Assembly: GCA_001189195.1 (NCBI GenBank)
Contig: LFCQ01000002.1
Span: forward strand, 4,997 to 68,996
Direction of reading: 5' to 3'
From: Parcubacteria bacterium C7867-007
GTDB lineage: Bacteria > Patescibacteriota > Minisyncoccia > Phycocordibacterales > Phycocordibacteraceae
DNA length: 64,000 nt
Part shown: positions 1-64,000 of the stretch, piece after piece
Layout: the number at the start of each line of letters is the position of its first letter
Position numbering within the stretch: the stretch's first letter is position 1
Made by a program: the position numbers and the translations under genes
Notes under the pieces: model-generated
What the model was told of the DNA's origin: nothing
Database searches by the model: none
The model's input: only the letters and a program-made list of their open reading frames with translations

Positions 1-59
1 CATAAACTGGTGGCTGAAGCAGTTCCAGCATAACGCCCTGGTTCAACCATCGACGCAGC

Positions 60-84
60 AAACCGCCCCGGAAACGGGGCGGTT
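60..84. terminator. GC-rich hairpin (aaaccgccccggaaacggggcggtt) just 3' of the MBL gene, possible bidirectional terminator
   Basis: Perfect 10-bp stem with a GAAA loop flanked by A/T runs; sits directly downstream of the minus-strand CDS ending at 88. Confidence 0.45.
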
Positions 85-87
85 ACT

Positions 88-954
88 TTATCTTTCTGTC
101 TTTGTTTGAATGCTTGTACCGTCACTAACAAATCTAATAGTTCCTGAATCAATAGTGGAATAAATCTTTGCTCCTTCAGCGTGAATGCGCTCAAGTACTT
201 CTGGACTTGGGTGACCATATGTATTTTCCTTTCCTGCAGAGATGGCCACAATACTGGGCCGTACTTGCCCAAGCCACGCCACACTTGTTGAGTGCCTTGA
301 TCCATGGTGCCCTGCCTTTAATACATCGCTCTCTATCTCTTCTGCGCTGTATTGGCGTATTAAATAGTTTTCTTGTTCTGAAGCGAGATCACCAGTGAAC
401 AGAAAAGAGGTGTCTCCATACACCACACGCATAGCAATGGACCCAGCATTCGTCTCCCCTTTTGAGACATCTCGATCTGGGTACAAAACATCTGCGTACG
501 CGCCACCACCAAGATGAATGCGCATATCTTTGCGTGCAATGAAACTCTTTGCTTTAGTTTCTCGCAACACTGAATCATTTAGCGTAAGAGTAACAGCGGT
601 GTCATTTGGAATCCCAGGACTCATAAAGTATGAAACTCCGTATTTACTGAATACACCAGGGAGACCAGCGATATGATCTTTATCTGGATGCGTCTCAACT
701 ACCATATCGATGGATCGATCAAGTATTCCCATCTCTAGTGCAAGCTTACGAAGAACAGAGCGATCCGGACCGCCATCAATGAGCATTTGGATACCGGTAG
801 GTCCTTGTATCAAGATAGAATCTCCCTGACCAACATCAAGGATGGAGACCCGTAGCGATTGGTCCGTATGTGCAAGCACTCCCTGCCATACAAAAATAGT
901 TAGTGCAGCAACTACGAGGATGATGCATGATACTGCGCCACGAGAAACCTGCAT
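88..954 (-). CDS. Stand-alone metallo-beta-lactamase-fold hydrolase of the ComEC C-terminal type
   Basis: N-terminal TM segment; LDVGQGDSILI motif and HxHxDH-like VETHPDKDHIAG; C-terminal GHHGSRHSTS typical of the ComEC/Rec2 Lactamase_B domain. Confidence 0.7.
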   Translation of the reverse strand: MQVSRGAVSCIILVVAALTIFVWQGVLAHTDQSLRVSILDVGQGDSILIQGPTGIQMLIDGGPDRSVLRKLALEMGILDRSIDMVVETHPDKDHIAGLPGVFSKYGVSYFMSPGIPNDTAVTLTLNDSVLRETKAKSFIARKDMRIHLGGGAYADVLYPDRDVSKGETNAGSIAMRVVYGDTSFLFTGDLASEQENYLIRQYSAEEIESDVLKAGHHGSRHSTSVAWLGQVRPSIVAISAGKENTYGHPSPEVLERIHAEGAKIYSTIDSGTIRFVSDGTSIQTKTER

Positions 955-957
955 GTT

Positions 958-1311
958 TTAGTGGACTGTTTCTCCTGTTGCACCAATTGCATTGAGAATC
1001 TCATCCAACACACTCACATCTGAGAGATCAATGTGTTCTGACGCATGCGCCACATCTTCAACATAGGCACGAAAACGCGCAGACAACGCCACACCACCTT
1101 CTTCATCGAGCCAACGTTCCATAGCTTTCCCGCGAATCGAACGCTCTACATCCATAGGATGCAACTCATCAATGGATTCATCTGGGTGTAGCCGGTGATA
1201 GAACCGGAGAGCAAGCATTGCTTGAAGAGGCAGTATCACCTCTGAAAGCAAGGGGTACCTCTCCGGCATTTCAGTATGCGGAGCAGGACGTTCTGGAAGC
1301 GATTCGTTCAT
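958..1311 (-). CDS. hypothetical protein
   Basis: 117-aa ORF packed tightly between the MBL gene and the sod promoter region; no recognisable motif. Confidence 0.35.
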   Translation of the reverse strand: MNESLPERPAPHTEMPERYPLLSEVILPLQAMLALRFYHRLHPDESIDELHPMDVERSIRGKAMERWLDEEGGVALSARFRAYVEDVAHASEHIDLSDVSVLDEILNAIGATGETVH

Positions 1312-1429
1312 GTATATAAGTATATCCTGAGCTACTCCTATACTTTGAATACCTCAGATAGTGCTTAGTTTCCATTGATTTTCTACTTACTTTTAATAGG
1401 CGTATACTTAGGAAATAACCAGAACTACC

Positions 1430-2026
1430 ATGACCTACGCCCCACGCACGTTTAATCTTCCAGACCTTAAAGGACTTTCAAAGAAGCAGATAGAGGTTCA
1501 CCTTGCTCTGTATGAAGGCTACGTAAAACATACGAACCTTATTATGGAGAAAATTGAAAAGCTCCGTGAGGAAGATGCTGAGGGTAACGCATATCTTATG
1601 GCTGAGTTGCGTCGTCGTCTTGGATTTGAGTTTGATGGCATGCGCATGCATGAATACTACTTTGAGCAGTTTGAAGGAGACATGACTTCACAAGATTCAA
1701 GTCACCCCCTAACCGAAGCAGTAACAGATCGATACGGTTCATGGGAAAAATTCATTGCCCACGTAAAGGAAGTGGCTGGCACGCGTGGTATCGGCTGGAC
1801 AGTCGTGTACTACGATCCCCGTGGCCGAGTTATTCATACCGCATGGGTGAATGATCATGAGCTTGGTCAACTCGCAGGACTTCCTATCCTTCTTGCGGTT
1901 GATATGTGGGAGCACGCATATATGGTTGACTATCTTCCTGCAGACAAGAAGTCATATGTCGAAGCATTTCTTGAGAACGTAAACTGGTGTGTGCCCGAGG
2001 GACGATTCCTTGATGCCGTAACCTAA
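1430..2026 (+). CDS. sodA: Fe/Mn superoxide dismutase
   Basis: N-terminal LPDL..KKQIEVHL and the C-terminal DMWEHAYMVDY metal-binding signature of Fe/Mn SOD. Confidence 0.9.
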   Translation: MTYAPRTFNLPDLKGLSKKQIEVHLALYEGYVKHTNLIMEKIEKLREEDAEGNAYLMAELRRRLGFEFDGMRMHEYYFEQFEGDMTSQDSSHPLTEAVTDRYGSWEKFIAHVKEVAGTRGIGWTVVYYDPRGRVIHTAWVNDHELGQLAGLPILLAVDMWEHAYMVDYLPADKKSYVEAFLENVNWCVPEGRFLDAVT

Positions 2027-3552
2027 TACGCCGTTGCATAAAGATGCCTCGCACGTTCATCGTGTGGGGTATTTTTCTTTTGTCTCCATACCCACCACCC
2101 CAATAATGCGTATATGGGGATTAACCACCATGCAGAGAACGCAGGAATGATGCTATTGGCAAATGGTACTGACGCACCTACCTGCGCTATGTGAATTACA
2201 TACGTAAGGAGAATGTATGCTGGAATTCCTGCAATTAGTGCAAGTATGGGCATGAATGACGATACTGCAAAAGAGCATACTGCAGCGAGTGCCGAGGCAG
2301 CCATTGCAGCGGGCAGGACGGGCATAGCAAGAAGGTTTGCAGGTATTGCAACAAAGGAGAGATTGCCACTTTGATACAGCAGGATGGGTAGCACAGCCGC
2401 TTGTGCAGCAAGAGTTGTTGAAAGCATTTCGTGCAGCGTTGCATTCTTAATCCACAGCAACCGAGCACCAATAGGAGTTGAACCTAGTATTAGTCCAAGT
2501 GTAGCCATAAAGGATAGTTGAAGTCCCGGATCAAATACCAACAATAGTGGATTGATCAATAGCATGAGTGTGAGTGCAAGAAATAGCGCACGCAGTACGT
2601 CATAGGGGCGGTACGTACCCCGCGCCAGCAACGCAATGAGTGCCATGATTCCTGCACGCACCGCTGCAGTTCCTGCACCTGCCGCAAGTACGAACAACGT
2701 GATAACTACCGCAGCAATAGTGAGTGCAATTCTTTTGCGCACTCTGTGCAGTACCGCGAGTACCCCTTCAGCGACAATCATTACGTTATATCCAGAAAGC
2801 ACGACAATCTGCAGCATGCCCGTTACTGTGAATGCATCAAGCAGTTCTTTTCCAAGACCCTGCTTCCCTCCTGCTAATATGCCAACCGCAAGTGCACTTT
2901 CTGGTTCCGGAATGGACTGACCTATGGCACGTACAAAACCATCTTTCACGTATTCGAGACTTCTAAGAAACGAAAGCCATATGCGTGTATCTCTACCCAC
3001 TATCTGTACGTCCGCAGGTGAAGCTGATCCAAATACTCCATCCTTCGCAAGAAACTGGTCGTACCGAAACACACGACCTCCATCACTATCAAACGGTTCT
3101 GGTGCCTTAATCGTTCCGGTAACACGGACCCTATCTCCAACGTGATAGGTGTCGCGCAGTGACGCACTCGCAATGATCCGTGTACGTTCGGTTCCCTTAG
3201 TTATCTCCACTGTTAAACGGTTACTGGATTCACGAATATCAGGCGGAGAAATAATTACTCCTTCGATAACAGATTTTGTATTGAGTACTGGTTGAAATGC
3301 CCGTGAGATTTGCGTGGACGCATAGTGGGTGCGAACACTCCCAACACTAAAAGCAACCAGCGCAACTGATACCACCAACACATAGCGCAGGTTCAGTTCT
3401 AAACTTTTTCTGAAGACTATTCCTTGTATTCCACAGAAGATTCCTAGCAATAAAATTCCTATACAAACAAGCAGCGGTACCCCGAGTATCAATGACAAAA
3501 AGACACCTAGAAGGAATCCGAAAACTGCCGCATAGAAGTAATATGCGTCCAT
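2023..3552 (-). CDS. comEC: ComEC/Rec2 competence membrane channel (DUF4131 plus competence domain) lacking the MBL domain
   Basis: About ten TM helices; central OB-fold-like soluble segment; the conserved competence-domain stretch QIVVLSGYNVMIV...GAGTAAVRAGIMA. Confidence 0.75.
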   Translation of the reverse strand: MDAYYFYAAVFGFLLGVFLSLILGVPLLVCIGILLLGIFCGIQGIVFRKSLELNLRYVLVVSVALVAFSVGSVRTHYASTQISRAFQPVLNTKSVIEGVIISPPDIRESSNRLTVEITKGTERTRIIASASLRDTYHVGDRVRVTGTIKAPEPFDSDGGRVFRYDQFLAKDGVFGSASPADVQIVGRDTRIWLSFLRSLEYVKDGFVRAIGQSIPEPESALAVGILAGGKQGLGKELLDAFTVTGMLQIVVLSGYNVMIVAEGVLAVLHRVRKRIALTIAAVVITLFVLAAGAGTAAVRAGIMALIALLARGTYRPYDVLRALFLALTLMLLINPLLLVFDPGLQLSFMATLGLILGSTPIGARLLWIKNATLHEMLSTTLAAQAAVLPILLYQSGNLSFVAIPANLLAMPVLPAAMAASALAAVCSFAVSSFMPILALIAGIPAYILLTYVIHIAQVGASVPFANSIIPAFSAWWLIPIYALLGWWVWRQKKNTPHDERARHLYATAY

Positions 3553-3606
3553 GCACGAAGCATAGACGTAGAGTGTTCAAATCTCAGTAAAGAAGTTTTA
3601 AAGAAA

Positions 3607-4050
3607 CTATGACTTTCTGTCCATTGCCCTGTTCGCAAGTTCATCTGCATCCTTATTCTTCTCGCGAGGCACGTGTTCGAAGTGCACTTCTCCAAAGTTT
3701 CGAGCAAGCACATTCTTCACTTCCATGTACCGTGGAATTAAATTTGGGTGCTTCACCTTGTATGCACCTTTGAGTTGTTCAATCACTAACTTGCTATCCA
3801 TACGAATACGAAGTGACATCTGCTGAAAATATCCAGAGGGATATTCTTGATGTAGTTTCACAAGTCCCCGAAGAACTGCTTCATACTCGGCAACATTGTT
3901 GGTGGCAGTACCAAGGTAGTCAGCAACTTCCACCACTCGCTTGCCTGCAGTATCAAACACCACAGCGCCTGCTCCTGCATGTCCCGGGTTGCCCCGTGAA
4001 CCCCCATCAGCGTATAGCGTAAATTCCATGAAACCAGTATACCTGAGCAC
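3607..4050 (-). CDS. rnhA: ribonuclease HI
   Basis: YADGGSRGNPGHAGAGAV RNase H active-site motif plus downstream conserved E and D residues. Confidence 0.8.
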   Translation of the reverse strand: MLRYTGFMEFTLYADGGSRGNPGHAGAGAVVFDTAGKRVVEVADYLGTATNNVAEYEAVLRGLVKLHQEYPSGYFQQMSLRIRMDSKLVIEQLKGAYKVKHPNLIPRYMEVKNVLARNFGEVHFEHVPREKNKDADELANRAMDRKS

Positions 4051-4052
4051 TC

Positions 4053-5816
4053 CTATGCTATTGCAATCAACCGCATACGTACCGGCTGACCTCGGGTATA
4101 GGTATCTCGCTCAAGCGTACCGAGTAGCGTTGCAGGCTTTCCAATCTCTAGACGCTCATAGTCCTTTCCGAGATCCCTACGAGCAAAGAACGTAATAGCT
4201 TCTATGTCCGTACGATTGAATCCATCATCGCGTGTAACACGAACGCGAAGATGTTCCTCTCCTTTTCCGAACCATGAAACCTGTGAGACTTCACAACCCT
4301 GCAATGCAAATAATGGTTTTGGGTTATCCATACCAAATGGTGCAAGCTTCTCCGTACGCGAGAGTAGTGTAGAGAGCTGATCCGCAGAACTGATAGCGTA
4401 ATCAGCCATGGATACTCTATTTGCTAGCGATATCGGTGAGATCTTTCTAAATGCATCACAGAGATGTTCTTCAAAGGTAAATACGGCATCGTCTTTGAGT
4501 GTGAAACCTCCCGAAGCTGCATGACCTCCTGCTTCAACAAAAATATCTTCTGCTAGCGTCATCAACTCAACCACCGACACTCCTTTACGACCAGCACGAC
4601 AAGAACCCTTCGCAGTGGTGGAACCTTCACGCCCCCAAAGAAACACGGGGCGCTCATATTCTTCTGCAAGTGAGTTGGCAACTAGTCCAAGCAAGCCCGG
4701 ACGCCAGTCTGGATCTCCCATCGCAATCACTGGTGGTAGCTCACCATTATTTTCTTCTTTCTTTCGTTCAAGTCGCTCGTGCGCCGCACGGGTGACCGCA
4801 GCACCTGATGCCTTGCGGCTGCGATTTGTTTTCTCAAGTTCTTTTGCAAGCGTATCAGCTCGAGATTCGTCTGAAGTGGTGAACAGTTCAAACGCATCAC
4901 GTGGATCTCCCATTCGAGATGCGGCATTCACACGGGGAGCAATCATGAAACCAACATCATCTTCTGTAATGTATCGCTGATTCACTCGCGCAACACTACA
5001 CAGTTTTTGTAGTCCGATGCGTGGAGACTTTCGCATGACCAACAATCCATACTTCGCGATCACGCGGTTCTCACCCGTAAGAGGTACCATGTCTGCGATT
5101 GTGGAGAGGCCTGCCATGTCCAGTAGCCACTTCTCCCATCCTATTGGTATAGCATCACGACCTTTGAATCCTTTTGCGAGTACCGCGCACACAAGCTTCC
5201 ATGCAAGGCCCCCTCCACAAAAATCTCTGTACGCATTGGTCTCTCCCTCTTGCTTTGGATCAACCACCGCATAGGCAGGCGGCAGCTCCTCAGTACCATC
5301 TGCATTGCGTCGTGGAAGATGATGATCAGTAACTATGACGTCAATCCCAAGTGATTGTGCAAACGCAACATGCTCCACATCAGCAATCCCGCAGTCTACC
5401 GTGATGATGAGTGTCGTACCTTCGTCTGCAAGTTTTTGTATTCCTATTTGATTCAATCCAAATCCTTCTAAGTGACGATGCGGTATGTAGTTGGTAAAGT
5501 TTGCGCCCGCCTTCTTAAAGAAGTCATGCATGATGGTTCCACCAGGAATACCATCGCAGTCATAGTCACTCCATACGGTAATACGTTCTTGTGCATCCAC
5601 TGCATCAGCAATACGTTTCGCTGCGTGACGCATATTGAGTATTAGAAACGGATCACCAATATGTGCATCGTAGTTAGGAGAGAGAAACGCTTCTGCTGCC
5701 TCAGCACTATCGATACCACGCCTAGAAAGTAGACCTGCGGTAAAGTCGTCATAGGCTTTAAGTGCCTCACGCTTCAAGCCCTCTAGTGGTTCATGAAAAG
5801 AAAGCATCGTCTGCAC
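4053..5816 (-). CDS. recJ: single-stranded-DNA-specific exonuclease RecJ
   Basis: DHH motifs (VWSDYDCDGI, VTDHH), DHHA1 region and a C-terminal OB domain; 587 aa. Confidence 0.85.
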   Translation of the reverse strand: MQTMLSFHEPLEGLKREALKAYDDFTAGLLSRRGIDSAEAAEAFLSPNYDAHIGDPFLILNMRHAAKRIADAVDAQERITVWSDYDCDGIPGGTIMHDFFKKAGANFTNYIPHRHLEGFGLNQIGIQKLADEGTTLIITVDCGIADVEHVAFAQSLGIDVIVTDHHLPRRNADGTEELPPAYAVVDPKQEGETNAYRDFCGGGLAWKLVCAVLAKGFKGRDAIPIGWEKWLLDMAGLSTIADMVPLTGENRVIAKYGLLVMRKSPRIGLQKLCSVARVNQRYITEDDVGFMIAPRVNAASRMGDPRDAFELFTTSDESRADTLAKELEKTNRSRKASGAAVTRAAHERLERKKEENNGELPPVIAMGDPDWRPGLLGLVANSLAEEYERPVFLWGREGSTTAKGSCRAGRKGVSVVELMTLAEDIFVEAGGHAASGGFTLKDDAVFTFEEHLCDAFRKISPISLANRVSMADYAISSADQLSTLLSRTEKLAPFGMDNPKPLFALQGCEVSQVSWFGKGEEHLRVRVTRDDGFNRTDIEAITFFARRDLGKDYERLEIGKPATLLGTLERDTYTRGQPVRMRLIAIA

Positions 5817-5847
5817 AGTGTATCAAAACGCGGTATTATGCGCGCAT

Positions 5848-6261
5848 ATGGAAGATACTATTTTCACTAAGATTATCCGTCGCGAAGTTCCTGCAGATAT
5901 CGTGTATGAAGACGCAGATACCTTGGCATTTCTAGATATTAGCCCCAACAGTCCTGGCCATACCTTGGTGATCTCTAAGAAACCGTTTGTAAATATCTTC
6001 GATATTGACGATGAGACACTTGCCGCTGTAATGCGAACCGTACGAAAGATTGCCCCTGCCGTGCGTGATGCGGTAGGTGCCAAGGGTGTACACATCAACT
6101 CAAACCACGGAGAAGAGGCAGGACAGGTAGTACCACACCTGCACTTCCACATTATTCCCCGCACCATTAAAGAAGAGTTTGTCTTCTGGCCTAAGAAGGA
6201 CTATGCAAAGGGTGAGGCAGCAGCAATTGCGGAACAGATTCGTACACAACTCGCTTCTTAA
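5848..6261 (+). CDS. HIT-family (histidine triad) hydrolase
   Basis: HLHFHIIPR histidine-triad motif; the ORF opens at 5818 but the likely start is MEDTIFTKII at 5848. Confidence 0.8.
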   Translation: MEDTIFTKIIRREVPADIVYEDADTLAFLDISPNSPGHTLVISKKPFVNIFDIDDETLAAVMRTVRKIAPAVRDAVGAKGVHINSNHGEEAGQVVPHLHFHIIPRTIKEEFVFWPKKDYAKGEAAAIAEQIRTQLAS

Positions 6262-7394
6262 CCAAGTGCTTCGATACCAGGAAGTGTATCCTTTGCGAGA
6301 AAGTCGAGCATTGCACCACCACCTGTTGAGATAAAAGAGAATCGGTCACTTAGACCAAGTTTCTCTACTGCAGCAACCGTGTCACCTCCACCCAAGATGG
6401 AATATGCATTAGACTGCGCAACTGCTTTCGCAAGTCCCTCTGTCGCATCCACAAAACCTTTCTCATAGTTGCCCAAGGGACCATTCCAAAGAATGGTCTT
6501 CGCGTTTGCTGTCAGCTTAGCGAGTGCCGCTACAGTCTTGGGACCATCATCGAGTATCGCTTCATCTTCAGGAACCTCATTAATGTCCTCGGCTTCTCCA
6601 CTACTGCGTGTTGAGCCCAAAGGAGCAGTAACTTCATCAATAGGAAGCATTAAGCGCGGATTGGTCATGAGCATACGTATCTCGCGATCATCTGCATCTG
6701 AAGACAGAAGTGATGTTCCAACCGTCTTACCACTTACGCGCATAAAGTCATTTGCGAGCGCTCCACCAACAAACACACGGTCATACCGTTCAAGCAATCG
6801 AACAAGCACCGGTTCCTTTGTACTAAACTTTGCACCACCAATGATTGCCACTGAGGGAGATGCAGGGCTGAGTGCCTTGGTTAGATGTTTCACTTCTTCT
6901 TCCACCAATAATCCTGCATATGAAGGGAGAAGTTCAGGAACACCCACCACAGAAGCATGTTCACGATGACACACATCAAATGCATCCTCCACAAACACGT
7001 CTGCTAGTTCTGCGAGTGCCGTAGCGAACTTTGAATCATTCTTTGTCTCACCTGCGTTACGTCGCAAATTCTCAAGCATCAACACATCTCCGGCATTCAT
7101 TGCACGGACGGCCGCACGCGCCTCTGGTCCTGTAGAAGAAGGACAGAAGGTAATTCGTGGAATAAATGCTTTCATTGCCTCACACACAGGAGCAAGTGTT
7201 TCTGTACCCTTCTCACCTAAGTGACCAATTAGAATTACGCGTGCATGACGTGAGCGCAAGTATTCAATAGTTGGGAGTGCACTTCTCAATCTAAAAGTGT
7301 TCGCCACCTTTCCATCTGCAATAGGGACATTGAGTGATGCGCGCACTAGTACTGGAATATTTGTTAGCTCGGGAATATCACGGACGCTTCTCAT
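6258..7394 (-). CDS. pgk: phosphoglycerate kinase
   Basis: Conserved PGK N-terminus (VLVRASLNVP, IGHLG) and a C-terminal nucleotide-binding domain; likely start is the internal Met at 7394. Confidence 0.9.
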   Translation of the reverse strand: MRSVRDIPELTNIPVLVRASLNVPIADGKVANTFRLRSALPTIEYLRSRHARVILIGHLGEKGTETLAPVCEAMKAFIPRITFCPSSTGPEARAAVRAMNAGDVLMLENLRRNAGETKNDSKFATALAELADVFVEDAFDVCHREHASVVGVPELLPSYAGLLVEEEVKHLTKALSPASPSVAIIGGAKFSTKEPVLVRLLERYDRVFVGGALANDFMRVSGKTVGTSLLSSDADDREIRMLMTNPRLMLPIDEVTAPLGSTRSSGEAEDINEVPEDEAILDDGPKTVAALAKLTANAKTILWNGPLGNYEKGFVDATEGLAKAVAQSNAYSILGGGDTVAAVEKLGLSDRFSFISTGGGAMLDFLAKDTLPGIEALG

Positions 7395-7423
7395 ATACAC
7401 ATGATACCGCACCCCACATATTG

Positions 7424-8134
7424 CTACTTCACCCGCTTTGCAACGTCTTCAAACCAAAGTCGATATCCCTCAGAAGAAGGATGGAGTCCATCAGAGGCAA
7501 GATAGATTTCAGGATTATCACCAATTACTTTTGTTGCAGGTGAAATACCAAAGTTTATATATTCACCCACGCCAACGTGCTGAACTGCTTCAGCAAAAAT
7601 CTGATGATGCTGCTTATTTAGATGAGTGTGGATCCACGTGATTGGTGGTGGGAACAGCGTTGCACCACCCACATCTCCTGCAGAGATAACTATCACCTGC
7701 TCTGCATCCGGTAGCTGCCTAAGTGCCTTTTCAAGCAGCTCTCCAGACTTTTTTGCACTATGGAACTGAATAATGTCATTCCCACCAATTTGAATGAGTA
7801 TAAGGTCGTAGTGCATTAGAGATGCTTGTGCAATCTGCTCTGAAAGAGCTGCCGTTACGGCACCAGACTTCGCATGGTTCTCCACATACGTCATGTGTGC
7901 ATAAGCACTTAGTCGTCCCGCGAGAGATTCGTCTGGGGTGGTTGCACCAACACCCACTGCAGTACTATCTCCTAATACTAGGAGTGTTTTTGCTTTATCT
8001 TCAGATCGTAGTTGAAACGGAACAGCAGCATCTATAAGTTTTCGTGAGGTCTGTACCGTCGTATAAAAACGAAAGACCCAGGCTGCAATGCCGGCCACCG
8101 CGAGAACACCAAGTCCAATAAGGATGAATTTCAT
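7424..8134 (-). CDS. SGNH/GDSL-family hydrolase with N-terminal TM anchor
   Basis: LVLGDSTAVG (GDS block I), GGND (block III) and DGLHP (block V). Confidence 0.7.
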   Translation of the reverse strand: MKFILIGLGVLAVAGIAAWVFRFYTTVQTSRKLIDAAVPFQLRSEDKAKTLLVLGDSTAVGVGATTPDESLAGRLSAYAHMTYVENHAKSGAVTAALSEQIAQASLMHYDLILIQIGGNDIIQFHSAKKSGELLEKALRQLPDAEQVIVISAGDVGGATLFPPPITWIHTHLNKQHHQIFAEAVQHVGVGEYINFGISPATKVIGDNPEIYLASDGLHPSSEGYRLWFEDVAKRVK

Positions 8135-8138
8135 CCTG

Positions 8139-8888
8139 TTATGATACCGCTTTTACGAGAGCCGTGAAGTTTTGAACATCAACACTTGCATGCCCGATAA
8201 GGAATCCATCTACACCACTTCCTGCTGCAAGCATGCGCACATTCCCTGGTTCAACTGAACCACCATACAAGATTTGATTTGAAGACATATAGTCGCCAAG
8301 TACTTTTCGTATATACAAGATCATTTCTGCAAGATCTCCCGGTGCTATAGCATCAGAGGCGTGCAAGCCAATTGCCCAGATGGGTTCGTATGCAACAATG
8401 ATCTTGATACGCTCCTGCGGTGTTAGTCCAGAAAATACTGCCGCTAATTGTGCGCGTATGAACTGAAGATATTGCGCATCACTATCACGCTCACGCTCAC
8501 CAATACAAAGGACAGGAGTCATTCCATGTGCAAGTGTGTGCTGGACCTTAGAAAAGATGATTTGATCACTCTCACCACGTGCACGTCGTTCAGAATGGCC
8601 AAGGATTACATACCGTGCACCGATACCAAAAGCAGCTGCAGCCGTCACCTCCCCTGTTTCTGCACCACCGGTTGAATTTGATATATCCTGAAGTGCAAAA
8701 GAAACTTTTGATCGGTTACCAGGAGCAAGCAATCCCACATGAGGTGCTGACGGTGCGAGGATAATACGAACACCCTTTCTTCCTGCAAGACGTTTTGCGG
8801 AAGCAAATAGTGCCTTCGCCTTTTGCGGGCTCTCAATATAGGCTTTCCAGTTACCTACGAATATCATGCTGATAATCGTAGCATGCAA
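8139..8888 (-). CDS. tpiA: triose-phosphate isomerase
   Basis: VGNWKAY, ILGHSERR and IAYEPIWAIG signature motifs. Confidence 0.9.
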   Translation of the reverse strand: MHATIISMIFVGNWKAYIESPQKAKALFASAKRLAGRKGVRIILAPSAPHVGLLAPGNRSKVSFALQDISNSTGGAETGEVTAAAAFGIGARYVILGHSERRARGESDQIIFSKVQHTLAHGMTPVLCIGERERDSDAQYLQFIRAQLAAVFSGLTPQERIKIIVAYEPIWAIGLHASDAIAPGDLAEMILYIRKVLGDYMSSNQILYGGSVEPGNVRMLAAGSGVDGFLIGHASVDVQNFTALVKAVS

Positions 8889-8891
8889 GAA

Positions 8892-10358
8892 CTATTCCTC
8901 TTGCCAGTCGACAAACTTATAAATGGTTGAGGTTATTGGTGTGAATGGAGGCGGGTTGGTGGAGAGCCCTCTATCAAAGGCATCAATGCGAGACATATAC
9001 CCAGACCATCTAAGGCCGCTACAGCCATACCCAGAGTAGTACCAGAGCGTATCGCTACGTTTGTTCGCAACGGTAGTGCCGTGTATAGAAAGAGCTCCTC
9101 GAATATCATTCGGTGCATTACCGCATGGATAAAGGTTCCTACCGAATGAACCGGATTGTGCAATGAACACACCACTTATATTCATATTGAATGGTGAGTT
9201 GGGTGGAATGAGAACGTCGTTCTCTGCAATGGCCGTGAGCCCAGAGATGCCACTTGGATTACTGTATGTAATATCTCCTGGAAGATAAATGTTCGGTGCA
9301 ATACCGGGCGTTGTAACATTCGCAGCAATGACTGTTACTGAACTTGGAATCGTTCCTTCAATCCAGGTATTATCTTCAACGAAAATGAGACCACAGCTTG
9401 AAGACAGCGGGTAGGTATTCACGAGTGTCTGTGTGGCAATACGTGAATAGTCTGCCTGGAGTGATGTGACACTAGGATTACTTATTGGAATAGAAGGGGT
9501 GTTGGTCTCGTTCGTCACACGGTACACCGTTACCGTTCCTGCTGCATTAAATACAAGATGGTATCCCCTACCTGCTGCCGCACCTGTGGTGCCGGAACTC
9601 GTACGAGCGAAGTACAGTGCACCGCCCCCTGCTTGAGCAAGTGTTTTAAGACTCGTGAAGTCTGCTGCAATCGCAGCAAAGTCTACCTGCGGTGTTGGAT
9701 AGCTCCAGTATTCAGGGTGCGGACCAGTACCAAATACCCCTGGTCTAGCCACTGAAGGAGAGCAGCCAAAGCTTGCCGTACAGGTCCATGTTGAAAGTGA
9801 GCTTGTTACGGATGAATTCGCAACACCATCTAGACGCACACCACCATTTGTATGGTACGGACCATTAATGATACGTTCGTCGCTTGCCCAGTCACTGCTA
9901 TTAAGCACATAGGAATACTCCGCTACGGTTGGCTGTGCGTATTTCGCATAGAGAGTACGGGAAACATTTGAACCGTCATTTGGTGACCCTGTTGAGGTGA
10001 TATCGATAGAACGGATCTGGCCACAAGCAAGATGTCCGGCTATATCAAGCTCAATAGTTCCCGCGGGTCCTCCTTCAGGGTCAACAAATGGAAGTGTGTA
10101 TGGTCCTGGTACACCCGTACCGTTTTGGAGATCTGTGGGGAAGTGTGCAAGATGCCAGCGGTAGTATTCAAGCCCCGCTTCAGCCATAGCAAGCGCTTTA
10201 CTACGACCAGTACTCGCGCTTTGTGCATGATTCTCTGTGAGTACAAAACTTGAGAGTGAGCCAAGCACGGTAAGAAAGATTGAACCGAATACAAGTGCAA
10301 GCAACATCAAATACCCTCCTCGTGGATGTTTGTGTATATAGTGTGCATTTCGATTCAT
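8892..10358 (-). CDS. large pilin-like / pilus-associated protein (PilX/PilY-like candidate)
   Basis: Hydrophobic pseudopilin-like N-terminus (GGYLMLLALVFGSIFLTVLG) followed by a large Ser/Thr/Gly-rich ectodomain; last gene of a three-gene pilin-like operon. Confidence 0.45.
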   Translation of the reverse strand: MNRNAHYIHKHPRGGYLMLLALVFGSIFLTVLGSLSSFVLTENHAQSASTGRSKALAMAEAGLEYYRWHLAHFPTDLQNGTGVPGPYTLPFVDPEGGPAGTIELDIAGHLACGQIRSIDITSTGSPNDGSNVSRTLYAKYAQPTVAEYSYVLNSSDWASDERIINGPYHTNGGVRLDGVANSSVTSSLSTWTCTASFGCSPSVARPGVFGTGPHPEYWSYPTPQVDFAAIAADFTSLKTLAQAGGGALYFARTSSGTTGAAAGRGYHLVFNAAGTVTVYRVTNETNTPSIPISNPSVTSLQADYSRIATQTLVNTYPLSSSCGLIFVEDNTWIEGTIPSSVTVIAANVTTPGIAPNIYLPGDITYSNPSGISGLTAIAENDVLIPPNSPFNMNISGVFIAQSGSFGRNLYPCGNAPNDIRGALSIHGTTVANKRSDTLWYYSGYGCSGLRWSGYMSRIDAFDRGLSTNPPPFTPITSTIYKFVDWQEE

Positions 10359-10359
10359 A

Positions 10360-10977
10360 TTAGTTACGCAGATTACGAAGCGTCGCAGTTTCTGAAAGAT
10401 TGAACGTGTTCGGTGCACGATTCGGGTTGAGATCTATCCATATCGATATTGTAACCGCTGACACCGCAGCAACATTGGTTGATGTCGCGGACAACGGTAC
10501 CCCTGCATTGTTGTAGTACGTGAATATAGGTGTAGATGACGAGTTACGCACATGAAACGCAACAGTCGTAGTTGCTTCAGGACGACCTGCATAGGAAGGA
10601 GGAAATCCTGCAGAATCAGTCACTCCTCGATAGAATGTTTCATTAGATAGGTAGTAGCGTACTCGTTCAACAGACCCATCGTTATCTAGGTCACTGAAGA
10701 AGGTCATGGAGGAAGTCGCTGCGGCACTAATTGGATAGGTGCCATCGTTTCCATATGATGCCTCACGAATAGAATGGATAGCATCCAGAATAGTGCGTCG
10801 TGCATTATCGAGTGCCGCTGTTTGTTCAAGCAAGAACGCATTCTTCTGATAGAAGAACTGAATCATACCCGAGAGTGCCACGCCAATGCTGCCGAGCATG
10901 GCAATAACAACAAGCATCTCTATGAGGGTGAGCCCCCTTCGCGAGTTAGATCGAGTCTGCATAGAAGGTATGACCAA
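10360..10977 (-). CDS. type IV (pseudo)pilin with prepilin-type N-terminal cleavage/methylation motif
   Basis: RRGLTLIEMLVVIAMLG class-III signal with Glu at +5. Confidence 0.65.
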   Translation of the reverse strand: MVIPSMQTRSNSRRGLTLIEMLVVIAMLGSIGVALSGMIQFFYQKNAFLLEQTAALDNARRTILDAIHSIREASYGNDGTYPISAAATSSMTFFSDLDNDGSVERVRYYLSNETFYRGVTDSAGFPPSYAGRPEATTTVAFHVRNSSSTPIFTYYNNAGVPLSATSTNVAAVSAVTISIWIDLNPNRAPNTFNLSETATLRNLRN

Positions 10978-12676
10978 GGATATTTATTCCGCTGGTGTTA
11001 GTTGAAGCGTATCCCGCTTTACTGCTTTGAATGGTGTATGCCGCAGAGGCACCGATATCGCCAAAGTATGCCCCACCGCAGGCACTGGTAGTTACCGTCT
11101 CTGAATATCCCGTGCGTGAAAGGGTTACCGATGCCCCAGGTACCGCAACACCAGCGGAATCACGAACAGAAACAAGAAGTGAGTTAGTAGTTGCGGGACC
11201 TACATACAACGTAGTTTCACTCGTAGTATTGGGTGGAATAGTGTACGGAGGTGCGTTACAAGCATCAACGGTGTCATACCCAGAAAGCCCAAGCTGGTAC
11301 GCATCCCACTCAAGAGTGAGCATGGTACTGCCCGTTGAACCCGTGGTGCTAGCAATTGTTGTCTTGTAGAGTGAAACGCTTGCACCTGTTGATCCAATCG
11401 TCTTTGCTCCCAAGAGCATGAAATCAACATTAGGTACCGGTACGGGTCCACGCATATAACCAATTCCCCACTCCTGTACTTCGGGAGTTGCCATGATGTC
11501 AGTTGAGGAAAGGTCGGCAACGAGAGAAAGTGATGGATAGGTACTCGTTGAAATAGTTGAGAGATCAATCGGGCCCGTAAACCCGGTTGAGTTGCCTGCA
11601 AGCACTCCATCAGGAAGAAGTGCGCCAGAACCATCAGCTACACGTACAACTACCGATGTCCCTGCAGGCGTCACAAGAGTGGAACTAGCTGAAGTCCATG
11701 AATACAGATACGTGGGGGTCAATGGATGCATACGTGCAGAACCACTAGGTTCATAGGGACCACTCGCGTTTGAAAGCACAATCGACCCGACACTTATCGT
11801 TGCATTGGTGAATGAGGAAATATCTGCTCCTGTTGCAAATGAATCAGAGTACGTAGTAGTTGCTATTGGACTAACGGTGCGTACCTGGAACTGCGAAAGG
11901 ATATCAATGGCAAAAGTATTGGTGGTGGTGAGATCTGTCACCACTGTTAGATACCCTGGATTCGGATTCTGGTTTGTTGCATCACGCAGGTATGTTTGTG
12001 CAGAAGAATAGCCAGACTTAGACACATACACCTCGTATTGCGTTGATGTTGCGGCACCCGGAAGATACACAATGCCATCAATATCAGAAAAGGTGGTGAG
12101 GTCCACTGTTGGTGTGGTACTCGCATTCACAATGCGTACTGATGCACCTGTCACCGGTGCACTCGCTGCATTCACCACCACCAGCCTGAGCGTTCCGCCA
12201 CCGGTGGTGGTTTCAAGTCCTATGGGACTGTAGTTTGAAATCATATCAACGGTACGCGTTCTGCCACCGGCCACGTACGTTACCGTTACCTTTATTCGCT
12301 TGTAGTCAGTAATGATTCCGTTTGAGTCTGCCCCTCCCAGTCCATCAGCAGGATCATCTTGGTACGCAATAAATGTGCGCACCGCATATGCTGTTCCGTT
12401 ACTCGTGGTAGTTGAGAATTGCGGTATAGGTCCACCAGGAATACCGCCAAGCGTACCTACGGAGCCATAACTAAGTGAGCGGACATACTCTATCTGGCTA
12501 TCCGCTACAGCCGTAGCAATTGCTTTTGCTTTAGTGAGCTGAGAAATTAATATGGAAGCGCGCAGCAAACCAAAAAGCGCAAGGAAAATAATAAGTATCA
12601 GTGCGGTACCAACAATCACATCGACAAATGACATTCCTCGCATCGGGCGCTGCATATGCAGCTTATGATAGCGCAT
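10946..12676 (-). CDS. large minor-pilin-like protein (PilV-like N-terminus)
   Basis: GMSFVDVIVGTALILIIFLALFGLL prepilin-like N-terminus, then a roughly 540-aa Thr/Ser-rich ectodomain. Confidence 0.5.
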   Translation of the reverse strand: MRYHKLHMQRPMRGMSFVDVIVGTALILIIFLALFGLLRASILISQLTKAKAIATAVADSQIEYVRSLSYGSVGTLGGIPGGPIPQFSTTTSNGTAYAVRTFIAYQDDPADGLGGADSNGIITDYKRIKVTVTYVAGGRTRTVDMISNYSPIGLETTTGGGTLRLVVVNAASAPVTGASVRIVNASTTPTVDLTTFSDIDGIVYLPGAATSTQYEVYVSKSGYSSAQTYLRDATNQNPNPGYLTVVTDLTTTNTFAIDILSQFQVRTVSPIATTTYSDSFATGADISSFTNATISVGSIVLSNASGPYEPSGSARMHPLTPTYLYSWTSASSTLVTPAGTSVVVRVADGSGALLPDGVLAGNSTGFTGPIDLSTISTSTYPSLSLVADLSSTDIMATPEVQEWGIGYMRGPVPVPNVDFMLLGAKTIGSTGASVSLYKTTIASTTGSTGSTMLTLEWDAYQLGLSGYDTVDACNAPPYTIPPNTTSETTLYVGPATTNSLLVSVRDSAGVAVPGASVTLSRTGYSETVTTSACGGAYFGDIGASAAYTIQSSKAGYASTNTSGINILGHTFYADSI

Positions 12677-12711
12677 GATTTATACTTCTATTATTCATAA
12701 CCATCTTTTAT

Positions 12712-13062
12712 ATGTTAAAAGGACTCCGTTCAGTTATCTATCCCTCTTCAGATTTAGAAACAGACAAGAAGTTTTGGGAGGAAATCACCGGCAAGAAGGC
12801 TTATTTTGATGAACCCTTTTATGTTGGTTTTGATATAAATGGTTTTGAACTTGGCTTGCATCCTGGTGCAGCCGCAGAGGGTATCACCTATCCTGTTTCG
12901 TATTGGCGTGTTGATGACACAAAAGCCGCATCAGAGAAGATTCTTGCTTCAGGCGCTACGCTGCACACCAATCCTGCAGATGTCGGTGATGGTATAACCA
13001 TGACCACCTTCAAAGATAAGGCTGGGAATGTATTTGGAATTATCGAGCACGCATCAAAATAA
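12712..13062 (+). CDS. VOC/glyoxalase-family protein
   Basis: 116-aa paired beta-alpha-beta-beta-beta pattern ending ...GNVFGIIE, typical of the glyoxalase/bleomycin-resistance fold. Confidence 0.6.
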   Translation: MLKGLRSVIYPSSDLETDKKFWEEITGKKAYFDEPFYVGFDINGFELGLHPGAAAEGITYPVSYWRVDDTKAASEKILASGATLHTNPADVGDGITMTTFKDKAGNVFGIIEHASK

Positions 13063-13065
13063 TGG

Positions 13066-14145
13066 TCAGACGGTCTTTCTTGGGATACCTATATAGGTAA
13101 GGAGATCGTCATAGGAGAGACCTTCAACTCGTGCAACTTCTTCATTGAGGTATGCCATTGCTTCACCAAAGGGAGTATCTTGCTGATCTATATCTCCTTC
13201 AAAGTACCTGAACTCTTTACCAATCTCTGCCTTCAGGCTTTCAGGTTCAATACCATCGAGTTCGGCCTGAAAGCGTTCTTTACGCTTCTGCGCGAAGAAT
13301 GGCTGAAACGTTATGGTGCCAAGAAGTCTCTTTCTATACTCTTCTTCTCTACCATCGACGGTTCCCGTGCGAATTGCTTCAACAATGTCACTGTTATCTT
13401 CGATAGCAATCTGCCTACCACTCATCAGTAGCTTCTCAGGTCCATCCATCCCAAAGTCAGCAAGATCAGCCAGTGCAAGAAAACGAGTAGTGAGTGGTGT
13501 TTCTCTGGTGAGCAGCTTTTGAGTCACCCCTTCCTCTGCACTAAAACTTGGAATTGTTACGTTGATGTCTTCAATATCCTTATCAGGATCAATAGTGAAT
13601 ATAGGATCCTTCCCCGCTTTGATAAGAGCGTTGTTTGCAGCTTCCTTTACAACACTAATACGTGCTGCACTTCGTACTTCGCCTTCTCCAATCTTTCGCT
13701 TACGAATACCATCTGCTTCATAAAACACATGCTCAACATCATGTCCTCCTGCTGCAATAACCGCAGCCGCTTTCTCTGCAGCTGATATGCGACCAGGTTC
13801 AAACGCATTGGTGGCATCAATCAGTCGCTCAACTCGTGATGCTACCAATGCACTGTGTTCCCTATTATGAAATGCTAGTTTTACATCCTGATTCTCTGGA
13901 TTCCCATACTTGTTTTCCACAAGATCCAGAAGAATGTCTCGGCTAATCTCACCAACCTTCTCGATACGTGCGTCTCCTTCCAATCCTTCTAGCACTCCTC
14001 CGGCAAATGATTCCGTTATCTTTTCATCAATAGCTTTGGTGAGGGTTTCAATATCACGCTTCTGACGCATATCAGGGTCCTCCAAATACGAGGGTATTGG
14101 TTCCGCAGAACGGATAGGTTCTCTGCTGAGGAGTCGTTCAAACAT
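13066..14145 (-). CDS. hypothetical protein (possible HD-like phosphohydrolase)
   Basis: 359-aa acidic protein with HNREHSAL...GGHDVEH His/Asp motifs; no confident family assignment. Confidence 0.4.
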   Translation of the reverse strand: MFERLLSREPIRSAEPIPSYLEDPDMRQKRDIETLTKAIDEKITESFAGGVLEGLEGDARIEKVGEISRDILLDLVENKYGNPENQDVKLAFHNREHSALVASRVERLIDATNAFEPGRISAAEKAAAVIAAGGHDVEHVFYEADGIRKRKIGEGEVRSAARISVVKEAANNALIKAGKDPIFTIDPDKDIEDINVTIPSFSAEEGVTQKLLTRETPLTTRFLALADLADFGMDGPEKLLMSGRQIAIEDNSDIVEAIRTGTVDGREEEYRKRLLGTITFQPFFAQKRKERFQAELDGIEPESLKAEIGKEFRYFEGDIDQQDTPFGEAMAYLNEEVARVEGLSYDDLLTYIGIPRKTV

Positions 14146-14180
14146 GGCCTGATGGTATCACAATAGGATTCATAGGGTAT

Positions 14181-14210
14181 TGGCAGTCTGGGACGATGTT
14201 TGAACCTTTA
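14181..14210 (+). repeat. tRNA-3'-end-like direct repeat, type A (TGGCAGTCTGGGACGATGTTTGAACCTTTAT)
   Basis: Member of the 11-copy, same-orientation family; 36 bp upstream of the start of the 13066..14145 gene. Confidence 0.8.
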
Positions 14211-14216
14211 TATTAG

Positions 14217-14513
14217 TTACAACACAAAGAATGCTCCCAGAATTCCTAGAATGAGTGCCGTCAGGGAAATTAGATTTTGTCCTACTTTGCTCTTTACCAA
14301 AACCACGTCACCATTCTTAGATTTCATAGTCAGGCGCGGATTCATCGCTACAGATCCTAAGAAAACAAAGTACAGCACGTAACCAAACAAGAAGGGAAGT
14401 AACAGTCCAGAAGTCACGCTGTGCTTAATAAGAAAATAATACGGAAGTAATCCAACCCCAAAAATGATAAGTACCCAGCCTGCAATTTTATTCCACGAAT
14501 AGTTCGAATTCAT
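14217..14513 (-). CDS. small three-TM membrane protein (cassette gene)
   Basis: 98 aa with three hydrophobic helices; bracketed by repeats at 14181 and 14573. Confidence 0.45.
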   Translation of the reverse strand: MNSNYSWNKIAGWVLIIFGVGLLPYYFLIKHSVTSGLLLPFLFGYVLYFVFLGSVAMNPRLTMKSKNGDVVLVKSKVGQNLISLTALILGILGAFFVL

Positions 14514-14572
14514 ACCTGAAGTTAAGCACGTTCACTGGTCTTCAAAATTTAGAGGGTGGATAAATGAGTGCT

Positions 14573-14599
14573 GGCAGACTAGGGATCGAACCTAAATCT
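14573..14599 (+). repeat. tRNA-3'-end-like direct repeat, type B (TGGCAGACTAGGGATCGAACCTAAATCT)
   Basis: Minus-strand sense AGATTTAGGTTCGATCCCTAGTCTGCCA reads as T-stem, TTCGATC T-loop and acceptor 3' strand; overlaps the pilC stop codon; no matching 5' half anywhere, so it is a tRNA fragment. Confidence 0.8.
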
Positions 14600-15806
14600 C
14601 ACTCGAGAGCGAGTAGATTGGTGCGATCATGGCAAGTGCAAACACACCCACGAATGCACCAATGAAGAGCATGAGAATCGGTTCAATAATAGTAGAGAGG
14701 TCTTTGGTACGATCCTCAACGTCTACTTCATAGTACTCAGCAACCTGGCCGAGCATGTCTGACACCTTTCCAGTCTCCTCTCCCACTGCAATCATGTCGG
14801 TGAAAAGAATCGGGTAGAGCTTTGGGTATGAAAGGAATGTTGCAGAAAGAGGTTCACCTTTTTTAACACGATCAGATGCTTCTACGAGCACTCGACCAAA
14901 GATGTTATCACCCACCACCTCTGACGTGATTTGAATTGCAGAGAGCATTTCAACACCTGAGGAAAGTAGAGATGAAAGAGTACGTGCTGCACGTGCTGCC
15001 ATCGTCTCACGAGTGAGTTCACCAATCACTGGAATACGTAGTGCAATTGCGAGCAATAGAGCGCTTCCCACCTTGGTGCGTATGAATGACATAAAGCCAC
15101 CAATAACCACAATGAATCCAACAACCACAAGAATCACGTTGTTAACCACAAAATCAGACATATCAATGATGACTCGGGTTGCTAGGGGTAGCTCGCTGCC
15201 AAATGATTCGAAGGTACTGGCAAGGGTTGGCACCACAAACATGAGCATGAGTACACCAATAATAGCGATTGCAACAAGAATGATGGAGGGATAGATCATC
15301 GCTCCCTTAACTTTCTTGGTGAGTTGCTCGGAACGATCCATCTGACGTGCAACCACTTTCAACGAATCAGCCAACTTTCCAGACTCTTCACCTGCCTTGG
15401 TCATCGCAATGAACAGTGGAGAGAATACCTTAGGGAACTGCGCAAGACCTTCATGGAAGGAGAGCCCAGATTTCACTGATGTTTCAAGTGCTGTGGTGAC
15501 TTTCTGAAGATACTTGTTGTTTGATTGACGTTCAATAACAGAGAGTGCACGTGAAAGGGTGAGGCCTGCTGAAAGCATTGCTGAGAGATTCTTGGTGAAT
15601 GTAATGCGCTGTTCATTCTTGATGTGACCACCACCAAATTGAATATTTCCTAGTGAGGAGAGACCTCCTCCCTTTGCTTCTTCAACGGTAATAACACTCT
15701 CCCCTGCTTTCTCAATTTCCTCGTATACGGCAAATCGTGTCTGCGCTTCAATGATGCGCTTTGATTGCATCCCATCAGCCTGCTTAACAAGGACCTGAAA
15801 TTTCAT
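14592..15806 (-). CDS. pilC: type IV pilus assembly platform protein PilC (GspF family)
   Basis: Two GspF-type repeats, three TM segments, 404 aa, directly downstream of pilB. Confidence 0.85.
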   Translation of the reverse strand: MKFQVLVKQADGMQSKRIIEAQTRFAVYEEIEKAGESVITVEEAKGGGLSSLGNIQFGGGHIKNEQRITFTKNLSAMLSAGLTLSRALSVIERQSNNKYLQKVTTALETSVKSGLSFHEGLAQFPKVFSPLFIAMTKAGEESGKLADSLKVVARQMDRSEQLTKKVKGAMIYPSIILVAIAIIGVLMLMFVVPTLASTFESFGSELPLATRVIIDMSDFVVNNVILVVVGFIVVIGGFMSFIRTKVGSALLLAIALRIPVIGELTRETMAARAARTLSSLLSSGVEMLSAIQITSEVVGDNIFGRVLVEASDRVKKGEPLSATFLSYPKLYPILFTDMIAVGEETGKVSDMLGQVAEYYEVDVEDRTKDLSTIIEPILMLFIGAFVGVFALAMIAPIYSLSSEI

Positions 15807-15833
15807 ACCGCTATCGTAGCACGCAGGTGCACG

Positions 15834-17585
15834 CTATTCAGAAATAACACGTAGAACTTCTTCCAAAGAAGTGACACCTCGTGCTGCTTTATACAAACCA
15901 TCTTCAAGCATGTTGAGCATTCCTTCCTTGCGTGCCTGTTCTTCAATAGCATCAGGTGCTGCATTGTGAATAATGAGATCGCGAATAGCAGAAGACACGG
16001 TGAGTACCTCATGGATACCGATACGACTCTTGTATCCATCCTCACATTCTGCCGATGCTTTGGGATGGAAGAATGGAATCTGATCAATACCCGTTCCCTT
16101 TGGCACTAGTTTCTCTTCAATAAGTGCGCTGAGTGCTGATTCAAACTTATCCTTAGGAGCAATCTTTGCACGTGCTGCAGCGTCAGGAGTATAGGCTTCC
16201 TTGTCATCACAAAGGCGGCGTACGAGGCGCTGTCCCACCACAAGGCGTAGGGTGGAAACAAGGAGGAAGGGCTCAACACCCATATCCATAAGGCGAGGAA
16301 TGGCACCTGCTGCTGAGTTAGTGTGGATGGTTGAAAGCACCACGTGTCCGGTGAGTGCTGCGTTAATCGCAAGCGACGCTGTTTCTTTGTCGCGGATCTC
16401 TCCCACCATGATGATGTTCGGGTCCTGACGAAGAAGTGCACGGAGCCCGTCAGCGAAACTGAAACCAATTGCAGGGTTCACCTGTGTTTGATTAACACGC
16501 TTCATCTGATACTCGATTGGATCTTCAATCGTGGAGATGTTTACATCTGGTTGGTTAAGAATATCCAGGATCGTATACAACGTTGTTGTCTTTCCAGAAC
16601 CGGTTGGACCAGATACGAGAATGATTCCTGTTGTCGTCTTCATCGCTCCATGAATACGCTCGAGTGTTTCACCATGGAAACCAAGTGACTCAAGACTAAA
16701 ACCTTCTCCTGTTTCGCGAAGCAAACGCATAACGATCTTTTCACCGTAGTACGTAGGGAGCAGTGACACACGGAACGATACTTTATCGGCATCTGTTTCC
16801 ATTTTGAAACGTCCATCTTGTGGAAGGCGCTTTTCATCAAGCTTAAGGTTTGCAAGCACCTTGATACGCGCAGTGATACCGGATGTTGCTTGCTTTGGCA
16901 GTGTCATCGCGTCATGAAGTGTTCCATCGATGCGATAGCGTACCAACACTTCCATCTCCATCGGTTCAATGTGGATATCTGATGCACCTTGAATGATTGC
17001 GTGACGAAGCAGCGTATCCACAATACGTACGATAGGCAAATCTTCTGCCATCTTCTTGAGTTCGTCACCAGACTTCTCTTCACCATCTGCTTCTCGCACC
17101 AGCGTTAGCTTTCCTGCTTCAGTGGTTATGAGATCCCCAAACTCTTCCTTAAGAGACTTCTGATACTGCATCAAGGAGTGCTTGATGGAATCATCATCGG
17201 TGAGGCGGGGGAGAATCTTCAGGCCTGTCTTCTTTCGTACCGAGTCGATTGCAACAAGGTCTTCAGTATCAAGCATCGCCACCTCCAAATCCTGCAGATT
17301 CCTTCGGAACGCAATGATGTTGTGGGTGCGTGCAATGGGTTCAGGAATGAGCGTAAGTATTTCAAGTGGAATCTTAAGCTCTTTAAGATTCACGAAAGGA
17401 ATACCCAGCACGTATGCTTTGATACGCCGAAGTGCATCACTAGTGAGTGCACCTTGTGATACGAGAATGTCCCCAAGCGACTGCTTTCGCTCCTTTCCTT
17501 CTGCTTCTGCAGCTTCAACTTCCTTCCGTGCAACAAGACCGGAATCAAGAATAAATGCTTTCAATTCGCTTTCAGCAACTTGCAT
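15834..17585 (-). CDS. pilB: type IV pilus assembly ATPase PilB (GspE family)
   Basis: N-terminal GSPII_E_N domain; Walker A GPTGSGKTTTLY; Asp and His boxes; probable start MQVAESE. Confidence 0.85.
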   Translation of the reverse strand: MQVAESELKAFILDSGLVARKEVEAAEAEGKERKQSLGDILVSQGALTSDALRRIKAYVLGIPFVNLKELKIPLEILTLIPEPIARTHNIIAFRRNLQDLEVAMLDTEDLVAIDSVRKKTGLKILPRLTDDDSIKHSLMQYQKSLKEEFGDLITTEAGKLTLVREADGEEKSGDELKKMAEDLPIVRIVDTLLRHAIIQGASDIHIEPMEMEVLVRYRIDGTLHDAMTLPKQATSGITARIKVLANLKLDEKRLPQDGRFKMETDADKVSFRVSLLPTYYGEKIVMRLLRETGEGFSLESLGFHGETLERIHGAMKTTTGIILVSGPTGSGKTTTLYTILDILNQPDVNISTIEDPIEYQMKRVNQTQVNPAIGFSFADGLRALLRQDPNIIMVGEIRDKETASLAINAALTGHVVLSTIHTNSAAGAIPRLMDMGVEPFLLVSTLRLVVGQRLVRRLCDDKEAYTPDAAARAKIAPKDKFESALSALIEEKLVPKGTGIDQIPFFHPKASAECEDGYKSRIGIHEVLTVSSAIRDLIIHNAAPDAIEEQARKEGMLNMLEDGLYKAARGVTSLEEVLRVISE

Positions 17586-17619
17586 AGAGAGTACGTATGT
17601 AAAAGTATAGCGCGCCGCG

Positions 17620-17648
17620 ATGAAATTCGCGGCGCGCATAGTGATGAA
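17620..17648 (-). terminator. GC hairpin between the tetR-like gene and pilB
   Basis: gcgcgccgcg-atgaaatt-cgcggcgcgc perfect 10-bp stem; the trailing U-run on the minus strand is weak. Confidence 0.35.
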
Positions 17649-17661
17649 ATCGGGGGAAATG

Positions 17662-18228
17662 TTATTTCTGAAACAACGATCTTACCCTCACACTCAAGTC
17701 CTGCTTCAAATGTTCAGGAGCGTTTGTGATCCATGGCATTGGCCTGCAGATATCACAGTGCACACTCCAGACCCAAAGACCAATTCCAGACCCGATACCA
17801 GCGAACTCCTCAAGCACATTCAGCAGTTCATGCATGCGTTCTCCGAGCAGGTGGCCGATCAAGTCACTTCCTGCGTACGCACAGCTGAGTTGCGAGCGCA
17901 GAATATGAAGACGCTCGGGTTCATAGTCTATCTCAAGAATCTCGATAATCATCTGTGATGCAGGCACCTCCGCCCCCAGAGACTTGGCGATGGTCTTATA
18001 CCCTTCAGGTTCCTTGCGGGAAATCGAAATGAAGAGCTCTTCTTTATCCTTGAAGCTATTGAAGACCGCGCCAGTAGACAAGCCACAGGCTGCTACCACA
18101 TCACGGAGCGTTACCTCTTCATATCTTTTTTCTGTGAAGAGCTTTCGTGCAGCCCCGAGTACCTTCTGCTGTGTTTCAAGCTTGGCTAATTGCCGTTTCG
18201 AGAGCTTAGGCTGCACCTGAGCTTTCAT
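17662..18228 (-). CDS. TetR/AcrR-family transcriptional regulator
   Basis: N-terminal HTH (TLRDVVAACGLSTGAVFNSFKDKEELF), 188 aa. Confidence 0.8.
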   Translation of the reverse strand: MKAQVQPKLSKRQLAKLETQQKVLGAARKLFTEKRYEEVTLRDVVAACGLSTGAVFNSFKDKEELFISISRKEPEGYKTIAKSLGAEVPASQMIIEILEIDYEPERLHILRSQLSCAYAGSDLIGHLLGERMHELLNVLEEFAGIGSGIGLWVWSVHCDICRPMPWITNAPEHLKQDLSVRVRSLFQK

Positions 18229-18412
18229 TTGACATTCCCTTTATTTCTGTTGATCTGGAGAAACCATACCCTTTCTCCTTCATTGACGCAATACCTATAT
18301 ATGGTATCTTTTGAGTATCTGGAATGTCCGCTCTTGCGGGCCTTTCTTTTTAGAAAACCAAGAGTATGTGCGAAAATCACTTATATAGGGCGTACAACTA
18401 AATAACGAAGGT

Positions 18413-19861
18413 ATGTTGGATCTAAAAACAATAAACTCAGTGTTCGGGGAATTTGAAGACCGCGGTATCACCCGCGAAATCATGATGGAAGCTATCGAAA
18501 GCGCGATGGCTACCGCATATAAGAAGGAGTATGGAAAGCGTGGCCAGGTTATCCGTGCCATGGTGGACATGAATAGCGGCACCGTTAACTTTGAACAGGT
18601 GAAGACGATTGTGGACGACACACTCGTTCGCTTCCCTGATGAAGAGGAGATCGCTGCAGAAGAACAGGCTCCGGTACGCCAGTACTTCCCTCATGAAGGC
18701 GAAGAAGTGGTTCCTGAAGGTGAACTCCCTCGCTATGACGCAGAGAAGCACATGCTTCTTGAAGATGCGAAGCGTATTAAGCGTGATGCAGAGCTCGGTG
18801 GTGAAATCGTATTCCCTCTTGAGCCACAAGATGACTTCGGTCGTATTGCTGCGCAGACGGCAAAACAGGTAGTGATCCAGAAGATCCGCGAAGCAGAGAA
18901 GAAGTCTCAGCTCGAGGAGTTTGAGCACAAGAAGGGTGAGGTGGTTACCGGTATCGTGCAGCGTGTTGAGCGTGGCGCTATCTTTATCGACCTTGGCCGT
19001 GCAACAGGTATCATCCCGTACGAGGAACAGATCCCTGGTGAACGGTACCGTTCTGGTGAGCGTATCTCTGCATATCTGTACAACGTTGATGAGGGATTCC
19101 GTGGCGTATATCTTCGCCTCTCCCGTTCACATCCTAAATTCATCATCAAACTCTTTGAGATGGAGGTACCTGAGCTCGCTACTGGCGCGCTTGAGGTTAA
19201 GGGTATCGCTCGTGAGGCAGGTAGTCGCACCAAGATTGCTATCGCTTCAGTTGATCCACACGTAGATCCAGTGGGATCACTTGTTGGTCAGCGTGGTGTA
19301 CGTGTCTCAACTGTTATGGGTGCAATTGGTGGTGAGCGCATCGACATCATTGAATGGTCTGAAGATCAGGCAGCATTCATCAAAGAGTCACTTTCTCCTG
19401 CAACCGTTATGGAAGTGGTACTTGATGAAGATGGTCACCGTGCAACCGTTACGGTTTCCGAGGATCAACAGTCACTTGCTATTGGCCGTGGCGGACAGAA
19501 CGTTCGTCTTGCCGCAAAGCTCACCGGCTGGAACATTGATATCGCCTCAACAGGAGGAGATAGCGTTGCAGAAACTGATCCTAATGAAGGTGCATCCGTA
19601 GAGCGTGTTGAGAAGGGCGAAGAAGCTATTGTTGAAGCAGAGGCAGCACTGGAAAAGGCTGAAGAAGCATTCGAGAATGATCCTGCAAAGGAAGCAGGTG
19701 TTGATGCAGGTGAAACGGATTCAGTTATCACCACTGAAGAAGACACCACTGAAACAACCCTTCCTATGGAAGAAGAATTCGCCTTCTCAGACAACACAGC
19801 ACTCTCTGATACCCAGGAGGCACGTGATGAAAGTGATGAAACAGCAAAAGATAACGCCTAA
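18413..19861 (+). CDS. nusA: transcription termination/antitermination factor NusA with acidic C-terminal extension
   Basis: NusA N-domain, S1 domain and two KH domains (GQRGVRV, GRGGQNVRLA); acidic tail. Confidence 0.9.
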   Translation: MLDLKTINSVFGEFEDRGITREIMMEAIESAMATAYKKEYGKRGQVIRAMVDMNSGTVNFEQVKTIVDDTLVRFPDEEEIAAEEQAPVRQYFPHEGEEVVPEGELPRYDAEKHMLLEDAKRIKRDAELGGEIVFPLEPQDDFGRIAAQTAKQVVIQKIREAEKKSQLEEFEHKKGEVVTGIVQRVERGAIFIDLGRATGIIPYEEQIPGERYRSGERISAYLYNVDEGFRGVYLRLSRSHPKFIIKLFEMEVPELATGALEVKGIAREAGSRTKIAIASVDPHVDPVGSLVGQRGVRVSTVMGAIGGERIDIIEWSEDQAAFIKESLSPATVMEVVLDEDGHRATVTVSEDQQSLAIGRGGQNVRLAAKLTGWNIDIASTGGDSVAETDPNEGASVERVEKGEEAIVEAEAALEKAEEAFENDPAKEAGVDAGETDSVITTEEDTTETTLPMEEEFAFSDNTALSDTQEARDESDETAKDNA

Positions 19862-19866
19862 CACAC

Positions 19867-20385
19867 ATGAATCTTCTTCACGATATTCCTGCGGGCTCTA
19901 AGGATGAAATGAACGTTATTGTTGAGATCAACAAGGGTTCAAAAAATAAGTACGAGATTGATAAGGAGACCGGCATCATTGCGCTTGATCGTGTAATGCA
20001 CTCTGCGCAAGACTACCCCTTCGACTACGGTTTCGTACCGCAGACCCTTTGGGATGATGGTGATGCACTTGATGTGGTACTTCTCACCACGTACCCACTC
20101 TTCCCTGGCCTGCTCGTATCAGCACGCCCTGTTGGCATCATGCACATGATCGATGGCGGCGAGGCAGATGAGAAAGTGATTGCGGTTCCTGTGGGTGACC
20201 CCCGTTTTGCAGAGGTACAAGACCTTGCAGACATAAATAAGCACACGCTCAAGGAAATTGCGCACTTCTTCGCAACGTACAAGCAGATCCAGAAGAAAGA
20301 GGTACAGGTTGGTGAATTTGAGGGTGCAGATGCTGCAAAAGCAGCGTTTGAGCGCTCACGTCAGCTGTATTCAGAAAAGAAATAA
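19867..20385 (+). CDS. ppa: inorganic pyrophosphatase
   Basis: DYPFDYGFVPQT...DGDALDVVLL signature; 172 aa. Confidence 0.9.
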   Translation: MNLLHDIPAGSKDEMNVIVEINKGSKNKYEIDKETGIIALDRVMHSAQDYPFDYGFVPQTLWDDGDALDVVLLTTYPLFPGLLVSARPVGIMHMIDGGEADEKVIAVPVGDPRFAEVQDLADINKHTLKEIAHFFATYKQIQKKEVQVGEFEGADAAKAAFERSRQLYSEKK

Positions 20386-20404
20386 ACCCGTTCCATTTTG
20401 GGTT

Positions 20405-20440
20405 CGAGAATGATGCCTCTATACTAGAGGCATCATTCTT
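20405..20440 (+). terminator. Rho-independent terminator after ppa
   Basis: gaatgatgcctcta-tac-tagaggcatcattc 14-bp perfect stem followed by a T-rich tract. Confidence 0.6.
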
Positions 20441-20444
20441 ATAT

Positions 20445-20678
20445 ATGGAAAACACACCGAACCCAACACCTGTTACCAATGAGATGCCAGTCGCACCGGT
20501 AGTACCGGTGGCACCCATGCCTGCACCAGCTCCAGAGATGAAAAAGAAGAATCAGTCTTGGGGAACTCTTATTGTTATCTTCCTTATTCTTGCAGTCGTA
20601 GTAATTGGTGCCTTCTACGCATGGGGAGAGCGTGTGGCTCAGCAGCCAGTTCCTGTTGACACTGAACTTCCTAGCTAA
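20445..20678 (+). CDS. small Pro-rich single-TM membrane protein
   Basis: 77 aa with a PxP-rich N-terminus and one TM helix (LIVIFLILAVVVIGAFYAW). Confidence 0.4.
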   Translation: MENTPNPTPVTNEMPVAPVVPVAPMPAPAPEMKKKNQSWGTLIVIFLILAVVVIGAFYAWGERVAQQPVPVDTELPS

Positions 20679-20699
20679 TTTGTTTGTACACCTTTATTC

Positions 20700-21452
20700 A
20701 TGAAACCCGTCATTTCCTCACTAGGTAGTATGGGTGTGTTCGTTCTGGTTGCGTCAACCGCACCATTCGCTCATGCAGCAATCACTAACTACGAAGTGAA
20801 CAGTACTGTTCCTGGAGCAGGCATTCAGACCAATGGTAGTACTGCAAACATAAAGATCGATGGTTTGGGTGTCGTAAATACCGATGCCATAGATACTATG
20901 GTGAACATCCAGACACCTGGCGTGGTGGTTAAGACTACCGCAGGTACCGATGTGAAACTTGGTTTTGGGGGACAGTCACTGAGCATGGTGGTAGAGACGG
21001 GAGTAGACGCATCTAGTGCAAAAACGATTATGTCTCTTGAGGGTAATGCAGCCACATACATACGAACTCAAGATGATGCAGATGCATACGGAACGGTTGT
21101 TGTTGAAAACACACCCCAAGTCAAAAGTGTTAAGACTAATAGCAACAACGTACACGTCACGTACACTCAGACAGGCAAGCTCTTCGGATTCATTCCCGTG
21201 AATATGAAGGCAGCCGTAAATGTTGATGCAGCAGGAACGGTTTCAGTTAAGCTCCCCTGGTATAAAATGCTTGTCGTACGTGATGACAGTGTTGCTTCTT
21301 CTGTGAAAGCCATCATCACTACCGCAAAGACTGAAAACAAGGTGCTAGTATCTGGCGAAGCCACTATCGAGCCTGTTGATCAAGCACGCCTCACACAGTA
21401 CGTGACACAGGTACTTGTAACCGATAGCTCTGTTGCAGTGAACGTTAAATAG
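20700..21452 (+). CDS. secreted hypothetical protein
   Basis: Signal peptide ending AHA; Thr/Val-rich beta-type composition. Confidence 0.45.
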   Translation: MKPVISSLGSMGVFVLVASTAPFAHAAITNYEVNSTVPGAGIQTNGSTANIKIDGLGVVNTDAIDTMVNIQTPGVVVKTTAGTDVKLGFGGQSLSMVVETGVDASSAKTIMSLEGNAATYIRTQDDADAYGTVVVENTPQVKSVKTNSNNVHVTYTQTGKLFGFIPVNMKAAVNVDAAGTVSVKLPWYKMLVVRDDSVASSVKAIITTAKTENKVLVSGEATIEPVDQARLTQYVTQVLVTDSSVAVNVK

Positions 21453-21470
21453 TGAGCAAAGAAACTAAAG

Positions 21471-21505
21471 AAGGACTCCTGCATGCAGGAGTCCTTCTTT
21501 TTTGA
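21471..21505 (+). terminator. Rho-independent terminator
   Basis: aaggactcctgcatgcaggagtcctt perfect stem followed by ctttttt. Confidence 0.6.
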
Positions 21506-22131
21506 TACCATTCCCTATTATGGCTACCAAAACATCAACTACCCCGTCTTCGATGCTCGTTCCAATGGTGCTCGAGAAATCACAGTTCGGTGAGCGTGCA
21601 TATGACATATACTCACGCCTGCTCCGTGATCGCATTATCTTCCTTGGTGGCCCGATCGATGATGACGTAGCTAATCTCATCATTTCTCAGCTCCTCTTCC
21701 TTGAGACGGAGGATCCAAAACGTGATATCTGGCTCTATGTGAACTCACCGGGTGGTCACGTGCATTCAGGCCTCGCTATTGTTGATGCTATGAACCATGT
21801 GAAGCCAGATGTCGCTACCGTTGCTATTGGTATGGCCGCTTCTATGGGTTCAATCATTCTTGCATCAGGTGCTAAGGGGAAGCGCTTTGCACTTCCAAAC
21901 GCAGACATCATGATCCACCAGCCACACGGTGGTGCTGAAGGACAGGCTGCAGACATCGAGATCAGCGCGCGCCGTATTCTTTCTCTACGTGAGCGTCTCA
22001 ACAAAATCCTCGCAAAGACAACTGGTCAACCACTTGAGAAAATAACGCGTGATGTTGATCGTGACTTCTACCTTTCTGCTGATGAAGCGAAGAAGTACGG
22101 TATCGTAGATCAGGTCTACAAGACGAAGTAG
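21502..22131 (+). CDS. clpP: ATP-dependent Clp protease proteolytic subunit
   Basis: Catalytic Ser region GMAASMGS and the His/Asp positions; 209 aa. Confidence 0.9.
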
Positions 22132-22329
22132 GTATGATCCATCTAGAACGACCACTAGACTTCAACCCAAAGTTTGAAGTCGTGGGCTGCGTTCTAGAGC
22201 ATGAAGACCAAAGTATCACCCTGTTTTACCGAACCCGTGAAGCGTAGTAAGGTGCACCTGTTCCCCCTTATTTAAATGTAACCCTCCGCAGACCCTATTT
22301 GGGCATGGCCTGCGCAGGACTGAACGTAT

Positions 22330-23859
22330 ATGTCTATAAAATTAGTATTGATTCTGCTGGCTATTTCAGGCACTGCAGGTATCGCGCTTGGCTATGTGCT
22401 TCGCTTGCTCATTGCACTGGGCCGTCGTGGTTCCCTGGAACTTGAGGTGAAGCAGCGCATGCTCGAAGCAAAGGAGCGAGCGAACCGCATCATCGCAGAA
22501 GCAGAGGCACGTGGTGAGGAGATCGAGAAAGAAGCCACTGCTCCTCTTAAAGAACGTGAGGCGCGCGTGGAGTCGTATGTAAATCGCCTCACCAAGCGTG
22601 AGGAGTTTCTTGATGAACGTGAACAGAATCTTTCTGAACTCAGCGAGCAAGTGAAAATGCGTGAGAATGAAGCAGCTAACCTTAAGCGTGAGGCAGCAGC
22701 ACTTATCCAGAGTGAGCAAGCTGAACTTGCTCGTATTGCAGAGCTATCTGAAGAAGAAGCCCGTACTAAGCTACTGAGCAATATTGAGCAGCTTCATGAG
22801 AAAGCTATTCTCTCTCGTATCCAGAAGCTTGAGACTAATGGTCGTGAGCGCATAGAAGAAAAGGCACGCGGCATTCTCCTCACTGCTATTCATCGCATGG
22901 GTAACGCGGTAAATACCGAGGTTATGACCCTTTCAGTGCAGCTTCCTTCTGAGGAATTGAAGGGTAAGGTGATTGGTAAAGAAGGTCGCAACATCAAAGC
23001 CTTTGAACGCGCTACCGGTGTAGACGTCATTATTGATGAAGCACCTGATCGTATTAGTCTTTCTTCCTTTGATCCACTGCGTCGCCACATCGCAAAGATT
23101 GCTCTAGAGCGTCTCATTGAGGATGGCCGTATCCAACCCGCAAAGATTGAAGAGATTGTTGAGAAAGCAAAGCAAGAAGTTGAGGTAATCATTAAACAGA
23201 AGGGTGAAGAAGCAGCCTATGAAGTTGGTATTGTCGGACTTGATCCCCGTCTCATCACGCTTCTTGGTCGCCTCCACTTCCGTACCAGCTACGGACAGAA
23301 TGTATTGCAGCATTCTATTGAAATGGCCCACATTGCAGGCATACTGGCAGCAGAACTTGATGCAGACGCTGAAATTGCACGTACTGGTGCCCTCCTTCAT
23401 GACATCGGCAAGGCTGTAGATCATGAGGTACAAGGTACCCATGTAGAGATTGGGCGTCGTATCCTTGAGAAATTCGGTGTAGACAAGAAGGTTATTCAAG
23501 CGATGCAGGCACATCATGAGGAATATCCGTATGAAACACCTGAATCTATCATTGTTCAGGTTGCAGACAGTATCTCTGCAAGTCGTCCTGGAGCACGTCG
23601 TGACACTATAGAGCGCTATCTAGAGCGTCTTGGTGATCTAGAACGTATTGCAAAAGGCTTTGCGGGCGTTGAGAAAGTGTACGCAATACAGGCAGGACGT
23701 GAAATACGTATATTCGTGAACCCAGGAAAGGTATCAGACCTTGAAACACATAAGCTTGCACGTGAAATTGCTGCTCGTATTCAAGAAGAACTAAAATATC
23801 CAGGAGAAATTAAAGTGAATGTGATTCGTGAGAATAGAGTGGTTGAATTCGCACGCTAA
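22330..23859 (+). CDS. rny: ribonuclease Y
   Basis: N-terminal TM helix, coiled-coil, KH domain, HD domain (LLHDIGKA..H). Confidence 0.9.
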   Translation: MSIKLVLILLAISGTAGIALGYVLRLLIALGRRGSLELEVKQRMLEAKERANRIIAEAEARGEEIEKEATAPLKEREARVESYVNRLTKREEFLDEREQNLSELSEQVKMRENEAANLKREAAALIQSEQAELARIAELSEEEARTKLLSNIEQLHEKAILSRIQKLETNGRERIEEKARGILLTAIHRMGNAVNTEVMTLSVQLPSEELKGKVIGKEGRNIKAFERATGVDVIIDEAPDRISLSSFDPLRRHIAKIALERLIEDGRIQPAKIEEIVEKAKQEVEVIIKQKGEEAAYEVGIVGLDPRLITLLGRLHFRTSYGQNVLQHSIEMAHIAGILAAELDADAEIARTGALLHDIGKAVDHEVQGTHVEIGRRILEKFGVDKKVIQAMQAHHEEYPYETPESIIVQVADSISASRPGARRDTIERYLERLGDLERIAKGFAGVEKVYAIQAGREIRIFVNPGKVSDLETHKLAREIAARIQEELKYPGEIKVNVIRENRVVEFAR

Positions 23860-24236
23860 CGCTTTGATTTAATAGCTTTCTGAAGGGTGACATCGAGGGT
23901 GAGGAGTGTATATTCTTCGGCATGGGCAAGCAAAGCAAGATCAACAAATGAAAGCTTGCTTTTTTGTCCAAGAAATTCTTCTATAGTCCTAAGAAATGAT
24001 TCTTCTTTGCTGTGGAGTATCGTAAATGCTGCATTCCCAAGCATTATGCGCAAAAAAGAATCAGCATTCGCTTTCCCAGAGCGCATCATAAGTACCGTTG
24101 CAGTCTCTAGAACGACATACTCATGCACTACTAGCTGCTGTGTTTGCTTGAAGAGAAGCTCTTTGGCCTCTGTATGAAAGTGATCTGCTTCGTTAAAGAA
24201 AGCGATCAGTACACTCGAATCAACGAGTATTCCCAT
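23856..24236 (-). CDS. vapC: PIN-domain toxin (VapC-like)
   Basis: N-terminal DSSVLIA motif and acidic residues positioned as in the PIN fold; overlaps the upstream antitoxin gene by 17 bp. Confidence 0.75.
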   Translation of the reverse strand: MGILVDSSVLIAFFNEADHFHTEAKELLFKQTQQLVVHEYVVLETATVLMMRSGKANADSFLRIMLGNAAFTILHSKEESFLRTIEEFLGQKSKLSFVDLALLAHAEEYTLLTLDVTLQKAIKSKR

Positions 24237-24462
24237 ATACTATTTCGTCGATGCGATTAGAAAGGTCTTTATCACCTTTAAACTTAGCTGTTGCGAGTGC
24301 ATCTTCAAGAGTGCCTGTGCGTTTTGTTGGAAGTATAGGTTCTATGCGAAATACCGGTTTGGAATCACGCACTACCGTAAAGGACTGGCCCTTAAGCGCC
24401 GCATCTGCAATGCGTTTAAGGTTATTTTGAAGTTCCTTAATACCCAGTATGGCTGTTGTCAT
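24220..24462 (-). CDS. antitoxin (Phd/YefM or VapB-like)
   Basis: 80-aa protein immediately upstream of, and overlapping, the PIN toxin gene. Confidence 0.55.
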   Translation of the reverse strand: MTTAILGIKELQNNLKRIADAALKGQSFTVVRDSKPVFRIEPILPTKRTGTLEDALATAKFKGDKDLSNRIDEIVYGNTR

Positions 24463-24465
24463 AAA

Positions 24466-24495
24466 GTAAGTATACTTTTAAGTATACTTAAAAGC
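24466..24495. promoter_or_regulatory. tandem palindromes AAGTATACTT x2, candidate toxin-antitoxin operator
   Basis: gtAAGTATACTTttAAGTATACTTaaaag sits 4-33 bp upstream of the antitoxin start codon. Confidence 0.35.
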
Positions 24496-24544
24496 AACTA
24501 TTTGCTATCCCCCTTATATTTTTGGCCCTATTGCGTTATATGGC

Positions 24545-25957
24545 TCATTTTCTATACTTTCCCCACAGACCTCCCTTGGAGGACTTAGCCCTAAAACCCC
24601 AATAGATTCGTATGAACAAGGCAGATATCGTGATGAAGGTGCAAGATGTGCTCGGCGGAACCAAAGCTGATGCAGAGCGCGCTGTAGAGACTGTTATCGA
24701 AAGCATCGTAGGCGGCCTCAAGGCTGGTGACGAAGTATCGATTGCAGGTCTCGGCATTTTCCGTGCAAAGCCTCGTGCTGCACGTATGGCACGTAACCCT
24801 CGCACAGGTGAGCAACTCTCTTCGTCATACATCTCATACCCCTTACCGTACTCAAGATCCTTCATAAGCTTCGTGGGGGCGTTACGAATATGCTTTGGTA
24901 CTGGCAGGTTACCCATCTTCTTTATATCTTCCTGTGCAGCACGTAACGCATCATATGCAGAACGGTCCTTCTTTGCTTGAGCAAGATACGCAACACCGTG
25001 CGCAAGATTAATAGCGCATTCTGGGTATCCAATCACCTCACACGCTCTAAACACCGCATTAGCCACCACCAACGCTGTTGGTTGCGCCACACCAATATCC
25101 TCTGAAGCAAAGATAACCATTCTTCGTGCAATAAACAGTGGATCCTCCCCTGCCTCAACCATGCGTGCCAAGTAATAGATGGCTGCGTCTGGTTGTGAGG
25201 CACGCATACTTTTTATGAACGCACTGATGGTGTCGTAGTGTTCATCTCCTTTCTTGTCATAGCGAAGGTGTGGAGACTCAAGAGCCTTATTGAGAGTCTC
25301 CACAGTTACCTTTCCATACAGACTCGTTGTGCTATCCAAAAGAGTAAGTGCACGGCGTGCATCCCCGTTGGCATATCCCATTAACCATTCAAATGCATCC
25401 TTACCTAGCTTTAGTTTTGCACGTGTAACTATTGCTCGTAGTGATTCTTCTGCGAGTGGTTCTAGTACAAACACTCTGCAACGCGAAAGAAGTGCGGGAA
25501 TAACTTCGAATGAAGGATTTTCTGTTGTTGCTCCAATAAGTGTGAGCCTTCCACTCTCTACATATGGAAGCAGAAAGTCTTGCTGGCTCTTATTAAATCG
25601 ATGAATCTCATCCAGGAACAATACTTTTGGACGTTCGGGTGCAAACGTATCGTTATTAAACGCTTCCTGAAAGGTACTCTTCCCTCCCCTACCCTTCGCT
25701 GGTCCCTCAACTATCTGACGAATATCCTCCTTCCCTGCAGAAACGGCTGAGAGCTCAAACAAATCTGCATCCAATGCTTTGGCATAGATACGCGCGATCG
25801 TCGTCTTACCAGTCCCTGGAGGGCCCCACAGAATGAATGAGAAGCGGTGTCTCTTCTCTGTCGCTACACGTATCGGCTTCCCTTCCCCTACCAAATGTTC
25901 CTGCCCTACGAATTCATCGAGGTTCTTGGGTCGTAGGCGTGCGGCAAGAGGTTCCAT
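24545..25957 (-). CDS. rarA: recombination factor RarA/MgsA (AAA+ ATPase); conserved homology stops near 24819 and the remaining 91 codons read antisense through the HU gene
   Basis: Walker A GPPGTGKTT, sensor motifs and MgsA_C start (...TKLMKDLEYGKGYEMYDEE), after which the sequence is non-homologous. Confidence 0.75.
   Translation of the reverse strand: MEPLAARLRPKNLDEFVGQEHLVGEGKPIRVATEKRHRFSFILWGPPGTGKTTIARIYAKALDADLFELSAVSAGKEDIRQIVEGPAKGRGGKSTFQEAFNNDTFAPERPKVLFLDEIHRFNKSQQDFLLPYVESGRLTLIGATTENPSFEVIPALLSRCRVFVLEPLAEESLRAIVTRAKLKLGKDAFEWLMGYANGDARRALTLLDSTTSLYGKVTVETLNKALESPHLRYDKKGDEHYDTISAFIKSMRASQPDAAIYYLARMVEAGEDPLFIARRMVIFASEDIGVAQPTALVVANAVFRACEVIGYPECAINLAHGVAYLAQAKKDRSAYDALRAAQEDIKKMGNLPVPKHIRNAPTKLMKDLEYGKGYEMYDEESCSPVRGLRAIRAARGFARKMPRPAIDTSSPALRPPTMLSITVSTARSASALVPPSTSCTFITISALFIRIYWGFRAKSSKGGLWGKYRK
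24612..24980 (+). CDS. hup: HU-family DNA-binding protein with aberrant C-terminus (homology ends at about residue 69, near 24818)
   Basis: MNKADIVMKVQDV...GLGIFRAKPRAARMARNPRTGEQL is canonical HU; the DNA-binding arm and C-terminal helix are replaced by unrelated sequence. Confidence 0.6.
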   Translation: MNKADIVMKVQDVLGGTKADAERAVETVIESIVGGLKAGDEVSIAGLGIFRAKPRAARMARNPRTGEQLSSSYISYPLPYSRSFISFVGALRICFGTGRLPIFFISSCAARNASYAERSFFA

Positions 25958-26056
25958 GCATAAAGCGTACGCTGGTGTATGTGAAAATCAATCGAACACC
26001 AGCATACCAATCTTGCTTAATGGTTCCCTTCCCTAGGAAGGAGGTACAATATTGCT

Positions 26057-26533
26057 ATGAAAAAGATACTGATTATCCTGGTTTTGATACTTGTGGCTGG
26101 TATTGCTTATTACGGACTTTCTCCCCTATTCCGCAACATGGAACTTAGCGAGGAGGTACCTGGCACCGTTCAACAAGAAAACCAGAATGATAGTTCTCAG
26201 AACACACCGAACCCAGAACCGGTCATAATGCCCGCTGCACAGATTGTTGACACTCCAGCGCACCCAGCAAGTGGAACCGCACGCATTGTTATCTCAAAAG
26301 GAACCACATACCTCCGTTATGAGAATCTAAAGACTATCAATGGACCTGATCTGTATGTGTACCTAAGTAAGGATCTTGACGCAAAAGAGTTCGTTAGCCT
26401 AGGACGAATAAAAGCAACGGAGGGGAATGTAAACTACGAGATCCCTGGAAACATTAACCTGACGGAGTATCCCTATGCGCTTGTTTGGTGCAAACAGTTT
26501 GGAGTGTTGTTTAACAGTGCAAAACTGCAGTAG
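26057..26533 (+). CDS. DM13-domain protein with N-terminal TM anchor
   Basis: C-terminal ...DLYVYLS...YEIPGNINLTEYPYALVWCKQFGVLF pattern typical of the DM13 domain. Confidence 0.55.
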   Translation: MKKILIILVLILVAGIAYYGLSPLFRNMELSEEVPGTVQQENQNDSSQNTPNPEPVIMPAAQIVDTPAHPASGTARIVISKGTTYLRYENLKTINGPDLYVYLSKDLDAKEFVSLGRIKATEGNVNYEIPGNINLTEYPYALVWCKQFGVLFNSAKLQ

Positions 26534-26594
26534 TTACTCTGTGTGCATTATTCGAAGTACCGTGGAACGTTAGTACGTAAACTCTAACTAAATG

Positions 26595-26665
26595 TGCGGG
26601 ATAGGAGAATCGAACTCCTGCGTCGAACTTGGAAGGTTCGCGTTCTACCATTAAACTAATCCCGC
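26595..26665 (-). tRNA. tRNA-Gly (anticodon UCC)
   Basis: 71-nt cloverleaf: acceptor GCGGGAT/ATCCCGC, anticodon loop CUUCCAA, T-loop GGTTCGATTCC. Confidence 0.85.
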
Positions 26666-26759
26666 TTCAGAAGCGAGGATACCATATAAATAAGTGTTTC
26701 GGCTACATGTCGACTACGCGTCGCCTATCTTTTTGAACGTTCTGTTGTACGCTACAGCT

Positions 26760-27932
26760 ATGAAAGTAACTGTTTTGGCCGTTGTTGCCGCCCTGACGTT
26801 CAGTGCAGGAGCTGCATACCTGGTATTTGTACCAAACGACCAGAAACCAGCTCCTGTGGCGGCCTTAAGTGCCTCTGCGGGCTCTGCCCTGTACGACACT
26901 AGCCGCATCCTAGAACTGTTGAAGCAGTTGCTGATGTTGCAGCAGAAAGTGAAACAACAGCCTTCAATCATAGCGAGCACCACTATTCCCTTTGCTCCTG
27001 TAGCAACAAGTACAACAACCACGAAGCCTGCAGCTCCTGTGAAACCAGCGGCTCCAAAATCTGTGGCACCCTTAAACACAGAGACCAAGCTAGGACTTGC
27101 ACTTCCTAAGGTTCGGAGCGCAACCGTTAATATTGTTTGTCTTCCGGTTAAATCAGGCACGAATGTACGAGGAGTTTCTGGAACAGGAGTGATAATTGAT
27201 CCTCGTGGCGTTATTCTCACGGTTGCTCATGTGGCACAGCACCATTTGATTGCTGCAGCACGTCCTGATTTGGTTTCATGTGTAGTGCGTACTGGCAGTC
27301 CAGCAATACCTGCATATATTGCAAAGCCTATCTTCGTATCTGAAGACTGGCTTGAGACTCATGGGAAACAGCTCTCCTCCTCTAACCCACGTGGAACAGG
27401 TGAGGATGATTTTGCGCTCCTTGCAATCACAGACACCGCAACCAAGACCCCCCTCCCTTCACTCTTCCCTTCTGTTTCACTCGCACAAAATACACCCGCA
27501 CTCAAGGATGGGGTGGTGATTGGATCATACGGTGCAGAGTTTCTAAGCAGCGCAACGATCCGTTCTGGTATATTCCCCACTGTTGTATTTGGCTCGGTCA
27601 AAGATCGCTTTACGTTTGGTACACAAACCCTTGATGTTATCTCTCTAGGTGGAGGTGCAGCAGCACAGGAGGGTTCTTCCGGAGGAGCTGCAGTGAATCA
27701 AGATGCGCAACTCATAGGACTCATCACCTCTCGCTCTAGCGCAGATAACCTTAATGATCGTGATCTTCGTGCCATAACCAACACATACCTTCAGCGCGCA
27801 TTCCGTGAGGAGACTGGTGAATCAATCAGTTCATTCCTATCTTCAGATATAAAGACACTTGTTAGCCAATACGCACCTGAAGCAGCAAAACGTGGTGATC
27901 AACTTATCAAACTAAATCGTCTTGCTAACTAA
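26760..27932 (+). CDS. secreted trypsin-like (S1/HtrA-type) serine protease
   Basis: TM/signal sequence; His (TVAHV), Asp and Ser (GSSGGA) catalytic-triad motifs. Confidence 0.75.
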   Translation: MKVTVLAVVAALTFSAGAAYLVFVPNDQKPAPVAALSASAGSALYDTSRILELLKQLLMLQQKVKQQPSIIASTTIPFAPVATSTTTTKPAAPVKPAAPKSVAPLNTETKLGLALPKVRSATVNIVCLPVKSGTNVRGVSGTGVIIDPRGVILTVAHVAQHHLIAAARPDLVSCVVRTGSPAIPAYIAKPIFVSEDWLETHGKQLSSSNPRGTGEDDFALLAITDTATKTPLPSLFPSVSLAQNTPALKDGVVIGSYGAEFLSSATIRSGIFPTVVFGSVKDRFTFGTQTLDVISLGGGAAAQEGSSGGAAVNQDAQLIGLITSRSSADNLNDRDLRAITNTYLQRAFREETGESISSFLSSDIKTLVSQYAPEAAKRGDQLIKLNRLAN

Positions 27933-27967
27933 GTTGAGAAGTTGAAGCAGTATGTGACTATGCATAC

Positions 27968-27998
27968 TGCAAGTCTGGGACGATGTTGGGGCCTTTCT
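27968..27998 (+). repeat. tRNA-3'-end-like repeat, type A variant (TGCAAGTCTGGGACGATGTTGGGGCCTTTCT)
   Basis: 28/31 identical to the consensus; first boundary of the tRNA-Pro-proximal array. Confidence 0.75.
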
Positions 27999-28068
27999 CG
28001 TCAAATGGACATAGCTCACGAAAAGGTATACGAATATAAAGAGTACAGAAGAAACACGGAGTCGAAAC

Positions 28069-28557
28069 ATGTTTAAAAAGCTTGGGGTCGACATTGGTGG
28101 GGTTATCATCGCTGAGATCAAAGCTGAAGGCGGCCTTGCTCACATCGATGAAGATCATCTCAATGTACTGCCAGTACAGAGTGTGCTTGAGGCTCTCGCT
28201 CAACTCGAACACACATTTAAAGATCAGCGTTTTTTGATCTCAAAGGCACGGGAAGAAGTTGAGGGTAGCTGCCGGTCTTGGCTGCAGCACTACAAGTTCT
28301 TCGAGACGACAGGTATACCTGAAGCTCACCTGCACTTCTGCAGGGAGCGTTCGGGGAAGAAGGCCATCTGCAGAGAGTTGGGTATCACCCATTTCGTGGA
28401 TGATAAGCTCGAGGTACTCAGTCACCTTGTAGGCCTGGTTCCGAACCTTTTTCTCTTCAACCCTGACGAGAACGAGACACGGCCCTATGCTGAGTATCTT
28501 CCTTCCGTAACCGTTGTTCCTGATTGGCGTTCACTGACACAGCTCCTTCAAGAGTAG
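28069..28557 (+). CDS. hypothetical protein, HAD/5'(3')-deoxyribonucleotidase-like with a degenerate motif I (cassette gene)
   Basis: LGVDIGGVI where DxDGV is expected; C-terminal GITHFVDDKLEVL...LFLFNPDEN resembles NT5C-type HAD phosphatases. Confidence 0.4.
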   Translation: MFKKLGVDIGGVIIAEIKAEGGLAHIDEDHLNVLPVQSVLEALAQLEHTFKDQRFLISKAREEVEGSCRSWLQHYKFFETTGIPEAHLHFCRERSGKKAICRELGITHFVDDKLEVLSHLVGLVPNLFLFNPDENETRPYAEYLPSVTVVPDWRSLTQLLQE

Positions 28558-28560
28558 TAT

Positions 28561-28612
28561 CGCTTCGCTGGTGCTGGCATATTCCAGCACCAGCCACTGC
28601 CATACCTTTTTT
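28561..28612 (+). terminator. double hairpin terminator
   Basis: gctggtgctggcatattccagcaccagc stem, then ccatacctttttt / aggtatggctttttt. Confidence 0.5.
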
Positions 28613-28627
28613 AGGTATGGCTTTTTT

Positions 28628-28660
28628 GCTGGCAGTCTGGGACGATGTTGGAACCTTTCT
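28628..28660 (+). repeat. tRNA-3'-end-like repeat, type A consensus (GCTGGCAGTCTGGGACGATGTTGGAACCTTTCT)
   Basis: Perfect consensus copy, directly between a terminator and a promoter. Confidence 0.8.
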
Positions 28661-28666
28661 CTACAA

Positions 28667-28694
28667 TTGACAATGGTATTTATTTACGTATAAT
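28667..28694 (+). promoter_or_regulatory. sigma70-like promoter (TTGACA, 16 bp spacer, TATAAT)
   Basis: Exact consensus hexamers 7 bp downstream of the repeat; RBS AGGAGG follows. Confidence 0.5.
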
Positions 28695-28737
28695 AGTAAA
28701 TGGGTACTTTTGCCCCTTCATATTAGGAGGTCCTCCA

Positions 28738-29133
28738 GTGGAGACCGCAATCAATTGGAACCAAATGCCGTTCAGGGTTCAGGCTGAAATTAACATCGGC
28801 CTGTACAGCGTGGAGAACACGCAACCCTATTTCGCACGATTGACTGAGCGCCTACAGGCGATCATCGATTCGAGCGAACAGTGGCGTGATTCTGCCGAAA
28901 ACGGAAACGACTGGCACGTTTGCCGGCCCGAGGTGAGAGGGTTCGGCGCGCACTTTAAACTGCTTGTGCCCTTCTCCGAAATCAAGCCGAGCCAACTTCG
29001 AGCTTTGTGCTCGTACGTCAACAGACTCGCTGAACGACTGGCTGAAGAAAACGATCCGAACATTGATACGGTCTACGCTGAAGTCGCCTTCAGACCCTGC
29101 AGCACAATCTTTACTAGCGGAAGTAGCTTGTAG
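28738..29133 (+). CDS. hypothetical protein (cassette gene); GTG start preferred over the longer ATG ORF that begins at 28645
   Basis: AGGAGG lies 8 nt upstream of the GTG at 28738, whereas the ATG at 28645 falls inside the repeat; no family match. Confidence 0.4.
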   Translation: METAINWNQMPFRVQAEINIGLYSVENTQPYFARLTERLQAIIDSSEQWRDSAENGNDWHVCRPEVRGFGAHFKLLVPFSEIKPSQLRALCSYVNRLAERLAEENDPNIDTVYAEVAFRPCSTIFTSGSSL

Positions 29134-29191
29134 AGATTCCTTAATGCGCGCCCTGTCTTTGAAAAACAAGATGGGGCGCTTTCGATATCTG

Positions 29192-29224
29192 GCTGGCAGT
29201 CTGGGACGATGTTGGAACTTTTCT
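29192..29224 (+). repeat. tRNA-3'-end-like repeat, type A (GCTGGCAGTCTGGGACGATGTTGGAACTTTTCT)
   Basis: Near-perfect consensus copy. Confidence 0.8.
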
Positions 29225-29239
29225 AAGCTTAGAATAGAC

Positions 29240-29268
29240 TTGACTTTTATATATATTAATAGTATGGT
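29240..29268 (+). promoter_or_regulatory. sigma70-like promoter (TTGACT, 17 bp spacer, TATGGT)
   Basis: Hexamers with an AT-rich spacer downstream of the repeat and upstream of the 29301 ORF. Confidence 0.4.
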
Positions 29269-29300
29269 AGTTTCAGGTATTGAAACGTATGGGGTAAGAA

Positions 29301-29636
29301 ATGGATTTTGCGATTTTGGACGCCCTCGATGCTCTGAAGGAGCAGGAGAAAGCACGACTACGAGAAGAGCTGCCCAAAAGGCTGGCACACTCTCACTTCG
29401 TCTGGTGGCGCCGGATGCTTCATCTGGCCACCTTCTTCAATCACGACCGCATCGACTGCCGCATCCCACTTTGGGTCCGGCTAGTGCTTGGAAACGAAGA
29501 TGCGTTTCAAGCATACACTGATGCGCTTCAAGAAAGATTCGGCTCATCGTTTCAGGTCTATCTGGGACGTCCAATTGGATACCCCGAGGCCCGATACGAT
29601 CGCGTGTGTATCGAGTTTCAAGCCGCAGCCGCCTGA
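29301..29636 (+). CDS. hypothetical protein (cassette gene)
   Basis: 111-aa ORF with its own promoter-like element and a strong terminator. Confidence 0.45.
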   Translation: MDFAILDALDALKEQEKARLREELPKRLAHSHFVWWRRMLHLATFFNHDRIDCRIPLWVRLVLGNEDAFQAYTDALQERFGSSFQVYLGRPIGYPEARYDRVCIEFQAAAA

Positions 29637-29640
29637 AGAA

Positions 29641-29686
29641 GCCCGGAGGATAATTCCCCGCTGCTCCTCCGGGCGGCTTCTTTTTA
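29641..29686 (+). terminator. Rho-independent terminator
   Basis: gcccggagga...tcctccgggc 10-bp stem followed by ttcttttt. Confidence 0.6.
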
Positions 29687-29713
29687 TAAAAGTTCGATAC
29701 CTTTTGAAAGGGG

Positions 29714-29742
29714 TGGCAGACTAGGGATCGAACCTCAAATCT
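29714..29742 (+). repeat. tRNA-3'-end-like repeat, type B (TGGCAGACTAGGGATCGAACCTCAAATCT) fused 3 bp after the tRNA-Pro 3' end
   Basis: Identical to the 14573 copy except for one inserted C; minus-strand sense is a T-arm plus acceptor fragment of a tRNA different from tRNA-Pro. Confidence 0.8.
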
Positions 29743-29745
29743 TTG

Positions 29746-29816
29746 TCGGGGTGCGGGGAATTGAACCCCGTCTAACTGGTCCCAAACCAGTCGTACTACC
29801 GGTATACGACACCCCG
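29746..29816 (-). tRNA. tRNA-Pro (anticodon GGG)
   Basis: 71 nt: acceptor CGGGGTG/CACCCCG, anticodon loop UUGGGAC, T-loop GGTTCAATTCC. Confidence 0.85.
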
Positions 29817-30095
29817 TATGAACGGAAGGATTTCCACACATCCTACGTAGATGCATCCTACCAGATTTTAAATTTTAGCCCACCCGTGCCAAGTATCGAG
29901 TATTTGCACCATCAACACTCTATTAACATCGGTTCCCTCTTTCCGGTGTCCTTACGTGAAGAATTCTTCATATTCAAGACCTTGAATAGTACAGCCTAAA
30001 CATTGATTATTTCTTAAAGTATCTATAAAGAAGCTCTCCAGACACTGTCCTTTATCCCCACTGTCCCCTACGTTGTCCACAGTTATCAACAAATC

Positions 30096-30121
30096 AAAAA
30101 GACGGCCGTAACCGTCTTTTT
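30096..30121. terminator. perfect hairpin aaaaagacggccgtaaccgtcttttt, bidirectional terminator candidate
   Basis: 8-bp GC stem flanked by an A-run and a T-run, ending 10 bp before the tRNA-Gly 3' end. Confidence 0.45.
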
Positions 30122-30131
30122 GATTATTTCT

Positions 30132-30205
30132 TGGTGCGGATAGGGAGAATCGAACTCCCGACTGAACCTTGGCAAGGTCCCGTTTTACCACTAAACCATA
30201 TCCGC
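30132..30205 (-). tRNA. tRNA-Gly (anticodon GCC) with genomically encoded CCA
   Basis: 74 nt: acceptor GCGGATA/TATCCGC, anticodon loop UUGCCAA, T-loop GGTTCGATTCT, then ACCA. Confidence 0.85.
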
Positions 30206-30260
30206 TACAGGGCCGATAATAGCATCCCTAGAGACAAGATGCCAGAATCGACCAGCCAAT

Positions 30261-31283
30261 TTACACCTCAGTCTTCTTTCGAGCGAAGCGTAGTGATGAG
30301 TAGTACGCAGCACCCACGAAGATAAGTCCTGCAGAGCCTGTAATAAGCTCTGGGACCTCTACAAAGATGCTTACGAGCATTGCCAACGCAAGTGCAAGAA
30401 TCGCCCAATGAGCACCGTGTTCAAGGTATACAAGAGCATTGAGGGTGTTACGGCGTACTAGATACACCGTGAGGGATCGAACGAAGTATGCACCGATACC
30501 AAGACCAATAACAATAAGGAGAATGTCGTTTGTGAGCGCAAAGGCACCTACAACACCGTCCAATGAGAATGCCGCGTCAAGAATGTTGAGGTATACGAAG
30601 AGTGCTGCGCTCCCTGCCCCAATAGACATTTCCGCTCCCTTGGTGAAGGAGTTCGCAATACCCTGAATAATGATGAAGAGCACGATACCCACAATACCTG
30701 CAAGGAGTACTGCTGCTGAATCCCCCGGCATAAGGAGTGCAAGGATAATGAGCACGATAAGGCTGATTCCGATCTCAATAGCTTCGATCTTCCCCCACCC
30801 CGCAACAACACGCTCAATAGAACGGATCCAGTGAGTATCCTTTCCTGCACTAAAGAAGTACTTAAGTGAAACCATGAGCAGGAAGATACCGCCGAATGCA
30901 GATATAGCATTACGAGCACCCTCAAGGAGATGTCCGTATTCATCTGGATTGAATGCTGCAAGTTGCGCGATAAACCACGGAGATGCACCGACACTGGCAC
31001 TAACAATAATGATTGGGAGGATAAAGCGTGTACCGAACACGGCCACGATAATACCCCAGGTTAGGAAGCGCTTTCGCCACTTCTCATCCATGTGTGCGAG
31101 GATTCTCGCGTTTACAACAGCGTTATCGAACGAAAGTGTCACTTCGAGGACAACGAGGAGGGTCGCAATGAAAAAAGCGTCCCAACCACCCCATATATAA
31201 ATAGCAACCAGAATACCTATTGAAAGAAGCACCGGAAATGCGAATGCGCGAATTGCAGAGTTCATTTCCCTACTATACCGCAT
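30261..31283 (-). CDS. TerC/DUF475-family integral membrane protein
   Basis: About nine TM helices with the EVTLSFDNAV motif. Confidence 0.6.
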   Translation of the reverse strand: MRYSREMNSAIRAFAFPVLLSIGILVAIYIWGGWDAFFIATLLVVLEVTLSFDNAVVNARILAHMDEKWRKRFLTWGIIVAVFGTRFILPIIIVSASVGASPWFIAQLAAFNPDEYGHLLEGARNAISAFGGIFLLMVSLKYFFSAGKDTHWIRSIERVVAGWGKIEAIEIGISLIVLIILALLMPGDSAAVLLAGIVGIVLFIIIQGIANSFTKGAEMSIGAGSAALFVYLNILDAAFSLDGVVGAFALTNDILLIVIGLGIGAYFVRSLTVYLVRRNTLNALVYLEHGAHWAILALALAMLVSIFVEVPELITGSAGLIFVGAAYYSSLRFARKKTEV

Positions 31284-31293
31284 TTCACTTTTG

Positions 31294-31365
31294 TGCTCCC
31301 GCCAGGACTCGAACCTGGAACGACTGATCCGAAGTCAGTAATGATATCCATTTCACCACAGGAGC
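31294..31365 (-). tRNA. tRNA-Arg (anticodon UCG)
   Basis: 72 nt: acceptor GCTCCTG/CGGGAGC, anticodon loop CUUCGGA, T-loop GGTTCGAGTCC. Confidence 0.8.
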
Positions 31366-31430
31366 TTTCTTGCCATTGCATACTACGCCAGAGCTAGGAG
31401 AATGGCGAGTCGCGTACTAGTATTTTTGTA

Positions 31431-32894
31431 ATGAACATGCGCGTTCCAAGTGAAGTACGCACAGTGGCAGAAGGCCTACGAGCTGGCGGATATGAAGCAT
31501 ACCTTGTAGGTGGCTGTGTTCGAGATCTACTTCTAGACCGCACCCCTAAAGATTGGGATGTAACCACCAACGCCAAACCTGAGGATATACAGCGTCTATT
31601 CCCTGAATCCTTCTATGAGAATGATTTTGGGACCGTTGGTATTAAGACTGATTCTGAAGATGAGCGTCTCGCAGTTATTGAGGTAACTCCCTATCGTACC
31701 GAGACTGGCTATTCAGATAAGCGCCGACCTGACTCTGTCGCGTTTGGGGATAACTTGGAAGAAGATCTTGCTCGACGAGACTTCACCATAAACGCCATTG
31801 CCTATGATGAGGCTAAAGGACAGATTGTAGATCCTTATAAAGGACAAAAAGACATTGAGCTTAAGGTGTTGCGGACAGTAGGTGTTGCCGCTGAGCGCTT
31901 TGAAGAGGATGCTCTTAGGTTAATGCGTGCAGTTCGTTTGGTTGCAGAGCTGGAATTTGCTCTAGATGCTGATACTGCGGCTGCAATACTAGAGAAAGGC
32001 CCTAATCTAAAACATGTTTCACGTGAAAGAATTAGGGATGAATTCGTACGCATACTCGAGTCAAAACAGCCTATGCAGGCCCTAGTTCTGGCTCAGCAGC
32101 TAGGGATCCTCGAGTATATTGCCCCAGATCTAACAAAGGGTATTGGCATAGAGCAGAATCAAGCCCATAGCTATGATGTATTCGGCCACCTTATGCGCGC
32201 CCTGCAGCACGCTGCAGACAAGGACTGGCCTCTCGAATTACGTCTTGCTGCTGTATTTCACGATGTTTCAAAGCCTGAGACCCGTCGCTGGTCTGACGAG
32301 AAGAAAGATTGGACGTTCCACGGCCACGAAGTAGTGGGTGCGCGAGTAACCCGAAAGGCACTGGAGAATATGCGCTTTTCACGTGAAACCATTGAAAGAG
32401 TAAGTAAATTGGTGCGTTGGCACATGTTCTTCTCCGATCCTGATCAGATTACCCTTTCTGCCGTTCGCCGTATGATTCGAAACGTGGGGGAGGAGAACAT
32501 ATGGGATCTACTAAATCTGCGTATTTGTGACCGTATCGGAACCGGCAGACCTAAGGAACAGCCATTTAGGTTTAGAAAATATAAGGCAATGGTTGATGAA
32601 GCACTTAGGGACCCAATCTCTGTTGGGATGCTGAAAACTGACGGTTCGAGAATTATGGAGAAGTTTCACATGAAACCAGGCCCAGAGCTTGGGTGGACGC
32701 TAAATGCCCTTTTGGAGGATGTTTTGGAGGATCCGGCTAGAAATACTCAGGAATACCTTGATATTCGCACCAAAGAGCTTATTGCCCTTTCTCCAGAAAT
32801 GCTTAAAGAGTTAGGGGATTCTGGAAAGAGGAAGCGTGAGGAGAAGGAATCTGAAGAACTCAATAAGATCCTTGAGAAGCACGGAGTATCATAG
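31431..32894 (+). CDS. cca: CCA-adding tRNA nucleotidyltransferase with HD domain
   Basis: Pol-beta-type head (GGCVRDLLL..DWD), probe domain, C-terminal HD (FHDVSKP...H). Confidence 0.8.
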   Translation: MNMRVPSEVRTVAEGLRAGGYEAYLVGGCVRDLLLDRTPKDWDVTTNAKPEDIQRLFPESFYENDFGTVGIKTDSEDERLAVIEVTPYRTETGYSDKRRPDSVAFGDNLEEDLARRDFTINAIAYDEAKGQIVDPYKGQKDIELKVLRTVGVAAERFEEDALRLMRAVRLVAELEFALDADTAAAILEKGPNLKHVSRERIRDEFVRILESKQPMQALVLAQQLGILEYIAPDLTKGIGIEQNQAHSYDVFGHLMRALQHAADKDWPLELRLAAVFHDVSKPETRRWSDEKKDWTFHGHEVVGARVTRKALENMRFSRETIERVSKLVRWHMFFSDPDQITLSAVRRMIRNVGEENIWDLLNLRICDRIGTGRPKEQPFRFRKYKAMVDEALRDPISVGMLKTDGSRIMEKFHMKPGPELGWTLNALLEDVLEDPARNTQEYLDIRTKELIALSPEMLKELGDSGKRKREEKESEELNKILEKHGVS

Positions 32895-32909
32895 TTTTCA
32901 CGTGAAACA
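32895..32909. promoter_or_regulatory. 14-bp perfect palindrome GTTTTCACGTGAAAC (copy 3 of 5)
   Basis: Directly after the cca stop codon; same palindrome at 33091 and, with one change, at 32944; further copies inside cca at 32017 and 32376. Confidence 0.4.
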
Positions 32910-32943
32910 GGGTATATAGCCTAAAACATAGGCATATCAGCTA

Positions 32944-32957
32944 GTTTCACATGAAAC
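32944..32957. promoter_or_regulatory. palindrome GTTTCACATGAAAC (copy 4, one substitution)
   Basis: Sequence family member in the long cca-xth intergenic region. Confidence 0.35.
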
Positions 32958-32976
32958 CTGGGCATATAAATAATTA

Positions 32977-32996
32977 GAGACCCGTTGGGGTCTCTA
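32977..32996 (+). terminator. hairpin agagaccc-gttg-gggtctct, terminator candidate for cca
   Basis: 8-bp perfect stem followed by a weak T-tract. Confidence 0.4.
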
Positions 32997-33090
32997 TTTC
33001 GGTCCACCAGGTCTGAAGACAAGGTTGGGGCGGGGCAATATGTTTGAACGTCTTCAAGGAGAAATTTCCCTGGTTAACTTAAAAGAATGC

Positions 33091-33105
33091 GTTTTCACGT
33101 GAAAC
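33091..33105. promoter_or_regulatory. palindrome GTTTTCACGTGAAAC (copy 5)
   Basis: Perfect 14-bp dyad in the intergenic region. Confidence 0.4.
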
Positions 33106-33352
33106 TTCTGATTCTGACTCTCTTATTATTCAGGGAATACATCCCGATTATGTTAGTCGATCAGTTTTCAGATGACAGCGCCTACAATGATTGAGCACAA
33201 AGAGCTCCAAAAGAACAACCAATTCGAGGTTCGATAGTTCCTTCACAGGTTTTTATCGCCTCGTCTTTACGTATCATACGGGTATAAAGGACATCGTAAA
33301 GGACATACAGGTGGATAACTTAAAATGTCCTTTATATAGGACATTTCCTGAT

Positions 33353-34117
33353 TTAGACAGTTATCGAAAGAGGGCAGTGGTCTGAGCCGTAAACAGTACT
33401 GTGAATCTCAGCTTTCTTCACATTCTTAATGAACTCCTTGGACACAAAAAAGTAATCAATACGCCATCCTACGTTCCGTTCACGTGCACGAGTGAGAGTA
33501 TCCCAGTATGTATATGCCTCAGCTTGCTGTGGGTGAAAGTGTCTAAAGGTATCTATATATCCTGCCTCAATAACCTCATCAAGCCACTTACGTTCAATTT
33601 CAAGAAAACCCGTTGTTTTCTCATTTTCCTTTGGCCGAGCCAGGTCAATAGGGAAGTGTGCAGTGTTTACATCCCCACAGAACACAACGGGCTTGGTTTT
33701 CCGTAACTCCTCACAGAATGCAAGAAATGCCTCGTAGTACCGTAATTTAAAGTCCAAGCGCTCTGGCCCTCGTCCTCCATTGGGGAAGTAGATGTTTAGG
33801 AGCCAGAAATCATCATATTCTGCGCCAATTAATCGGCCCTCATCATCAAATTCCTTTATTCCCATACCATATATGACGGAGAGTGGCTCAATACGTGAGT
33901 ATATTGCTACGCCGCTATAGCCCTTCTTTATCTTGCAGGGGGAAAAGAATGCCGAAAAACCCCCTAGATTTAACATGTCCTCTGGTAACTGATCTGGTTC
34001 TGCTTTGATCTCCTGGAAGCAGAATATATCTGGCTTAGTTCCTTTTAAAAAAGCTTCCCAGTAGCCGTTGCGGTGAACTGCACGCAACCCATTTACGTTC
34101 CAGGAGACAATCTTCAT
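33353..34117 (-). CDS. xth: exodeoxyribonuclease III
   Basis: MKIVSWNVNGLRA N-terminus; DxN/E, GDxN and SDH catalytic motifs. Confidence 0.9.
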   Translation of the reverse strand: MKIVSWNVNGLRAVHRNGYWEAFLKGTKPDIFCFQEIKAEPDQLPEDMLNLGGFSAFFSPCKIKKGYSGVAIYSRIEPLSVIYGMGIKEFDDEGRLIGAEYDDFWLLNIYFPNGGRGPERLDFKLRYYEAFLAFCEELRKTKPVVFCGDVNTAHFPIDLARPKENEKTTGFLEIERKWLDEVIEAGYIDTFRHFHPQQAEAYTYWDTLTRARERNVGWRIDYFFVSKEFIKNVKKAEIHSTVYGSDHCPLSITV

Positions 34118-34189
34118 TGCGAGTATTGTACGCTACCTCAACATAAAACTGCACCATCTTTTAGCAGTTATCAGCTATACTCTGTGTAC

Positions 34190-36487
34190 ATGGCCGAGCA
34201 AGAGCTACTAAACTTAATTGCCGTTCGAAGAGCAAGTGGTGTTAATGATACCGACATACGCACGGAGCTAACCTCAAGAGGTTGGGCTGCTCAAGATATA
34301 AATGGAGCACTTGCAATTCATACGATGCAAACATCAGGACATAAGTTTGCAGGTACTAGTTCATACGCAGTAGTGAGGACTGGTGTTCCTTCAAAAGGAG
34401 GTGTTTCCTTCTTTCATCTATTCGTACTCTTTATATTAATAATTTCTGCACCAGGTGCTTATGGGTTAGTTACCCAACTAATTGTTCCCGCAGCGAAAGG
34501 TCAACCGGTTGCGGTAAAGGATTCACTAAAAGGGTATGAACTTCTCCGTGATGTTCCATCTTTGATTCCTGTAGACACATCAGGCATTCTTCCGTCAGCC
34601 AAAAGAGATGTTTCTCCTACAGTTGCAGTTGCGCCAAAAACAACTTCAAGTAGCAACTCTGGTGGTTCAACAAACACACCCGCTCCTGCAAGTACTCCCA
34701 CAGAATCCATTGCTTCGACTGCCGATAAAGGGGTGCCTGTTATAAAGTTCAATTCAACTAGTAGAAATGTATATGCGGGTCGTTTTGTAACATTTGATTG
34801 GAGTGCATCAAACGCTGATTCTTGTACTGCAGAAGGATTTGGTACCGACGGAAAAACAGAAGGGTCAGCACGTGTACGTATTAATGTCGGAGGAATATAC
34901 CGAGTTACGTGTACCGGAAAGGGAGGTAGCGCTAGCAAGATAATTACCATTACATTGCGTACCGATGTGCCGCCCGTACCAGTTGAACCTGCACCGACAC
35001 CCACTCCAACGCCCACTCCAACGCCCACTCCAACGCCCACTCCAACGCCTACTCCAACACCTCAGCCAACACCCACCCCGACTCCAACCCCAACACCGAC
35101 TCCAACACCGACTCCTCCTTCACCCCCATCACCTCCACCTGTTCTTAATCCATCCCCGCCAGGCTCGTATCCTGTCTATTCAGGGTGTCCAGCGCCATCT
35201 TCTTCGTATTCTCGTGTTGTGTACGTTGATCCTGTGAATGGTCTAGACACTGGTGATGGTTCACTAGCAAGACCATACAAGAGTCTCTCGAACTCGTTCG
35301 GTGCAGGTCTCATACGACCAGGTGACCATGTTGTTGCGATGGCTGGTAATCACGGATCGCTTCAACTACTTGGTGGCTTCGGTTCAGGAACGTGGACATG
35401 GTTAGACTTCCAGCCAGGCTCTCTAATGAGCGGCACAAACATAAACAACATTCGCAATCTATTGATTACGAAAATGACCGTTAATAATCCTACAACCGGC
35501 ACAGCCGCAATGGTCTACTTCGCCGGAGGTTCTAATCTTGTTATCGCTGACAGTCTTATCTACGGGGGTACTACACGTGACTCATCAGGCTGGAGCGCAA
35601 CCACTTGGAAGAATGTCAAAAGCGGTGCACAGTTAGACGGACTCAGTTGTGTTTCGTTCCTGCGCAACACCATTACCAATGTTCGTTCAGGTCTTGGAAC
35701 CACTGGAAACAGTGTTAAAGGATTGATTCAGGATAATCGTGTTAAGAACTTTTCTGCAGATGGTATTGATCCCAACGGTTCAGATATCATCGTGTACAAC
35801 AACTCAATCATTGATGAATATGTTGACCAGTCTGAAGGTGACCCAAACCACGATGATGGTATACAAACCTTCACGTCACCAGGAAGACCGTTCAGGAACG
35901 TTGTGATTGACCACAACTGGGTTCAGGAGACCACTGATCCAAGTCGACCGCTCATTGGTGGCATGCAGGGTATTTCATCTTTCGATGGTGCGGGTATGAG
36001 TAACATTCGTATCACGAACAACGTAGTTATCACCTCAGTGTGGCATGGTATGTCATGGTATGGGATAACAAACAGCGTCATCGATCGTAATACGGTTGTG
36101 AACTACTCAGGTAATGGTCGTAACACGTGGCTAATGCTTAATACCGGCAAAGAAGGTGAGGATGCGATCAACAATACGGTTTCTAATAACGTTGCAGTTG
36201 ATATGGTGCTCATTGAAAATGACGGTAACTCATTCACAAATAATATAAAGGTTTCTAATCCATCTGCTGCATTTACTGCATTCAATCCAGCAAGTAACAC
36301 GTATGATCTTTCGCCTAAGGCGGGCGGTATACTTAGCGGAACAGGTGCAGGTGCGACCCTTACTCGCGTTAGTCAGGTGGCATATGCAGAAGCACCGGTA
36401 TATCCTGGTCAACCCCGCACTCAGTTAGCCTCTGTGTTCGCTGCATTCGAATCCTTCCTCAACTGGCTTCAAAATATCTTTAGGTAG
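34190..36487 (+). CDS. large surface protein with TM anchor, PT-repeat linker and right-handed parallel beta-helix domain
   Basis: TM helix near residue 80; (PT)n linker; repeated N/G/T/V-rich about 22-aa units characteristic of pectin-lyase-fold beta-helix; start moved to MAEQELL to avoid overlap with the divergent xth. Confidence 0.55.
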   Translation: MAEQELLNLIAVRRASGVNDTDIRTELTSRGWAAQDINGALAIHTMQTSGHKFAGTSSYAVVRTGVPSKGGVSFFHLFVLFILIISAPGAYGLVTQLIVPAAKGQPVAVKDSLKGYELLRDVPSLIPVDTSGILPSAKRDVSPTVAVAPKTTSSSNSGGSTNTPAPASTPTESIASTADKGVPVIKFNSTSRNVYAGRFVTFDWSASNADSCTAEGFGTDGKTEGSARVRINVGGIYRVTCTGKGGSASKIITITLRTDVPPVPVEPAPTPTPTPTPTPTPTPTPTPTPTPQPTPTPTPTPTPTPTPTPPSPPSPPPVLNPSPPGSYPVYSGCPAPSSSYSRVVYVDPVNGLDTGDGSLARPYKSLSNSFGAGLIRPGDHVVAMAGNHGSLQLLGGFGSGTWTWLDFQPGSLMSGTNINNIRNLLITKMTVNNPTTGTAAMVYFAGGSNLVIADSLIYGGTTRDSSGWSATTWKNVKSGAQLDGLSCVSFLRNTITNVRSGLGTTGNSVKGLIQDNRVKNFSADGIDPNGSDIIVYNNSIIDEYVDQSEGDPNHDDGIQTFTSPGRPFRNVVIDHNWVQETTDPSRPLIGGMQGISSFDGAGMSNIRITNNVVITSVWHGMSWYGITNSVIDRNTVVNYSGNGRNTWLMLNTGKEGEDAINNTVSNNVAVDMVLIENDGNSFTNNIKVSNPSAAFTAFNPASNTYDLSPKAGGILSGTGAGATLTRVSQVAYAEAPVYPGQPRTQLASVFAAFESFLNWLQNIFR
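34988..35140 (+). repeat. in-frame tandem ACnCCn repeats encoding the PTPTPT linker
   Basis: Direct 6-bp repeats of acgccc/acaccg encoding about 50 residues of alternating Pro-Thr. Confidence 0.8.
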
Positions 36488-37411
36488 TTAGTTTTGGCGA
36501 CGAGAATGAAACTTCTTGTGGACCTCACGTAAGTGCGCATCAGTAACGTGAGTGTAGATCTGAGTTGTGGTGATGGATGCATGACCAAGCATCTGCTGTA
36601 CAGAGCGAATATCAGCACCATTGTTCAGAAGATCCGTAGCGAATGAGTGACGCATCACGTGAGGCGTCACTTTCTTTGTAATGCCGGCTTTAGCGGCATA
36701 GATTTTAATCATGCGCTCAACCGATCGGGGGGTGAGACGTGTGGGCACACGTTTAGACGTCTTCTCAGGATCCTTGCTTGGCATGGGCGGAATATTCACA
36801 AAAAGTGCCTCATCCATGTCTTTTCGTGCTTTAAGATACGCTCGAACGGCTGTTTTTGCTTCATCAGAAAGGAATACCACACGAACTTTTTCTCCTTTAC
36901 CTCTAATAGGGAAGTCATCTCTACTTAGATCGAGATCAGTATTGAGGGAACAAAGCTCTGAAACACGAAGTCCTGTTGAGAAGAGAAGTTCGAGTATGGC
37001 CTTGTCTCTGAGGGACTTCTCATCGGTTCCGACTGCTGAAGCAAGTAAACGATTGAGTTCGGTCGGGGAAATAAGGTCCAAGTGGCGTTCTGGTACCTTT
37101 GCAAGCTCAATTCGCTCAGGAGAAAGGCCATCCATACCTCGTTTTCGAAGGAATTTAAGGAATGCTCGTAGAGCAATGAGGTAATAATTCTGGGTACGGC
37201 GCTTCATGGTGCCAGAAACACCCTGTTGGCGGTTTAGCCAGAGCCGAAATTCACGTACCTTTTCCTCCGTTATGTCAGAAACCTCTTTAATAGCCATTTG
37301 ATCAAAGAAACGGCTTAGGTAGTGGTCGTAGTTCTCAATAGTCTTCACTGCACGACCACGCTCAATCTCAGTGTGCTCTAAAAACTGCCGTTTCCAGTCC
37401 TCAATATTCAT
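36488..37411 (-). CDS. tyrosine site-specific recombinase, XerC/XerD family
   Basis: SAM-like N-domain; catalytic R..HxxR..Y context (HVMRHSFAT, LGHASITTTQIYTHV). Confidence 0.85.
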   Translation of the reverse strand: MNIEDWKRQFLEHTEIERGRAVKTIENYDHYLSRFFDQMAIKEVSDITEEKVREFRLWLNRQQGVSGTMKRRTQNYYLIALRAFLKFLRKRGMDGLSPERIELAKVPERHLDLISPTELNRLLASAVGTDEKSLRDKAILELLFSTGLRVSELCSLNTDLDLSRDDFPIRGKGEKVRVVFLSDEAKTAVRAYLKARKDMDEALFVNIPPMPSKDPEKTSKRVPTRLTPRSVERMIKIYAAKAGITKKVTPHVMRHSFATDLLNNGADIRSVQQMLGHASITTTQIYTHVTDAHLREVHKKFHSRRQN

Positions 37412-37514
37412 CTAGCCTATTATAGCCTACGTATATTGTGCGACCCTGTACCAAGGCCATATGCAGGCGGGGACACACTTGCGCAAATAATCAAGGTGTG
37501 GTAGGATACATCCA

Positions 37515-37781
37515 ATGCTTACGAAACGAGTAAAGACCGCAGTAATTAAGAACGCGGCCCTTCATGATACGGACAACGGCTCAGCGTCGGTTCAGGTTGC
37601 TATGCTTTCTCGCAAAATCGAGGAACTAACCGCACACCTTAAGAAGAATCAGAAGGATTTTCATAGTCGTCGCGGCCTTCTTCAGATGGTTGCAGACCGT
37701 CGCTCACATCTTCGTTATCTAGAGAAGAACAACAAGCGTCAGTACTCAACAATCATCAAGAAACTCGGTCTCAAGAAGTAG
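37515..37781 (+). CDS. rpsO: 30S ribosomal protein S15
   Basis: 88 aa with the canonical ...LKKNQKDFHSRRGLL...RRSHLRYL sequence. Confidence 0.95.
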   Translation: MLTKRVKTAVIKNAALHDTDNGSASVQVAMLSRKIEELTAHLKKNQKDFHSRRGLLQMVADRRSHLRYLEKNNKRQYSTIIKKLGLKK

Positions 37782-37815
37782 GAATCCGGCGGGGAAATCC
37801 CCGCCGCTTCCTTTT
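37782..37815 (+). terminator. Rho-independent terminator after rpsO
   Basis: ccggcgggga-aat-ccccgccg stem followed by cttcctttttc. Confidence 0.6.
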
Positions 37816-37919
37816 TCGTAGCAGTGAAGTGGTAAACTCTATCTAGTAGCAATTTGCTACCACTTTTAATAAGAATCCGTGCAGCGCGCTTGCGTTACAC
37901 ACATCACTAATACATTTAT

Positions 37920-38435
37920 ATGGCAGTAATCAAACACCCCGCACAACGGGTAGGCGTATTTATAGATACACAAAATCTCTATCACAGCGCTAAACATCTT
38001 TATAAGTCACGCGTTAACTTCGCAAACGTACTTGCTGAAGCAGTGGGGGATCGTATTCTCGTACGTGCCATTGCATACGTAATTAGCACTGAGAGCGGTG
38101 AGGAGACGAACTTCTTTGAGGCCCTCACCAAAATTGGTATTGAAACAAAGGTAAAAGGTCTTCAAGTCTTCTCTGATGGTGCAAAGAAAGCAGACTGGGA
38201 CGTTGGTTTAGCAATTGACGCGGTGAAGCTGGCACCAAAGCTGGACACCATCATCCTTGCGACAGGGGATGGAGACTTCGTACCACTTATCGAATACCTC
38301 GATATGAACATGGGGTGTCAGGTGGAGGTAGTTTCATTCGGAAAGTCTTCTTCACAAAAACTGAAAGAAGCAGCGCATGCGTTCACAGACATGTGTGACA
38401 ATCCAAAGAAGTTCCTCATCGGAGGAAGAGGGTAG
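37920..38435 (+). CDS. NYN-domain (LabA-like, PIN-related) protein
   Basis: VFIDTQNLYHS N-terminus, DVGLAIDA and ILATGDGDF acidic motifs of the NYN fold. Confidence 0.6.
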   Translation: MAVIKHPAQRVGVFIDTQNLYHSAKHLYKSRVNFANVLAEAVGDRILVRAIAYVISTESGEETNFFEALTKIGIETKVKGLQVFSDGAKKADWDVGLAIDAVKLAPKLDTIILATGDGDFVPLIEYLDMNMGCQVEVVSFGKSSSQKLKEAAHAFTDMCDNPKKFLIGGRG

Positions 38436-38480
38436 GGAACTAAGAGTTCATACTCACACGGCGCACGACCCCATGGGGCC

Positions 38481-39929
38481 GTGCGCCGTGTACAATACTA
38501 TATAGCTATGGCTGACGATCCTGCGGCATCGATTTCAAATACTCCTTCAGATCCGACACCGTACATTCGTACCTATGCGAAGGATGTTGCACGCCTAACA
38601 GGGAAGCAACCAATAGCAGTGCACAGCACTGTAAAGAAAGATGCGCCCGAGCCCGGGGTACTGCTTCCTGACTTCGATCCAACCCAGTCACTTAACTCAT
38701 CACGCCCTTCTTCTCCGCGCGAGTTCCCACAGGAAGTAATTTCTGTAACAGCAGATGATACTGTTGCAAACCTTAATGCTCCTGGCCCTGACCTATCAAA
38801 CAGGGAGGTGCGTCGTGATGAGATATTGACCCGCTTGCGCGCAAAGGTAGGGAGAGATGAACCTGCGGTTGAGCTTCCGCACCCAACTCCTCCAGCACCG
38901 GTTGCTCCCGTAAAACCTGTTCCCGTATATGTTCCGCCACCGCAACCAGCACCCGTACCTCCTCCTGCACCCGTTGTCGTACCTGAGCCACCCCACAAAG
39001 CACATAAGCAGGCTTTCACATTCTTCGGTCACCACGGAACGAAGAAGGAGTCCCTGGACCCAGCTCCCACGAACCTTCATACCTTCAAGAGCGATTTCGC
39101 CGATCATATTGATTCTCAGAAGGCCACCACATTCTCAGTACTTGCTGCTCAAAGTGACAGCAAAGAAAATCTTGCGCGTACACCAAAGCCTGCTAGTACC
39201 ACATCAAAGAAACCGAACCTTCCTTTTATATTGGGTGGCGTGACTCTCTTGGTGCTTGGTATTGGAATTGTCGGTGGTTCATATTGGTTTGTTTCTGTAC
39301 GTACTCCTAGTTCCGGTCTTCCATTTATTGTGCCTTCGCTTATCTTTGCTGATGAGAAGGTTGAAATCACGGGTGATTCTGGCCCAGAACTTATGCAAGC
39401 ATTGGCAGCTGTTGCTCAAGGTCCGTCTGTGAATGGAAACATTATTGTGACGTATATAACCGAACGTGAAGAGGGTGTAGTATCTATCCCACAGGCAGGG
39501 GGACAACTTATCAAACAACTATTCCAGAATGCACCTGACATTCTCCTGCGTAACATCACGGACGGGAGTACTGTTGGGGTGATTGATGCCGGTGATTCCA
39601 ATGCACCCTTCTTTATACTTGATGTATCTTCGTATGAACGTACATTCGCTGGAATGCTTGGTTGGGAGCCAACGATAGCGGCTAACCTAGCACCTCTATA
39701 TCCACCTCACCTAGAGAATGTATCAACCAGCACCGGCGCTCGCATCGTTAATCCAACACGCTTCATGGATAAGTCGGTTGCTAATCATGACGTACGGGTG
39801 CTTATAGACAGCAACAACAAGACCATTCTTATATATGGATATCGCGACAAACAAACTCTCATAATTGCACGAGATGAGGCTGCCTTTTCAGCAATCCTTG
39901 TTCGTCTTGCTGCAGGGAATACGAATTAA
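38481..39929 (+). CDS. proline-rich single-TM membrane protein
   Basis: PAPVAPVKPVPVYVPPPQPAPVPPPAPVVVP tract and one TM helix (FILGGVTLLVLGIGIVGG); start may be the second Met. Confidence 0.4.
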   Translation: MRRVQYYIAMADDPAASISNTPSDPTPYIRTYAKDVARLTGKQPIAVHSTVKKDAPEPGVLLPDFDPTQSLNSSRPSSPREFPQEVISVTADDTVANLNAPGPDLSNREVRRDEILTRLRAKVGRDEPAVELPHPTPPAPVAPVKPVPVYVPPPQPAPVPPPAPVVVPEPPHKAHKQAFTFFGHHGTKKESLDPAPTNLHTFKSDFADHIDSQKATTFSVLAAQSDSKENLARTPKPASTTSKKPNLPFILGGVTLLVLGIGIVGGSYWFVSVRTPSSGLPFIVPSLIFADEKVEITGDSGPELMQALAAVAQGPSVNGNIIVTYITEREEGVVSIPQAGGQLIKQLFQNAPDILLRNITDGSTVGVIDAGDSNAPFFILDVSSYERTFAGMLGWEPTIAANLAPLYPPHLENVSTSTGARIVNPTRFMDKSVANHDVRVLIDSNNKTILIYGYRDKQTLIIARDEAAFSAILVRLAAGNTN

Positions 39930-39952
39930 CCCCATTGTGCTAGAATGGCGCC

Positions 39953-40309
39953 ATGATTGATACCACCATGTACCGTGCGCGTCTCGAAGAGGAGAAAACA
40001 AAACTTGAAAAGGAATTAATGAGCGTTGGTCGTCGCAACCCAAGCAACCCCGCGGACTGGGAACCCGTACCACAGGAAGTGGGGCAGGAATCAGACCCAG
40101 CAGATCGTGCTGATCTTATTAGCCACTTCGAAGACAACACAGCGATCCTTAAAGATCTTGAGATTCGTTTCAATCAGGTGAACGCAGCACTAGAACGTAT
40201 TGATGCTGGTACATATGGTGTCTGCACCGTTTCTGGAGAAGAGATTGAGACCGACCGGCTTGATGCAGATCCTGCAGCAACCACCTGCAAGCAACATTTA
40301 AACTCATAA
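39953..40309 (+). CDS. DksA/TraR-family regulator with degenerate zinc finger
   Basis: Coiled-coil N-domain; C-terminal GTYGVCTVSGEEIETDRL...TC retains only two of four Cys. Confidence 0.5.
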   Translation: MIDTTMYRARLEEEKTKLEKELMSVGRRNPSNPADWEPVPQEVGQESDPADRADLISHFEDNTAILKDLEIRFNQVNAALERIDAGTYGVCTVSGEEIETDRLDADPAATTCKQHLNS

Positions 40310-40324
40310 GTGTTTGAGTTGATA

Positions 40325-40356
40325 AGAAAAGACCCTCGCATGCGAGGGTCTTTTCT
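40325..40356. terminator. bidirectional terminator aaaagaccctcgcatgcgagggtcttttctt
   Basis: 9-bp perfect stem with flanking A and T runs between convergent genes. Confidence 0.6.
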
Positions 40357-40365
40357 TATCCTTTA

Positions 40366-41424
40366 TTACTTGAACGTACAGCGTGTCATGGTCTTACAAC
40401 CAGCAAATGGATTCTTGGCACTTCGGACTTCGAAGTGTAGGTGGTTACCCGTCGCTTGACCTGTTGCACCAACGTACCCGATCAATGCACCTGCCGCCAC
40501 CCTTTCCCCTACTGATGCAACATCCTTGCTCATGTGAGCATAGAGAGTTTGCGAGCCATTAGCGTGTGAAATTACTACATAGCTACCATACCCACCATTC
40601 CATGCACCGTCAGCCTTAGAAATGATTACTGAACCCGCAGCCGCTGCATAGATAGGAGTTCCTGAAGGTGCACTAATATCAACACCATTGTTTCCATGGA
40701 CACCCTGAGAGAGGATTCCTCCAGGAACCGGGTTGGTGAAGTACCCAGAAGTGCTCACCGAAGACGTAGCCTTGGTACTACTACTTGCTTTGGTTGTAGC
40801 AGTCTTTGTGGTGGTCTTCGCAGGGGTTTTCACTGCTACGCTTATTTCACCACCAGGAATGATGATTTCAGAACCTGCTTTGAGTGTGGCATCTGTGCCA
40901 AGACCGTTGAATGTAGCGATTTCCTGGGTTGAGGCGTTGAACTTCTTAGCTATAGAAGCAAGTGTCTCGCCAGAAGCTACCTTATGCTTTACGCCTGAGG
41001 TTGGGAGAATAACGAGTGACATTCCGGGACGAATAGTACTCTTAATGGTTAGGTCGTTCGCCCAGAGGATGGTGTTTGTAGATACACCAAAGGATTCAGC
41101 AATCTTTGAAAGCGAGTCACCCTCTTTAACTACATATACGGAAATGCTTCCTCGTGGGTCTGCTGCGGTAGCAGAGGAGGTGCCAGCGTCGGGAAGGGTG
41201 CCTTCAGGACCACTGCTCGCAATAAGAGCAGAGTCATTGGAGAGTGCCATCTCTACATCCCCCTTGCTTGGGTTTGGATCAGTATTAACCGCTGCCTCAA
41301 GAAGCTCGAGAGTAGCATCATGCAAAATAGGCTGAGAGGATGCATCAGCATTCACTCTCTTAAAAGGCCAGAACGCCCCTGCTGGGCGTGGAAGTAGATA
41401 TGCGCCTGTTCCAGCAGCAATCAC
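40366..41424 (-). CDS. LysM-domain M23 family peptidase
   Basis: Two LysM repeats (YVVKEGDSLSKIA, HKVASGETLASIA) and a C-terminal M23 HxxxD...HLHFE motif. Confidence 0.8.
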   Translation of the reverse strand: MIAAGTGAYLLPRPAGAFWPFKRVNADASSQPILHDATLELLEAAVNTDPNPSKGDVEMALSNDSALIASSGPEGTLPDAGTSSATAADPRGSISVYVVKEGDSLSKIAESFGVSTNTILWANDLTIKSTIRPGMSLVILPTSGVKHKVASGETLASIAKKFNASTQEIATFNGLGTDATLKAGSEIIIPGGEISVAVKTPAKTTTKTATTKASSSTKATSSVSTSGYFTNPVPGGILSQGVHGNNGVDISAPSGTPIYAAAAGSVIISKADGAWNGGYGSYVVISHANGSQTLYAHMSKDVASVGERVAAGALIGYVGATGQATGNHLHFEVRSAKNPFAGCKTMTRCTFK

Positions 41425-41737
41425 GATGATTGCCAGAAGGAGTGCTGCGTATGAGTTCCGGTTCGTGCCCGAAGGCGCCTTATCGGAAGAATCAATGAGA
41501 AAAGAAATACGTGGCGGAGGGAACTTCAGTCAAACTTCAGAATACAAAAATGGCTTACCTAGGCCATCTCTTGAGTACATCCATGTCTATCAACCCGATA
41601 AGTATACCCCCTCGAAGGGCTCGGTCAACGGGTTGACAGGGCACCTGTTGAGAAGGTGAATGACGCATGAATTATGCTTAAAAGTCAAAGATTCAGGCTT
41701 TTAAAGGTGGGGAGAGTCGTTTTGCTATAGTGCAGCT

Positions 41738-43681
41738 ATGGATCACCTCCAGCCTGAATATGTGGCACACCTTAATCCTCGTCAGAGAGAAGCCGTGCTC
41801 GCCACAGACGGGCCTGTTTCTGTGCTTGCAGGAGCTGGATCTGGCAAAACATCAGTCCTAACCACCCGTATATACCATTTAATGCGTCAGGGAGTACCTG
41901 CAGATAAGATACTCGCCGTCACGTTCACCAATAAGGCTGCTCGGGAGATGCGCGAGAGACTCCAAACAAAGATTCCGGACAGTCCACTCCCGTTTGTTGC
42001 GACCTTCCATGGTCTTGGCAGAGAACTGCTTCAAACGTACGGCTCAGTTATTGGGGTATCACGGCATTTCACCATTTATGATCGAGATGATTCAAAGAGT
42101 GCAATTCGTGAAGCACTTAAGGCACTCGATGTTGATCCAAAGGAAGTACCTCCTGCCGCAATACTCTCGCGTATATCCAAAGCAAAGAGTGAGGGGCAAA
42201 CACTCACTGCATTTCGTGAGAAGCACGGCCGTGAAAGTTTTCGTTCACGCATAACGGTGGATGTATGGGCTCGCTATGACGAAACACTTAAGAAAGAAAA
42301 AGCACTAGACTTTGATGATCTCATCGTGCTTCCTGTACACCTTCTTCGTGACCATCTTGATGTACGTGCCCGTGTTCAAGAACGTTTCTCACACCTACAC
42401 ATTGATGAGTATCAAGACACAAACGAACTTCAAGGAAAACTTGCACACTATATTGCTGGAGATCGTAAAAACATTTTCGTGGTGGGGGACATAGATCAAT
42501 CTATCTATACGTGGCGCGGAGCAACTATTGATAATCTTTTGAAATTCGAAGAAACCTATCCTGGTGCTAAGCATATTGTGCTTGAACACAACTATCGTTC
42601 AACCTCTACGATTGTTGAGGCATCAAATCAAATCATTGAACGAAATAAGAACCGCAAAGAGAAGCACGCAATTACGAGTAACACGAAAGGGGAGCGTATT
42701 GTGATTCATCCTGCAGCCACTGCAGAAGGGGAAGCGCTATGGGTAGCGCGTGAGGCACGGCGCTTGATTGAGCGCGGCACACACCCAGAGGAGATTGCGG
42801 TTCTGTATCGCACAAACTTCCAGAGTCGTACCCTTGAGGAAGCTTTCCTCGCATGCGCGGTACCGTATAAGCTTCTAGGTACAAGGTTTTTTGATCGCAA
42901 AGAGGTGAAAGATACCCTTGCATGGATTCGACTCGCTCTAGATCCAGACCGTGAATCAGATCGCATGCGTGCCGTGCAATCGCCACCACGTGGTATCGGA
43001 AAAGTAACCTTAGGAAAGCTTATTGCAGGAAAGCGTGATGAACTACGCGCAGCTGATAAAGCAAAGGTTGATACGTTTGAACTTGTTGTTGCATCACTTC
43101 GTGAACTCGCAGAAACTGCACTGCCGTCGCAGTTCGTAAAACTAGTAATTGAAAAAAGTGGAATTGAATCTGCTCTTCTTAAAGAAGGAGAAGAAGGGCA
43201 AGAGCGTTTGGAGAACGTAAAAGAACTCGCAACACTCGCAAGTCGTCACGATGAGATACCGGGTATGGATGGTATTGCCGCATTCCTAGCAGAAGCAGCA
43301 CTTGCGGGAGATCAAGATGAGATGGATCGTCCAGAAGGTGATCGCAAAGAAAAAAAACCTGGTGTTACCCTTATGACCGTACACGCAGCCAAAGGTCTTG
43401 AGTTCGATGCTGTCTTTGTTACAGGACTTGAAGAAGGCCTCTTCCCACACGAAGGTATGGGTGGTGACGAAGAACGAGATGAAGAAGAGGAGCGTCGACT
43501 ATTCTATGTCGCAATAACTCGAGCAAAGAAACGACTATTCCTAACCCTTGCACGCATCCGTCGTATCTATGGAACAGACTTTATGTCTGAACCATCACAA
43601 TTCATTCGTGATATTGATCCTGATCTCACGCAGTTCGTAGATGCAGGTGCATTCGGTCCAGAAGCTATCATAGAAGCATAA
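41738..43681 (+). CDS. UvrD/PcrA-family ATP-dependent DNA helicase
   Basis: Motif I GAGSGKTSVL, then motifs II-VI (DEYQDTN, VGDIDQSIY, TVHAAKGLEFD, YVAITRA). Confidence 0.85.
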   Translation: MDHLQPEYVAHLNPRQREAVLATDGPVSVLAGAGSGKTSVLTTRIYHLMRQGVPADKILAVTFTNKAAREMRERLQTKIPDSPLPFVATFHGLGRELLQTYGSVIGVSRHFTIYDRDDSKSAIREALKALDVDPKEVPPAAILSRISKAKSEGQTLTAFREKHGRESFRSRITVDVWARYDETLKKEKALDFDDLIVLPVHLLRDHLDVRARVQERFSHLHIDEYQDTNELQGKLAHYIAGDRKNIFVVGDIDQSIYTWRGATIDNLLKFEETYPGAKHIVLEHNYRSTSTIVEASNQIIERNKNRKEKHAITSNTKGERIVIHPAATAEGEALWVAREARRLIERGTHPEEIAVLYRTNFQSRTLEEAFLACAVPYKLLGTRFFDRKEVKDTLAWIRLALDPDRESDRMRAVQSPPRGIGKVTLGKLIAGKRDELRAADKAKVDTFELVVASLRELAETALPSQFVKLVIEKSGIESALLKEGEEGQERLENVKELATLASRHDEIPGMDGIAAFLAEAALAGDQDEMDRPEGDRKEKKPGVTLMTVHAAKGLEFDAVFVTGLEEGLFPHEGMGGDEERDEEEERRLFYVAITRAKKRLFLTLARIRRIYGTDFMSEPSQFIRDIDPDLTQFVDAGAFGPEAIIEA

Positions 43682-43683
43682 CC

Positions 43684-44469
43684 ATGTTTGCTAAGAAATC
43701 ACTTGGACAGAACTTTTTAATGCACCCGCAGATTGCGGAGCGTATTGTCCATGCGGCAAAACTGCCCGAAGGTGCACAGGTACTAGAAATTGGACCTGGT
43801 ACAGGCATGCTCACCCGCGCACTTCTGGCTAACGGAGCAACTGTTGTGGCTGTTGAGGCAGATAATGAACTTGCACCACAGATGGAGGAATCGTTTGCCG
43901 CTGACATCTCTACCGGTTCACTTAGGGTTATTCATGGTGATATTCGTGTATTTGACCCAGCTACTATTGATGGGGAATACCATGTGGTGGCCAATATCCC
44001 TTATTACATAACGGGAGAAATCATTCGTTCATTCCTAACTTCCACCCATAAACCTAGTTCAATGACCCTCCTCGTGCAGAAAGAAGTGGCTGAACGTATT
44101 GCTCGAAGCAAGAAAGAAAGCCTCCTTTCACTCTCTGTGAAGGTATTTGGTACCCCAGAATACTGCTTTACGGTACCTCGAGGTGCCTTTCGTCCTGCTC
44201 CAAACGTAGATTCTGCTGTTCTGGCTATACGAAATATAGACATGTCGGCATTTGTAAACAAAAAAGCAGAGGAATACTTCTTTTCAGTAGTACGTACTGG
44301 CTTTGCCCATAAGCGTAAACGTCTTGCTAAGAATTTAGAGGAAATCGCACCTGCAGCACACATAGCAGCAGCATTTGATGCTGCATCATTAACAAAGGAT
44401 ATTCGTCCTGAAGATCTTTCTCTGTCCGATTGGAAACAACTCACTGCATCACTAGTGCAAAGCGCATAA
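43684..44469 (+). CDS. rsmA: 16S rRNA (adenine1518/1519-N6)-dimethyltransferase
   Basis: GQNFL start, SAM motif LEIGPGTGMLT, NIPY motif. Confidence 0.9.
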   Translation: MFAKKSLGQNFLMHPQIAERIVHAAKLPEGAQVLEIGPGTGMLTRALLANGATVVAVEADNELAPQMEESFAADISTGSLRVIHGDIRVFDPATIDGEYHVVANIPYYITGEIIRSFLTSTHKPSSMTLLVQKEVAERIARSKKESLLSLSVKVFGTPEYCFTVPRGAFRPAPNVDSAVLAIRNIDMSAFVNKKAEEYFFSVVRTGFAHKRKRLAKNLEEIAPAAHIAAAFDAASLTKDIRPEDLSLSDWKQLTASLVQSA

Positions 44470-44489
44470 CGTATACACACCATATATAG

Positions 44490-45551
44490 TTGAGCACTGC
44501 TTCACGTGGTGCTCATGGTACTATTTATCAAGTAATTATGGCGCTATCTGCTCGATCAATCAGGATCATCGCTGCATCAGCACTTTCATTGGTGCTCGTT
44601 GTTGGTGCCTATGCAGCATCAGGTCCACTCAACTTTCTTAAGGGTCGTATTGTGGGTGCGCAATCTACTGAATCACTTCTAAAAGCATACGCTGCAAAAG
44701 ATTCTGATGGTGATGCACTTCCAGATTGGCAGGAAGCATTGTACGGAACCAATCCGAACGATCCGCACTCTTTTGACGCTGTTCTCACCGATAGTGAGGC
44801 CGTTAACAAAGGACTTGTTACACCAAAGACATCTGCAGTTATCCCTGCAGATCCCTCTACAAACACTCCTGACACAGCAGCAGACGTTCCCGGAAAAGAT
44901 CCAGCACCAGGTAGTCTTACCGACGAATTCGGTCGTCAGTTCTTCCAGCAGTATGTTGCTGCGGGTAATGGAGGCCAACTCACTGAAGAGCAGAAGGAGG
45001 CACTCATAGCCAAGCTGCTTGCTGACTTTAGTTTGCGTGCAAGCAAGTTGCTGGTTTCCCCATACACCGCAGTATCAATTCGTGTCTCGCCGAGTGCTGA
45101 TGTGGTTACCTATCTCGATTCAGTTGAAAAAGTAATCCGCGAGAACGATGTACCTGCAGGAGCAGGGGAGCCTGCTCCACTGATGCAAGCATTCCTTGAG
45201 GAGAGTGACCTTGAAGCAGGAAAGAAAATCGTTGCGCTTGGCGGTGCATATGGATCAATCTCAGAAAATCTGCTAGCGATACAGCCTCCGCCTGCGTATG
45301 GGGCACAACACCTTGCACTAGTTCAATCTTTCGATACTCTTTCGCGTTCAATGAAAGCAGTTTCAAAATATGAAACTGATCCACTCGCTGTACTTGGATC
45401 ACTTTCACTCCTGCAGCCAACCTCACAGGTGATTGTAAACACATTCAAGCAGATGGCAGTAACCACTATAAGTCAGATTGGTGAGCCGGTGTCTGGTACC
45501 CCTGGCGCACTTATCGTGAACATTGCCCGCAGTACTGAACAAACACCATGA
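44490..45551 (+). CDS. membrane-anchored hypothetical protein (first gene of the T4SS-like cluster)
   Basis: N-terminal TM helix; no family signature. Confidence 0.4.
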   Translation: MSTASRGAHGTIYQVIMALSARSIRIIAASALSLVLVVGAYAASGPLNFLKGRIVGAQSTESLLKAYAAKDSDGDALPDWQEALYGTNPNDPHSFDAVLTDSEAVNKGLVTPKTSAVIPADPSTNTPDTAADVPGKDPAPGSLTDEFGRQFFQQYVAAGNGGQLTEEQKEALIAKLLADFSLRASKLLVSPYTAVSIRVSPSADVVTYLDSVEKVIRENDVPAGAGEPAPLMQAFLEESDLEAGKKIVALGGAYGSISENLLAIQPPPAYGAQHLALVQSFDTLSRSMKAVSKYETDPLAVLGSLSLLQPTSQVIVNTFKQMAVTTISQIGEPVSGTPGALIVNIARSTEQTP

Positions 45552-46978
45552 GTACGACTGCACTAGCGTCTGTGGCAACAAAGAGTACTGCAGCAACTGT
45601 TGCAACAGTACTGCTTCTTACAATCCTCTATCCGATCGCACCAAGAGCGAGCGCTCAGATCGGCACCTTTGAAACAAATCCTGTTCTGATTGGAGGTGTG
45701 GTCACTACTGCAGGCGCATCTGCAATCAGCGCAGAAAGTACTGCCTTTGACGCGCACGTTCGCCCCATCCTTGATGGTCTTGCGTGGACGGTAGCAAAGG
45801 TTGCCGTGCAATCACTCACTCGCAGTACCGTTAATTGGATTAACTCTGGCTTCCAGGGTTCACCTGCATATGTCACCGACCTTAAACAGACCCTGGAGGA
45901 GGTTGGTGATACAGTTGCTGACGATTTCTTTGATTCACTTGAATACAATTCTGGTATTGATGTACGTTCACCATTTAAGGATCAGGTGACACAAGCACTT
46001 AGAGACAACTATTATCGTTCAACCGCAGGATTCTACGGAAATGGTTACGATCTTGATCTATATAGCGATGATCCTTCAGCTTTCCTTGATGGACACTTTG
46101 CGCGTGGTGGTTTTGATGCATGGTTCGCAACACTCGCAAATGATGAGAACAATCCACTTGGCGCATATCGCTCAGGACAGAACGAACTTGCACGAAGGGT
46201 TGAAGATTTCCGTGTAAATCGTTTGCACGAACTTAACTGGGGTAACGGGTTTCTGTCATGGAGAGGGGACTGCATTGTTAAGAAACCAGCTGGTGCTCCC
46301 ACATCACTTAAGAAAACAGACGACTGTGCATCATATGAAATAAAAACACCAGGCTCAGTTATTGAAAGTACGCTTGGTATCACCGCAACATCACCCCTTC
46401 GTCAGCTTGAACTCGCAGACTCTATCAATGAGATTGTTGGCGCACTTGCCGGCCAGCTTGTGGGCCAGGTACTTGGTGGTGTGGGTCTATCAGGCGTTTC
46501 ACAACCGCGCAGTGGTGGTGGTAACTCATACCTAACTGATGCAACTGATCCAAACCAATACGCTCAAGGCACCGCAAGTCTTTCGAATGGTTTTATCCAA
46601 ACAGTGAAGGATGAGCAAAATAAGGTAGAGGCGTATCAAAAGAATTGGATGAAGATTCAATCTGCAGCAGGCAGTGCACGTGGCTGTGTAGATGATAGCG
46701 TGATTGATGATGCGTTAGCACGTGCAAAGTCCGCACTTGAGAAAGCATCCACAGCAACCACTGAACTAAACACTATCAGTGCACGCATAAGCTCTTCACA
46801 GAGTTCAACTAATTCTGCCGCGGCACTCTCCAGTGTATCTGACTCATTTTTAACCCTTATGTCTTCAGGCAAACTAATCAGCGCCCAAGACGCAACAGAC
46901 GCACAGGTCCAAGCTAGTGAGGACTCAAAAGACTCCCTCTATAGCCAACTCACCGCAACTTGCGGAAGAGGTAGTTAA
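45548..46978 (+). CDS. secreted hypothetical protein
   Basis: Signal peptide ending ASAQ; overlaps the previous stop, which suggests an operon. Confidence 0.4.
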   Translation: MSTTALASVATKSTAATVATVLLLTILYPIAPRASAQIGTFETNPVLIGGVVTTAGASAISAESTAFDAHVRPILDGLAWTVAKVAVQSLTRSTVNWINSGFQGSPAYVTDLKQTLEEVGDTVADDFFDSLEYNSGIDVRSPFKDQVTQALRDNYYRSTAGFYGNGYDLDLYSDDPSAFLDGHFARGGFDAWFATLANDENNPLGAYRSGQNELARRVEDFRVNRLHELNWGNGFLSWRGDCIVKKPAGAPTSLKKTDDCASYEIKTPGSVIESTLGITATSPLRQLELADSINEIVGALAGQLVGQVLGGVGLSGVSQPRSGGGNSYLTDATDPNQYAQGTASLSNGFIQTVKDEQNKVEAYQKNWMKIQSAAGSARGCVDDSVIDDALARAKSALEKASTATTELNTISARISSSQSSTNSAAALSSVSDSFLTLMSSGKLISAQDATDAQVQASEDSKDSLYSQLTATCGRGS

Positions 46979-46983
46979 CACAT

Positions 46984-49254
46984 ATGCGGATCAACTCTCT
47001 GATGCTTCGCTCAATGCTCGTTGCAGTATTCTTTGCAGCAGTAGCGTTGCCAGGACAGCTTGTGCATGCTCAACAGCCAGCCGCAACCACCGCAGCTGCT
47101 GCGGTCGCGTGTCCCCCTGGCGAACTCGACAATTCAAAGGGAGAATGCCGGCCGGAGAAGGAGGTTCTTCTACAGGCCGCAATAGATGAAAAAGCAAAAA
47201 CCTCAAATGAAGCAGCGGAGAGAGCAGTGGATGCAGCGACGGGTGGGGCAGTAACGGCTTTGAAGTGTATTGATGATGTTGGTGACTGTATTCTAAACTC
47301 CTTTGCATTCTTTATCCTTGGTTTCGCAAATTACTTGCTTGGTCTTACTGGCGTGCTCTTGAACTGGGTCGTAGTTAAAACAGTATTCCAGTTCTCAACA
47401 CTTGTAGGTAACTCTCAAGGACTTCTGGTTGCATGGGGAATACTAAGAGACCTTGGAAATCTACTTCTATTGTTCGGGTTCGTATTAATGGGTATCGGTA
47501 CCATTATTGATACTAATAAGTTGCCTGATAAGAGAGCTATCCCGAAACTCATCATATTTGCCATACTCCTAAACTTCAGCTTGTTTGCTGCAGAAGCAGT
47601 TATTGATACATCAAACGTTCTCACTGCAGCGATATATGCACAAACAAATACTGAACCCTGCCAGACAGAAACCTGTGACGTAAATTATGGTCTTTCGGGT
47701 AGACTTCTTGATTCAACCGGGCTTTCTGGAATACAGAATGTTGAACCAGAAGATGTTGGAGAGGGTACGAAGAAGCTCTCGGTGATTATTGGGCTCGCAA
47801 TCTTTTCTATTATTGGCACGATAGTGCTTCTTGCTACCGCAATAATGCTTATGATTAGAGCAATCGTACTAACGGGTCTCATTATTGTTTCCCCTATTGG
47901 TTTTGCAGGAATGGCCATAAAACCTCTTGAGAAGATGGCGCAGAAATGGTGGCACACTCTGATTCATCAATCATTCTTCGCACCCGTACTGTTCATACTC
48001 CTCCTTATTACTCTTAAAGTCACCGAAGGCTTCGCTACAGGGACAGGGAACACCGGGCTCTCCGCAGCACTCACTGCTAACGGCAGCTCGCAAATGGGAA
48101 TCATCATGGTATTCCTCCTTATAACAGGTGGTCTCCTTGCCTCACTTATGGCAGCAAAATCATTCGGGGCCATGGGGGCAGACTATGCAATTAAAACTGC
48201 AGGAGGAATTGTTGGTGGCGCATCATTTGGCACCGCAGGTTTTGTTGGGCGAAGAACTCTTGGTGCAGGGGGTGCCGTTGCAGCACGTAACATAAAACGC
48301 TCAGCATTTGGCGCAACCTTCTTTGGTAAACAGTTTGCAGGTGTTGCAGACCGCGCTGCGAATTCAAGTTTTGATGGTCGTGTAGTGCTTCCTAAGAAGA
48401 TCGGCATTGGCAAGCTTGTAGTTCCTGACCTCGGCAAACCAAACAAGACGGCTGCTAAGGGGTACAACGAGATTGAAAAGAAGGTGGTAGATGCAAAGGT
48501 TAAATACGGAAACTCACTTGAGATGTCCGACGCGGCAAAGGAGCAGGAAAAGAAGCTTACAGAGAAGCGTAAGGCGAACTTTGACGAGTACAAAGAGAAC
48601 CTTGCTTCACTCAACAAAAATCTTACAAATGCGAAGAGCGGTAGGGCTGAAGCTAAATCTAAGTTTGATACTCAAGAAAAAGCACTTGAAGCTCTTGCTG
48701 CAAACGCTGGTCCGGAAAAAGAAAAGATCAACAAACAGATCGCTGAGCTGGTACAACAGCAAAACACACTGCTGGCCCAGGGAAGGGCTCCTGAAGCAAC
48801 TGCTCTCAATAAACAGAGGGACAGCCTTAATGAGCAGCTCAACTCTATAGACAAAGTATCTGAGAACCTCGAGAAGATAAAAGCCGATCACGCTGCTGAG
48901 GATGCCGCTGCGGTCGCCCGCATCAAGATTATTGAAGACGCACAGGTGGCACTGAAGAAGACAGCGAAAGATAAGCAGGATGCGATTGATGCGGAAATTA
49001 AACTCAACAATCCAAAGGGCCGCTATGCAGACAGGCTTGAGAACTCATTCTTCACAAAGTTCAGCACCGTAACCGCTGAAGCTAATAGAAAAGCAGCAAA
49101 GAAGATTGGTGGTGATTTCAAGAAATCAAAGAAAGATAAATCTATAGAGGAGATTAAAAAAGCTATTGAGTCAGGTTCAAAAGATTCAGGCTCCAAGGTT
49201 GATGATCTTGCTGAAGCACTTGCTGAAGACAAAGAGGAGGAAATAACACTGTAG
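46984..49254 (+). CDS. polytopic membrane protein with coiled-coil C-terminus, VirB6/TrbL-like candidate
   Basis: Signal peptide, at least six TM helices, then a roughly 300-aa Lys/Glu-rich coiled-coil; sits where VirB6-like genes occur in Gram-positive-type T4SS loci. Confidence 0.35.
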   Translation: MRINSLMLRSMLVAVFFAAVALPGQLVHAQQPAATTAAAAVACPPGELDNSKGECRPEKEVLLQAAIDEKAKTSNEAAERAVDAATGGAVTALKCIDDVGDCILNSFAFFILGFANYLLGLTGVLLNWVVVKTVFQFSTLVGNSQGLLVAWGILRDLGNLLLLFGFVLMGIGTIIDTNKLPDKRAIPKLIIFAILLNFSLFAAEAVIDTSNVLTAAIYAQTNTEPCQTETCDVNYGLSGRLLDSTGLSGIQNVEPEDVGEGTKKLSVIIGLAIFSIIGTIVLLATAIMLMIRAIVLTGLIIVSPIGFAGMAIKPLEKMAQKWWHTLIHQSFFAPVLFILLLITLKVTEGFATGTGNTGLSAALTANGSSQMGIIMVFLLITGGLLASLMAAKSFGAMGADYAIKTAGGIVGGASFGTAGFVGRRTLGAGGAVAARNIKRSAFGATFFGKQFAGVADRAANSSFDGRVVLPKKIGIGKLVVPDLGKPNKTAAKGYNEIEKKVVDAKVKYGNSLEMSDAAKEQEKKLTEKRKANFDEYKENLASLNKNLTNAKSGRAEAKSKFDTQEKALEALAANAGPEKEKINKQIAELVQQQNTLLAQGRAPEATALNKQRDSLNEQLNSIDKVSENLEKIKADHAAEDAAAVARIKIIEDAQVALKKTAKDKQDAIDAEIKLNNPKGRYADRLENSFFTKFSTVTAEANRKAAKKIGGDFKKSKKDKSIEEIKKAIESGSKDSGSKVDDLAEALAEDKEEEITL

Positions 49255-49295
49255 GGTAGTGGAAATTATTTCAAAGCCGAGCGATACTTATCTTA

Positions 49296-50348
49296 ATGAA
49301 CGAAGAGGAAATCAATACAGACGAGCTTGATCTGAATCAGCAGATTGCGGTGTTGATGAGAGAGCTTCCTAAACCGGTACAAGATTTCCTTAAGAGCCCT
49401 GAGCGCGACGCCGTTTCACTAGAACTAAGCACCAAATACTCTCTACACGCTGATCAGGCTGGTGTATTCTCTCGCGCATACCTATTCATGCTTTTGGGGG
49501 TATACACACCAGATGAATTCATACAGGAACTGCGGGAGGCAGGAATTTCAGAACCATCTATTCAGGGTATAACTGCAGATGTAAACGAACGAGTATTCAA
49601 GCGCCTACAAAATGCTGAGCGCTCATATGTTGCTCCAGTTCCTGTACAGCCAGCACCAGTCACACCAATACAGGTACCTGTACAAACACAAGCAGTTCCT
49701 CCTGCTCCTGTTACACCTCCAGTGGTTCCCATACAACCAGTTCCTGCAGCTCCAGTGGTACCTATATCAATGCCAACTCCATTTGGTCCAGTGCCAAAAA
49801 GTATGCCTTCAGTCCTGCCTCAGGTGACTGCACCTCTCCCGCCACCAGTTCCCATGCCGGTACCACCACCTGAGCCAGTTGTACCTGCGTACGTTGCTCC
49901 AGAAGTGCAACAACAAGCAGTTCGCACCATGGCACATGACATGCAGATGATGAAGGAGGCAGCAGAGCACCCGCACCCCGTTCATCATGAACCCGTACCG
50001 GTTCATGCAAACAGCACTCCTCCTGCAATATCTTGGCAACCAAACTCGCCTGCACGATCATTCCAAACTTCTTCGGTTCCAAATACGTTAGCTGCTCCGA
50101 GCATTCACCCCGCACCCACTGTTCCTGTGCCTCCCATGCCCGCAGCACCTCCTATCCCTTCTGCGCCAGCACCCGTACACCCACTTCCACCCTCAGCAGC
50201 ACCAGTACCACACAATCTTCCAACGCAACCCGCAGCATATCCTTGGCAACAGCAACAGACCGTCACCCCACCAACAATGCCGCAAGCAAATGGAATTCCG
50301 ATCGTTAAAGAATACGGTGTGGATCCATATAGAGAGGTGCCTCAGTAG
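49296..50348 (+). CDS. proline-rich hypothetical protein
   Basis: Extensive PxxP tracts (PVPPPEPVVPAYVAP). Confidence 0.4.
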   Translation: MNEEEINTDELDLNQQIAVLMRELPKPVQDFLKSPERDAVSLELSTKYSLHADQAGVFSRAYLFMLLGVYTPDEFIQELREAGISEPSIQGITADVNERVFKRLQNAERSYVAPVPVQPAPVTPIQVPVQTQAVPPAPVTPPVVPIQPVPAAPVVPISMPTPFGPVPKSMPSVLPQVTAPLPPPVPMPVPPPEPVVPAYVAPEVQQQAVRTMAHDMQMMKEAAEHPHPVHHEPVPVHANSTPPAISWQPNSPARSFQTSSVPNTLAAPSIHPAPTVPVPPMPAAPPIPSAPAPVHPLPPSAAPVPHNLPTQPAAYPWQQQQTVTPPTMPQANGIPIVKEYGVDPYREVPQ

Positions 50349-50369
50349 GGAACTGGTATACTCCTAGTT

Positions 50370-50795
50370 ATGGAGTATCAGGTTCCTCAATTTATTGAAG
50401 TTGAAGATAAGATTTTTGGTCCACTCACCCTCAGACAATTCATATTTGTTGCAGGGGGTATTGGGTTGTGCGTAATACTTTTCATTTATCTTCCTAAGTT
50501 CCTCGCGTTATTGATTGGTCTTCCTGTCGCCGCACTGGCTGCTGCGCTCGCATTCTACAAAGTAAATAACAAAACGTTCTTAGACATGATGGAGGCAGGT
50601 TTTAACTACTACACCAAAGAGCGTTTGTATCTTTGGAAACAGGGTGACAAGAAGTCTGAAACCCCAGCCATCGTGCAGGTTGCTCCACCAACCCAAATAG
50701 AGCGCCAAAAGCTGGGTATTTCAAGCGATCGTTTGAAAGAACTTGCGTGGTCTCTTGATATCAAGGATCACAATAGGACACCAGACGCACCATAA
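50370..50795 (+). CDS. PrgI-family (VirB3-like) T4SS membrane protein
   Basis: YQVPQFIEVEDKIFGPLTLRQFIF followed by two TM helices, immediately upstream of the VirB4 genes. Confidence 0.5.
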   Translation: MEYQVPQFIEVEDKIFGPLTLRQFIFVAGGIGLCVILFIYLPKFLALLIGLPVAALAAALAFYKVNNKTFLDMMEAGFNYYTKERLYLWKQGDKKSETPAIVQVAPPTQIERQKLGISSDRLKELAWSLDIKDHNRTPDAP

Positions 50796-50810
50796 CGCTA
50801 TAGTCTATTT

Positions 50811-51443
50811 ATGCCCGCATCGAAACCAGCTCAAGATTTTGTACCCGTCTCTGAAGTACGCAGTGGGGTAATCATCCTTAAAGAGGGTGGGTATCGTGGT
50901 GTCATGATGTGTTCATCACTCAACTTCGCGCTTAAATCAGAGGATGAGCAGCGAGCAATTATTGGAGGCTTTCAGAACTTCCTTAATACACTTGATTTCA
51001 CGGTGCAGATCGTAGTGCACTCACGCAAGACAGACATTCGTCCGTATTTAAATCTTCTTAATGAACGTCTTGAGCATCAAAATAGTGAATTGATGCGTAT
51101 CCAGTTGAGGGAATACATAAACTTCATACGAACCTTCATTGAAGGCTCTGACATTATGACGAAGACCTTCTATGTGGTGGTGCCTTATTCAACGAGTAGC
51201 GCGGTTGTTTCTGTTAAGGGGGCATTTTCAGGCATAGGAAAGAGTGCAAGCACGGCACCCGCTGCAGATCAGGGGTTTGAAGAAGGGAAGGTACAGCTTG
51301 AACAGCGTATGGCTCTAGTCGCTGGAGGTCTCGCAAGCTCTGGTTTGCGTGCCATACCCCTGGGTACCGAAGAAATCATTGAGCTCCTTTATCGTTCGTT
51401 CAACTTGGGCGAGATGGATAATCCTATTTCATTTACCGCATAA
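50811..51443 (+). CDS. hypothetical protein resembling the VirB4 N-terminal domain (separate ORF, 5 bp before the VirB4 ATPase gene, different frame)
   Basis: SGVIILKEGGYRGVMM...TKTFYVVVPYS matches the CagE/TrbE/VirB4 N-domain pattern. Confidence 0.35.
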   Translation: MPASKPAQDFVPVSEVRSGVIILKEGGYRGVMMCSSLNFALKSEDEQRAIIGGFQNFLNTLDFTVQIVVHSRKTDIRPYLNLLNERLEHQNSELMRIQLREYINFIRTFIEGSDIMTKTFYVVVPYSTSSAVVSVKGAFSGIGKSASTAPAADQGFEEGKVQLEQRMALVAGGLASSGLRAIPLGTEEIIELLYRSFNLGEMDNPISFTA

Positions 51444-51448
51444 ACCGT

Positions 51449-53263
51449 ATGGCACTCCTTGATTTTTTCAATCGCGACAAGAAAGACGAAACTCCGGCAA
51501 TCGCACCGGTACTTCCTAAAGATATCTATGCACAAGGAACTCTTGATCTTGCAGATACCATTGCTCCTGCAGCCCTTAAGGTTGGTTCTCGTGAGCTTGA
51601 GTTGGGGGAGAAGGTTTCTCGTTCCTTCTACACCATCTCATACCCACGCTTCCTGAGTGACAGCTGGTTCACCCCGATCGTTAATCTCGATAAGGTGTTT
51701 GATGTATCAATATTTGTGAGTCCTATTGATACTGCTGATGCCCTTCGAAACTTCCAGAGGAAAGTGGCTGAGGTACAGAGCCAAATCTCAGAGCGAGAAA
51801 CAAAGGGCTTGGTGCGTGACCCAATGCTTGATACTGCATACCAAGACCTTGAAACACTGCGAGATAACCTCCAACAAGCCCAGGAGCATCTCTTTGAGGT
51901 GGGGCTCTATATAACAATGTATGCCTCTACAAAGGAGGAGCTCGATAAGGTTGAGGGTGAGCTACGCGGCATATTGGACTCCAAATTGGTGTACACCAAG
52001 CCAGCACTCTTCCAACAGGAGCAGGGTTTCCGTACCACACTTCCACTAGCACTTGATGAACTGCAGGTTACCAACAAACTTAACTCATCTCCACTCTCCT
52101 CTATATTCCCATTCGTATCATTCGATCTTTCAAGTGATCGAGGCATCCTCTACGGCATTAACCGCCACAATTCTTCTCTAATTCTGTTTGATCGTTTCTC
52201 TCTTGAGAACTACAACTCTGTGGTGTTTGCAAAGTCGGGTTCAGGCAAGTCGTACGCCGTGAAGCTGGAGATCCTTCGTTCGTTGATGTTCGACACTGAT
52301 GTCATTGTTATTGATCCTGAGCGTGAGTATGAATACCTTGCACAAGCAACGGGGGGTCGTATGTTTAATATCTCACTTTCAAGCGAGAACCACATCAATC
52401 CTTTCGATCTTCCTCCTGTTAAAGAAGATGAAAACCCATCAGATATTCTTCGCAGCACCATCATCAATCTGGTTGGTTTGTTCCGTATCATGCTTGGTGG
52501 TCTCACACCTGAAGAAGATGCCATCATTGACCGTGCCATCTCTGAAACGTACGCACTTAAAGACATCACTGGAGATGTAGACTTTACGGGTGTGGAACCT
52601 CCACTCCTTTCAGACTTCGAAAACGTTCTTTCGGGTATGGAGGGCTCTACCTCATTGGTACAGCGTCTTTCTAAATACACACGTGGTACTTGGGCAGGTT
52701 TCCTGAATCAACCAACAAACGTTGATATCAATAACCAATTCATCGTGTTCTCGGTGCGAGATATGGAGGATGAGCTCAAGCCTGTAGCGATGTATATTGT
52801 TACGCACTTTATCTGGAATGCAGTACGCCATGAGCTAAAGAAGCGTCTCCTTATAATCGATGAGGCGTGGTGGATGATGAAATCTGAAGACACAGCATCG
52901 TTCCTCTTCAGTATTGCAAAGCGTGGACGTAAGTACTTCCTAGGTCTTGCAACCATTACACAGGACGTTGAAGACTTCCTTCGCAGTCCTTACGGTCGCC
53001 CCATCCTTACCAACTCTTCGATGCAGTTACTTCTTAAGCAATCTCCAACCACGGTTGATGTACTTCAAGAAACATTCAACCTAACGGACGAAGAGAAATA
53101 TCTCCTTCTCGAGTCAGGGGTGGGGGAGGGTCTCTTCTTCGCAGGCCTCAAACATGCAGCTATAAAGATCGTTGCTTCATACACCGAAGACCAGATCATC
53201 ACTTCAGACCCATCGCAGTTGCTCCAGATACAGCGCGAAAAGGCGCGTCACGATGGTGTGTAA
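51449..53263 (+). CDS. VirB4-family conjugation/T4SS ATPase (Gram-positive type)
   Basis: Walker A AKSGSGKSYAV, Walker B LLIIDEAWWMM, conserved YPRFLSDSWF N-region. Confidence 0.8.
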   Translation: MALLDFFNRDKKDETPAIAPVLPKDIYAQGTLDLADTIAPAALKVGSRELELGEKVSRSFYTISYPRFLSDSWFTPIVNLDKVFDVSIFVSPIDTADALRNFQRKVAEVQSQISERETKGLVRDPMLDTAYQDLETLRDNLQQAQEHLFEVGLYITMYASTKEELDKVEGELRGILDSKLVYTKPALFQQEQGFRTTLPLALDELQVTNKLNSSPLSSIFPFVSFDLSSDRGILYGINRHNSSLILFDRFSLENYNSVVFAKSGSGKSYAVKLEILRSLMFDTDVIVIDPEREYEYLAQATGGRMFNISLSSENHINPFDLPPVKEDENPSDILRSTIINLVGLFRIMLGGLTPEEDAIIDRAISETYALKDITGDVDFTGVEPPLLSDFENVLSGMEGSTSLVQRLSKYTRGTWAGFLNQPTNVDINNQFIVFSVRDMEDELKPVAMYIVTHFIWNAVRHELKKRLLIIDEAWWMMKSEDTASFLFSIAKRGRKYFLGLATITQDVEDFLRSPYGRPILTNSSMQLLLKQSPTTVDVLQETFNLTDEEKYLLLESGVGEGLFFAGLKHAAIKIVASYTEDQIITSDPSQLLQIQREKARHDGV

Positions 53264-53269
53264 CTAAAT

Positions 53270-53641
53270 ATGGCAGCAAAGCCCATTAACGTTGTTGAGC
53301 AGGGGCTAGTGATTGGAGGCGCAGCACTTGCAGATACCATAGGACTCATTCCTGTTGTAGGAAATATCGTTTGGTTTATAGCCTTTTTGTCTTTAAATAT
53401 CTACTTCCTCATTAAACTAGGACCATCGTATCTGGGTGGAAAACGCACCTCCACGAAGATGATCCGCACGATTATAAGCGGTATTATTGGTGCAATTCCT
53501 GTTGTGGGTAACATAGCTCCTGAACTATTAATCCTCACCCTTAGTACTTTTTGGATGAATAACAAAGAGGTTATGGAGGAAGAGGCTGCGAGGCAGGCAG
53601 CAAACGACAACACTCCTTCTAAAATATCCCGTGCTGCGTAA
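53270..53641 (+). CDS. small two-TM membrane protein with internal GxIPVVGNI repeats
   Basis: 123 aa; IGLIPVVGNIVW and IGAIPVVGNIAP repeats. Confidence 0.4.
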   Translation: MAAKPINVVEQGLVIGGAALADTIGLIPVVGNIVWFIAFLSLNIYFLIKLGPSYLGGKRTSTKMIRTIISGIIGAIPVVGNIAPELLILTLSTFWMNNKEVMEEEAARQAANDNTPSKISRAA

Positions 53642-53678
53642 CAGGGTACGCGCACAGACGCGGTATACTGTACGTACT

Positions 53679-54665
53679 ATGAAAGCTGGTTTTGGAGTAC
53701 TGGTGACGCTTCTTATCCTCTCTGTTGGTGTACCCGCACATGCGCAAACACTGTCTCTTGATCAAGACCCACTAACGGTACAGATTAGTCCAAACTTCCC
53801 ACGACCCTTTGAGGCGGTGACGGTTGTGCCGGGTAGTACTATAATCGACCTTTCTGCGAGTACCGTTACCGTATCGGTAAACGGTGTGGTGGTAGAGAAG
53901 GGAAGCGGTAGCGCTCCGGTTCAGATACAGGCAGGTGGGGCAGGTGCACGCACAGTTGTTAAGGTAACCGCAGTACATAACGGTCAAACCTTCACTAAGG
54001 AAATCACCATCCGTCCTGCAGATGTCGCACTGGTTGTTGAACCTTCTTCCGTTTCACATCCCTTCTACAAAGGAGCATCGCTTGTTTCCTCTGAAGGACT
54101 CCTTCGCTTGGTGGCACTTCCAGACCTACGTACTGCTGCTGGTGCACCTATCCCTTCGTCAAACCTTGTATTCACCTGGCGAAACGGGAGCCAGATCCTC
54201 CAAGACTCTTCTGGTATTGGGAAGTCTGTGCTAACCGCAACCGCTCCTGTTCGATACCGCGATACCACCATCCGCGTTACTGTTTCAACACAAGACAATA
54301 GTGTTGTTGCAGAAGCAACCGCATTCATTTCTCCAACCGTTCCTGTTATTCGCATATATCAAAACGATCCATTGCTTGGTCCACTCTTTAATTACGCACT
54401 CCCAAAGAAGATTTCCATGACTGACGAGGAGCAGACCTATCGTGCCGTTCCTTATTATTTCTCAGGTACACCGATTATGAATTGGACCGTGAACGGCAAC
54501 CAAAGCCAGTCTGGGAAAGATATAACCGTTCGTTCAACGGGGGCAGGTAGCGGTACTGCGTTGGTAGGGTTCAACGCCAAACAACCTTCAGCAGGTGTGG
54601 TGGCGGACACCTCTATGAGTGTTTCCTTTGGTGGCGCTAAGCCTCTTGGTATATTTGGTCTATAA
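53679..54665 (+). CDS. secreted hypothetical protein
   Basis: Signal peptide ending AHAQT; Thr/Val-rich beta-type composition. Confidence 0.4.
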   Translation: MKAGFGVLVTLLILSVGVPAHAQTLSLDQDPLTVQISPNFPRPFEAVTVVPGSTIIDLSASTVTVSVNGVVVEKGSGSAPVQIQAGGAGARTVVKVTAVHNGQTFTKEITIRPADVALVVEPSSVSHPFYKGASLVSSEGLLRLVALPDLRTAAGAPIPSSNLVFTWRNGSQILQDSSGIGKSVLTATAPVRYRDTTIRVTVSTQDNSVVAEATAFISPTVPVIRIYQNDPLLGPLFNYALPKKISMTDEEQTYRAVPYYFSGTPIMNWTVNGNQSQSGKDITVRSTGAGSGTALVGFNAKQPSAGVVADTSMSVSFGGAKPLGIFGL

Positions 54666-54667
54666 AT

Positions 54668-55435
54668 ATGAACCGACCCACCCTTACAACCACCTCCACC
54701 TTCTTGCTAAGCACTGTATTGCTTTCAATACCGTTTCTTGTGTTTGCAGACGATAGCTTTGTTCCACTCACCAGCCTTCCTGGTCTAGATAATGTTATTG
54801 GAGAAAGCACGTTGCCTGGATTTATAAACAATCTCTATCGTCTTCTCATTGGTGCTGCGGCTATCGTAGCTGTTGTAGAGATTATTTGGGCAGGCTTCCT
54901 GTTCATGAACAGCAATGACAGTATCTCTGCTAACAAAAAAGCGAAGCAAAAGATTACTAATGCGATCATAGGTCTGGTTCTGGTGCTTTCCCCATACGTC
55001 GTATTTAGTGTGATCAACCCGAAGATCCTTGATGTGAATCTAGACTTTGGACAATTAAAGGGTGGTGACAGTACCGGCGGCGCAGGCAGTACTGAAGATG
55101 TAAATGTTATTTCTATCGATTCAAAGTCGAGCAAAGAAGATGCAGGGGCAGTTTGTAGTAAGGAGGGAGGAAATCCAATATTCAGCTGTAAGCCAGAAAA
55201 AGGAGATGCGTATGTGGTGACCAAAGACCAAGCATGTAAGACAGGTGAAACTACCGTTACAACCTGCACAAAACCTAAGAACACTGATCCAAATGCTTGT
55301 GTAGATACTGGCGCCGCAACCGTCATCGCCCCTAAAGGTGACTCTTCATACTCACGAGACGGGTATATTCAAGTGAAGGATTCGTGCTGCAAAGGCATGA
55401 CTGCAGGAAATGTCTGTTGGCAAAAACCTAAATAA
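54668..55435 (+). CDS. VirB2/TrbC-like pilin candidate with Cys-rich C-terminal extension
   Basis: Signal peptide plus two hydrophobic helices separated by a short basic loop, then a Cys-containing tail. Confidence 0.3.
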   Translation: MNRPTLTTTSTFLLSTVLLSIPFLVFADDSFVPLTSLPGLDNVIGESTLPGFINNLYRLLIGAAAIVAVVEIIWAGFLFMNSNDSISANKKAKQKITNAIIGLVLVLSPYVVFSVINPKILDVNLDFGQLKGGDSTGGAGSTEDVNVISIDSKSSKEDAGAVCSKEGGNPIFSCKPEKGDAYVVTKDQACKTGETTVTTCTKPKNTDPNACVDTGAATVIAPKGDSSYSRDGYIQVKDSCCKGMTAGNVCWQKPK

Positions 55436-55436
55436 C

Positions 55437-56651
55437 ATGACCAGACGCATACTCATCATTGCCGCAGCTATCGTAGTAATCGTGGGTATTGCCCTTGCGG
55501 TGTATTTCTTCTTTTTTGCTCCTAAGTCTGGTGAATTAATTATTGGCGATCCATTTGGTGATACTGGTAGTGGCACCGTAGAGCCTGGATCACTGATAGA
55601 AGGGCAGGGGGCAGGAACCGTCGTTGGTCCTAACTTTGTCCGTATCACAGAAGGTCCTGTATCTGAAGGAGTGGTGGCATTTGGGATAATGATTCCATCT
55701 GAAGCAGGCACGGTAAGCACCACAAGCAGTAGTACTCCTCTCGTGCCTGATGTTGCGGTACGGTTTATAGATCGCGCCAGTGGGAACATATACAGCTATG
55801 TAGCGCATGCACGCACCCTTACACGTATTTCAAATAAAACACTTCCAGGTATCCAGGAAGCATCATGGGTACCAAACGGAACATTAGCGTATGTACGATT
55901 CATCACGAGTGACTCAGCTTCTGGTGAGCACGTGGCAACATACGCGCTTCCAGAGAATGGGGAAGGGGGGTACTTCATTGAACAGGACCTTTCCGAAGCA
56001 CGGGTGGTGGGTTCAACCGGCCTCTTCACCATGATTTCTAACACAGGGGGAAGTGTGGGAACTATCGCAAAGGTAGACGGTACCGGTGCACGCACCCTCT
56101 TCACCTCACTTATCTCTTCTCTAATTGTTCACCCTGCAGGAAACACATACTTCGCACACACCAAAGCTTCAAGTCAGACGGAAGGGTATGGCTTCCAAAT
56201 AATAAATGGCTCGTTTAATCGTATTCTTGGCCCACTTAACGGCCTCTCGCTTCTCCCAAGCCCTTCAGGAAAATCACTTCTCTATAACTATGTAAGTGGT
56301 GGAGTAACACGTCTTGCGGTTATTGATCTTGCAAACCGAAACGCAACAGCACTTCCTTTAAGCACCCTGAGTGAGAAGTGTGTGTGGGCAAGTGAGCTCA
56401 CCGTGTACTGTGGAGTTCCAACAACCCTAAGTGGGTACAAGCTTCCTGAGGACTGGTACCAGGGTGCTGCACCGTTCTCTGACCGTATCTGGCGTATTGA
56501 TATGACCGCACGTGTCGCAACACTTGTGGTGGACCCTACACAGGTCGCAAAGACCTCTATCGATGCCATTGCACTCACCACGGACCCCAAAGAAGACGTT
56601 CTCATCTTCACTGATAAGAAAACTGGTTCGCTCTGGTTATACAATCTATAG
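55437..56651 (+). CDS. TM-anchored hypothetical protein (last gene of the T4SS-like cluster)
   Basis: N-terminal TM helix; Gly/Thr/Ser-rich beta-type ectodomain. Confidence 0.4.
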   Translation: MTRRILIIAAAIVVIVGIALAVYFFFFAPKSGELIIGDPFGDTGSGTVEPGSLIEGQGAGTVVGPNFVRITEGPVSEGVVAFGIMIPSEAGTVSTTSSSTPLVPDVAVRFIDRASGNIYSYVAHARTLTRISNKTLPGIQEASWVPNGTLAYVRFITSDSASGEHVATYALPENGEGGYFIEQDLSEARVVGSTGLFTMISNTGGSVGTIAKVDGTGARTLFTSLISSLIVHPAGNTYFAHTKASSQTEGYGFQIINGSFNRILGPLNGLSLLPSPSGKSLLYNYVSGGVTRLAVIDLANRNATALPLSTLSEKCVWASELTVYCGVPTTLSGYKLPEDWYQGAAPFSDRIWRIDMTARVATLVVDPTQVAKTSIDAIALTTDPKEDVLIFTDKKTGSLWLYNL

Positions 56652-56654
56652 ACG

Positions 56655-56685
56655 AAAGAAGAAAACCGCCTTAGGCGGTTTTCTC
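56655..56685. terminator. bidirectional hairpin aaaaccgcc-tta-ggcggtttt
   Basis: 9-bp stem with flanking A and T runs between convergent genes; overlaps the yidC stop. Confidence 0.5.
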
Positions 56686-57408
56686 TTCTTCTAGCGTTAT
56701 TTGTGGAAGTTTTCGTATCAACAGCTCCTGAGCAAGAGTGAACAAGCTTGTTGTTATGAAGTACAACGCAATTGCTCCTGAAGAGATATAGGCGACACCA
56801 CCAATCAGAATAGGGAGCATGTAGCGCATCTGGATGGCCATGGAGTGGTTAAACCGCTCTGATGTGGTTGGTTCTGTACTAAGCTTGGGAATCGGCATTG
56901 CATACTTTGCCTGAAGAAACTGCGTCACTGCAGCCACAATAGCGAGAATTACGTTGTGACTTGTAAGAGTGAAGAACCCAAGGAACAGGAAGGACACCGT
57001 CTCTGGAACCGGTACAAATGAATACAAGATACTAGTATCAACACCATTGAGTTCACGTACGAATACGAGATACAGCGCGATAACCACAGGAAGCTGAATG
57101 AGAATCGCAAGAATGCTTGAGAACGGGTTGATCTTGTACTTCTTGTAGAGTGCAAACACTTCTTTTGCCTGCGTTTCCTTATCATCCTTATATTTCTCCT
57201 GAAGTGCCTTGAATTTAGGCTGTATCACCTGCATGGCACGAGAGGTGCGCAGCGCAGAGACGGTAAGGGGAAGGATAATAAGCTTCACAATGATCGTTAC
57301 GATGATCACCGCGAGACCAATATCACCCCCGGGAAGCACATCTACCAGTGCGATAAGAAGGTTATATATAGGAACAAACAAGAACGTATTAAATAGGTCG
57401 CCGATCAT
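56671..57408 (-). CDS. yidC: membrane protein insertase YidC (short Gram-positive type)
   Basis: Five TM helices; conserved PLTVSALRTSRAMQVIQPK... Confidence 0.85.
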   Translation of the reverse strand: MIGDLFNTFLFVPIYNLLIALVDVLPGGDIGLAVIIVTIIVKLIILPLTVSALRTSRAMQVIQPKFKALQEKYKDDKETQAKEVFALYKKYKINPFSSILAILIQLPVVIALYLVFVRELNGVDTSILYSFVPVPETVSFLFLGFFTLTSHNVILAIVAAVTQFLQAKYAMPIPKLSTEPTTSERFNHSMAIQMRYMLPILIGGVAYISSGAIALYFITTSLFTLAQELLIRKLPQITLEEEKTA

Positions 57409-57743
57409 ATAGTGTACATAGTACCGGAAGGGAACGATTGCTGTAAGAGTGCAGTAAGTTCGGTCTCCATTTCAGTGAAGGGAAGTTCAGCAGCTCCAGG
57501 GCGGGCGTGGATGATAATCACCCGACCAGAAACACACCACGGCTTCAAAATGGCTTTGATGCGGCGTTTAAGGAGGTGCCGATCTACTGCTTTCTTCGCT
57601 ATTTTCTTTGAAACAACCACCGCACCCCCTGAAATAGGGGCTTTGAGTATATAGGCCATAGAAAAATACCGGCTTGCGGTTCTTCGCAGGCCGGTATTCT
57701 GCTCAAAACCGGCCCTAGGGAGACGGTTAGCGCGGGAAAGCAT
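57405..57743 (-). CDS. rnpA: ribonuclease P protein component
   Basis: Basic 112-aa protein in the conserved rpmH-rnpA-yidC synteny. Confidence 0.85.
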   Translation of the reverse strand: MLSRANRLPRAGFEQNTGLRRTASRYFSMAYILKAPISGGAVVVSKKIAKKAVDRHLLKRRIKAILKPWCVSGRVIIIHARPGAAELPFTEMETELTALLQQSFPSGTMYTI

Positions 57744-57895
57744 TAGCGTACTTTCTTTGAAACAGTAAGGCTGGCACGGCCCTTACGGCGGCGTGCGAGC
57801 AATACACGGCGACCGGTAGGGGTAGCTGAACGGGCACGGAAACCGTGGGTTCGTGCGCGCTTGCGCTTCTTTGGTTGATAGGTGCGCTTAGGCAT
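57743..57895 (-). CDS. rpmH: 50S ribosomal protein L34
   Basis: Translates as [22 protein letters not shown]...; its stop overlaps the rnpA start (TAATG); not in the supplied ORF table. Confidence 0.85.
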
Positions 57896-57992
57896 AAGAA
57901 GTTATACACAGGATACTAACAGGTTGCGTCCTGGCGTGCAAGAAATTGCCTATCTTTGGAGTTATCCACAGAGGTGTATACAATGAGCTCAC
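57896..57992. promoter_or_regulatory. dnaA upstream region with DnaA boxes (TTATACACA at 57902, TTATCCACA at 57962)
   Basis: Perfect and one-mismatch DnaA boxes 20-90 bp upstream of the dnaA start. Confidence 0.6.
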
Positions 57993-59342
57993 ATGAATCG
58001 TTCTGATCCGCATGAGCTCTGGGAATACATGCTGACGCAGGTCGAACTCTCTATATCTTCAGCCAATTTCAACACTTGGTTCAAGGAAAGCACGATAGTA
58101 AAGATAGAGGACGGTATCGTATACATCGGTGTTCCAAGCCAGTTCTTCCGTGATTGGTATCAAAAGAAGTTCCACACACTTCTTTTGAAGATTGTGCGTG
58201 ATGTTTCGTATGAATTCAGGAATATCGAGTACATGATCGTGAAAGATATTGCTCGCAAACCAAAGGAGCAGCGTACTCGCCGTGAACCAACACCAGAACT
58301 ACCTCTCAATGAGTTCTATATCAATAAAAGCGATAATCTAAACCCTCGTTACACGTTTGATACGTTCGTTGTTGGTTCATTTAATGAGTTGGCTCATACC
58401 GCAGCCATGGCAGCTATTGCGCGCCCAGGTATTACCTACAACCCTCTCTTCATTTATGGCGACACTGGTCGTGGAAAGACACACCTGATTCAGTCCATTG
58501 GTAACCAGTACAAGAAACAGTATCCAAATCGTAAAGTGTTTTATCTCACTTCAGAGAAGTTTGGTACTGATTACACTGACTCACTCCAGCAAGGCACTGC
58601 AAACCGCTTTAAAGAGAAGTATCGTCAGTATGATCTGTTGATTATGGACGACGTACAGTTCCTTTCCCGTAAGGAAAAGATGCAGGAAGAGTTATTCCAC
58701 CTCTTTAATACCCTCTACGACAACAATAAACAGATCGTATTCTCCTCAGATCGTGCCCCTATCGCTATCCCAGACATCGCAGACCGCCTTCGTGGACGCT
58801 TTGTATCCGGTATGACCGTTGATATTGGTGAACCAGACAGTGAATCTCGTATCGCTATTGTGCGAAAGAAGGCAGCAATGAGTGGTATCACCCTTTCTGA
58901 TGAGGTTGCTGAGTATATTGCTACCTCTGTTACCGGTTCAATTAGAGAATTGGAAGGTGTTCTTAACTCAGTAGTGTGCCACACACAGGTAAAAGGAACT
59001 CCTCCAGATATCGCTGAAGTGAGACAATCCCTTCGTTCATTCTCACGCCCTTCAAAAACAGTATCTGTGAAGCATGTGGTGTCTAAAATTGCTGAATTCT
59101 ATGGCATTGAAGAGGAGAGTATCTATGAGAAGACCCGTAGAAGGGAGGTGGTACGCCCACGCCAAGTGATTATGTATATTCTTCGTGAAGATTTCAGTGT
59201 TTCATATCCAACCATAGGTTCTAAACTTGGTGGTCGTGACCACACCACTGTCATTCACTCCTGCGAAAAGGTTAAACGTGAAGTTGCAGAAGATACTGAA
59301 CTCGCAAAAGAGATTCAGGATATTCGTACCTTGTTAGTCTGA
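57993..59342 (+). CDS. dnaA: chromosomal replication initiator DnaA
   Basis: Walker A GDTGRGKTHL, sensor and box VII motifs, C-terminal DNA-binding domain. Confidence 0.95.
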   Translation: MNRSDPHELWEYMLTQVELSISSANFNTWFKESTIVKIEDGIVYIGVPSQFFRDWYQKKFHTLLLKIVRDVSYEFRNIEYMIVKDIARKPKEQRTRREPTPELPLNEFYINKSDNLNPRYTFDTFVVGSFNELAHTAAMAAIARPGITYNPLFIYGDTGRGKTHLIQSIGNQYKKQYPNRKVFYLTSEKFGTDYTDSLQQGTANRFKEKYRQYDLLIMDDVQFLSRKEKMQEELFHLFNTLYDNNKQIVFSSDRAPIAIPDIADRLRGRFVSGMTVDIGEPDSESRIAIVRKKAAMSGITLSDEVAEYIATSVTGSIRELEGVLNSVVCHTQVKGTPPDIAEVRQSLRSFSRPSKTVSVKHVVSKIAEFYGIEEESIYEKTRRREVVRPRQVIMYILREDFSVSYPTIGSKLGGRDHTTVIHSCEKVKREVAEDTELAKEIQDIRTLLV

Positions 59343-59583
59343 TTGTGAAGAAAGTCTGGGGATTCCCTGTGGATAGCCTGGAGATAAATAGAGGAAGAAC
59401 TATGGGGAGAACTATCTAATAGCGGTAGAGTTTTCCCCACTGTTTCAACCGGCCTCCTTCTATCCACAGTCGTTGTACTCCACTTTCACACAGCTTGAGT
59501 GAAACCTGCGTAAGGGTTTCAGAGCGTATATACTAGAGATATCGCTCTTTCCCCAGTATCCACACCCCTAATAATAAAGAATC
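59343..59583. other. candidate oriC: at least three DnaA boxes plus an AT-rich unwinding tract between dnaA and dnaN
   Basis: CTATCCACA (59460), GTATCCACA (59556), reverse TGTGGATAG (59368); AT-rich aataataaagaatcatgattatcaatatag at the dnaN start. Confidence 0.6.
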
Positions 59584-60684
59584 ATGATTATCAATATAGA
59601 AAAAAAGGAGTTCTCGGAAGCAGTCAGTAGAGTGTCTCGATTTGCTGAGAGGAAATCAGCAACACTACCGGTACTCGCAGGTATCGCTATTGTTGCAGGG
59701 GATGATGGAATCAAACTTCGTGCAACAAACCTTGAGACCGGTATTGATTTCAAGATGGGTGGAACTATAGAGCAGCCAGGGGTGGTGGCTCTTCCTGCTA
59801 TTACTCTTCGTGAGATAACGAGCTCATTCTCTGGAACCGGAACTATTAAACTCGAGCATACAGGAGATACGGTCCTTATCTCCTCCTCTGCAGGGCGCAG
59901 TACGCTTAAGACACTGGCATACGAAGATTTCCCCACACTTCCATTCCCTGAAGCTCCTACGGCTAAATTCACGCTTCCAGGAGTATCTATCCGTACACTA
60001 GTACTCACAGTTGCTGGTTGTGCATCACCCTCAACTGTTCGTCCTGAGCTCGCTAGCGTACTCCTTTCTGCAGAAGGCGGCATTGTGAAGGCTGTTGCCA
60101 CAGACTCCTTCCGTCTAGCAGAGAAGAAAATCTCAGTAACAGGCTCTGTGGCACCGTTTTCTATACTTATTCCTGCAAAGAATGCGATCGATATCGTACA
60201 AACACTTCCTGATACCGATGTGGATGTTCTTATTGACGAACACCAGTGTGCATTCTCTTGGCCTGGAGGTATTGTTACAACTCGTCTCGTAACGGTCCCA
60301 TACCCTGACTACACACAGATAATTCCAAAGCAGTTTGTTTCTGAAGCTACTCTTCTCCGAAAGGACTTTGAGGCAGTACTTCGTCGTACGGCAATCTTCT
60401 CAGATTCATTCCAGAAGATTCGTGTTGGATTCTCTACAACAGAGAAAAAGATTGCATTCTCTGCCCGCAACAGTGATGTTGGAGAATCTTCTGAAAATGT
60501 CCCTGCCTCTATTTCTGGTGAAGCAATTGAACTATCGTTTAATCACCGTTATCTAGCTGCACCCCTATCACTTATTAGTTCAGAAAACCTTTCACTTTCA
60601 GCAGCAGGTATTGGACGTCCACTCATTATTAAAGGAATTGGAGATAATACATTCCTGTATCTTGTGATGCCAATGAATCAGTAG
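59584..60684 (+). CDS. dnaN: DNA polymerase III beta sliding clamp
   Basis: 366 aa with three-domain clamp architecture immediately after dnaA. Confidence 0.95.
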   Translation: MIINIEKKEFSEAVSRVSRFAERKSATLPVLAGIAIVAGDDGIKLRATNLETGIDFKMGGTIEQPGVVALPAITLREITSSFSGTGTIKLEHTGDTVLISSSAGRSTLKTLAYEDFPTLPFPEAPTAKFTLPGVSIRTLVLTVAGCASPSTVRPELASVLLSAEGGIVKAVATDSFRLAEKKISVTGSVAPFSILIPAKNAIDIVQTLPDTDVDVLIDEHQCAFSWPGGIVTTRLVTVPYPDYTQIIPKQFVSEATLLRKDFEAVLRRTAIFSDSFQKIRVGFSTTEKKIAFSARNSDVGESSENVPASISGEAIELSFNHRYLAAPLSLISSENLSLSAAGIGRPLIIKGIGDNTFLYLVMPMNQ

Positions 60685-60690
60685 GCGTAG

Positions 60691-60712
60691 CTGAGATGAT
60701 ATTGAACTTCCA
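60691..60712 (+). repeat. degenerate tRNA-3'-end-like repeat (CTGAGATGATATTGAACTTCCA), first boundary of the dnaN-proximal array
   Basis: 17/22 matches to CTGGGACGATGTTGGAACCTTT, same orientation, 7 bp after the dnaN stop. Confidence 0.5.
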
Positions 60713-60726
60713 GTAGCAAAATAGAC

Positions 60727-61176
60727 TTATTTGTTTGTAATAAAATCAATAATCCAGAGCAAAAGGGAATACCCCAATGGGAATGTAGGAAGTACAATCA
60801 GTAAGAAATTTTCAGTTCTACTCAGTTTAGTAACAACTGGAGGTTTAACACGGTAGCGGATATAGCCGATAAAAATAGAAATAAAACCAACTACTAGAGC
60901 TATTCCTAATGCGCCAATAAAATAGATTGCTAGAGCGAAGTTTGTACTACTCCCCGCACCACCAGTTGCCGATGCGCAGTAATTATTTAAGCCGCACTCA
61001 AGAAGCATACGTACATCACCAACACTAAGTGCAACTAACACAACAGCGATGACAGAAAACATCCCAGTAAAAATAGCTGCTCCGAAAGCTGATCCACCTA
61101 TTTTCCATCCAATCTGATGCGTAAAGTAGAGAGCGACAAACGAAATAATTACAAAGCTTAGTACAGTGACTATCAT
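60727..61176 (-). CDS. four-TM membrane protein (cassette gene)
   Basis: 149 aa with four hydrophobic helices. Confidence 0.45.
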   Translation of the reverse strand: MIVTVLSFVIISFVALYFTHQIGWKIGGSAFGAAIFTGMFSVIAVVLVALSVGDVRMLLECGLNNYCASATGGAGSSTNFALAIYFIGALGIALVVGFISIFIGYIRYRVKPPVVTKLSRTENFLLIVLPTFPLGYSLLLWIIDFITNK

Positions 61177-61196
61177 GTAATAAAGATACCACTACT

Positions 61197-61229
61197 ACTG
61201 GCAGACTGAATTGAAGTTGGAACCTTTCT
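61197..61229 (+). repeat. tRNA-3'-end-like repeat, type A variant (CTGGCAGACTGAATTGAAGTTGGAACCTTTCT)
   Basis: Both ends conserved, central part diverged. Confidence 0.7.
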
Positions 61230-61275
61230 GCAACATGTGGTAGTTTTCGTCCAGAATCGGTAATCGGAGGCTATT

Positions 61276-61551
61276 ATGGCACAACGCAAGAAGAAGTTAC
61301 TCGCTGAAAAAGTGGTTCCGGCGTATTCGGCCCAGTTGTACTCTTCGACTGAAGGAAGACAATTCTTCCCTGACATTCTGCAGGATGCTTTCGGCGAGAA
61401 AACCATCACCGGCTTTCATCGCTATGAACGTGTTCTTGGTGCACTCATTCCTATGGAGGCCCTATTAATGCTCGCTGGGTGCGACCAAGAGATTGATGAG
61501 GGTATGAAGCTTCGTATTAAAAACGCAGCTCGAAACCTCCTTTATTCATAG
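61276..61551 (+). CDS. hypothetical protein (cassette gene)
   Basis: 91 aa, preceded by a GGAGG RBS and followed by a terminator. Confidence 0.45.
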   Translation: MAQRKKKLLAEKVVPAYSAQLYSSTEGRQFFPDILQDAFGEKTITGFHRYERVLGALIPMEALLMLAGCDQEIDEGMKLRIKNAARNLLYS

Positions 61552-61574
61552 CCATGTCTCGATCAAGTTTTTTA

Positions 61575-61611
61575 AACCGCCCACTCATCCGAGTGAGCGG
61601 TTTCTTTTTAT
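61575..61611 (+). terminator. Rho-independent terminator
   Basis: ccgcccactc-atcc-gagtgagcgg stem followed by tttcttttta. Confidence 0.55.
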
Positions 61612-61615
61612 TGTT

Positions 61616-61645
61616 AACAGCTTGGGACGATGTTGGAACCGTTAT
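61616..61645 (+). repeat. tRNA-3'-end-like repeat, type A variant (AACAGCTTGGGACGATGTTGGAACCGTTAT)
   Basis: The core GGGACGATGTTGGAACC is perfect. Confidence 0.75.
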
Positions 61646-61647
61646 AT

Positions 61648-61938
61648 TCAACTAAGTACCAAAAGAATCTCACTCACCCCTATGCCGATACAGATAGATC
61701 CCAAACCGATTAATACGTAGGATGAACTTTTAAAGCCTGGAATCAGTACCAGTATCTGACCAAGTTTAAATCGCTCGGACCAGATCTGAGTTAAGCCTAA
61801 AAAGACGGAGAATATACCCAAAACTCCAAATAGTAAGCCACCTTGAACGGATTGTTCATAGGGTCCATATATCGTTGCGGCTACTCCACATAAAAAACAA
61901 AAGGCGGAAACTATTGCAACGATTGTGACGCGGTTCAT
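61648..61938 (-). CDS. three-TM small membrane protein (cassette gene)
   Basis: 96 aa; starts 38 bp from the next repeat. Confidence 0.45.
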   Translation of the reverse strand: MNRVTIVAIVSAFCFLCGVAATIYGPYEQSVQGGLLFGVLGIFSVFLGLTQIWSERFKLGQILVLIPGFKSSSYVLIGLGSICIGIGVSEILLVLS

Positions 61939-61973
61939 CGCTCTACTGTATCAGCAAATCTTAAGATACTTTT

Positions 61974-62002
61974 GCTGGCAGTCTGGGACGATGATGGAAC
62001 CA
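61974..62002 (+). repeat. tRNA-3'-end-like repeat, type A (GCTGGCAGTCTGGGACGATGATGGAACCA)
   Basis: 28/29 identical to the consensus. Confidence 0.8.
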
Positions 62003-62046
62003 AATTAAAATCTTGGGCGACTACGTTTTAGTAGCCGCCCGAGTGA

Positions 62047-62349
62047 TTAGGTTATCGTTGTGGCTCGATTCGCCGCAACAAACTTTAGAAACTTCTTCCT
62101 TCTTGCAGGTGGCACCCCTTTCGGTGTTGCTACGATACAGCCCCACTTTTGGCGACTCAGTACGTGAAAGGGGCGGTATTGAGATTCTGGAAAGGCTTGG
62201 TTGTAGATCTTCCGTAAAACCGAGTCGCTTGGAAGAGTCAGGTTGAAGATGTTGTCTTTACGACGCAAACTCCAGCGGGAAACATTTTTCTTATCTCTGT
62301 CCCAATGCAACCAGCCATATTTCATCTCAAGAATAGGTTCAATAGCCAT
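62047..62349 (-). CDS. hypothetical basic protein (cassette gene); preferred over the antisense ORF 62013..62246
   Basis: 100 aa with a more protein-like composition than the Leu/Ser/Arg-rich overlapping plus-strand ORF. Confidence 0.35.
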   Translation of the reverse strand: MAIEPILEMKYGWLHWDRDKKNVSRWSLRRKDNIFNLTLPSDSVLRKIYNQAFPESQYRPFHVLSRQKWGCIVATPKGVPPARRKKFLKFVAANRATTIT

Positions 62350-62405
62350 GTATGCATCTCCTCTTTCTACAGAAGACTATTATTCATATGTTGAGTTTGT
62401 GCAAG

Positions 62406-62435
62406 CTGAAAGACTAGCGATCGAACTTTTTAATC
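62406..62435 (+). repeat. degenerate tRNA-3'-end-like repeat, type B-like (CTGAAAGACTAGCGATCGAACTTTTTAATC)
   Basis: AGACTAGcGATCGAAC matches the type B core (T-loop GATCGAAC retained); last boundary, 20 bp upstream of the DciA-like gene. Confidence 0.6.
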
Positions 62436-62454
62436 AAGGCTATATACTTTACCT

Positions 62455-62706
62455 ATGAAAAGCCTTGCAGACCTACTTCTCAACCACAAGGTACCTGGTG
62501 TACGGGATGCCCAAATACGCCATGCGATTGCTGAAGAACTAACACAGTTACTACAAGTCCCCATTGAACCAAGGCAGGTTAAGTATAAGGATGCAGATTT
62601 GGTACTCGCAGTACCACCAATAATTAAGTCTGTTGTGAAGCTGCGAACACAGGAAATAATTGAAGTGCTGCAGAAGCGAGATATACGTATAGCAACAATA
62701 AAATAA
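62455..62706 (+). CDS. DUF721/DciA-like protein (replicative-helicase loader family usually adjacent to dnaN)
   Basis: 83 aa; ...ELTQLLQVPIEPRQVKYKDADLVLAVPPIIKSVVKLRTQEIIEVLQ fits the DUF721 pattern (HT.P..L.dG.L.V.V.S..W..EL...eIl..L). Confidence 0.45.
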   Translation: MKSLADLLLNHKVPGVRDAQIRHAIAEELTQLLQVPIEPRQVKYKDADLVLAVPPIIKSVVKLRTQEIIEVLQKRDIRIATIK

Positions 62707-62735
62707 GAGCCGGAACAATCCGGCTCTTATTTACC
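62705..62735. terminator. bidirectional hairpin aagagccgg-aacaa-tccggctctt
   Basis: 10-bp perfect stem between convergent genes. Confidence 0.5.
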
Positions 62736-64000
62736 TACTGTCCTCCAATATTCGTTCCATCAATTCCTATCGTTGGACTTGAAGTACCAACTTGTTGAGT
62801 GGGGGCAAGTTGTGCACCGCCCGCTACCCAGTTACCGATAGGGTATTCCCAATACACATACTGCGGGTCTCCCACAGAACTTCCTCCACCCATCGGGTTG
62901 TTCTTGTTCACCCAGTAGAGGATATCGTGCATGGAGGTACCGTCTGTGTAGATACCACGAAGTGCTGCAGGTGCACTATCCGGAATAGCAGGTGGTTCAG
63001 GGAATACTTCGTTTGGATACTTATTAAGCGCAAACTCCATAACCTCGTGCCACATTGGCGCAACGATGAATCCAGCGATCTCTCGTGCCATAGGGGAGTT
63101 GTCGTTATTTCCTGCCCACACACCAATTGCTATCGTTGGTGAATACCCAACGGTCCACACGTCACGCGATTCATTTGTGGTACCTGTCTTTGCTGCCACA
63201 TCATACCCTGGGAAGGTGAATGGATTCACAGGTGGATATTCAGGCTGACGTGCTTCGTTGTTTGAAAGCATGGAAGAAATTCCACGTGCAACCTCAGCAG
63301 ATATTGCTTGCTTAGGTTCAGATTTGTACTCCTCTAACGTCTTGCCGGTTTTGTCGGTGATACGCAGGATGCCGGTTGGAGTATTAAGTTTTCCATCATT
63401 TGCAAACGCACCATATGCACCCACAAGATCAAGAAGACGTACCTCTGCAGCACCAAGTGCAAGTGAGAGGCCATAGTCACTTGGTTTTCCGAGAGTGGTA
63501 ATACCCATATCCTTTGCGAGGGTGAGTACATTCGGAAGACCTGCTAGATACATTGCTTTCACTGCAGGTACATTGATTGATTGTGCGATTGCGGTGGTGA
63601 AGGTCATTGGACCACGGAACTTCCCATCATAGTTACCAGGTGAGTAGCATGGTGCCTCTCCATTGAAGTTATCTGATGGTGCACAACTCGTTGAGAATTG
63701 AGTGGGGAGGTCAAAGACCGTGGTGAGGGGAGTGTACCCCTTCTGAAGTGCTGCGGCGTATACGAATGGCTTAAACGAAGACCCCGGCTGACGCTCCGCA
63801 AGTGCGATGTTGTAGTTACCATCGATATTCTTATCGAAGTAATCACGTGAACCAACCATTGATAGAATCTGTCCAGTCTTTGGATCAATAGCTACGAGTG
63901 CTGCATTACTTGCTTTAAACCGCTTCTCATTCTGAAGCGCATACTGGTTAACAATAGTTTCTGCTTGATGCTGAAGGTCTGCATCGATTGTGGTGAGAAC
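62735..64000 (-). CDS. class A penicillin-binding protein, transpeptidase domain (5' part beyond window end)
   Basis: SxxK (GSSFKP), SxN and KTG(T) motifs; the reading frame continues to position 64000. Confidence 0.8.
   Translation of the reverse strand, partial: VLTTIDADLQHQAETIVNQYALQNEKRFKASNAALVAIDPKTGQILSMVGSRDYFDKNIDGNYNIALAERQPGSSFKPFVYAAALQKGYTPLTTVFDLPTQFSTSCAPSDNFNGEAPCYSPGNYDGKFRGPMTFTTAIAQSINVPAVKAMYLAGLPNVLTLAKDMGITTLGKPSDYGLSLALGAAEVRLLDLVGAYGAFANDGKLNTPTGILRITDKTGKTLEEYKSEPKQAISAEVARGISSMLSNNEARQPEYPPVNPFTFPGYDVAAKTGTTNESRDVWTVGYSPTIAIGVWAGNNDNSPMAREIAGFIVAPMWHEVMEFALNKYPNEVFPEPPAIPDSAPAALRGIYTDGTSMHDILYWVNKNNPMGGGSSVGDPQYVYWEYPIGNWVAGGAQLAPTQQVGTSSPTIGIDGTNIGGQ

Follow-up and report, generated by a model that had tools for sequence, protein, structure and literature searches.

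tRNA-Gln-like stubs and rows of single-gene cassettes in the genome of Parcubacteria bacterium C7867-007

The genome of Parcubacteria bacterium C7867-007 carries, behind a tRNA-Pro gene, a short stub that by its sequence is a copy of the 3′ third of tRNA-Gln(UUG). We consider it somewhat more probable than not that an inserted row of single-gene cassettes has this stub (M1) as its proximal end-site, the whole being an array derived from a tRNA-Gln attachment site and served in trans by a site-specific recombinase. The analysis covered a window of 64,000 nucleotides of contig LFCQ01000002.1, to which all window coordinates below refer. [quoted passage not shown]

CPR/Patescibacteria have very small genomes, and the gain and loss of accessory genes in them is poorly understood. 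Three arrays lie in the 64 kb analysed here, and both sites are also present in Paceibacterota and Saccharibacteria. If these are true recombination sites, they would mark compact hot spots of gene exchange that could be catalogued over thousands of genomes by two short motifs, and two well-defined DNA sites would then be available for a search for the recombinase that acts on them. In annotation, stubs of this kind should be treated neither as pseudo-tRNAs nor as classical island borders.

The stub behind tRNA-Pro

Positions 29746-29816 of the minus strand hold a genuine tRNA-Pro gene with no encoded CCA, predicted by ARAGORN and matched by the Rfam tRNA model (RF00005) with 57.6 bits over all 71 model positions (1-71), which bears out the complete tRNA-Pro reported earlier. 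Its anticodon is UGG, because the loop reads U-U-UGG-G-A; the GGG given previously came from a reading shifted by one base. A promoter-like site, TTGGCA-16-TAAAAT, is located 5′ of the gene (29865-29892, minus strand; 10 of 12 positions in a consensus scan), in a region kept in two outgroup contigs (L058 and L059).

The order 3′ of tRNA-Pro is CAAAGATTTG, then AGGTTCGATCCCTAGTCTGCCA, then CCCC. The 22-nt AGGTTCGATCCCTAGTCTGCCA (M1-A; 29714-29735, minus strand) corresponds exactly to positions 51-72 of the tRNA-Gln(UUG) gene of metagenome contig L008, a complete gene (ARAGORN) whose 3′ end (...CTAGGTTCGATCCCTAGTCTGCCAGCA) is the stub without a single difference and reads CTAGG-TTCGATC-CCTAG-TCTGCCA-G, followed by CAA. 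By this identity over positions 51-72, the stub corresponds to the final third of a gene for tRNA-Gln. The derivation from a tRNA had been recognised in the preliminary description, with the T-loop TTCGATC and the acceptor 3′ strand TCTGCCA in the right register (an acceptor of the U1-A72 type). The stub was also real where it had been placed, 3 bp after tRNA-Pro, except that its tRNA-identical part begins 10 nt past the discriminator; the AGATTTG at the stub is non-tRNA sequence, and the T-stem of M1-A has a G.A mismatch.

ARAGORN finds tRNA-Pro alone in the stub region. A permissive search, expected to return one full tRNA and a sub-threshold partial one, returned the full tRNA only: Rfam cmscan gave no tRNA match to the stub (29695-29744) even at E ≤ 10, including a run that permitted a 5′-truncated match. 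The stub thus does not score as a T-arm plus acceptor in the covariance model, the outcome named in the preliminary description as one that would refute its reading. For 22-33 nt this test is underpowered, and the identity to tRNA-Gln is the stronger evidence.

M1-A sits in the 3′ trailer of tRNA-Pro, between that gene and a strong terminator-like hairpin (29627-29678). The hairpin stands between the tRNA-Pro/M1 transcript and a convergent cassette gene and is conserved in the sister genome C7867-008 (L045); the fold of 29625-29750 has z = -3.66 against shuffled sequence, and a terminator-like scan match falls at 29660-29677. As far as tRNA-Pro is concerned, M1 would be just a part of the 3′ trailer that needs trimming. 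The preliminary description had suggested that the fragment, as a second T-arm-like hairpin, could influence RNase Z processing of tRNA-Pro; the hairpin formed by the stub itself is as stable as shuffled sequence (z = 0.04).

M1 copies tRNA-Gln starting with the last two T-stem bases (G52-G53), includes the T-loop and everything up to the 3′ end, and adds 2-4 flanking bases. In size and position it roughly matches a minimal tRNA attachment site. In L008 the direct repeat GATCCCTAGTCTGCCAGC lies 185 nt downstream of the real tRNA-Gln gene, as expected for an att duplication, and because of this repeat the tRNA-Gln 3′ end looks like a genuine attachment sequence. No complete tRNA-Gln(UUG) other than the L008 gene (599-670) was recovered. 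The acceptor stem of this gene contains a C3-C70 mismatch (5′ TGCCAGA against 3′ TCTGCCA), which could mean that its 3′ part has been swapped for an incoming element's copy. Other identities for the stub, namely a tmRNA end, a split-tRNA half, and a minihelix with GCCA, were weighed on the sequence and set aside: the acceptor misfits tmRNA, the AGA upstream is unconserved at other loci, and several copies occur, none with a partner half.

Three arrays in the window and their counterparts elsewhere

M1 occurs elsewhere in the window. M1-B, TAGGTTCGATCCCTAGTCTGCCAGCA (14569-14594, minus strand), has 26 nt identical to the L008 gene, made up of the 3′ end of tRNA-Gln and two flanking nucleotides. 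The TAG within it terminates pilC (14592-15806; Pfam T2SSF); the PilC C-terminus SSEI (SSxI pattern) is the native one. A degenerate M1-like site with 4 mismatches, AAGTTCGATCGCTAGTCTTTCAGC (62405-62428, minus strand), heads the third array. When up to 3 mismatches are allowed, the window contains two matches to the M1 23-mer, whereas 100 shuffles predict 0.00. The stub, described as a tRNA-adjacent footprint, is not an isolated one: the same stub lies on the stop codons of pilC and, in other genomes, of other genes. Nor do the window copies at 14.6 kb and 29.7 kb bound an island, since the 15 kb between them holds housekeeping genes (NusA, pyrophosphatase, ClpP, RNase Y, RarA, and PilB/C).

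D3 is a 33-nt repeat family, TTGCTGGCAGTCTGGGACGATGTTGGAACCTTT, with seven copies in the window, all on the plus strand (repeat search); a profile search (nhmmer) of the window recovered exactly these seven and none further. On the tRNA-sense strand D3 reads AAAGGTTCCAACATCGTCCCAGACTGCCAGCAA, and GGTTC and the 16-nt core CCYAGWCTGCCAGCAA are common to it and M1. All seven copies fall in three arrays, each headed at its high-coordinate end by an equally oriented M1 or M1-like site: array A (27965-29735), array B (14178-14594), and array C (61195-62428, with the degenerate M1). Successive sites enclose one small gene in either orientation, and the arrays are rows of one to three single-gene cassettes, 300-650 bp long and often provided with their own promoter and terminator. 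D3 decay follows no consistent gradient with distance from M1.

In array A, M1-A is joined to a right flank, R1 (CCCCTTTCAAAAGGTATCGAACTTTTAT; 29686-29713, minus strand), which in the sister genome is joined to D3 and not to M1, as seen in a three-way alignment and in a BLAST match of window 29725..29682 to L045 14141..14183. The first cassette gene (A1; 29301-29636, plus strand, 111 aa) has a promoter-like site at 29240-29268 and is bounded by the D3 copy TGGCTGGCAGTCTGGGACGATGTTGGAACTTTT (29190-29222, plus strand; nhmmer E = 2.8e-10). The second gene (A2; 28645-29133, plus strand) encodes at most 162 aa, as its true start may be later, and directly upstream of it the promoter-like TTGACA-16-TATAAT at 28667-28694 matches 12 of 12 positions in the promoter scan. 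Next comes a D3 that matches the consensus perfectly (28626-28658, plus strand) and is preceded by a terminator-like hairpin (28599-28621), then the third gene (A3; 28069-28557, plus strand, 162 aa), and finally the distal, partly degenerate D3 (27965-27996, plus strand), 33 nt from the stop of a trypsin-like protease gene. Each gene of array A has a promoter-like site just past D3, and one is followed by a terminator-like hairpin before the next D3. Neither A1 nor A2 has a Pfam or NCBIfam match; A3 has 113 homologues, in CPR contigs and Micromonospora, and one source calls a homologue 'Nucleotidase'. In the four other contigs checked, A3 homologues lack flanking D3, M1, or other repeat arrays.

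Array B contains a single gene (14217-14513, minus strand, 98 aa), encoding a hydrophobic, probably membrane, protein with no family match, and is closed by a D3 at 14178-14209 (plus strand; repeat and profile search). Array C consists of three small genes, at 62047-62349 (minus), 61648-61938 (minus), and 61276-61551 (plus), split by D3 sites at 61972-62004, 61612-61643, and 61195-61227 (all plus strand; repeat and profile search).

D3 was also considered as a sigma-54 or ECF promoter; the spacing misfits and the cassette genes run in both orientations, with sigma-70-like promoters standing just downstream of D3. A coding role was rejected as well: the viral matches to its 20-mer lie inside a high-GC gene, CPR variants of D3 have stops in that frame, and D3 itself is free of coding constraint. 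The matches in question are to GTCTGGGACGATGTTGGAAC, the 20-mer in the D3 core at window 28633-28655, which is identical to a coding stretch for VWDDVGTF in 33 high-GC IMG/VR contigs (L012-L044); the match runs 3 bases further in almost every one of these contigs, and the stretch lies just upstream of GYPCQPFS in a gene resembling a C5 DNA methyltransferase. Unusual as it is, this 23-nt identity is probably due to chance.

At the orthologous tRNA-Pro locus, the sister genome C7867-008 aligns with the window at ~80% DNA identity over a stretch that begins at the CCA-adding enzyme gene and takes in tRNA-Pro, M1, and the hairpin; past the hairpin the D3 sites alone match until the trypsin-like protease gene. 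Its array has five clear D3 copies and one degenerate copy, with one gene between each pair, and none of these genes is related to the three of the window. A third lineage (L047-L049) has tRNA-Pro, an M1 variant of tRNA-Gln type (GGTTCGATCTTTGGCGTGCCAGCC), one cassette, and a diverged D3. In the outgroups L058 and L059, which share the synteny, tRNA-Pro is followed by a flank of ~60 nt (CTTCATAC...ATG) and the next gene, and neither M1 nor D3 is present at the locus. The site is accordingly polymorphic: occupied in the window, L045, and L047, and empty in L058 and L059.

Alignment of L047 with L058 places the block from M1 variant to D3 variant exactly between CAAAT and CTTCATAC, which implies that M1 is inserted DNA and not a pre-existing chromosomal site; no target-site duplication is visible at the L047 junctions against L058. 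Since the outgroups lack M1 and D3 and the sister genome has different cassettes, M1, the cassettes, and the distal D3 must have entered as an insert whose cassettes turn over. The comparison shows a joint insertion of all three, a few bases past tRNA-Pro, in an ancestor of this genome, and a complete replacement of cassette content between the sister genomes since then. The earlier proposal of an integrative-element footprint therefore stands in one respect, the stub having come with inserted DNA (L058 and L059 have the same tRNA-Pro and downstream flank without it), and lacks support in another: the inserted DNA is not a classical island with an integrase of its own, and neither end has a full tRNA-Gln.

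The pilC locus gives a comparable picture: the window has an intact M1, L050 and L052 have a decayed one, and L053 has none. L052 and L058 belong to one genome, in which the pilC site is occupied while the tRNA-Pro site is empty. The region between pilC and a CarboxypepD_reg gene (window 12677-14177) differs in gene content in each of L050, L052, and L053, beyond the M1-D3 bounds, so the variable region exceeds the recognisable array.

Two further differences between the window and its relatives were found near tRNA-Pro. The relatives have a UPF0102 gene between tRNA-Gly(GCC) and tRNA-Pro (L047 11312-11713, L058 6577-6972, and L059 8319-8714), in the place of which the window has ~315 nt with no long ORF (29817-30131); the conserved end GGTGGGCTAAAAT and the promoter-like region are kept, and the window probably lost the gene by deletion. 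In relatives, moreover, a second Exo_endo_phos gene separates the tRNA-Pro site from the protease gene (L045 14618-15394, L047 12517-13302, and L058 7162-7938); window 27933-27964 is without it, and array A reaches straight to the protease gene.

Elsewhere, the exact M1 21-mer was found in 11 outside contigs, six from genomes and five from metagenomes, two pairs of which look like near-duplicates; the six are species-representative genomes, Paceibacterota, Parcubacteria and Saccharibacteria MAGs. Only in L008 does it lie within a tRNA gene. The other 10 copies all lie outside any tRNA, and each is accompanied, at a distance of 350-900 bp, by one to three D3 sites that keep the same orientation relative to it; a full tRNA-Gln is absent beside these 10 copies as it is beside the window arrays. 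M1 usually lies right behind a gene transcribed towards it (in about 10 of 13 cases a co-oriented gene ends just before it), and the stop codon of that gene is often provided by M1. The preceding genes include dnaN, a UDG-family gene, a zincin-like peptidase, and an ABC-2 permease (Pfam), together with an AlaRS-like gene named by eye. Cassette cargo is diverse and accessory, comprising nucleotidase-like, CutA1, NUDIX, AAA_33 kinase, His_Phos_1 phosphatase, and methyltransferase genes and several without a family match; no identical cassette is shared between arrays (tblastx, 20 array regions). The same layout is present in independent assemblies from NCBI, JGI, ENA, and Logan. Taken across these genomes, the comparison shows one architecture seeded behind the stop codons or terminators of many unrelated genes in CPR bacteria. 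Scans of viral contigs for M1, the M1 variant, and degenerate D3 patterns yielded no M1 and no true D3, and a phage origin was set aside, as the scans gave nothing relevant.

Several other features of the window were noted. An 804-aa beta-helix protein (34073-36487) has a Pro/Thr-rich linker encoded by a 12-nt tandem repeat of ~10 units (34982-35125). ComEC appears in the form of two ORFs, one with Competence and DUF4131 domains (2023-3552) and the other a stand-alone MBL-fold protein matching the ComEC C-terminus (88-954), and other genes stand between them. Two overlapping small minus-strand ORFs (126 and 80 aa; 23856-24462) have a toxin-antitoxin-like arrangement. The RarA/MgsA ORF (24545-25957, minus strand) is ~80 aa longer than those of relatives; in the region 24545-24980 its extension overlaps a convergent plus-strand ORF, at a position where relatives annotate a Bac_DNA_binding gene, and the true RarA stop is probably earlier than the ORF end.

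Recombination signs and alternative explanations

M1-A is a mosaic when set against the sister genome: its left half and the hairpin correspond to site 1 of the L045 array, and its 28-nt right flank to the last clear D3 of that array, a pattern that shows flanks swapped between M1 and D3 sites. M1 and the L047 variant have GGTTCGATC in common and differ at almost every later base, in surrounding DNA that is ~84% identical. The point at which the sequences begin to differ conflicts between the two comparisons, falling in the T-loop by M1 and its variant and at CTGCCA by the mosaic flank.

Under the explanation we favour, a site-specific recombinase supplied in trans would recognise the sites; it may be an unlinked integrase that targets tRNA-Gln or a chromosomal Xer-type enzyme. 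Strand exchange would occur at or near CTGCCAGC, and circular cassettes carrying one D3 each would join or leave at existing sites; no circular cassette or excision junction was seen. A single recombinase was seen in those parts of the window that were annotated, a Xer-type tyrosine recombinase (36488-37411, minus strand; Pfam Phage_integrase and SAM_1, NCBIfam XerD/XerC/XerA-like), ~6.7 kb from array A. Its gene is syntenic in relatives whether their tRNA-Pro site is occupied or empty, and the protein scores 137.5 bits on the integron-integrase model, against a cutoff of 265. Pfam and NCBIfam identify no integrase among the array genes of the window, and a tblastn search with the Xer protein around 11 other arrays gave no match within 8 kb. 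The Xer-type enzyme is no more than a candidate for the one acting in trans.

Several observations weigh against the cassette model. Among them are the lack of any circular cassette, excision junction, or cassette shared between arrays, the conflicting points of difference, and the inconsistent decay of D3. In addition, a simple attB x attP reaction does not account for all of the data, as the empty sites are without M1 and both ends of the insert look complete; no recombinase is linked to the arrays; homologues of the A3 gene occur elsewhere without D3 and M1; and the position of M1 behind co-oriented gene ends could reflect a role in RNA. The last point leads to the reading of M1 and same-strand D3 as RNA signals of 3′-UTRs or trailers, acting in tRNA-like processing, stabilisation, or termination, with the nearby genes being ordinary variable genes. 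M1 does mostly follow directly on a gene reading towards it, often giving the TAG stop, D3 lies 3-41 nt past the stops of sense-oriented cassette genes, and a hairpin often stands 3′ of M1. We nonetheless judge this decidedly unlikely. The D3 strands fold no better than shuffled sequence (z = +1.35 and +1.26), the hairpin of the stub itself has no extra stability (z = 0.04), and Rfam gives no match; half of the window sites lie upstream of antisense genes, and the motifs come and go with the cassettes as one inserted block. The lack of structure beyond that of shuffles, together with cassette genes that run both ways, points to a role at the level of DNA.

Another reading takes M1 as the attR or attL left by one integrase-carrying tRNA-site element that has since decayed. 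M1 came with inserted DNA, the tRNA-Gln 3′ end acts att-like at the real gene of L008, and islands formed by repeated integration at tRNA sites are known to hold scattered partial tRNAs (bioRxiv 10.1101/2020.12.28.424599). This explanation is unlikely, although less so than the RNA signals, because neither end has a full tRNA-Gln, the arrays contain no integrase or remnant of one, the internal repeats are a distinct conserved 33-mer and not tRNA copies, the units are single genes of 300-650 bp, and the two-site architecture recurs at many loci in two CPR groups. The clustering of tRNA genes in the region (Arg, Gly, Pro, Gly) could suggest a tRNA-Pro/tRNA-Gln tandem in which the first two thirds of tRNA-Gln were deleted; syntenic outgroups have no tRNA-Gln after tRNA-Pro, these empty orthologous sites largely refute the idea, and an identically cut fragment follows pilC, dnaN, the UDG-family gene, the AlaRS-like gene (by eye), and others, which makes such decay very improbable. 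Chance resemblance or an assembly artefact would agree with a stub left unscored by the Rfam tRNA model; it is refuted by the comparison with shuffled sequence, the exact identity to tRNA-Gln, and the recurrence of the layout in independent assemblies, and its probability is negligible.

A bolder form of the cassette model is possible though doubtful: the arrays may belong to an undescribed integron-like capture system of CPR bacteria, with a 25-nt tRNA-Gln mimic as dock, a 33-nt cassette site, and a recombinase in trans, possibly of Xer type, seeded precisely at the stops or terminators of essential genes, to which it would bring its own stop codon. With three arrays in 64 kb, it would serve as a main route of gene flux in these very small genomes. 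No description of the M1 and D3 motifs was found in the searchable literature.

Comparison with known systems

Integrons combine attI with attC sites that are conserved in structure and bear GTTRRRY and RYYYAAC boxes, and the IntI gene adjoins the array. The arrays described here resemble them in having a stable proximal site, a variable row of compact single genes, and a site that starts at or just after a stop codon, and in that sister genomes keep the anchor and not the cassettes. Unlike integrons, they have no adjoining IntI; D3 is conserved in sequence and forms no hairpin, the GTTRRRY and RYYYAAC boxes do not fit it (by eye), and the cassettes lie in both orientations and often have their own promoters.

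The pdif modules of Acinetobacter plasmids are units of one or two genes bounded by ~30 bp sites of 11-6-11 layout, which alternate, and they have no dedicated recombinase. Small modules and bounding sites of ~30 bp are common to both systems, and the one tyrosine recombinase observed here is a chromosomal enzyme of Xer type. In contrast to pdif, all sites here are direct repeats; read by eye, D3 and M1 show neither an 11-6-11 layout nor inverted 11-bp arms around a 6-8-bp centre. M1 and D3 ends, as direct repeats, also have no terminal inverted repeats of the kind that would mark an IS or MITE.

SCC elements of staphylococci are large, use ccr serine recombinases, and have their site within the rlmH coding sequence. 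Tandem units at the 3′ end of a housekeeping gene, with short direct repeats over the stop-codon region, are a feature of both; the site here differs in being imported, tRNA-derived, and placed behind many different genes.

In the tycheposon islands of Prochlorococcus, the tRNA 3′ end is the att site and repeated integration pushes older units inward; the cargo is niche-related or accessory, the genomes are streamlined and have few classical mobile elements, and the islands have full tRNA anchors, tyrosine or serine recombinases with replication genes, and units of several kb (bioRxiv 10.1101/2020.12.28.424599). The arrays described here differ in their anchor, a 22-26-nt fragment placed after unrelated genes, and in the distinct 33-mer inside, the single-gene units, and the absence of a linked recombinase. 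With no linked integrase, attC hairpin, dif-like symmetry (by eye), or full tRNA anchor, they appear to miss defining features of tycheposon islands, integrons, pdif modules, and SCC elements alike. They share with the tycheposon islands an att sequence derived from a tRNA 3′ end and accessory cargo, and such tRNA-anchored islands, with their partial tRNAs, are the closest described analogue in the literature read.

Follow-up and report, generated by a model that had tools for sequence, protein, structure and literature searches.

We read the segment beside dnaN in the 64,000-nucleotide stretch analysed here (the window), from Parcubacteria bacterium C7867-007, as probably one array of a cassette system that resembles an integron, works at specific sites, and occurs widely in CPR/Patescibacteria, with a recombinase that would act in trans. 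On a broader proposal our confidence is evenly poised: CPR/Patescibacteria may hold their own integron-analogous means of gene capture, evolved independently of IntI/attC, with a 33-bp site derived from tRNA-Gln, the tRNA-Gln gene and several mimics per genome as platforms, an unlinked recombinase (possibly the housekeeping Xer or an unrecognised enzyme class), and a vast pool of ORFan single-gene cassettes circulating over CPR phyla. No description of this cassette system was found in the searchable literature. The sequence-only reading of this DNA had already likened the locus to an integron cassette array, and that comparison stands, with cassette turnover between fixed flanks. It had missed the two site types, their origin in the tRNA-Gln 3' end, the tRNA-Gln platform, and the spread over CPR phyla.

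The left flank of the insertion is dnaN (59584–60684, plus strand; Pfam PF00712/02767/02768), and a 1.8-kb gap holding four small ORFs, with co-oriented repeats between them, separates it from a conserved 83-aa gene (62455–62706, plus strand). The array sits about 1.1–3 kb from the dnaA–dnaN origin region. Its dnaN-side end (60685–60726, plus strand) holds what is probably a decayed type A copy at about 60691–60716 (GCTGAGATGATATTGAACTTCC), followed by cassette ORF c149 (60727–61176, minus strand), a predicted membrane protein and a Pfam-negative ORFan whose sole match in 5.8 billion proteins was c149 itself, from Parcubacteria bacterium C7867-007, and which was present at none of the 80+ dnaN loci of relatives. 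Next come a diverged type A site (61197–61229, plus strand; nhmmer 61196–61229, E 0.016; alignment score 40), reading CTGGCAGACTGAATTGAAGTTGGAACCTTTCT and then a shared extension, CTGCAACATGTGGTAG, and cassette ORF c91 (61276–61551, plus strand), which has a GGAGG ribosome-binding site (RBS) and a 13-bp hairpin with a T-run, read as a terminator, at 61574–61610. A type A site at 61611–61649 (plus strand; nhmmer E 3e-10) precedes c96 (61648–61938, minus strand), listed as a small membrane protein, and another at 61972–62008 (plus strand; nhmmer E 9e-11) precedes the Pfam-negative c100 (62047–62349, minus strand), with an AGGAG RBS and a hairpin at 62016–62041; both sites carry the core with one mismatch. 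The array head, at 62404–62435 (plus strand), is a degenerate type B site, GCTGAAAGACTAGCGATCGAACTTTTTAATC, whose reverse complement mimics tRNA-Gln over the T-arm and the acceptor 3' end. The four ORFs lie exactly where the sequence-only reading had placed them, on strands minus, plus, minus, and minus, and gave zero Pfam matches. It had also credited them with their own RBS or terminator; direct reading of the letters bears this out for c91 and c100, while a consensus promoter/terminator scan of the spacer gave a signal no higher than that of shuffles.

Six same-orientation repeats had been claimed for this spacer, and most of them can be recovered. In a gapped local-alignment scan with type A (GCTGGCAGTCTGGGACGATGTTGGAACCTTTCT), copies at 61611 and 61972 were strong and the one at 61197 was diverged but significant, with scores of 40–52 for the three, where background in the window did not exceed 24. 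The copy at 62404–62435 belongs to type B (GCTGAAAGACTAGCGATCGAAC), scoring 32 against that consensus, where the background reached at most 26. The copy at 60691 scored 18 when taken alone, which is background, and an nhmmer type A profile of the window gave no match there. Because two close relatives carry A at exactly the equivalent position, 14–15 nt past the dnaN stop, it is nonetheless probably a decayed genuine copy: L248 has a full A copy, and L246 has a diverged one, CTGAGATGGTGTTGGAAC, where the window has CTGAGATGATATTGAAC. The sixth repeat, described as lying at the flank, could not be identified. A founder cassette beside dnaN that lacks its own A, as suggested by L240, L221, and the window, was considered and set aside as not general, given the full A that follows dnaN by 14 nt in L248. 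The exact 19-mer core has six matches in the window at up to three mismatches, compared with 0.01 expected, and the repeat forms only three clusters in 64 kb, each bounding single-gene units and all co-oriented. A chance or REP-like repeat was ruled out by shuffles and by this clustering, and a generic REP element, the alternative against which the sequence-only reading was to be checked, does not describe clustered, co-oriented sites that form no hairpin.

The insertion does split a conserved locus, as had been supposed. The 83-aa gene lies outside the array and was ancestrally the next gene after dnaN; among more distant relatives, about 28 have it starting 2–26 nt past the dnaN stop. Distant relatives show dnaN TAG, 2–4 nt, and then ATG. 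This conserved adjacency agrees with its description as a usual dnaN neighbour. The accompanying label, DUF721/DciA-like, is backed by no HMM: neither Pfam nor NCBIfam gives the gene a match, even with E allowed up to 10, searching the PDB with a profile built from 18 homologues found nothing, and its 50 homologues are each annotated as hypothetical, none with a precomputed Pfam domain. An AF2 single-sequence model reached a pLDDT of 53, too poor for a fold search. What has been established for this gene is its synteny with dnaN, and the DciA label is unproven.

Among close relatives, whose DnaN proteins are 89–97% identical, gene order in the dnaN spacer is not identical, which is the pattern that the cassette reading called for. 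The spacer is empty in L235, holds a single unrelated gene in L233 and L250, and contains arrays of two, four, or five units in L240, L248, and L246, the interiors of which share the repeats only. The end sites of these arrays stand at equal positions, and a perfect or near-perfect B precedes the 83-aa gene at the equivalent position in L246, L248, and L240. Two further arrays are present in the window. The second (14178–14598, plus strand) consists of an A site (14178–14214), cassette c98 (ORF 14217–14513, minus strand), and a B site (14569–14598) that overlaps the TAG stop of a T2SS-F/pilC-like gene (14592–15806). The third (27964–29742, plus strand) has A sites at 27964–28002, 28626–28664, and 29190–29228, one ORF per unit (28069–28557, 28739–29133, and 29301–29636), and a B site (29712–29742) abutting tRNA-Pro (29745–29816, minus strand). 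Within its units, at 28–29.7 kb, there are a TTGACA–16 nt–TATAAT promoter and hairpin terminators. The orthologous locus in L012 has conserved flanks around 3.8 kb with at least five different units.

On the tRNA strand, which is the window's minus strand, the B site reads as B' (TAGGTTCGATCCCTAGTCTGCCAGCAAT) and the A site as A' (aAAGGTTCCAACATCGTCCCAGACTGCCAGCAA). B' fits the last 23 nt of tRNA-Gln with 0–5 mismatches, and A' is the tRNA-like sequence of B' with the 7-nt T-loop swapped for a 12-nt segment, the two sharing only about 10–16 nt. Both site types are derivatives of the tRNA-Gln 3' end. Conservation across CPR phyla covers about 33 nt and leaves out the flanks, and even the tRNA-Gln 3' end is less well conserved across CPR than A'. 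At the putative crossover, conservation is found on one side only. The sequence-only reading had placed the repeats outside the known attC and dif classes, and this holds: A and B form no hairpin (MFE 0 to −1.2 kcal/mol; shuffles folded at least as well), and neither has inverted-repeat arms of the kind typical of tyrosine-recombinase core sites. An attC-like hairpin was thereby ruled out. At gathering thresholds, Rfam returned only four tRNAs in the window and no family for the sites, and ARAGORN predicted no tRNA at A or B sites. Type A also includes a TTGGAA hexamer, followed in one subclass by a shared 26-nt putative promoter/5'UTR segment.

Individual cassettes are shared by loci in different genomes and even classes, and their homology between genomes begins and ends at sites. 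For example, the whole c98 unit is 93% identical to positions 6837–7231 of L053, the tRNA-Gln array of Parcubacteria C7867-008; in the window it lies between B' and A' beside pilC, and in the C7867-008 array it lies between two A' sites. In that same array (7913–7998), the start of the c96 cassette and its adjoining site recur at 93% identity. A homologue of c91 (55% identical) is found in Saccharibacteria (L078, 2592–2846), with an A copy on either side, at 2498 and 2912, and one whole unit is common to L116 and L004.

Over 117 genome stretches contain the exact 18-mer, the great majority of them CPR MAGs from many classes; searching for the exact string biases this sample toward conserved copies. 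The 98 low-GC CPR loci hold 241 copies, co-oriented throughout each locus, at spacings of 182–2388 nt. They delimit 139 units with a median length of 575 nt and a median coding fraction of 0.78; 104 of the units hold just one ORF of 60 aa or more. Unit ORFs run along the tRNA direction in 81 cases and opposite to it in 51 (51 of 132 units). tRNA-Gln accounts for 27 of the 46 tRNAs in these loci; A' is co-oriented with it in 27 of 27 cases and downstream of its 3' end in 26 of 27. Every one of the 52 B'/tRNA-Gln-3' type sites is co-oriented with A', and for 48, which form the array head, no A' could be detected in the part of the locus upstream of them. Nearly all arrays thus begin at a real tRNA-Gln gene or a type B site; the tRNA-Gln gene is the primary platform of the system, and the dnaN array is a secondary copy. 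Tandem 50-nt partial copies of tRNA-Gln occur in L007 and L084. Among 586 in-array ORFs, almost none recur in three or more loci, and ORF clustering over the 98 loci yielded no recurrent in-array gene family. The arrays of these loci and their immediate surroundings yielded no integrase, phage, or replication genes, and a phmmer search for linked integrases against every ORF of 120 aa or more from the 117 genome-scan loci turned up only one Xer ortholog beside an array (L022). A phage attP was also considered as a source of the motif. All 34 IMG/VR matches to the 18-mer sit in a coding gene of high-GC alphaproteobacterial phages (VWDDVGTFDGRPWR); these and the alphaproteobacterial genome matches are coincidences, and none of the CPR phages in IMG/VR has it.

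On the tRNA strand, an array starts with its head, either a real tRNA-Gln 3' end or the 25–30 nt mimic B', followed by units of about 0.2–2.4 kb, usually with one gene in either orientation and its own expression signals, each closed by A'. In the mechanism that we propose, a trans-acting recombinase would swap DNA between A' and B', and also between two A' sites, inside the common CTGCCAGCAA or immediately 5' of it. Circular cassettes of a gene plus A' could then be inserted at the head, excised, and moved among arrays as in an integron, with B' corresponding to attI and A' to attC. One recombinant joint bears on the point of exchange: an identical left flank, 50 nt long or more (..TTTTATAAAGTTCGATACCTTT..GGGGTGGCAG), meets the right half of B in the window and the right half of A in L012, and we therefore place the exchange at GGCAG|NCT. 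A crossover in the T-loop or at AGGTTC was rejected, as it would put B' distally and disrupt tRNA-Gln, yet tRNA-Gln is intact at the head. The sole tyrosine recombinase in the window is of the XerD/XerA type (36488–37411, minus strand; PF00589, 1e-41; NCBIfam XerD/XerA/XerC). It lies 23 kb from the dnaN array, is linked to no array in the window, and is a candidate enzyme only. Counting against the proposed system are the scarcity of array-linked recombinases and the sites themselves, which neither fold nor have inverted arms and are conserved on one side of the putative crossover only; nor was a circular intermediate, or an empty/occupied pair from one population, seen.

Other processes could leave arrays of this appearance. 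Without a dedicated recombinase, the 33-nt repeats might serve as portable homology for RecA-dependent swaps with environmental DNA taken up by the cell. DNA-uptake and pilus genes are common in CPR bacteria, and the window itself carries pilus-type genes. The lack of recombinases linked to arrays, bar the Xer ortholog in L022, sites without classical core-site symmetry, and repeats that are 90–100% identical inside one genome all suit such exchange. We consider it unlikely, since 33 nt is at the lower limit for RecA-mediated exchange and B' heads nearly all arrays despite the short stretch that it shares with A'. Nor does RecA-dependent exchange predict the strict tRNA-Gln association and strict polarity, and a 20-nt core kept across phyla as its flanks decay points to a protein-binding constraint. 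It is quite improbable that the arrays are decayed leftovers of repeated tRNA-Gln-targeting integrative elements, such as prophages or islands, each leaving an att copy and a gene. A partial tRNA-Gln 3' end, as in B', is the classical signature of such elements, the tandem partial copies in L007 and L084 are in keeping with them, and elements are known to accumulate in tandem at tRNA genes, as tycheposons do (bioRxiv 10.1101/2020.12.28.424599). However, the 98 CPR loci lack the integrase, phage, and replication genes of such elements, the units are uniformly small and mostly single-gene, and intact cassettes travel as units. The internal sites, moreover, are A' rather than tRNA fragments, with the stronger conservation noted above, and the motif is absent from the CPR phages of IMG/VR.

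We give a very low probability to A and B being regulatory or structural intergenic motifs (protein-binding, insulator, terminator-like, or REP-like) that mark a hypervariable region made in some other way. The sites are intergenic, and the TTGGAA hexamer and the 26-nt putative promoter/5'UTR segment would suit a regulatory role, but the motif occupies three places in 64 kb rather than every spacer, has neither hairpin nor Rfam family, and bounds cassette homology between genomes, and sister genomes lack the whole array in the equivalent spacer. Membership of the classical integrons, defined by IntI, attI, and attC cassette arrays (IntegronFinder, PMC4889954), has next to no probability and is refuted on its defining features. 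Co-oriented sites do bound diverse units, usually of one gene and mostly of unknown function, a distinct platform (B' or the tRNA-Gln 3' end, with A' downstream) stands at one array end, cassettes are common to several arrays and taxa, and arrays turn over in fixed flanks, all as in integrons. In contrast, no intI or other integrase lies at the platform, which is a tRNA-Gln 3' end or mimic present several times per genome. Integron attC sites are structure-defined, sequence-variable hairpins, whereas the CPR site is a conserved, non-palindromic 33-mer with an MFE of about 0 kcal/mol. Integron cassettes are promoterless, lie in one orientation, and are driven by Pc; the CPR genes run both ways with their own RBS and terminators, and own promoters are seen in the 28–29.7 kb array. 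The host range of the present system is CPR.

The system we favour, a site-specific cassette system with a recombinase in trans, also shares features with other mobile elements. Tycheposons of Prochlorococcus, whose definition requires an integrase encoded by the element itself as well as hallmark replication genes (bioRxiv 10.1101/2020.12.28.424599), likewise use a tRNA 3' end as attachment site, show partial-tRNA direct repeats, displace older insertions outward with successive ones, and supply flexible genes to streamlined genomes. The CPR units differ in being single genes of about 0.6 kb that carry neither integrase nor replication genes, and instead of a tRNA fragment their internal repeat is A', a modified tRNA end. 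As in IMEX and pdif modules, a host recombinase would act in trans, and the window's one tyrosine recombinase belongs to the Xer type. However, dif is a 28-bp site with two inverted 11-bp arms and a 6-bp spacer, a build to which the CPR sites show no likeness, and A has no inverted arms; IMEX and dif belong to the terminus, whereas the CPR arrays adjoin oriC and tRNA genes; and pdif modules alternate their sites, whereas the CPR sites are all direct repeats. REP and BIME sequences are similarly short, conserved, multi-copy, and intergenic, but the CPR sites are non-palindromic, not dispersed, strictly co-oriented per locus, and placed at the boundaries of mobile units. CRISPR arrays, with repeats of 25–40 nt and non-coding spacers of 25–70 nt, are unlike these widely spaced and largely coding units.

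Much of bacterial diversity lies in the CPR, whose genomes are about 1 Mb in size and whose ways of acquiring and trading genes are poorly understood. A cassette system that spans phyla would explain a flexible gene pool in such streamlined genomes, a large part of it small membrane or secreted ORFans, plausibly for host interaction. A' and B' offer sequence tags for amplifying or mining CPR cassette metagenomes, and they raise a testable question as to which enzyme recognises a mimic of the tRNA T-arm. If our reading is true, CPR bacteria would hold a second, independent answer to the integron problem, built on a simple double-stranded 33-bp site.

After rnpA and rpmH (minus strand), the window carries dnaA (57993-59342), a 240-nt spacer (59343-59583) with several TGTGGATAG/TATCCACA boxes, and dnaN (59584-60684). 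The DnaA-box-like motifs of this spacer (TGTGGATAG, CTATCCACA, GTATCCACA) are, from their sequence, consistent with oriC, and the cassette array starts approximately 1.1 kb away. The four small ORFs that the sequence-only reading had placed after dnaN were confirmed at 60727-61176 (c149, minus strand), 61276-61551 (c91, plus), 61648-61938 (c96, minus), and 62047-62349 (c100, minus), followed by an 83-aa gene (62455-62706, plus) and a convergent PBP gene. No Pfam match was obtained for any of these five genes, and c149 had no homologue among 5.8 billion proteins. The reported same-orientation repeats between the ORFs, here termed type A, were recovered by a profile at 61611, 61972, and, in diverged form, 61196, all on the plus strand, and scored 40-52 in a gapped scan (background at most 24). 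The copy claimed near 62406 is present on the plus strand at 62404, but it belongs to a variant type, B (score 32 against the B consensus; background at most 26). The contig is also present in JGI metagenome 3300001199. Most genes of a plus-strand cluster upstream of yidC/rnpA (49296-56651) have no Pfam matches; among its products are a T4SS_pilin-family protein (54668-55435) and one containing a Cadherin-like domain.

Further copies of the repeat core CTGGGACGATGTTGGAACC lie at 14188, 27975, 28637, and 29201, again all on the plus strand (6 matches in the window vs 0.01 expected), and make up two more arrays. The first (14178-14598) consists of an A site, a 98-aa membrane ORF (c98), and a B site; the second (27964-29742) alternates three A sites with three ORFs and ends in a B site abutting tRNA-Pro. 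Units of the second array, that is, the segments between neighbouring sites, have their own signals, with TTGACA-16 nt-TATAAT just past the site at 28668 and hairpins preceding the next site. The right end of every array in the window is type B (GCTGGCAGACTAGGGATCGAACCTAAATCT), and its reverse complement, AGGTTCGATCCCTAGTCTGCCAGC, corresponds to a tRNA T-arm plus acceptor 3' strand with U1-A72/G73 features. An inverted T-arm-like motif, AAAGTTCGATACCTTT, located at 29690-29705 in the window and at 2241-2256 of L012, the orthologous locus of the tRNA-Pro array, lies approximately 10 nt from the B/A site, forming a head-to-head pair of tRNA-like motifs.

The tRNA in question is tRNA-Gln. It accounts for 27 of the 46 tRNAs in 98 low-GC array loci; the sites are co-oriented with it in 27/27 loci and lie downstream of its 3' end in 26/27. 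In L053, a locus of Parcubacteria C7867-008, tRNA-Gln terminates in ...CTAGGTTCGATCCCTAGTCTCCCAGCA, and the units behind it end in GGTTCCAACATCGTCCCAGACTGCCAGC. Read on the tRNA strand (the minus strand of the window), the A site, A', is AGGTTC[CAACATCG]TCCCAGACTGCCAGCA, and tRNA-Gln or B' is AGGTTC[GA]TCCCTAGTCT(C/G)CCAGCA. Scanning for B' yielded 52 sites, every one co-oriented with A'; 48 of them lie at the array head, and no A' was detected farther upstream in these loci. Real tRNA-Gln genes contain 21 of the 52; most of the others are free-standing mimics, and a few are partial tRNA-Gln duplicates; the usual mimic, ..CCTAGTCTGCCAGCAAT, joins a tRNA-like T-arm to the 3' part of A'. No hairpin was found in A or B, and no Rfam family matches the sites. 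Free-standing B' heads very often open with TAG, the stop codon of an upstream co-directional host gene (pilC-like, dnaN, mltG-like, and others), as in the window (14592-14594), L221 (551-553), L013 (4399), L104, L098/L076/L038, and L108/L021/L023; B' occurs at the same host genes in several genomes, and a few bases ahead of the TAG resemble the tRNA-Gln variable-loop region (GAATCTAG). Two other loci, L007 (1457-1716) and L084 (4066-4185), carry the tRNA-Gln 3' 50 nt (anticodon stem onward) in two or three tandem copies beside the gene, which suggests use of tRNA-Gln by a separate classical integrative element as well. In one subclass of cassettes, a common 26-nt extension (CTGCAACATATGGTAGGTTCTGTCTA) directly follows the A site (window 61229-61255 and many loci, e.g., L012, L053, L108, L110, and L116), and the gene behind it reads away from the site. 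This extension may be a common promoter/5'UTR or operator and, combined with the TTGGAA in A, could make up a promoter.

The dnaN spacer was compared among close relatives collected through homologues of the 83-aa protein. In C7867-008 (L233/L234; DnaN 97% to the window) it holds one 320-aa gene and no sites. At 92%, it is empty (27 nt) in L235-L239 and contains one 83-aa ORF and a decayed B in L250. At 91%, L248 has three internal A sites between a perfect B, which precedes the 83-aa gene, and a full A 14 nt past the dnaN stop, and L246/L247 have a perfect B, four A sites, a diverged end A, and ORFs of 186, 89, 118 (HNH), and 159 aa. At 89%, L240-L245 have B, one A, and two ORFs. These arrays share the orientation and B position of the window, and their interiors have nothing in common except the sites. 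By this comparison, the copy claimed at 60691, which scores at background, occupies the place of the end A. In L221 (DnaN 81%), the array is reversed and B' overlaps the dnaN stop codon. Approximately 28 relatives at greater distance have the 83-aa gene starting 2-26 nt past the dnaN stop; others have lost it. The HNH endonuclease (PF01844) is encoded by a cassette at 3037-3393 of L246. The 320-aa gene of L233 (4019-4981; GC 0.37; weak DKNYY match), in the dnaN spacer of the nearest relative, represents either another type of insertion or an array whose sites have been lost.

Individual cassettes could be followed between loci. The flanks of the tRNA-Pro array are conserved in L012 (73-79% identity), and the content is 1.7 kb with 3 units in the window and 3.8 kb with at least 5 in L012. 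The c98 unit (14181-14575) is 93% identical to L053 6837-7231, between two A' sites of the tRNA-Gln array, and the start of c96 with its adjoining site matches the end of that array. A Saccharibacteria MAG encodes a 55%-identical homologue of c91 flanked by two A sites, and L116 and L004 have a whole unit in common, with homology ending near the sites. Since one identical left flank, at least 50 nt long (..TTTTATAAAGTTCGATACCTTT..GGGGTGGCAG), is joined to the right half of B in the window and of A in L012, the exchange point would lie inside or adjacent to GCTGGCAG|NCT; the c98 junctions are consistent with this joint. On the tRNA strand, the exchange point falls just 5' of CTGCCAGCAA and 3' of the T-loop, so that tRNA-Gln stays intact.

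A wider survey with the exact 18-mer of the repeat matched over 117 stretches from GTDB species representatives, almost all of which belong to CPR MAGs (Paceibacterota, Saccharibacteria, Kaiserbacteria, Nomurabacteria, WWE3, Levyibacteriota, Berkelbacteria, Wolfebacteria, and Moranbacteria). Matches in high-GC alphaproteobacteria (approximately 19 genome loci) and all 34 in IMG/VR (L118-L151) fall in one conserved phage/GTA-like coding gene encoding VWDDVGTFDGRPWR and are a coincidence that contaminates searches with the motif. A copies also occur on low-GC contigs labelled non-CPR, namely L062 (Woesearchaeota archaeon; three copies), L005/L040/L051 (Gammaproteobacteria), L069, and L079; these may reflect mis-binning or a system extending outside CPR, including to DPANN archaea. 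Across 98 low-GC loci, all 241 site copies are co-oriented within their locus, with conservation limited to approximately 33 nt (ttGCTGGCaGTCTGGGACGATGTTGGAACcTTt.T) and flanks that are not conserved. The 139 inter-site units range from 182 to 2388 nt (median 575 nt), and 104 contain a single ORF of 60 aa or more; the longest ORF per unit has a median of 136 aa, and the ORF runs in the direction of the tRNA in 81 cases and against it in 51. Almost none of the 586 in-array ORFs recurs in three or more loci, and no recurrent in-array gene family was found among them.

No recombinase linked to the arrays was found among the ORFs of at least 120 aa in 117 loci. The only one detected there, in L022, is an ortholog of the sole Xer-type tyrosine recombinase of the window (36488-37411), and Xer acting in trans is only a candidate for the recombinase of the arrays. 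A two-unit array in L022 (3470-5103), composed of a B' head and two A' sites, extends precisely to this ortholog's stop codon; the first of its units (3500-3780) lacks an ORF and may specify an RNA. Exchange by RecA, with the repeats serving as portable homology, seems to us unlikely. Membership in REP, dif/IMEX, and CRISPR elements was rejected in each case. The arrays resemble integrons in having a platform, cassette-borne sites, putative head insertion, and diverse single-gene cassettes, but do not qualify as integrons with respect to intI, attC structure, and cassette orientation. Their attachment-site ancestry is typical of tRNA-targeting integrative elements, but they do not qualify as tycheposon-like elements with respect to the element-encoded integrase and hallmark genes; that they are decayed classical islands we consider less likely still.

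No description of the arrays was found in the openly searchable literature, including under the motif strings, or in a recent Patescibacteria paper on horizontal gene transfer. The earlier proposal of a modular cassette insertion splitting the dnaN locus drew on a real observation and was essentially right, but it underestimated the extent of a system that is CPR-wide. In the mechanism we favor, B' or tRNA-Gln would be the platform and A' the cassette-borne site, with diverse single-gene cassettes inserted at the array head by an integron-like logic. CPR bacteria probably share a cassette system anchored on tRNA-Gln, for which the dnaN array would be one secondary platform.
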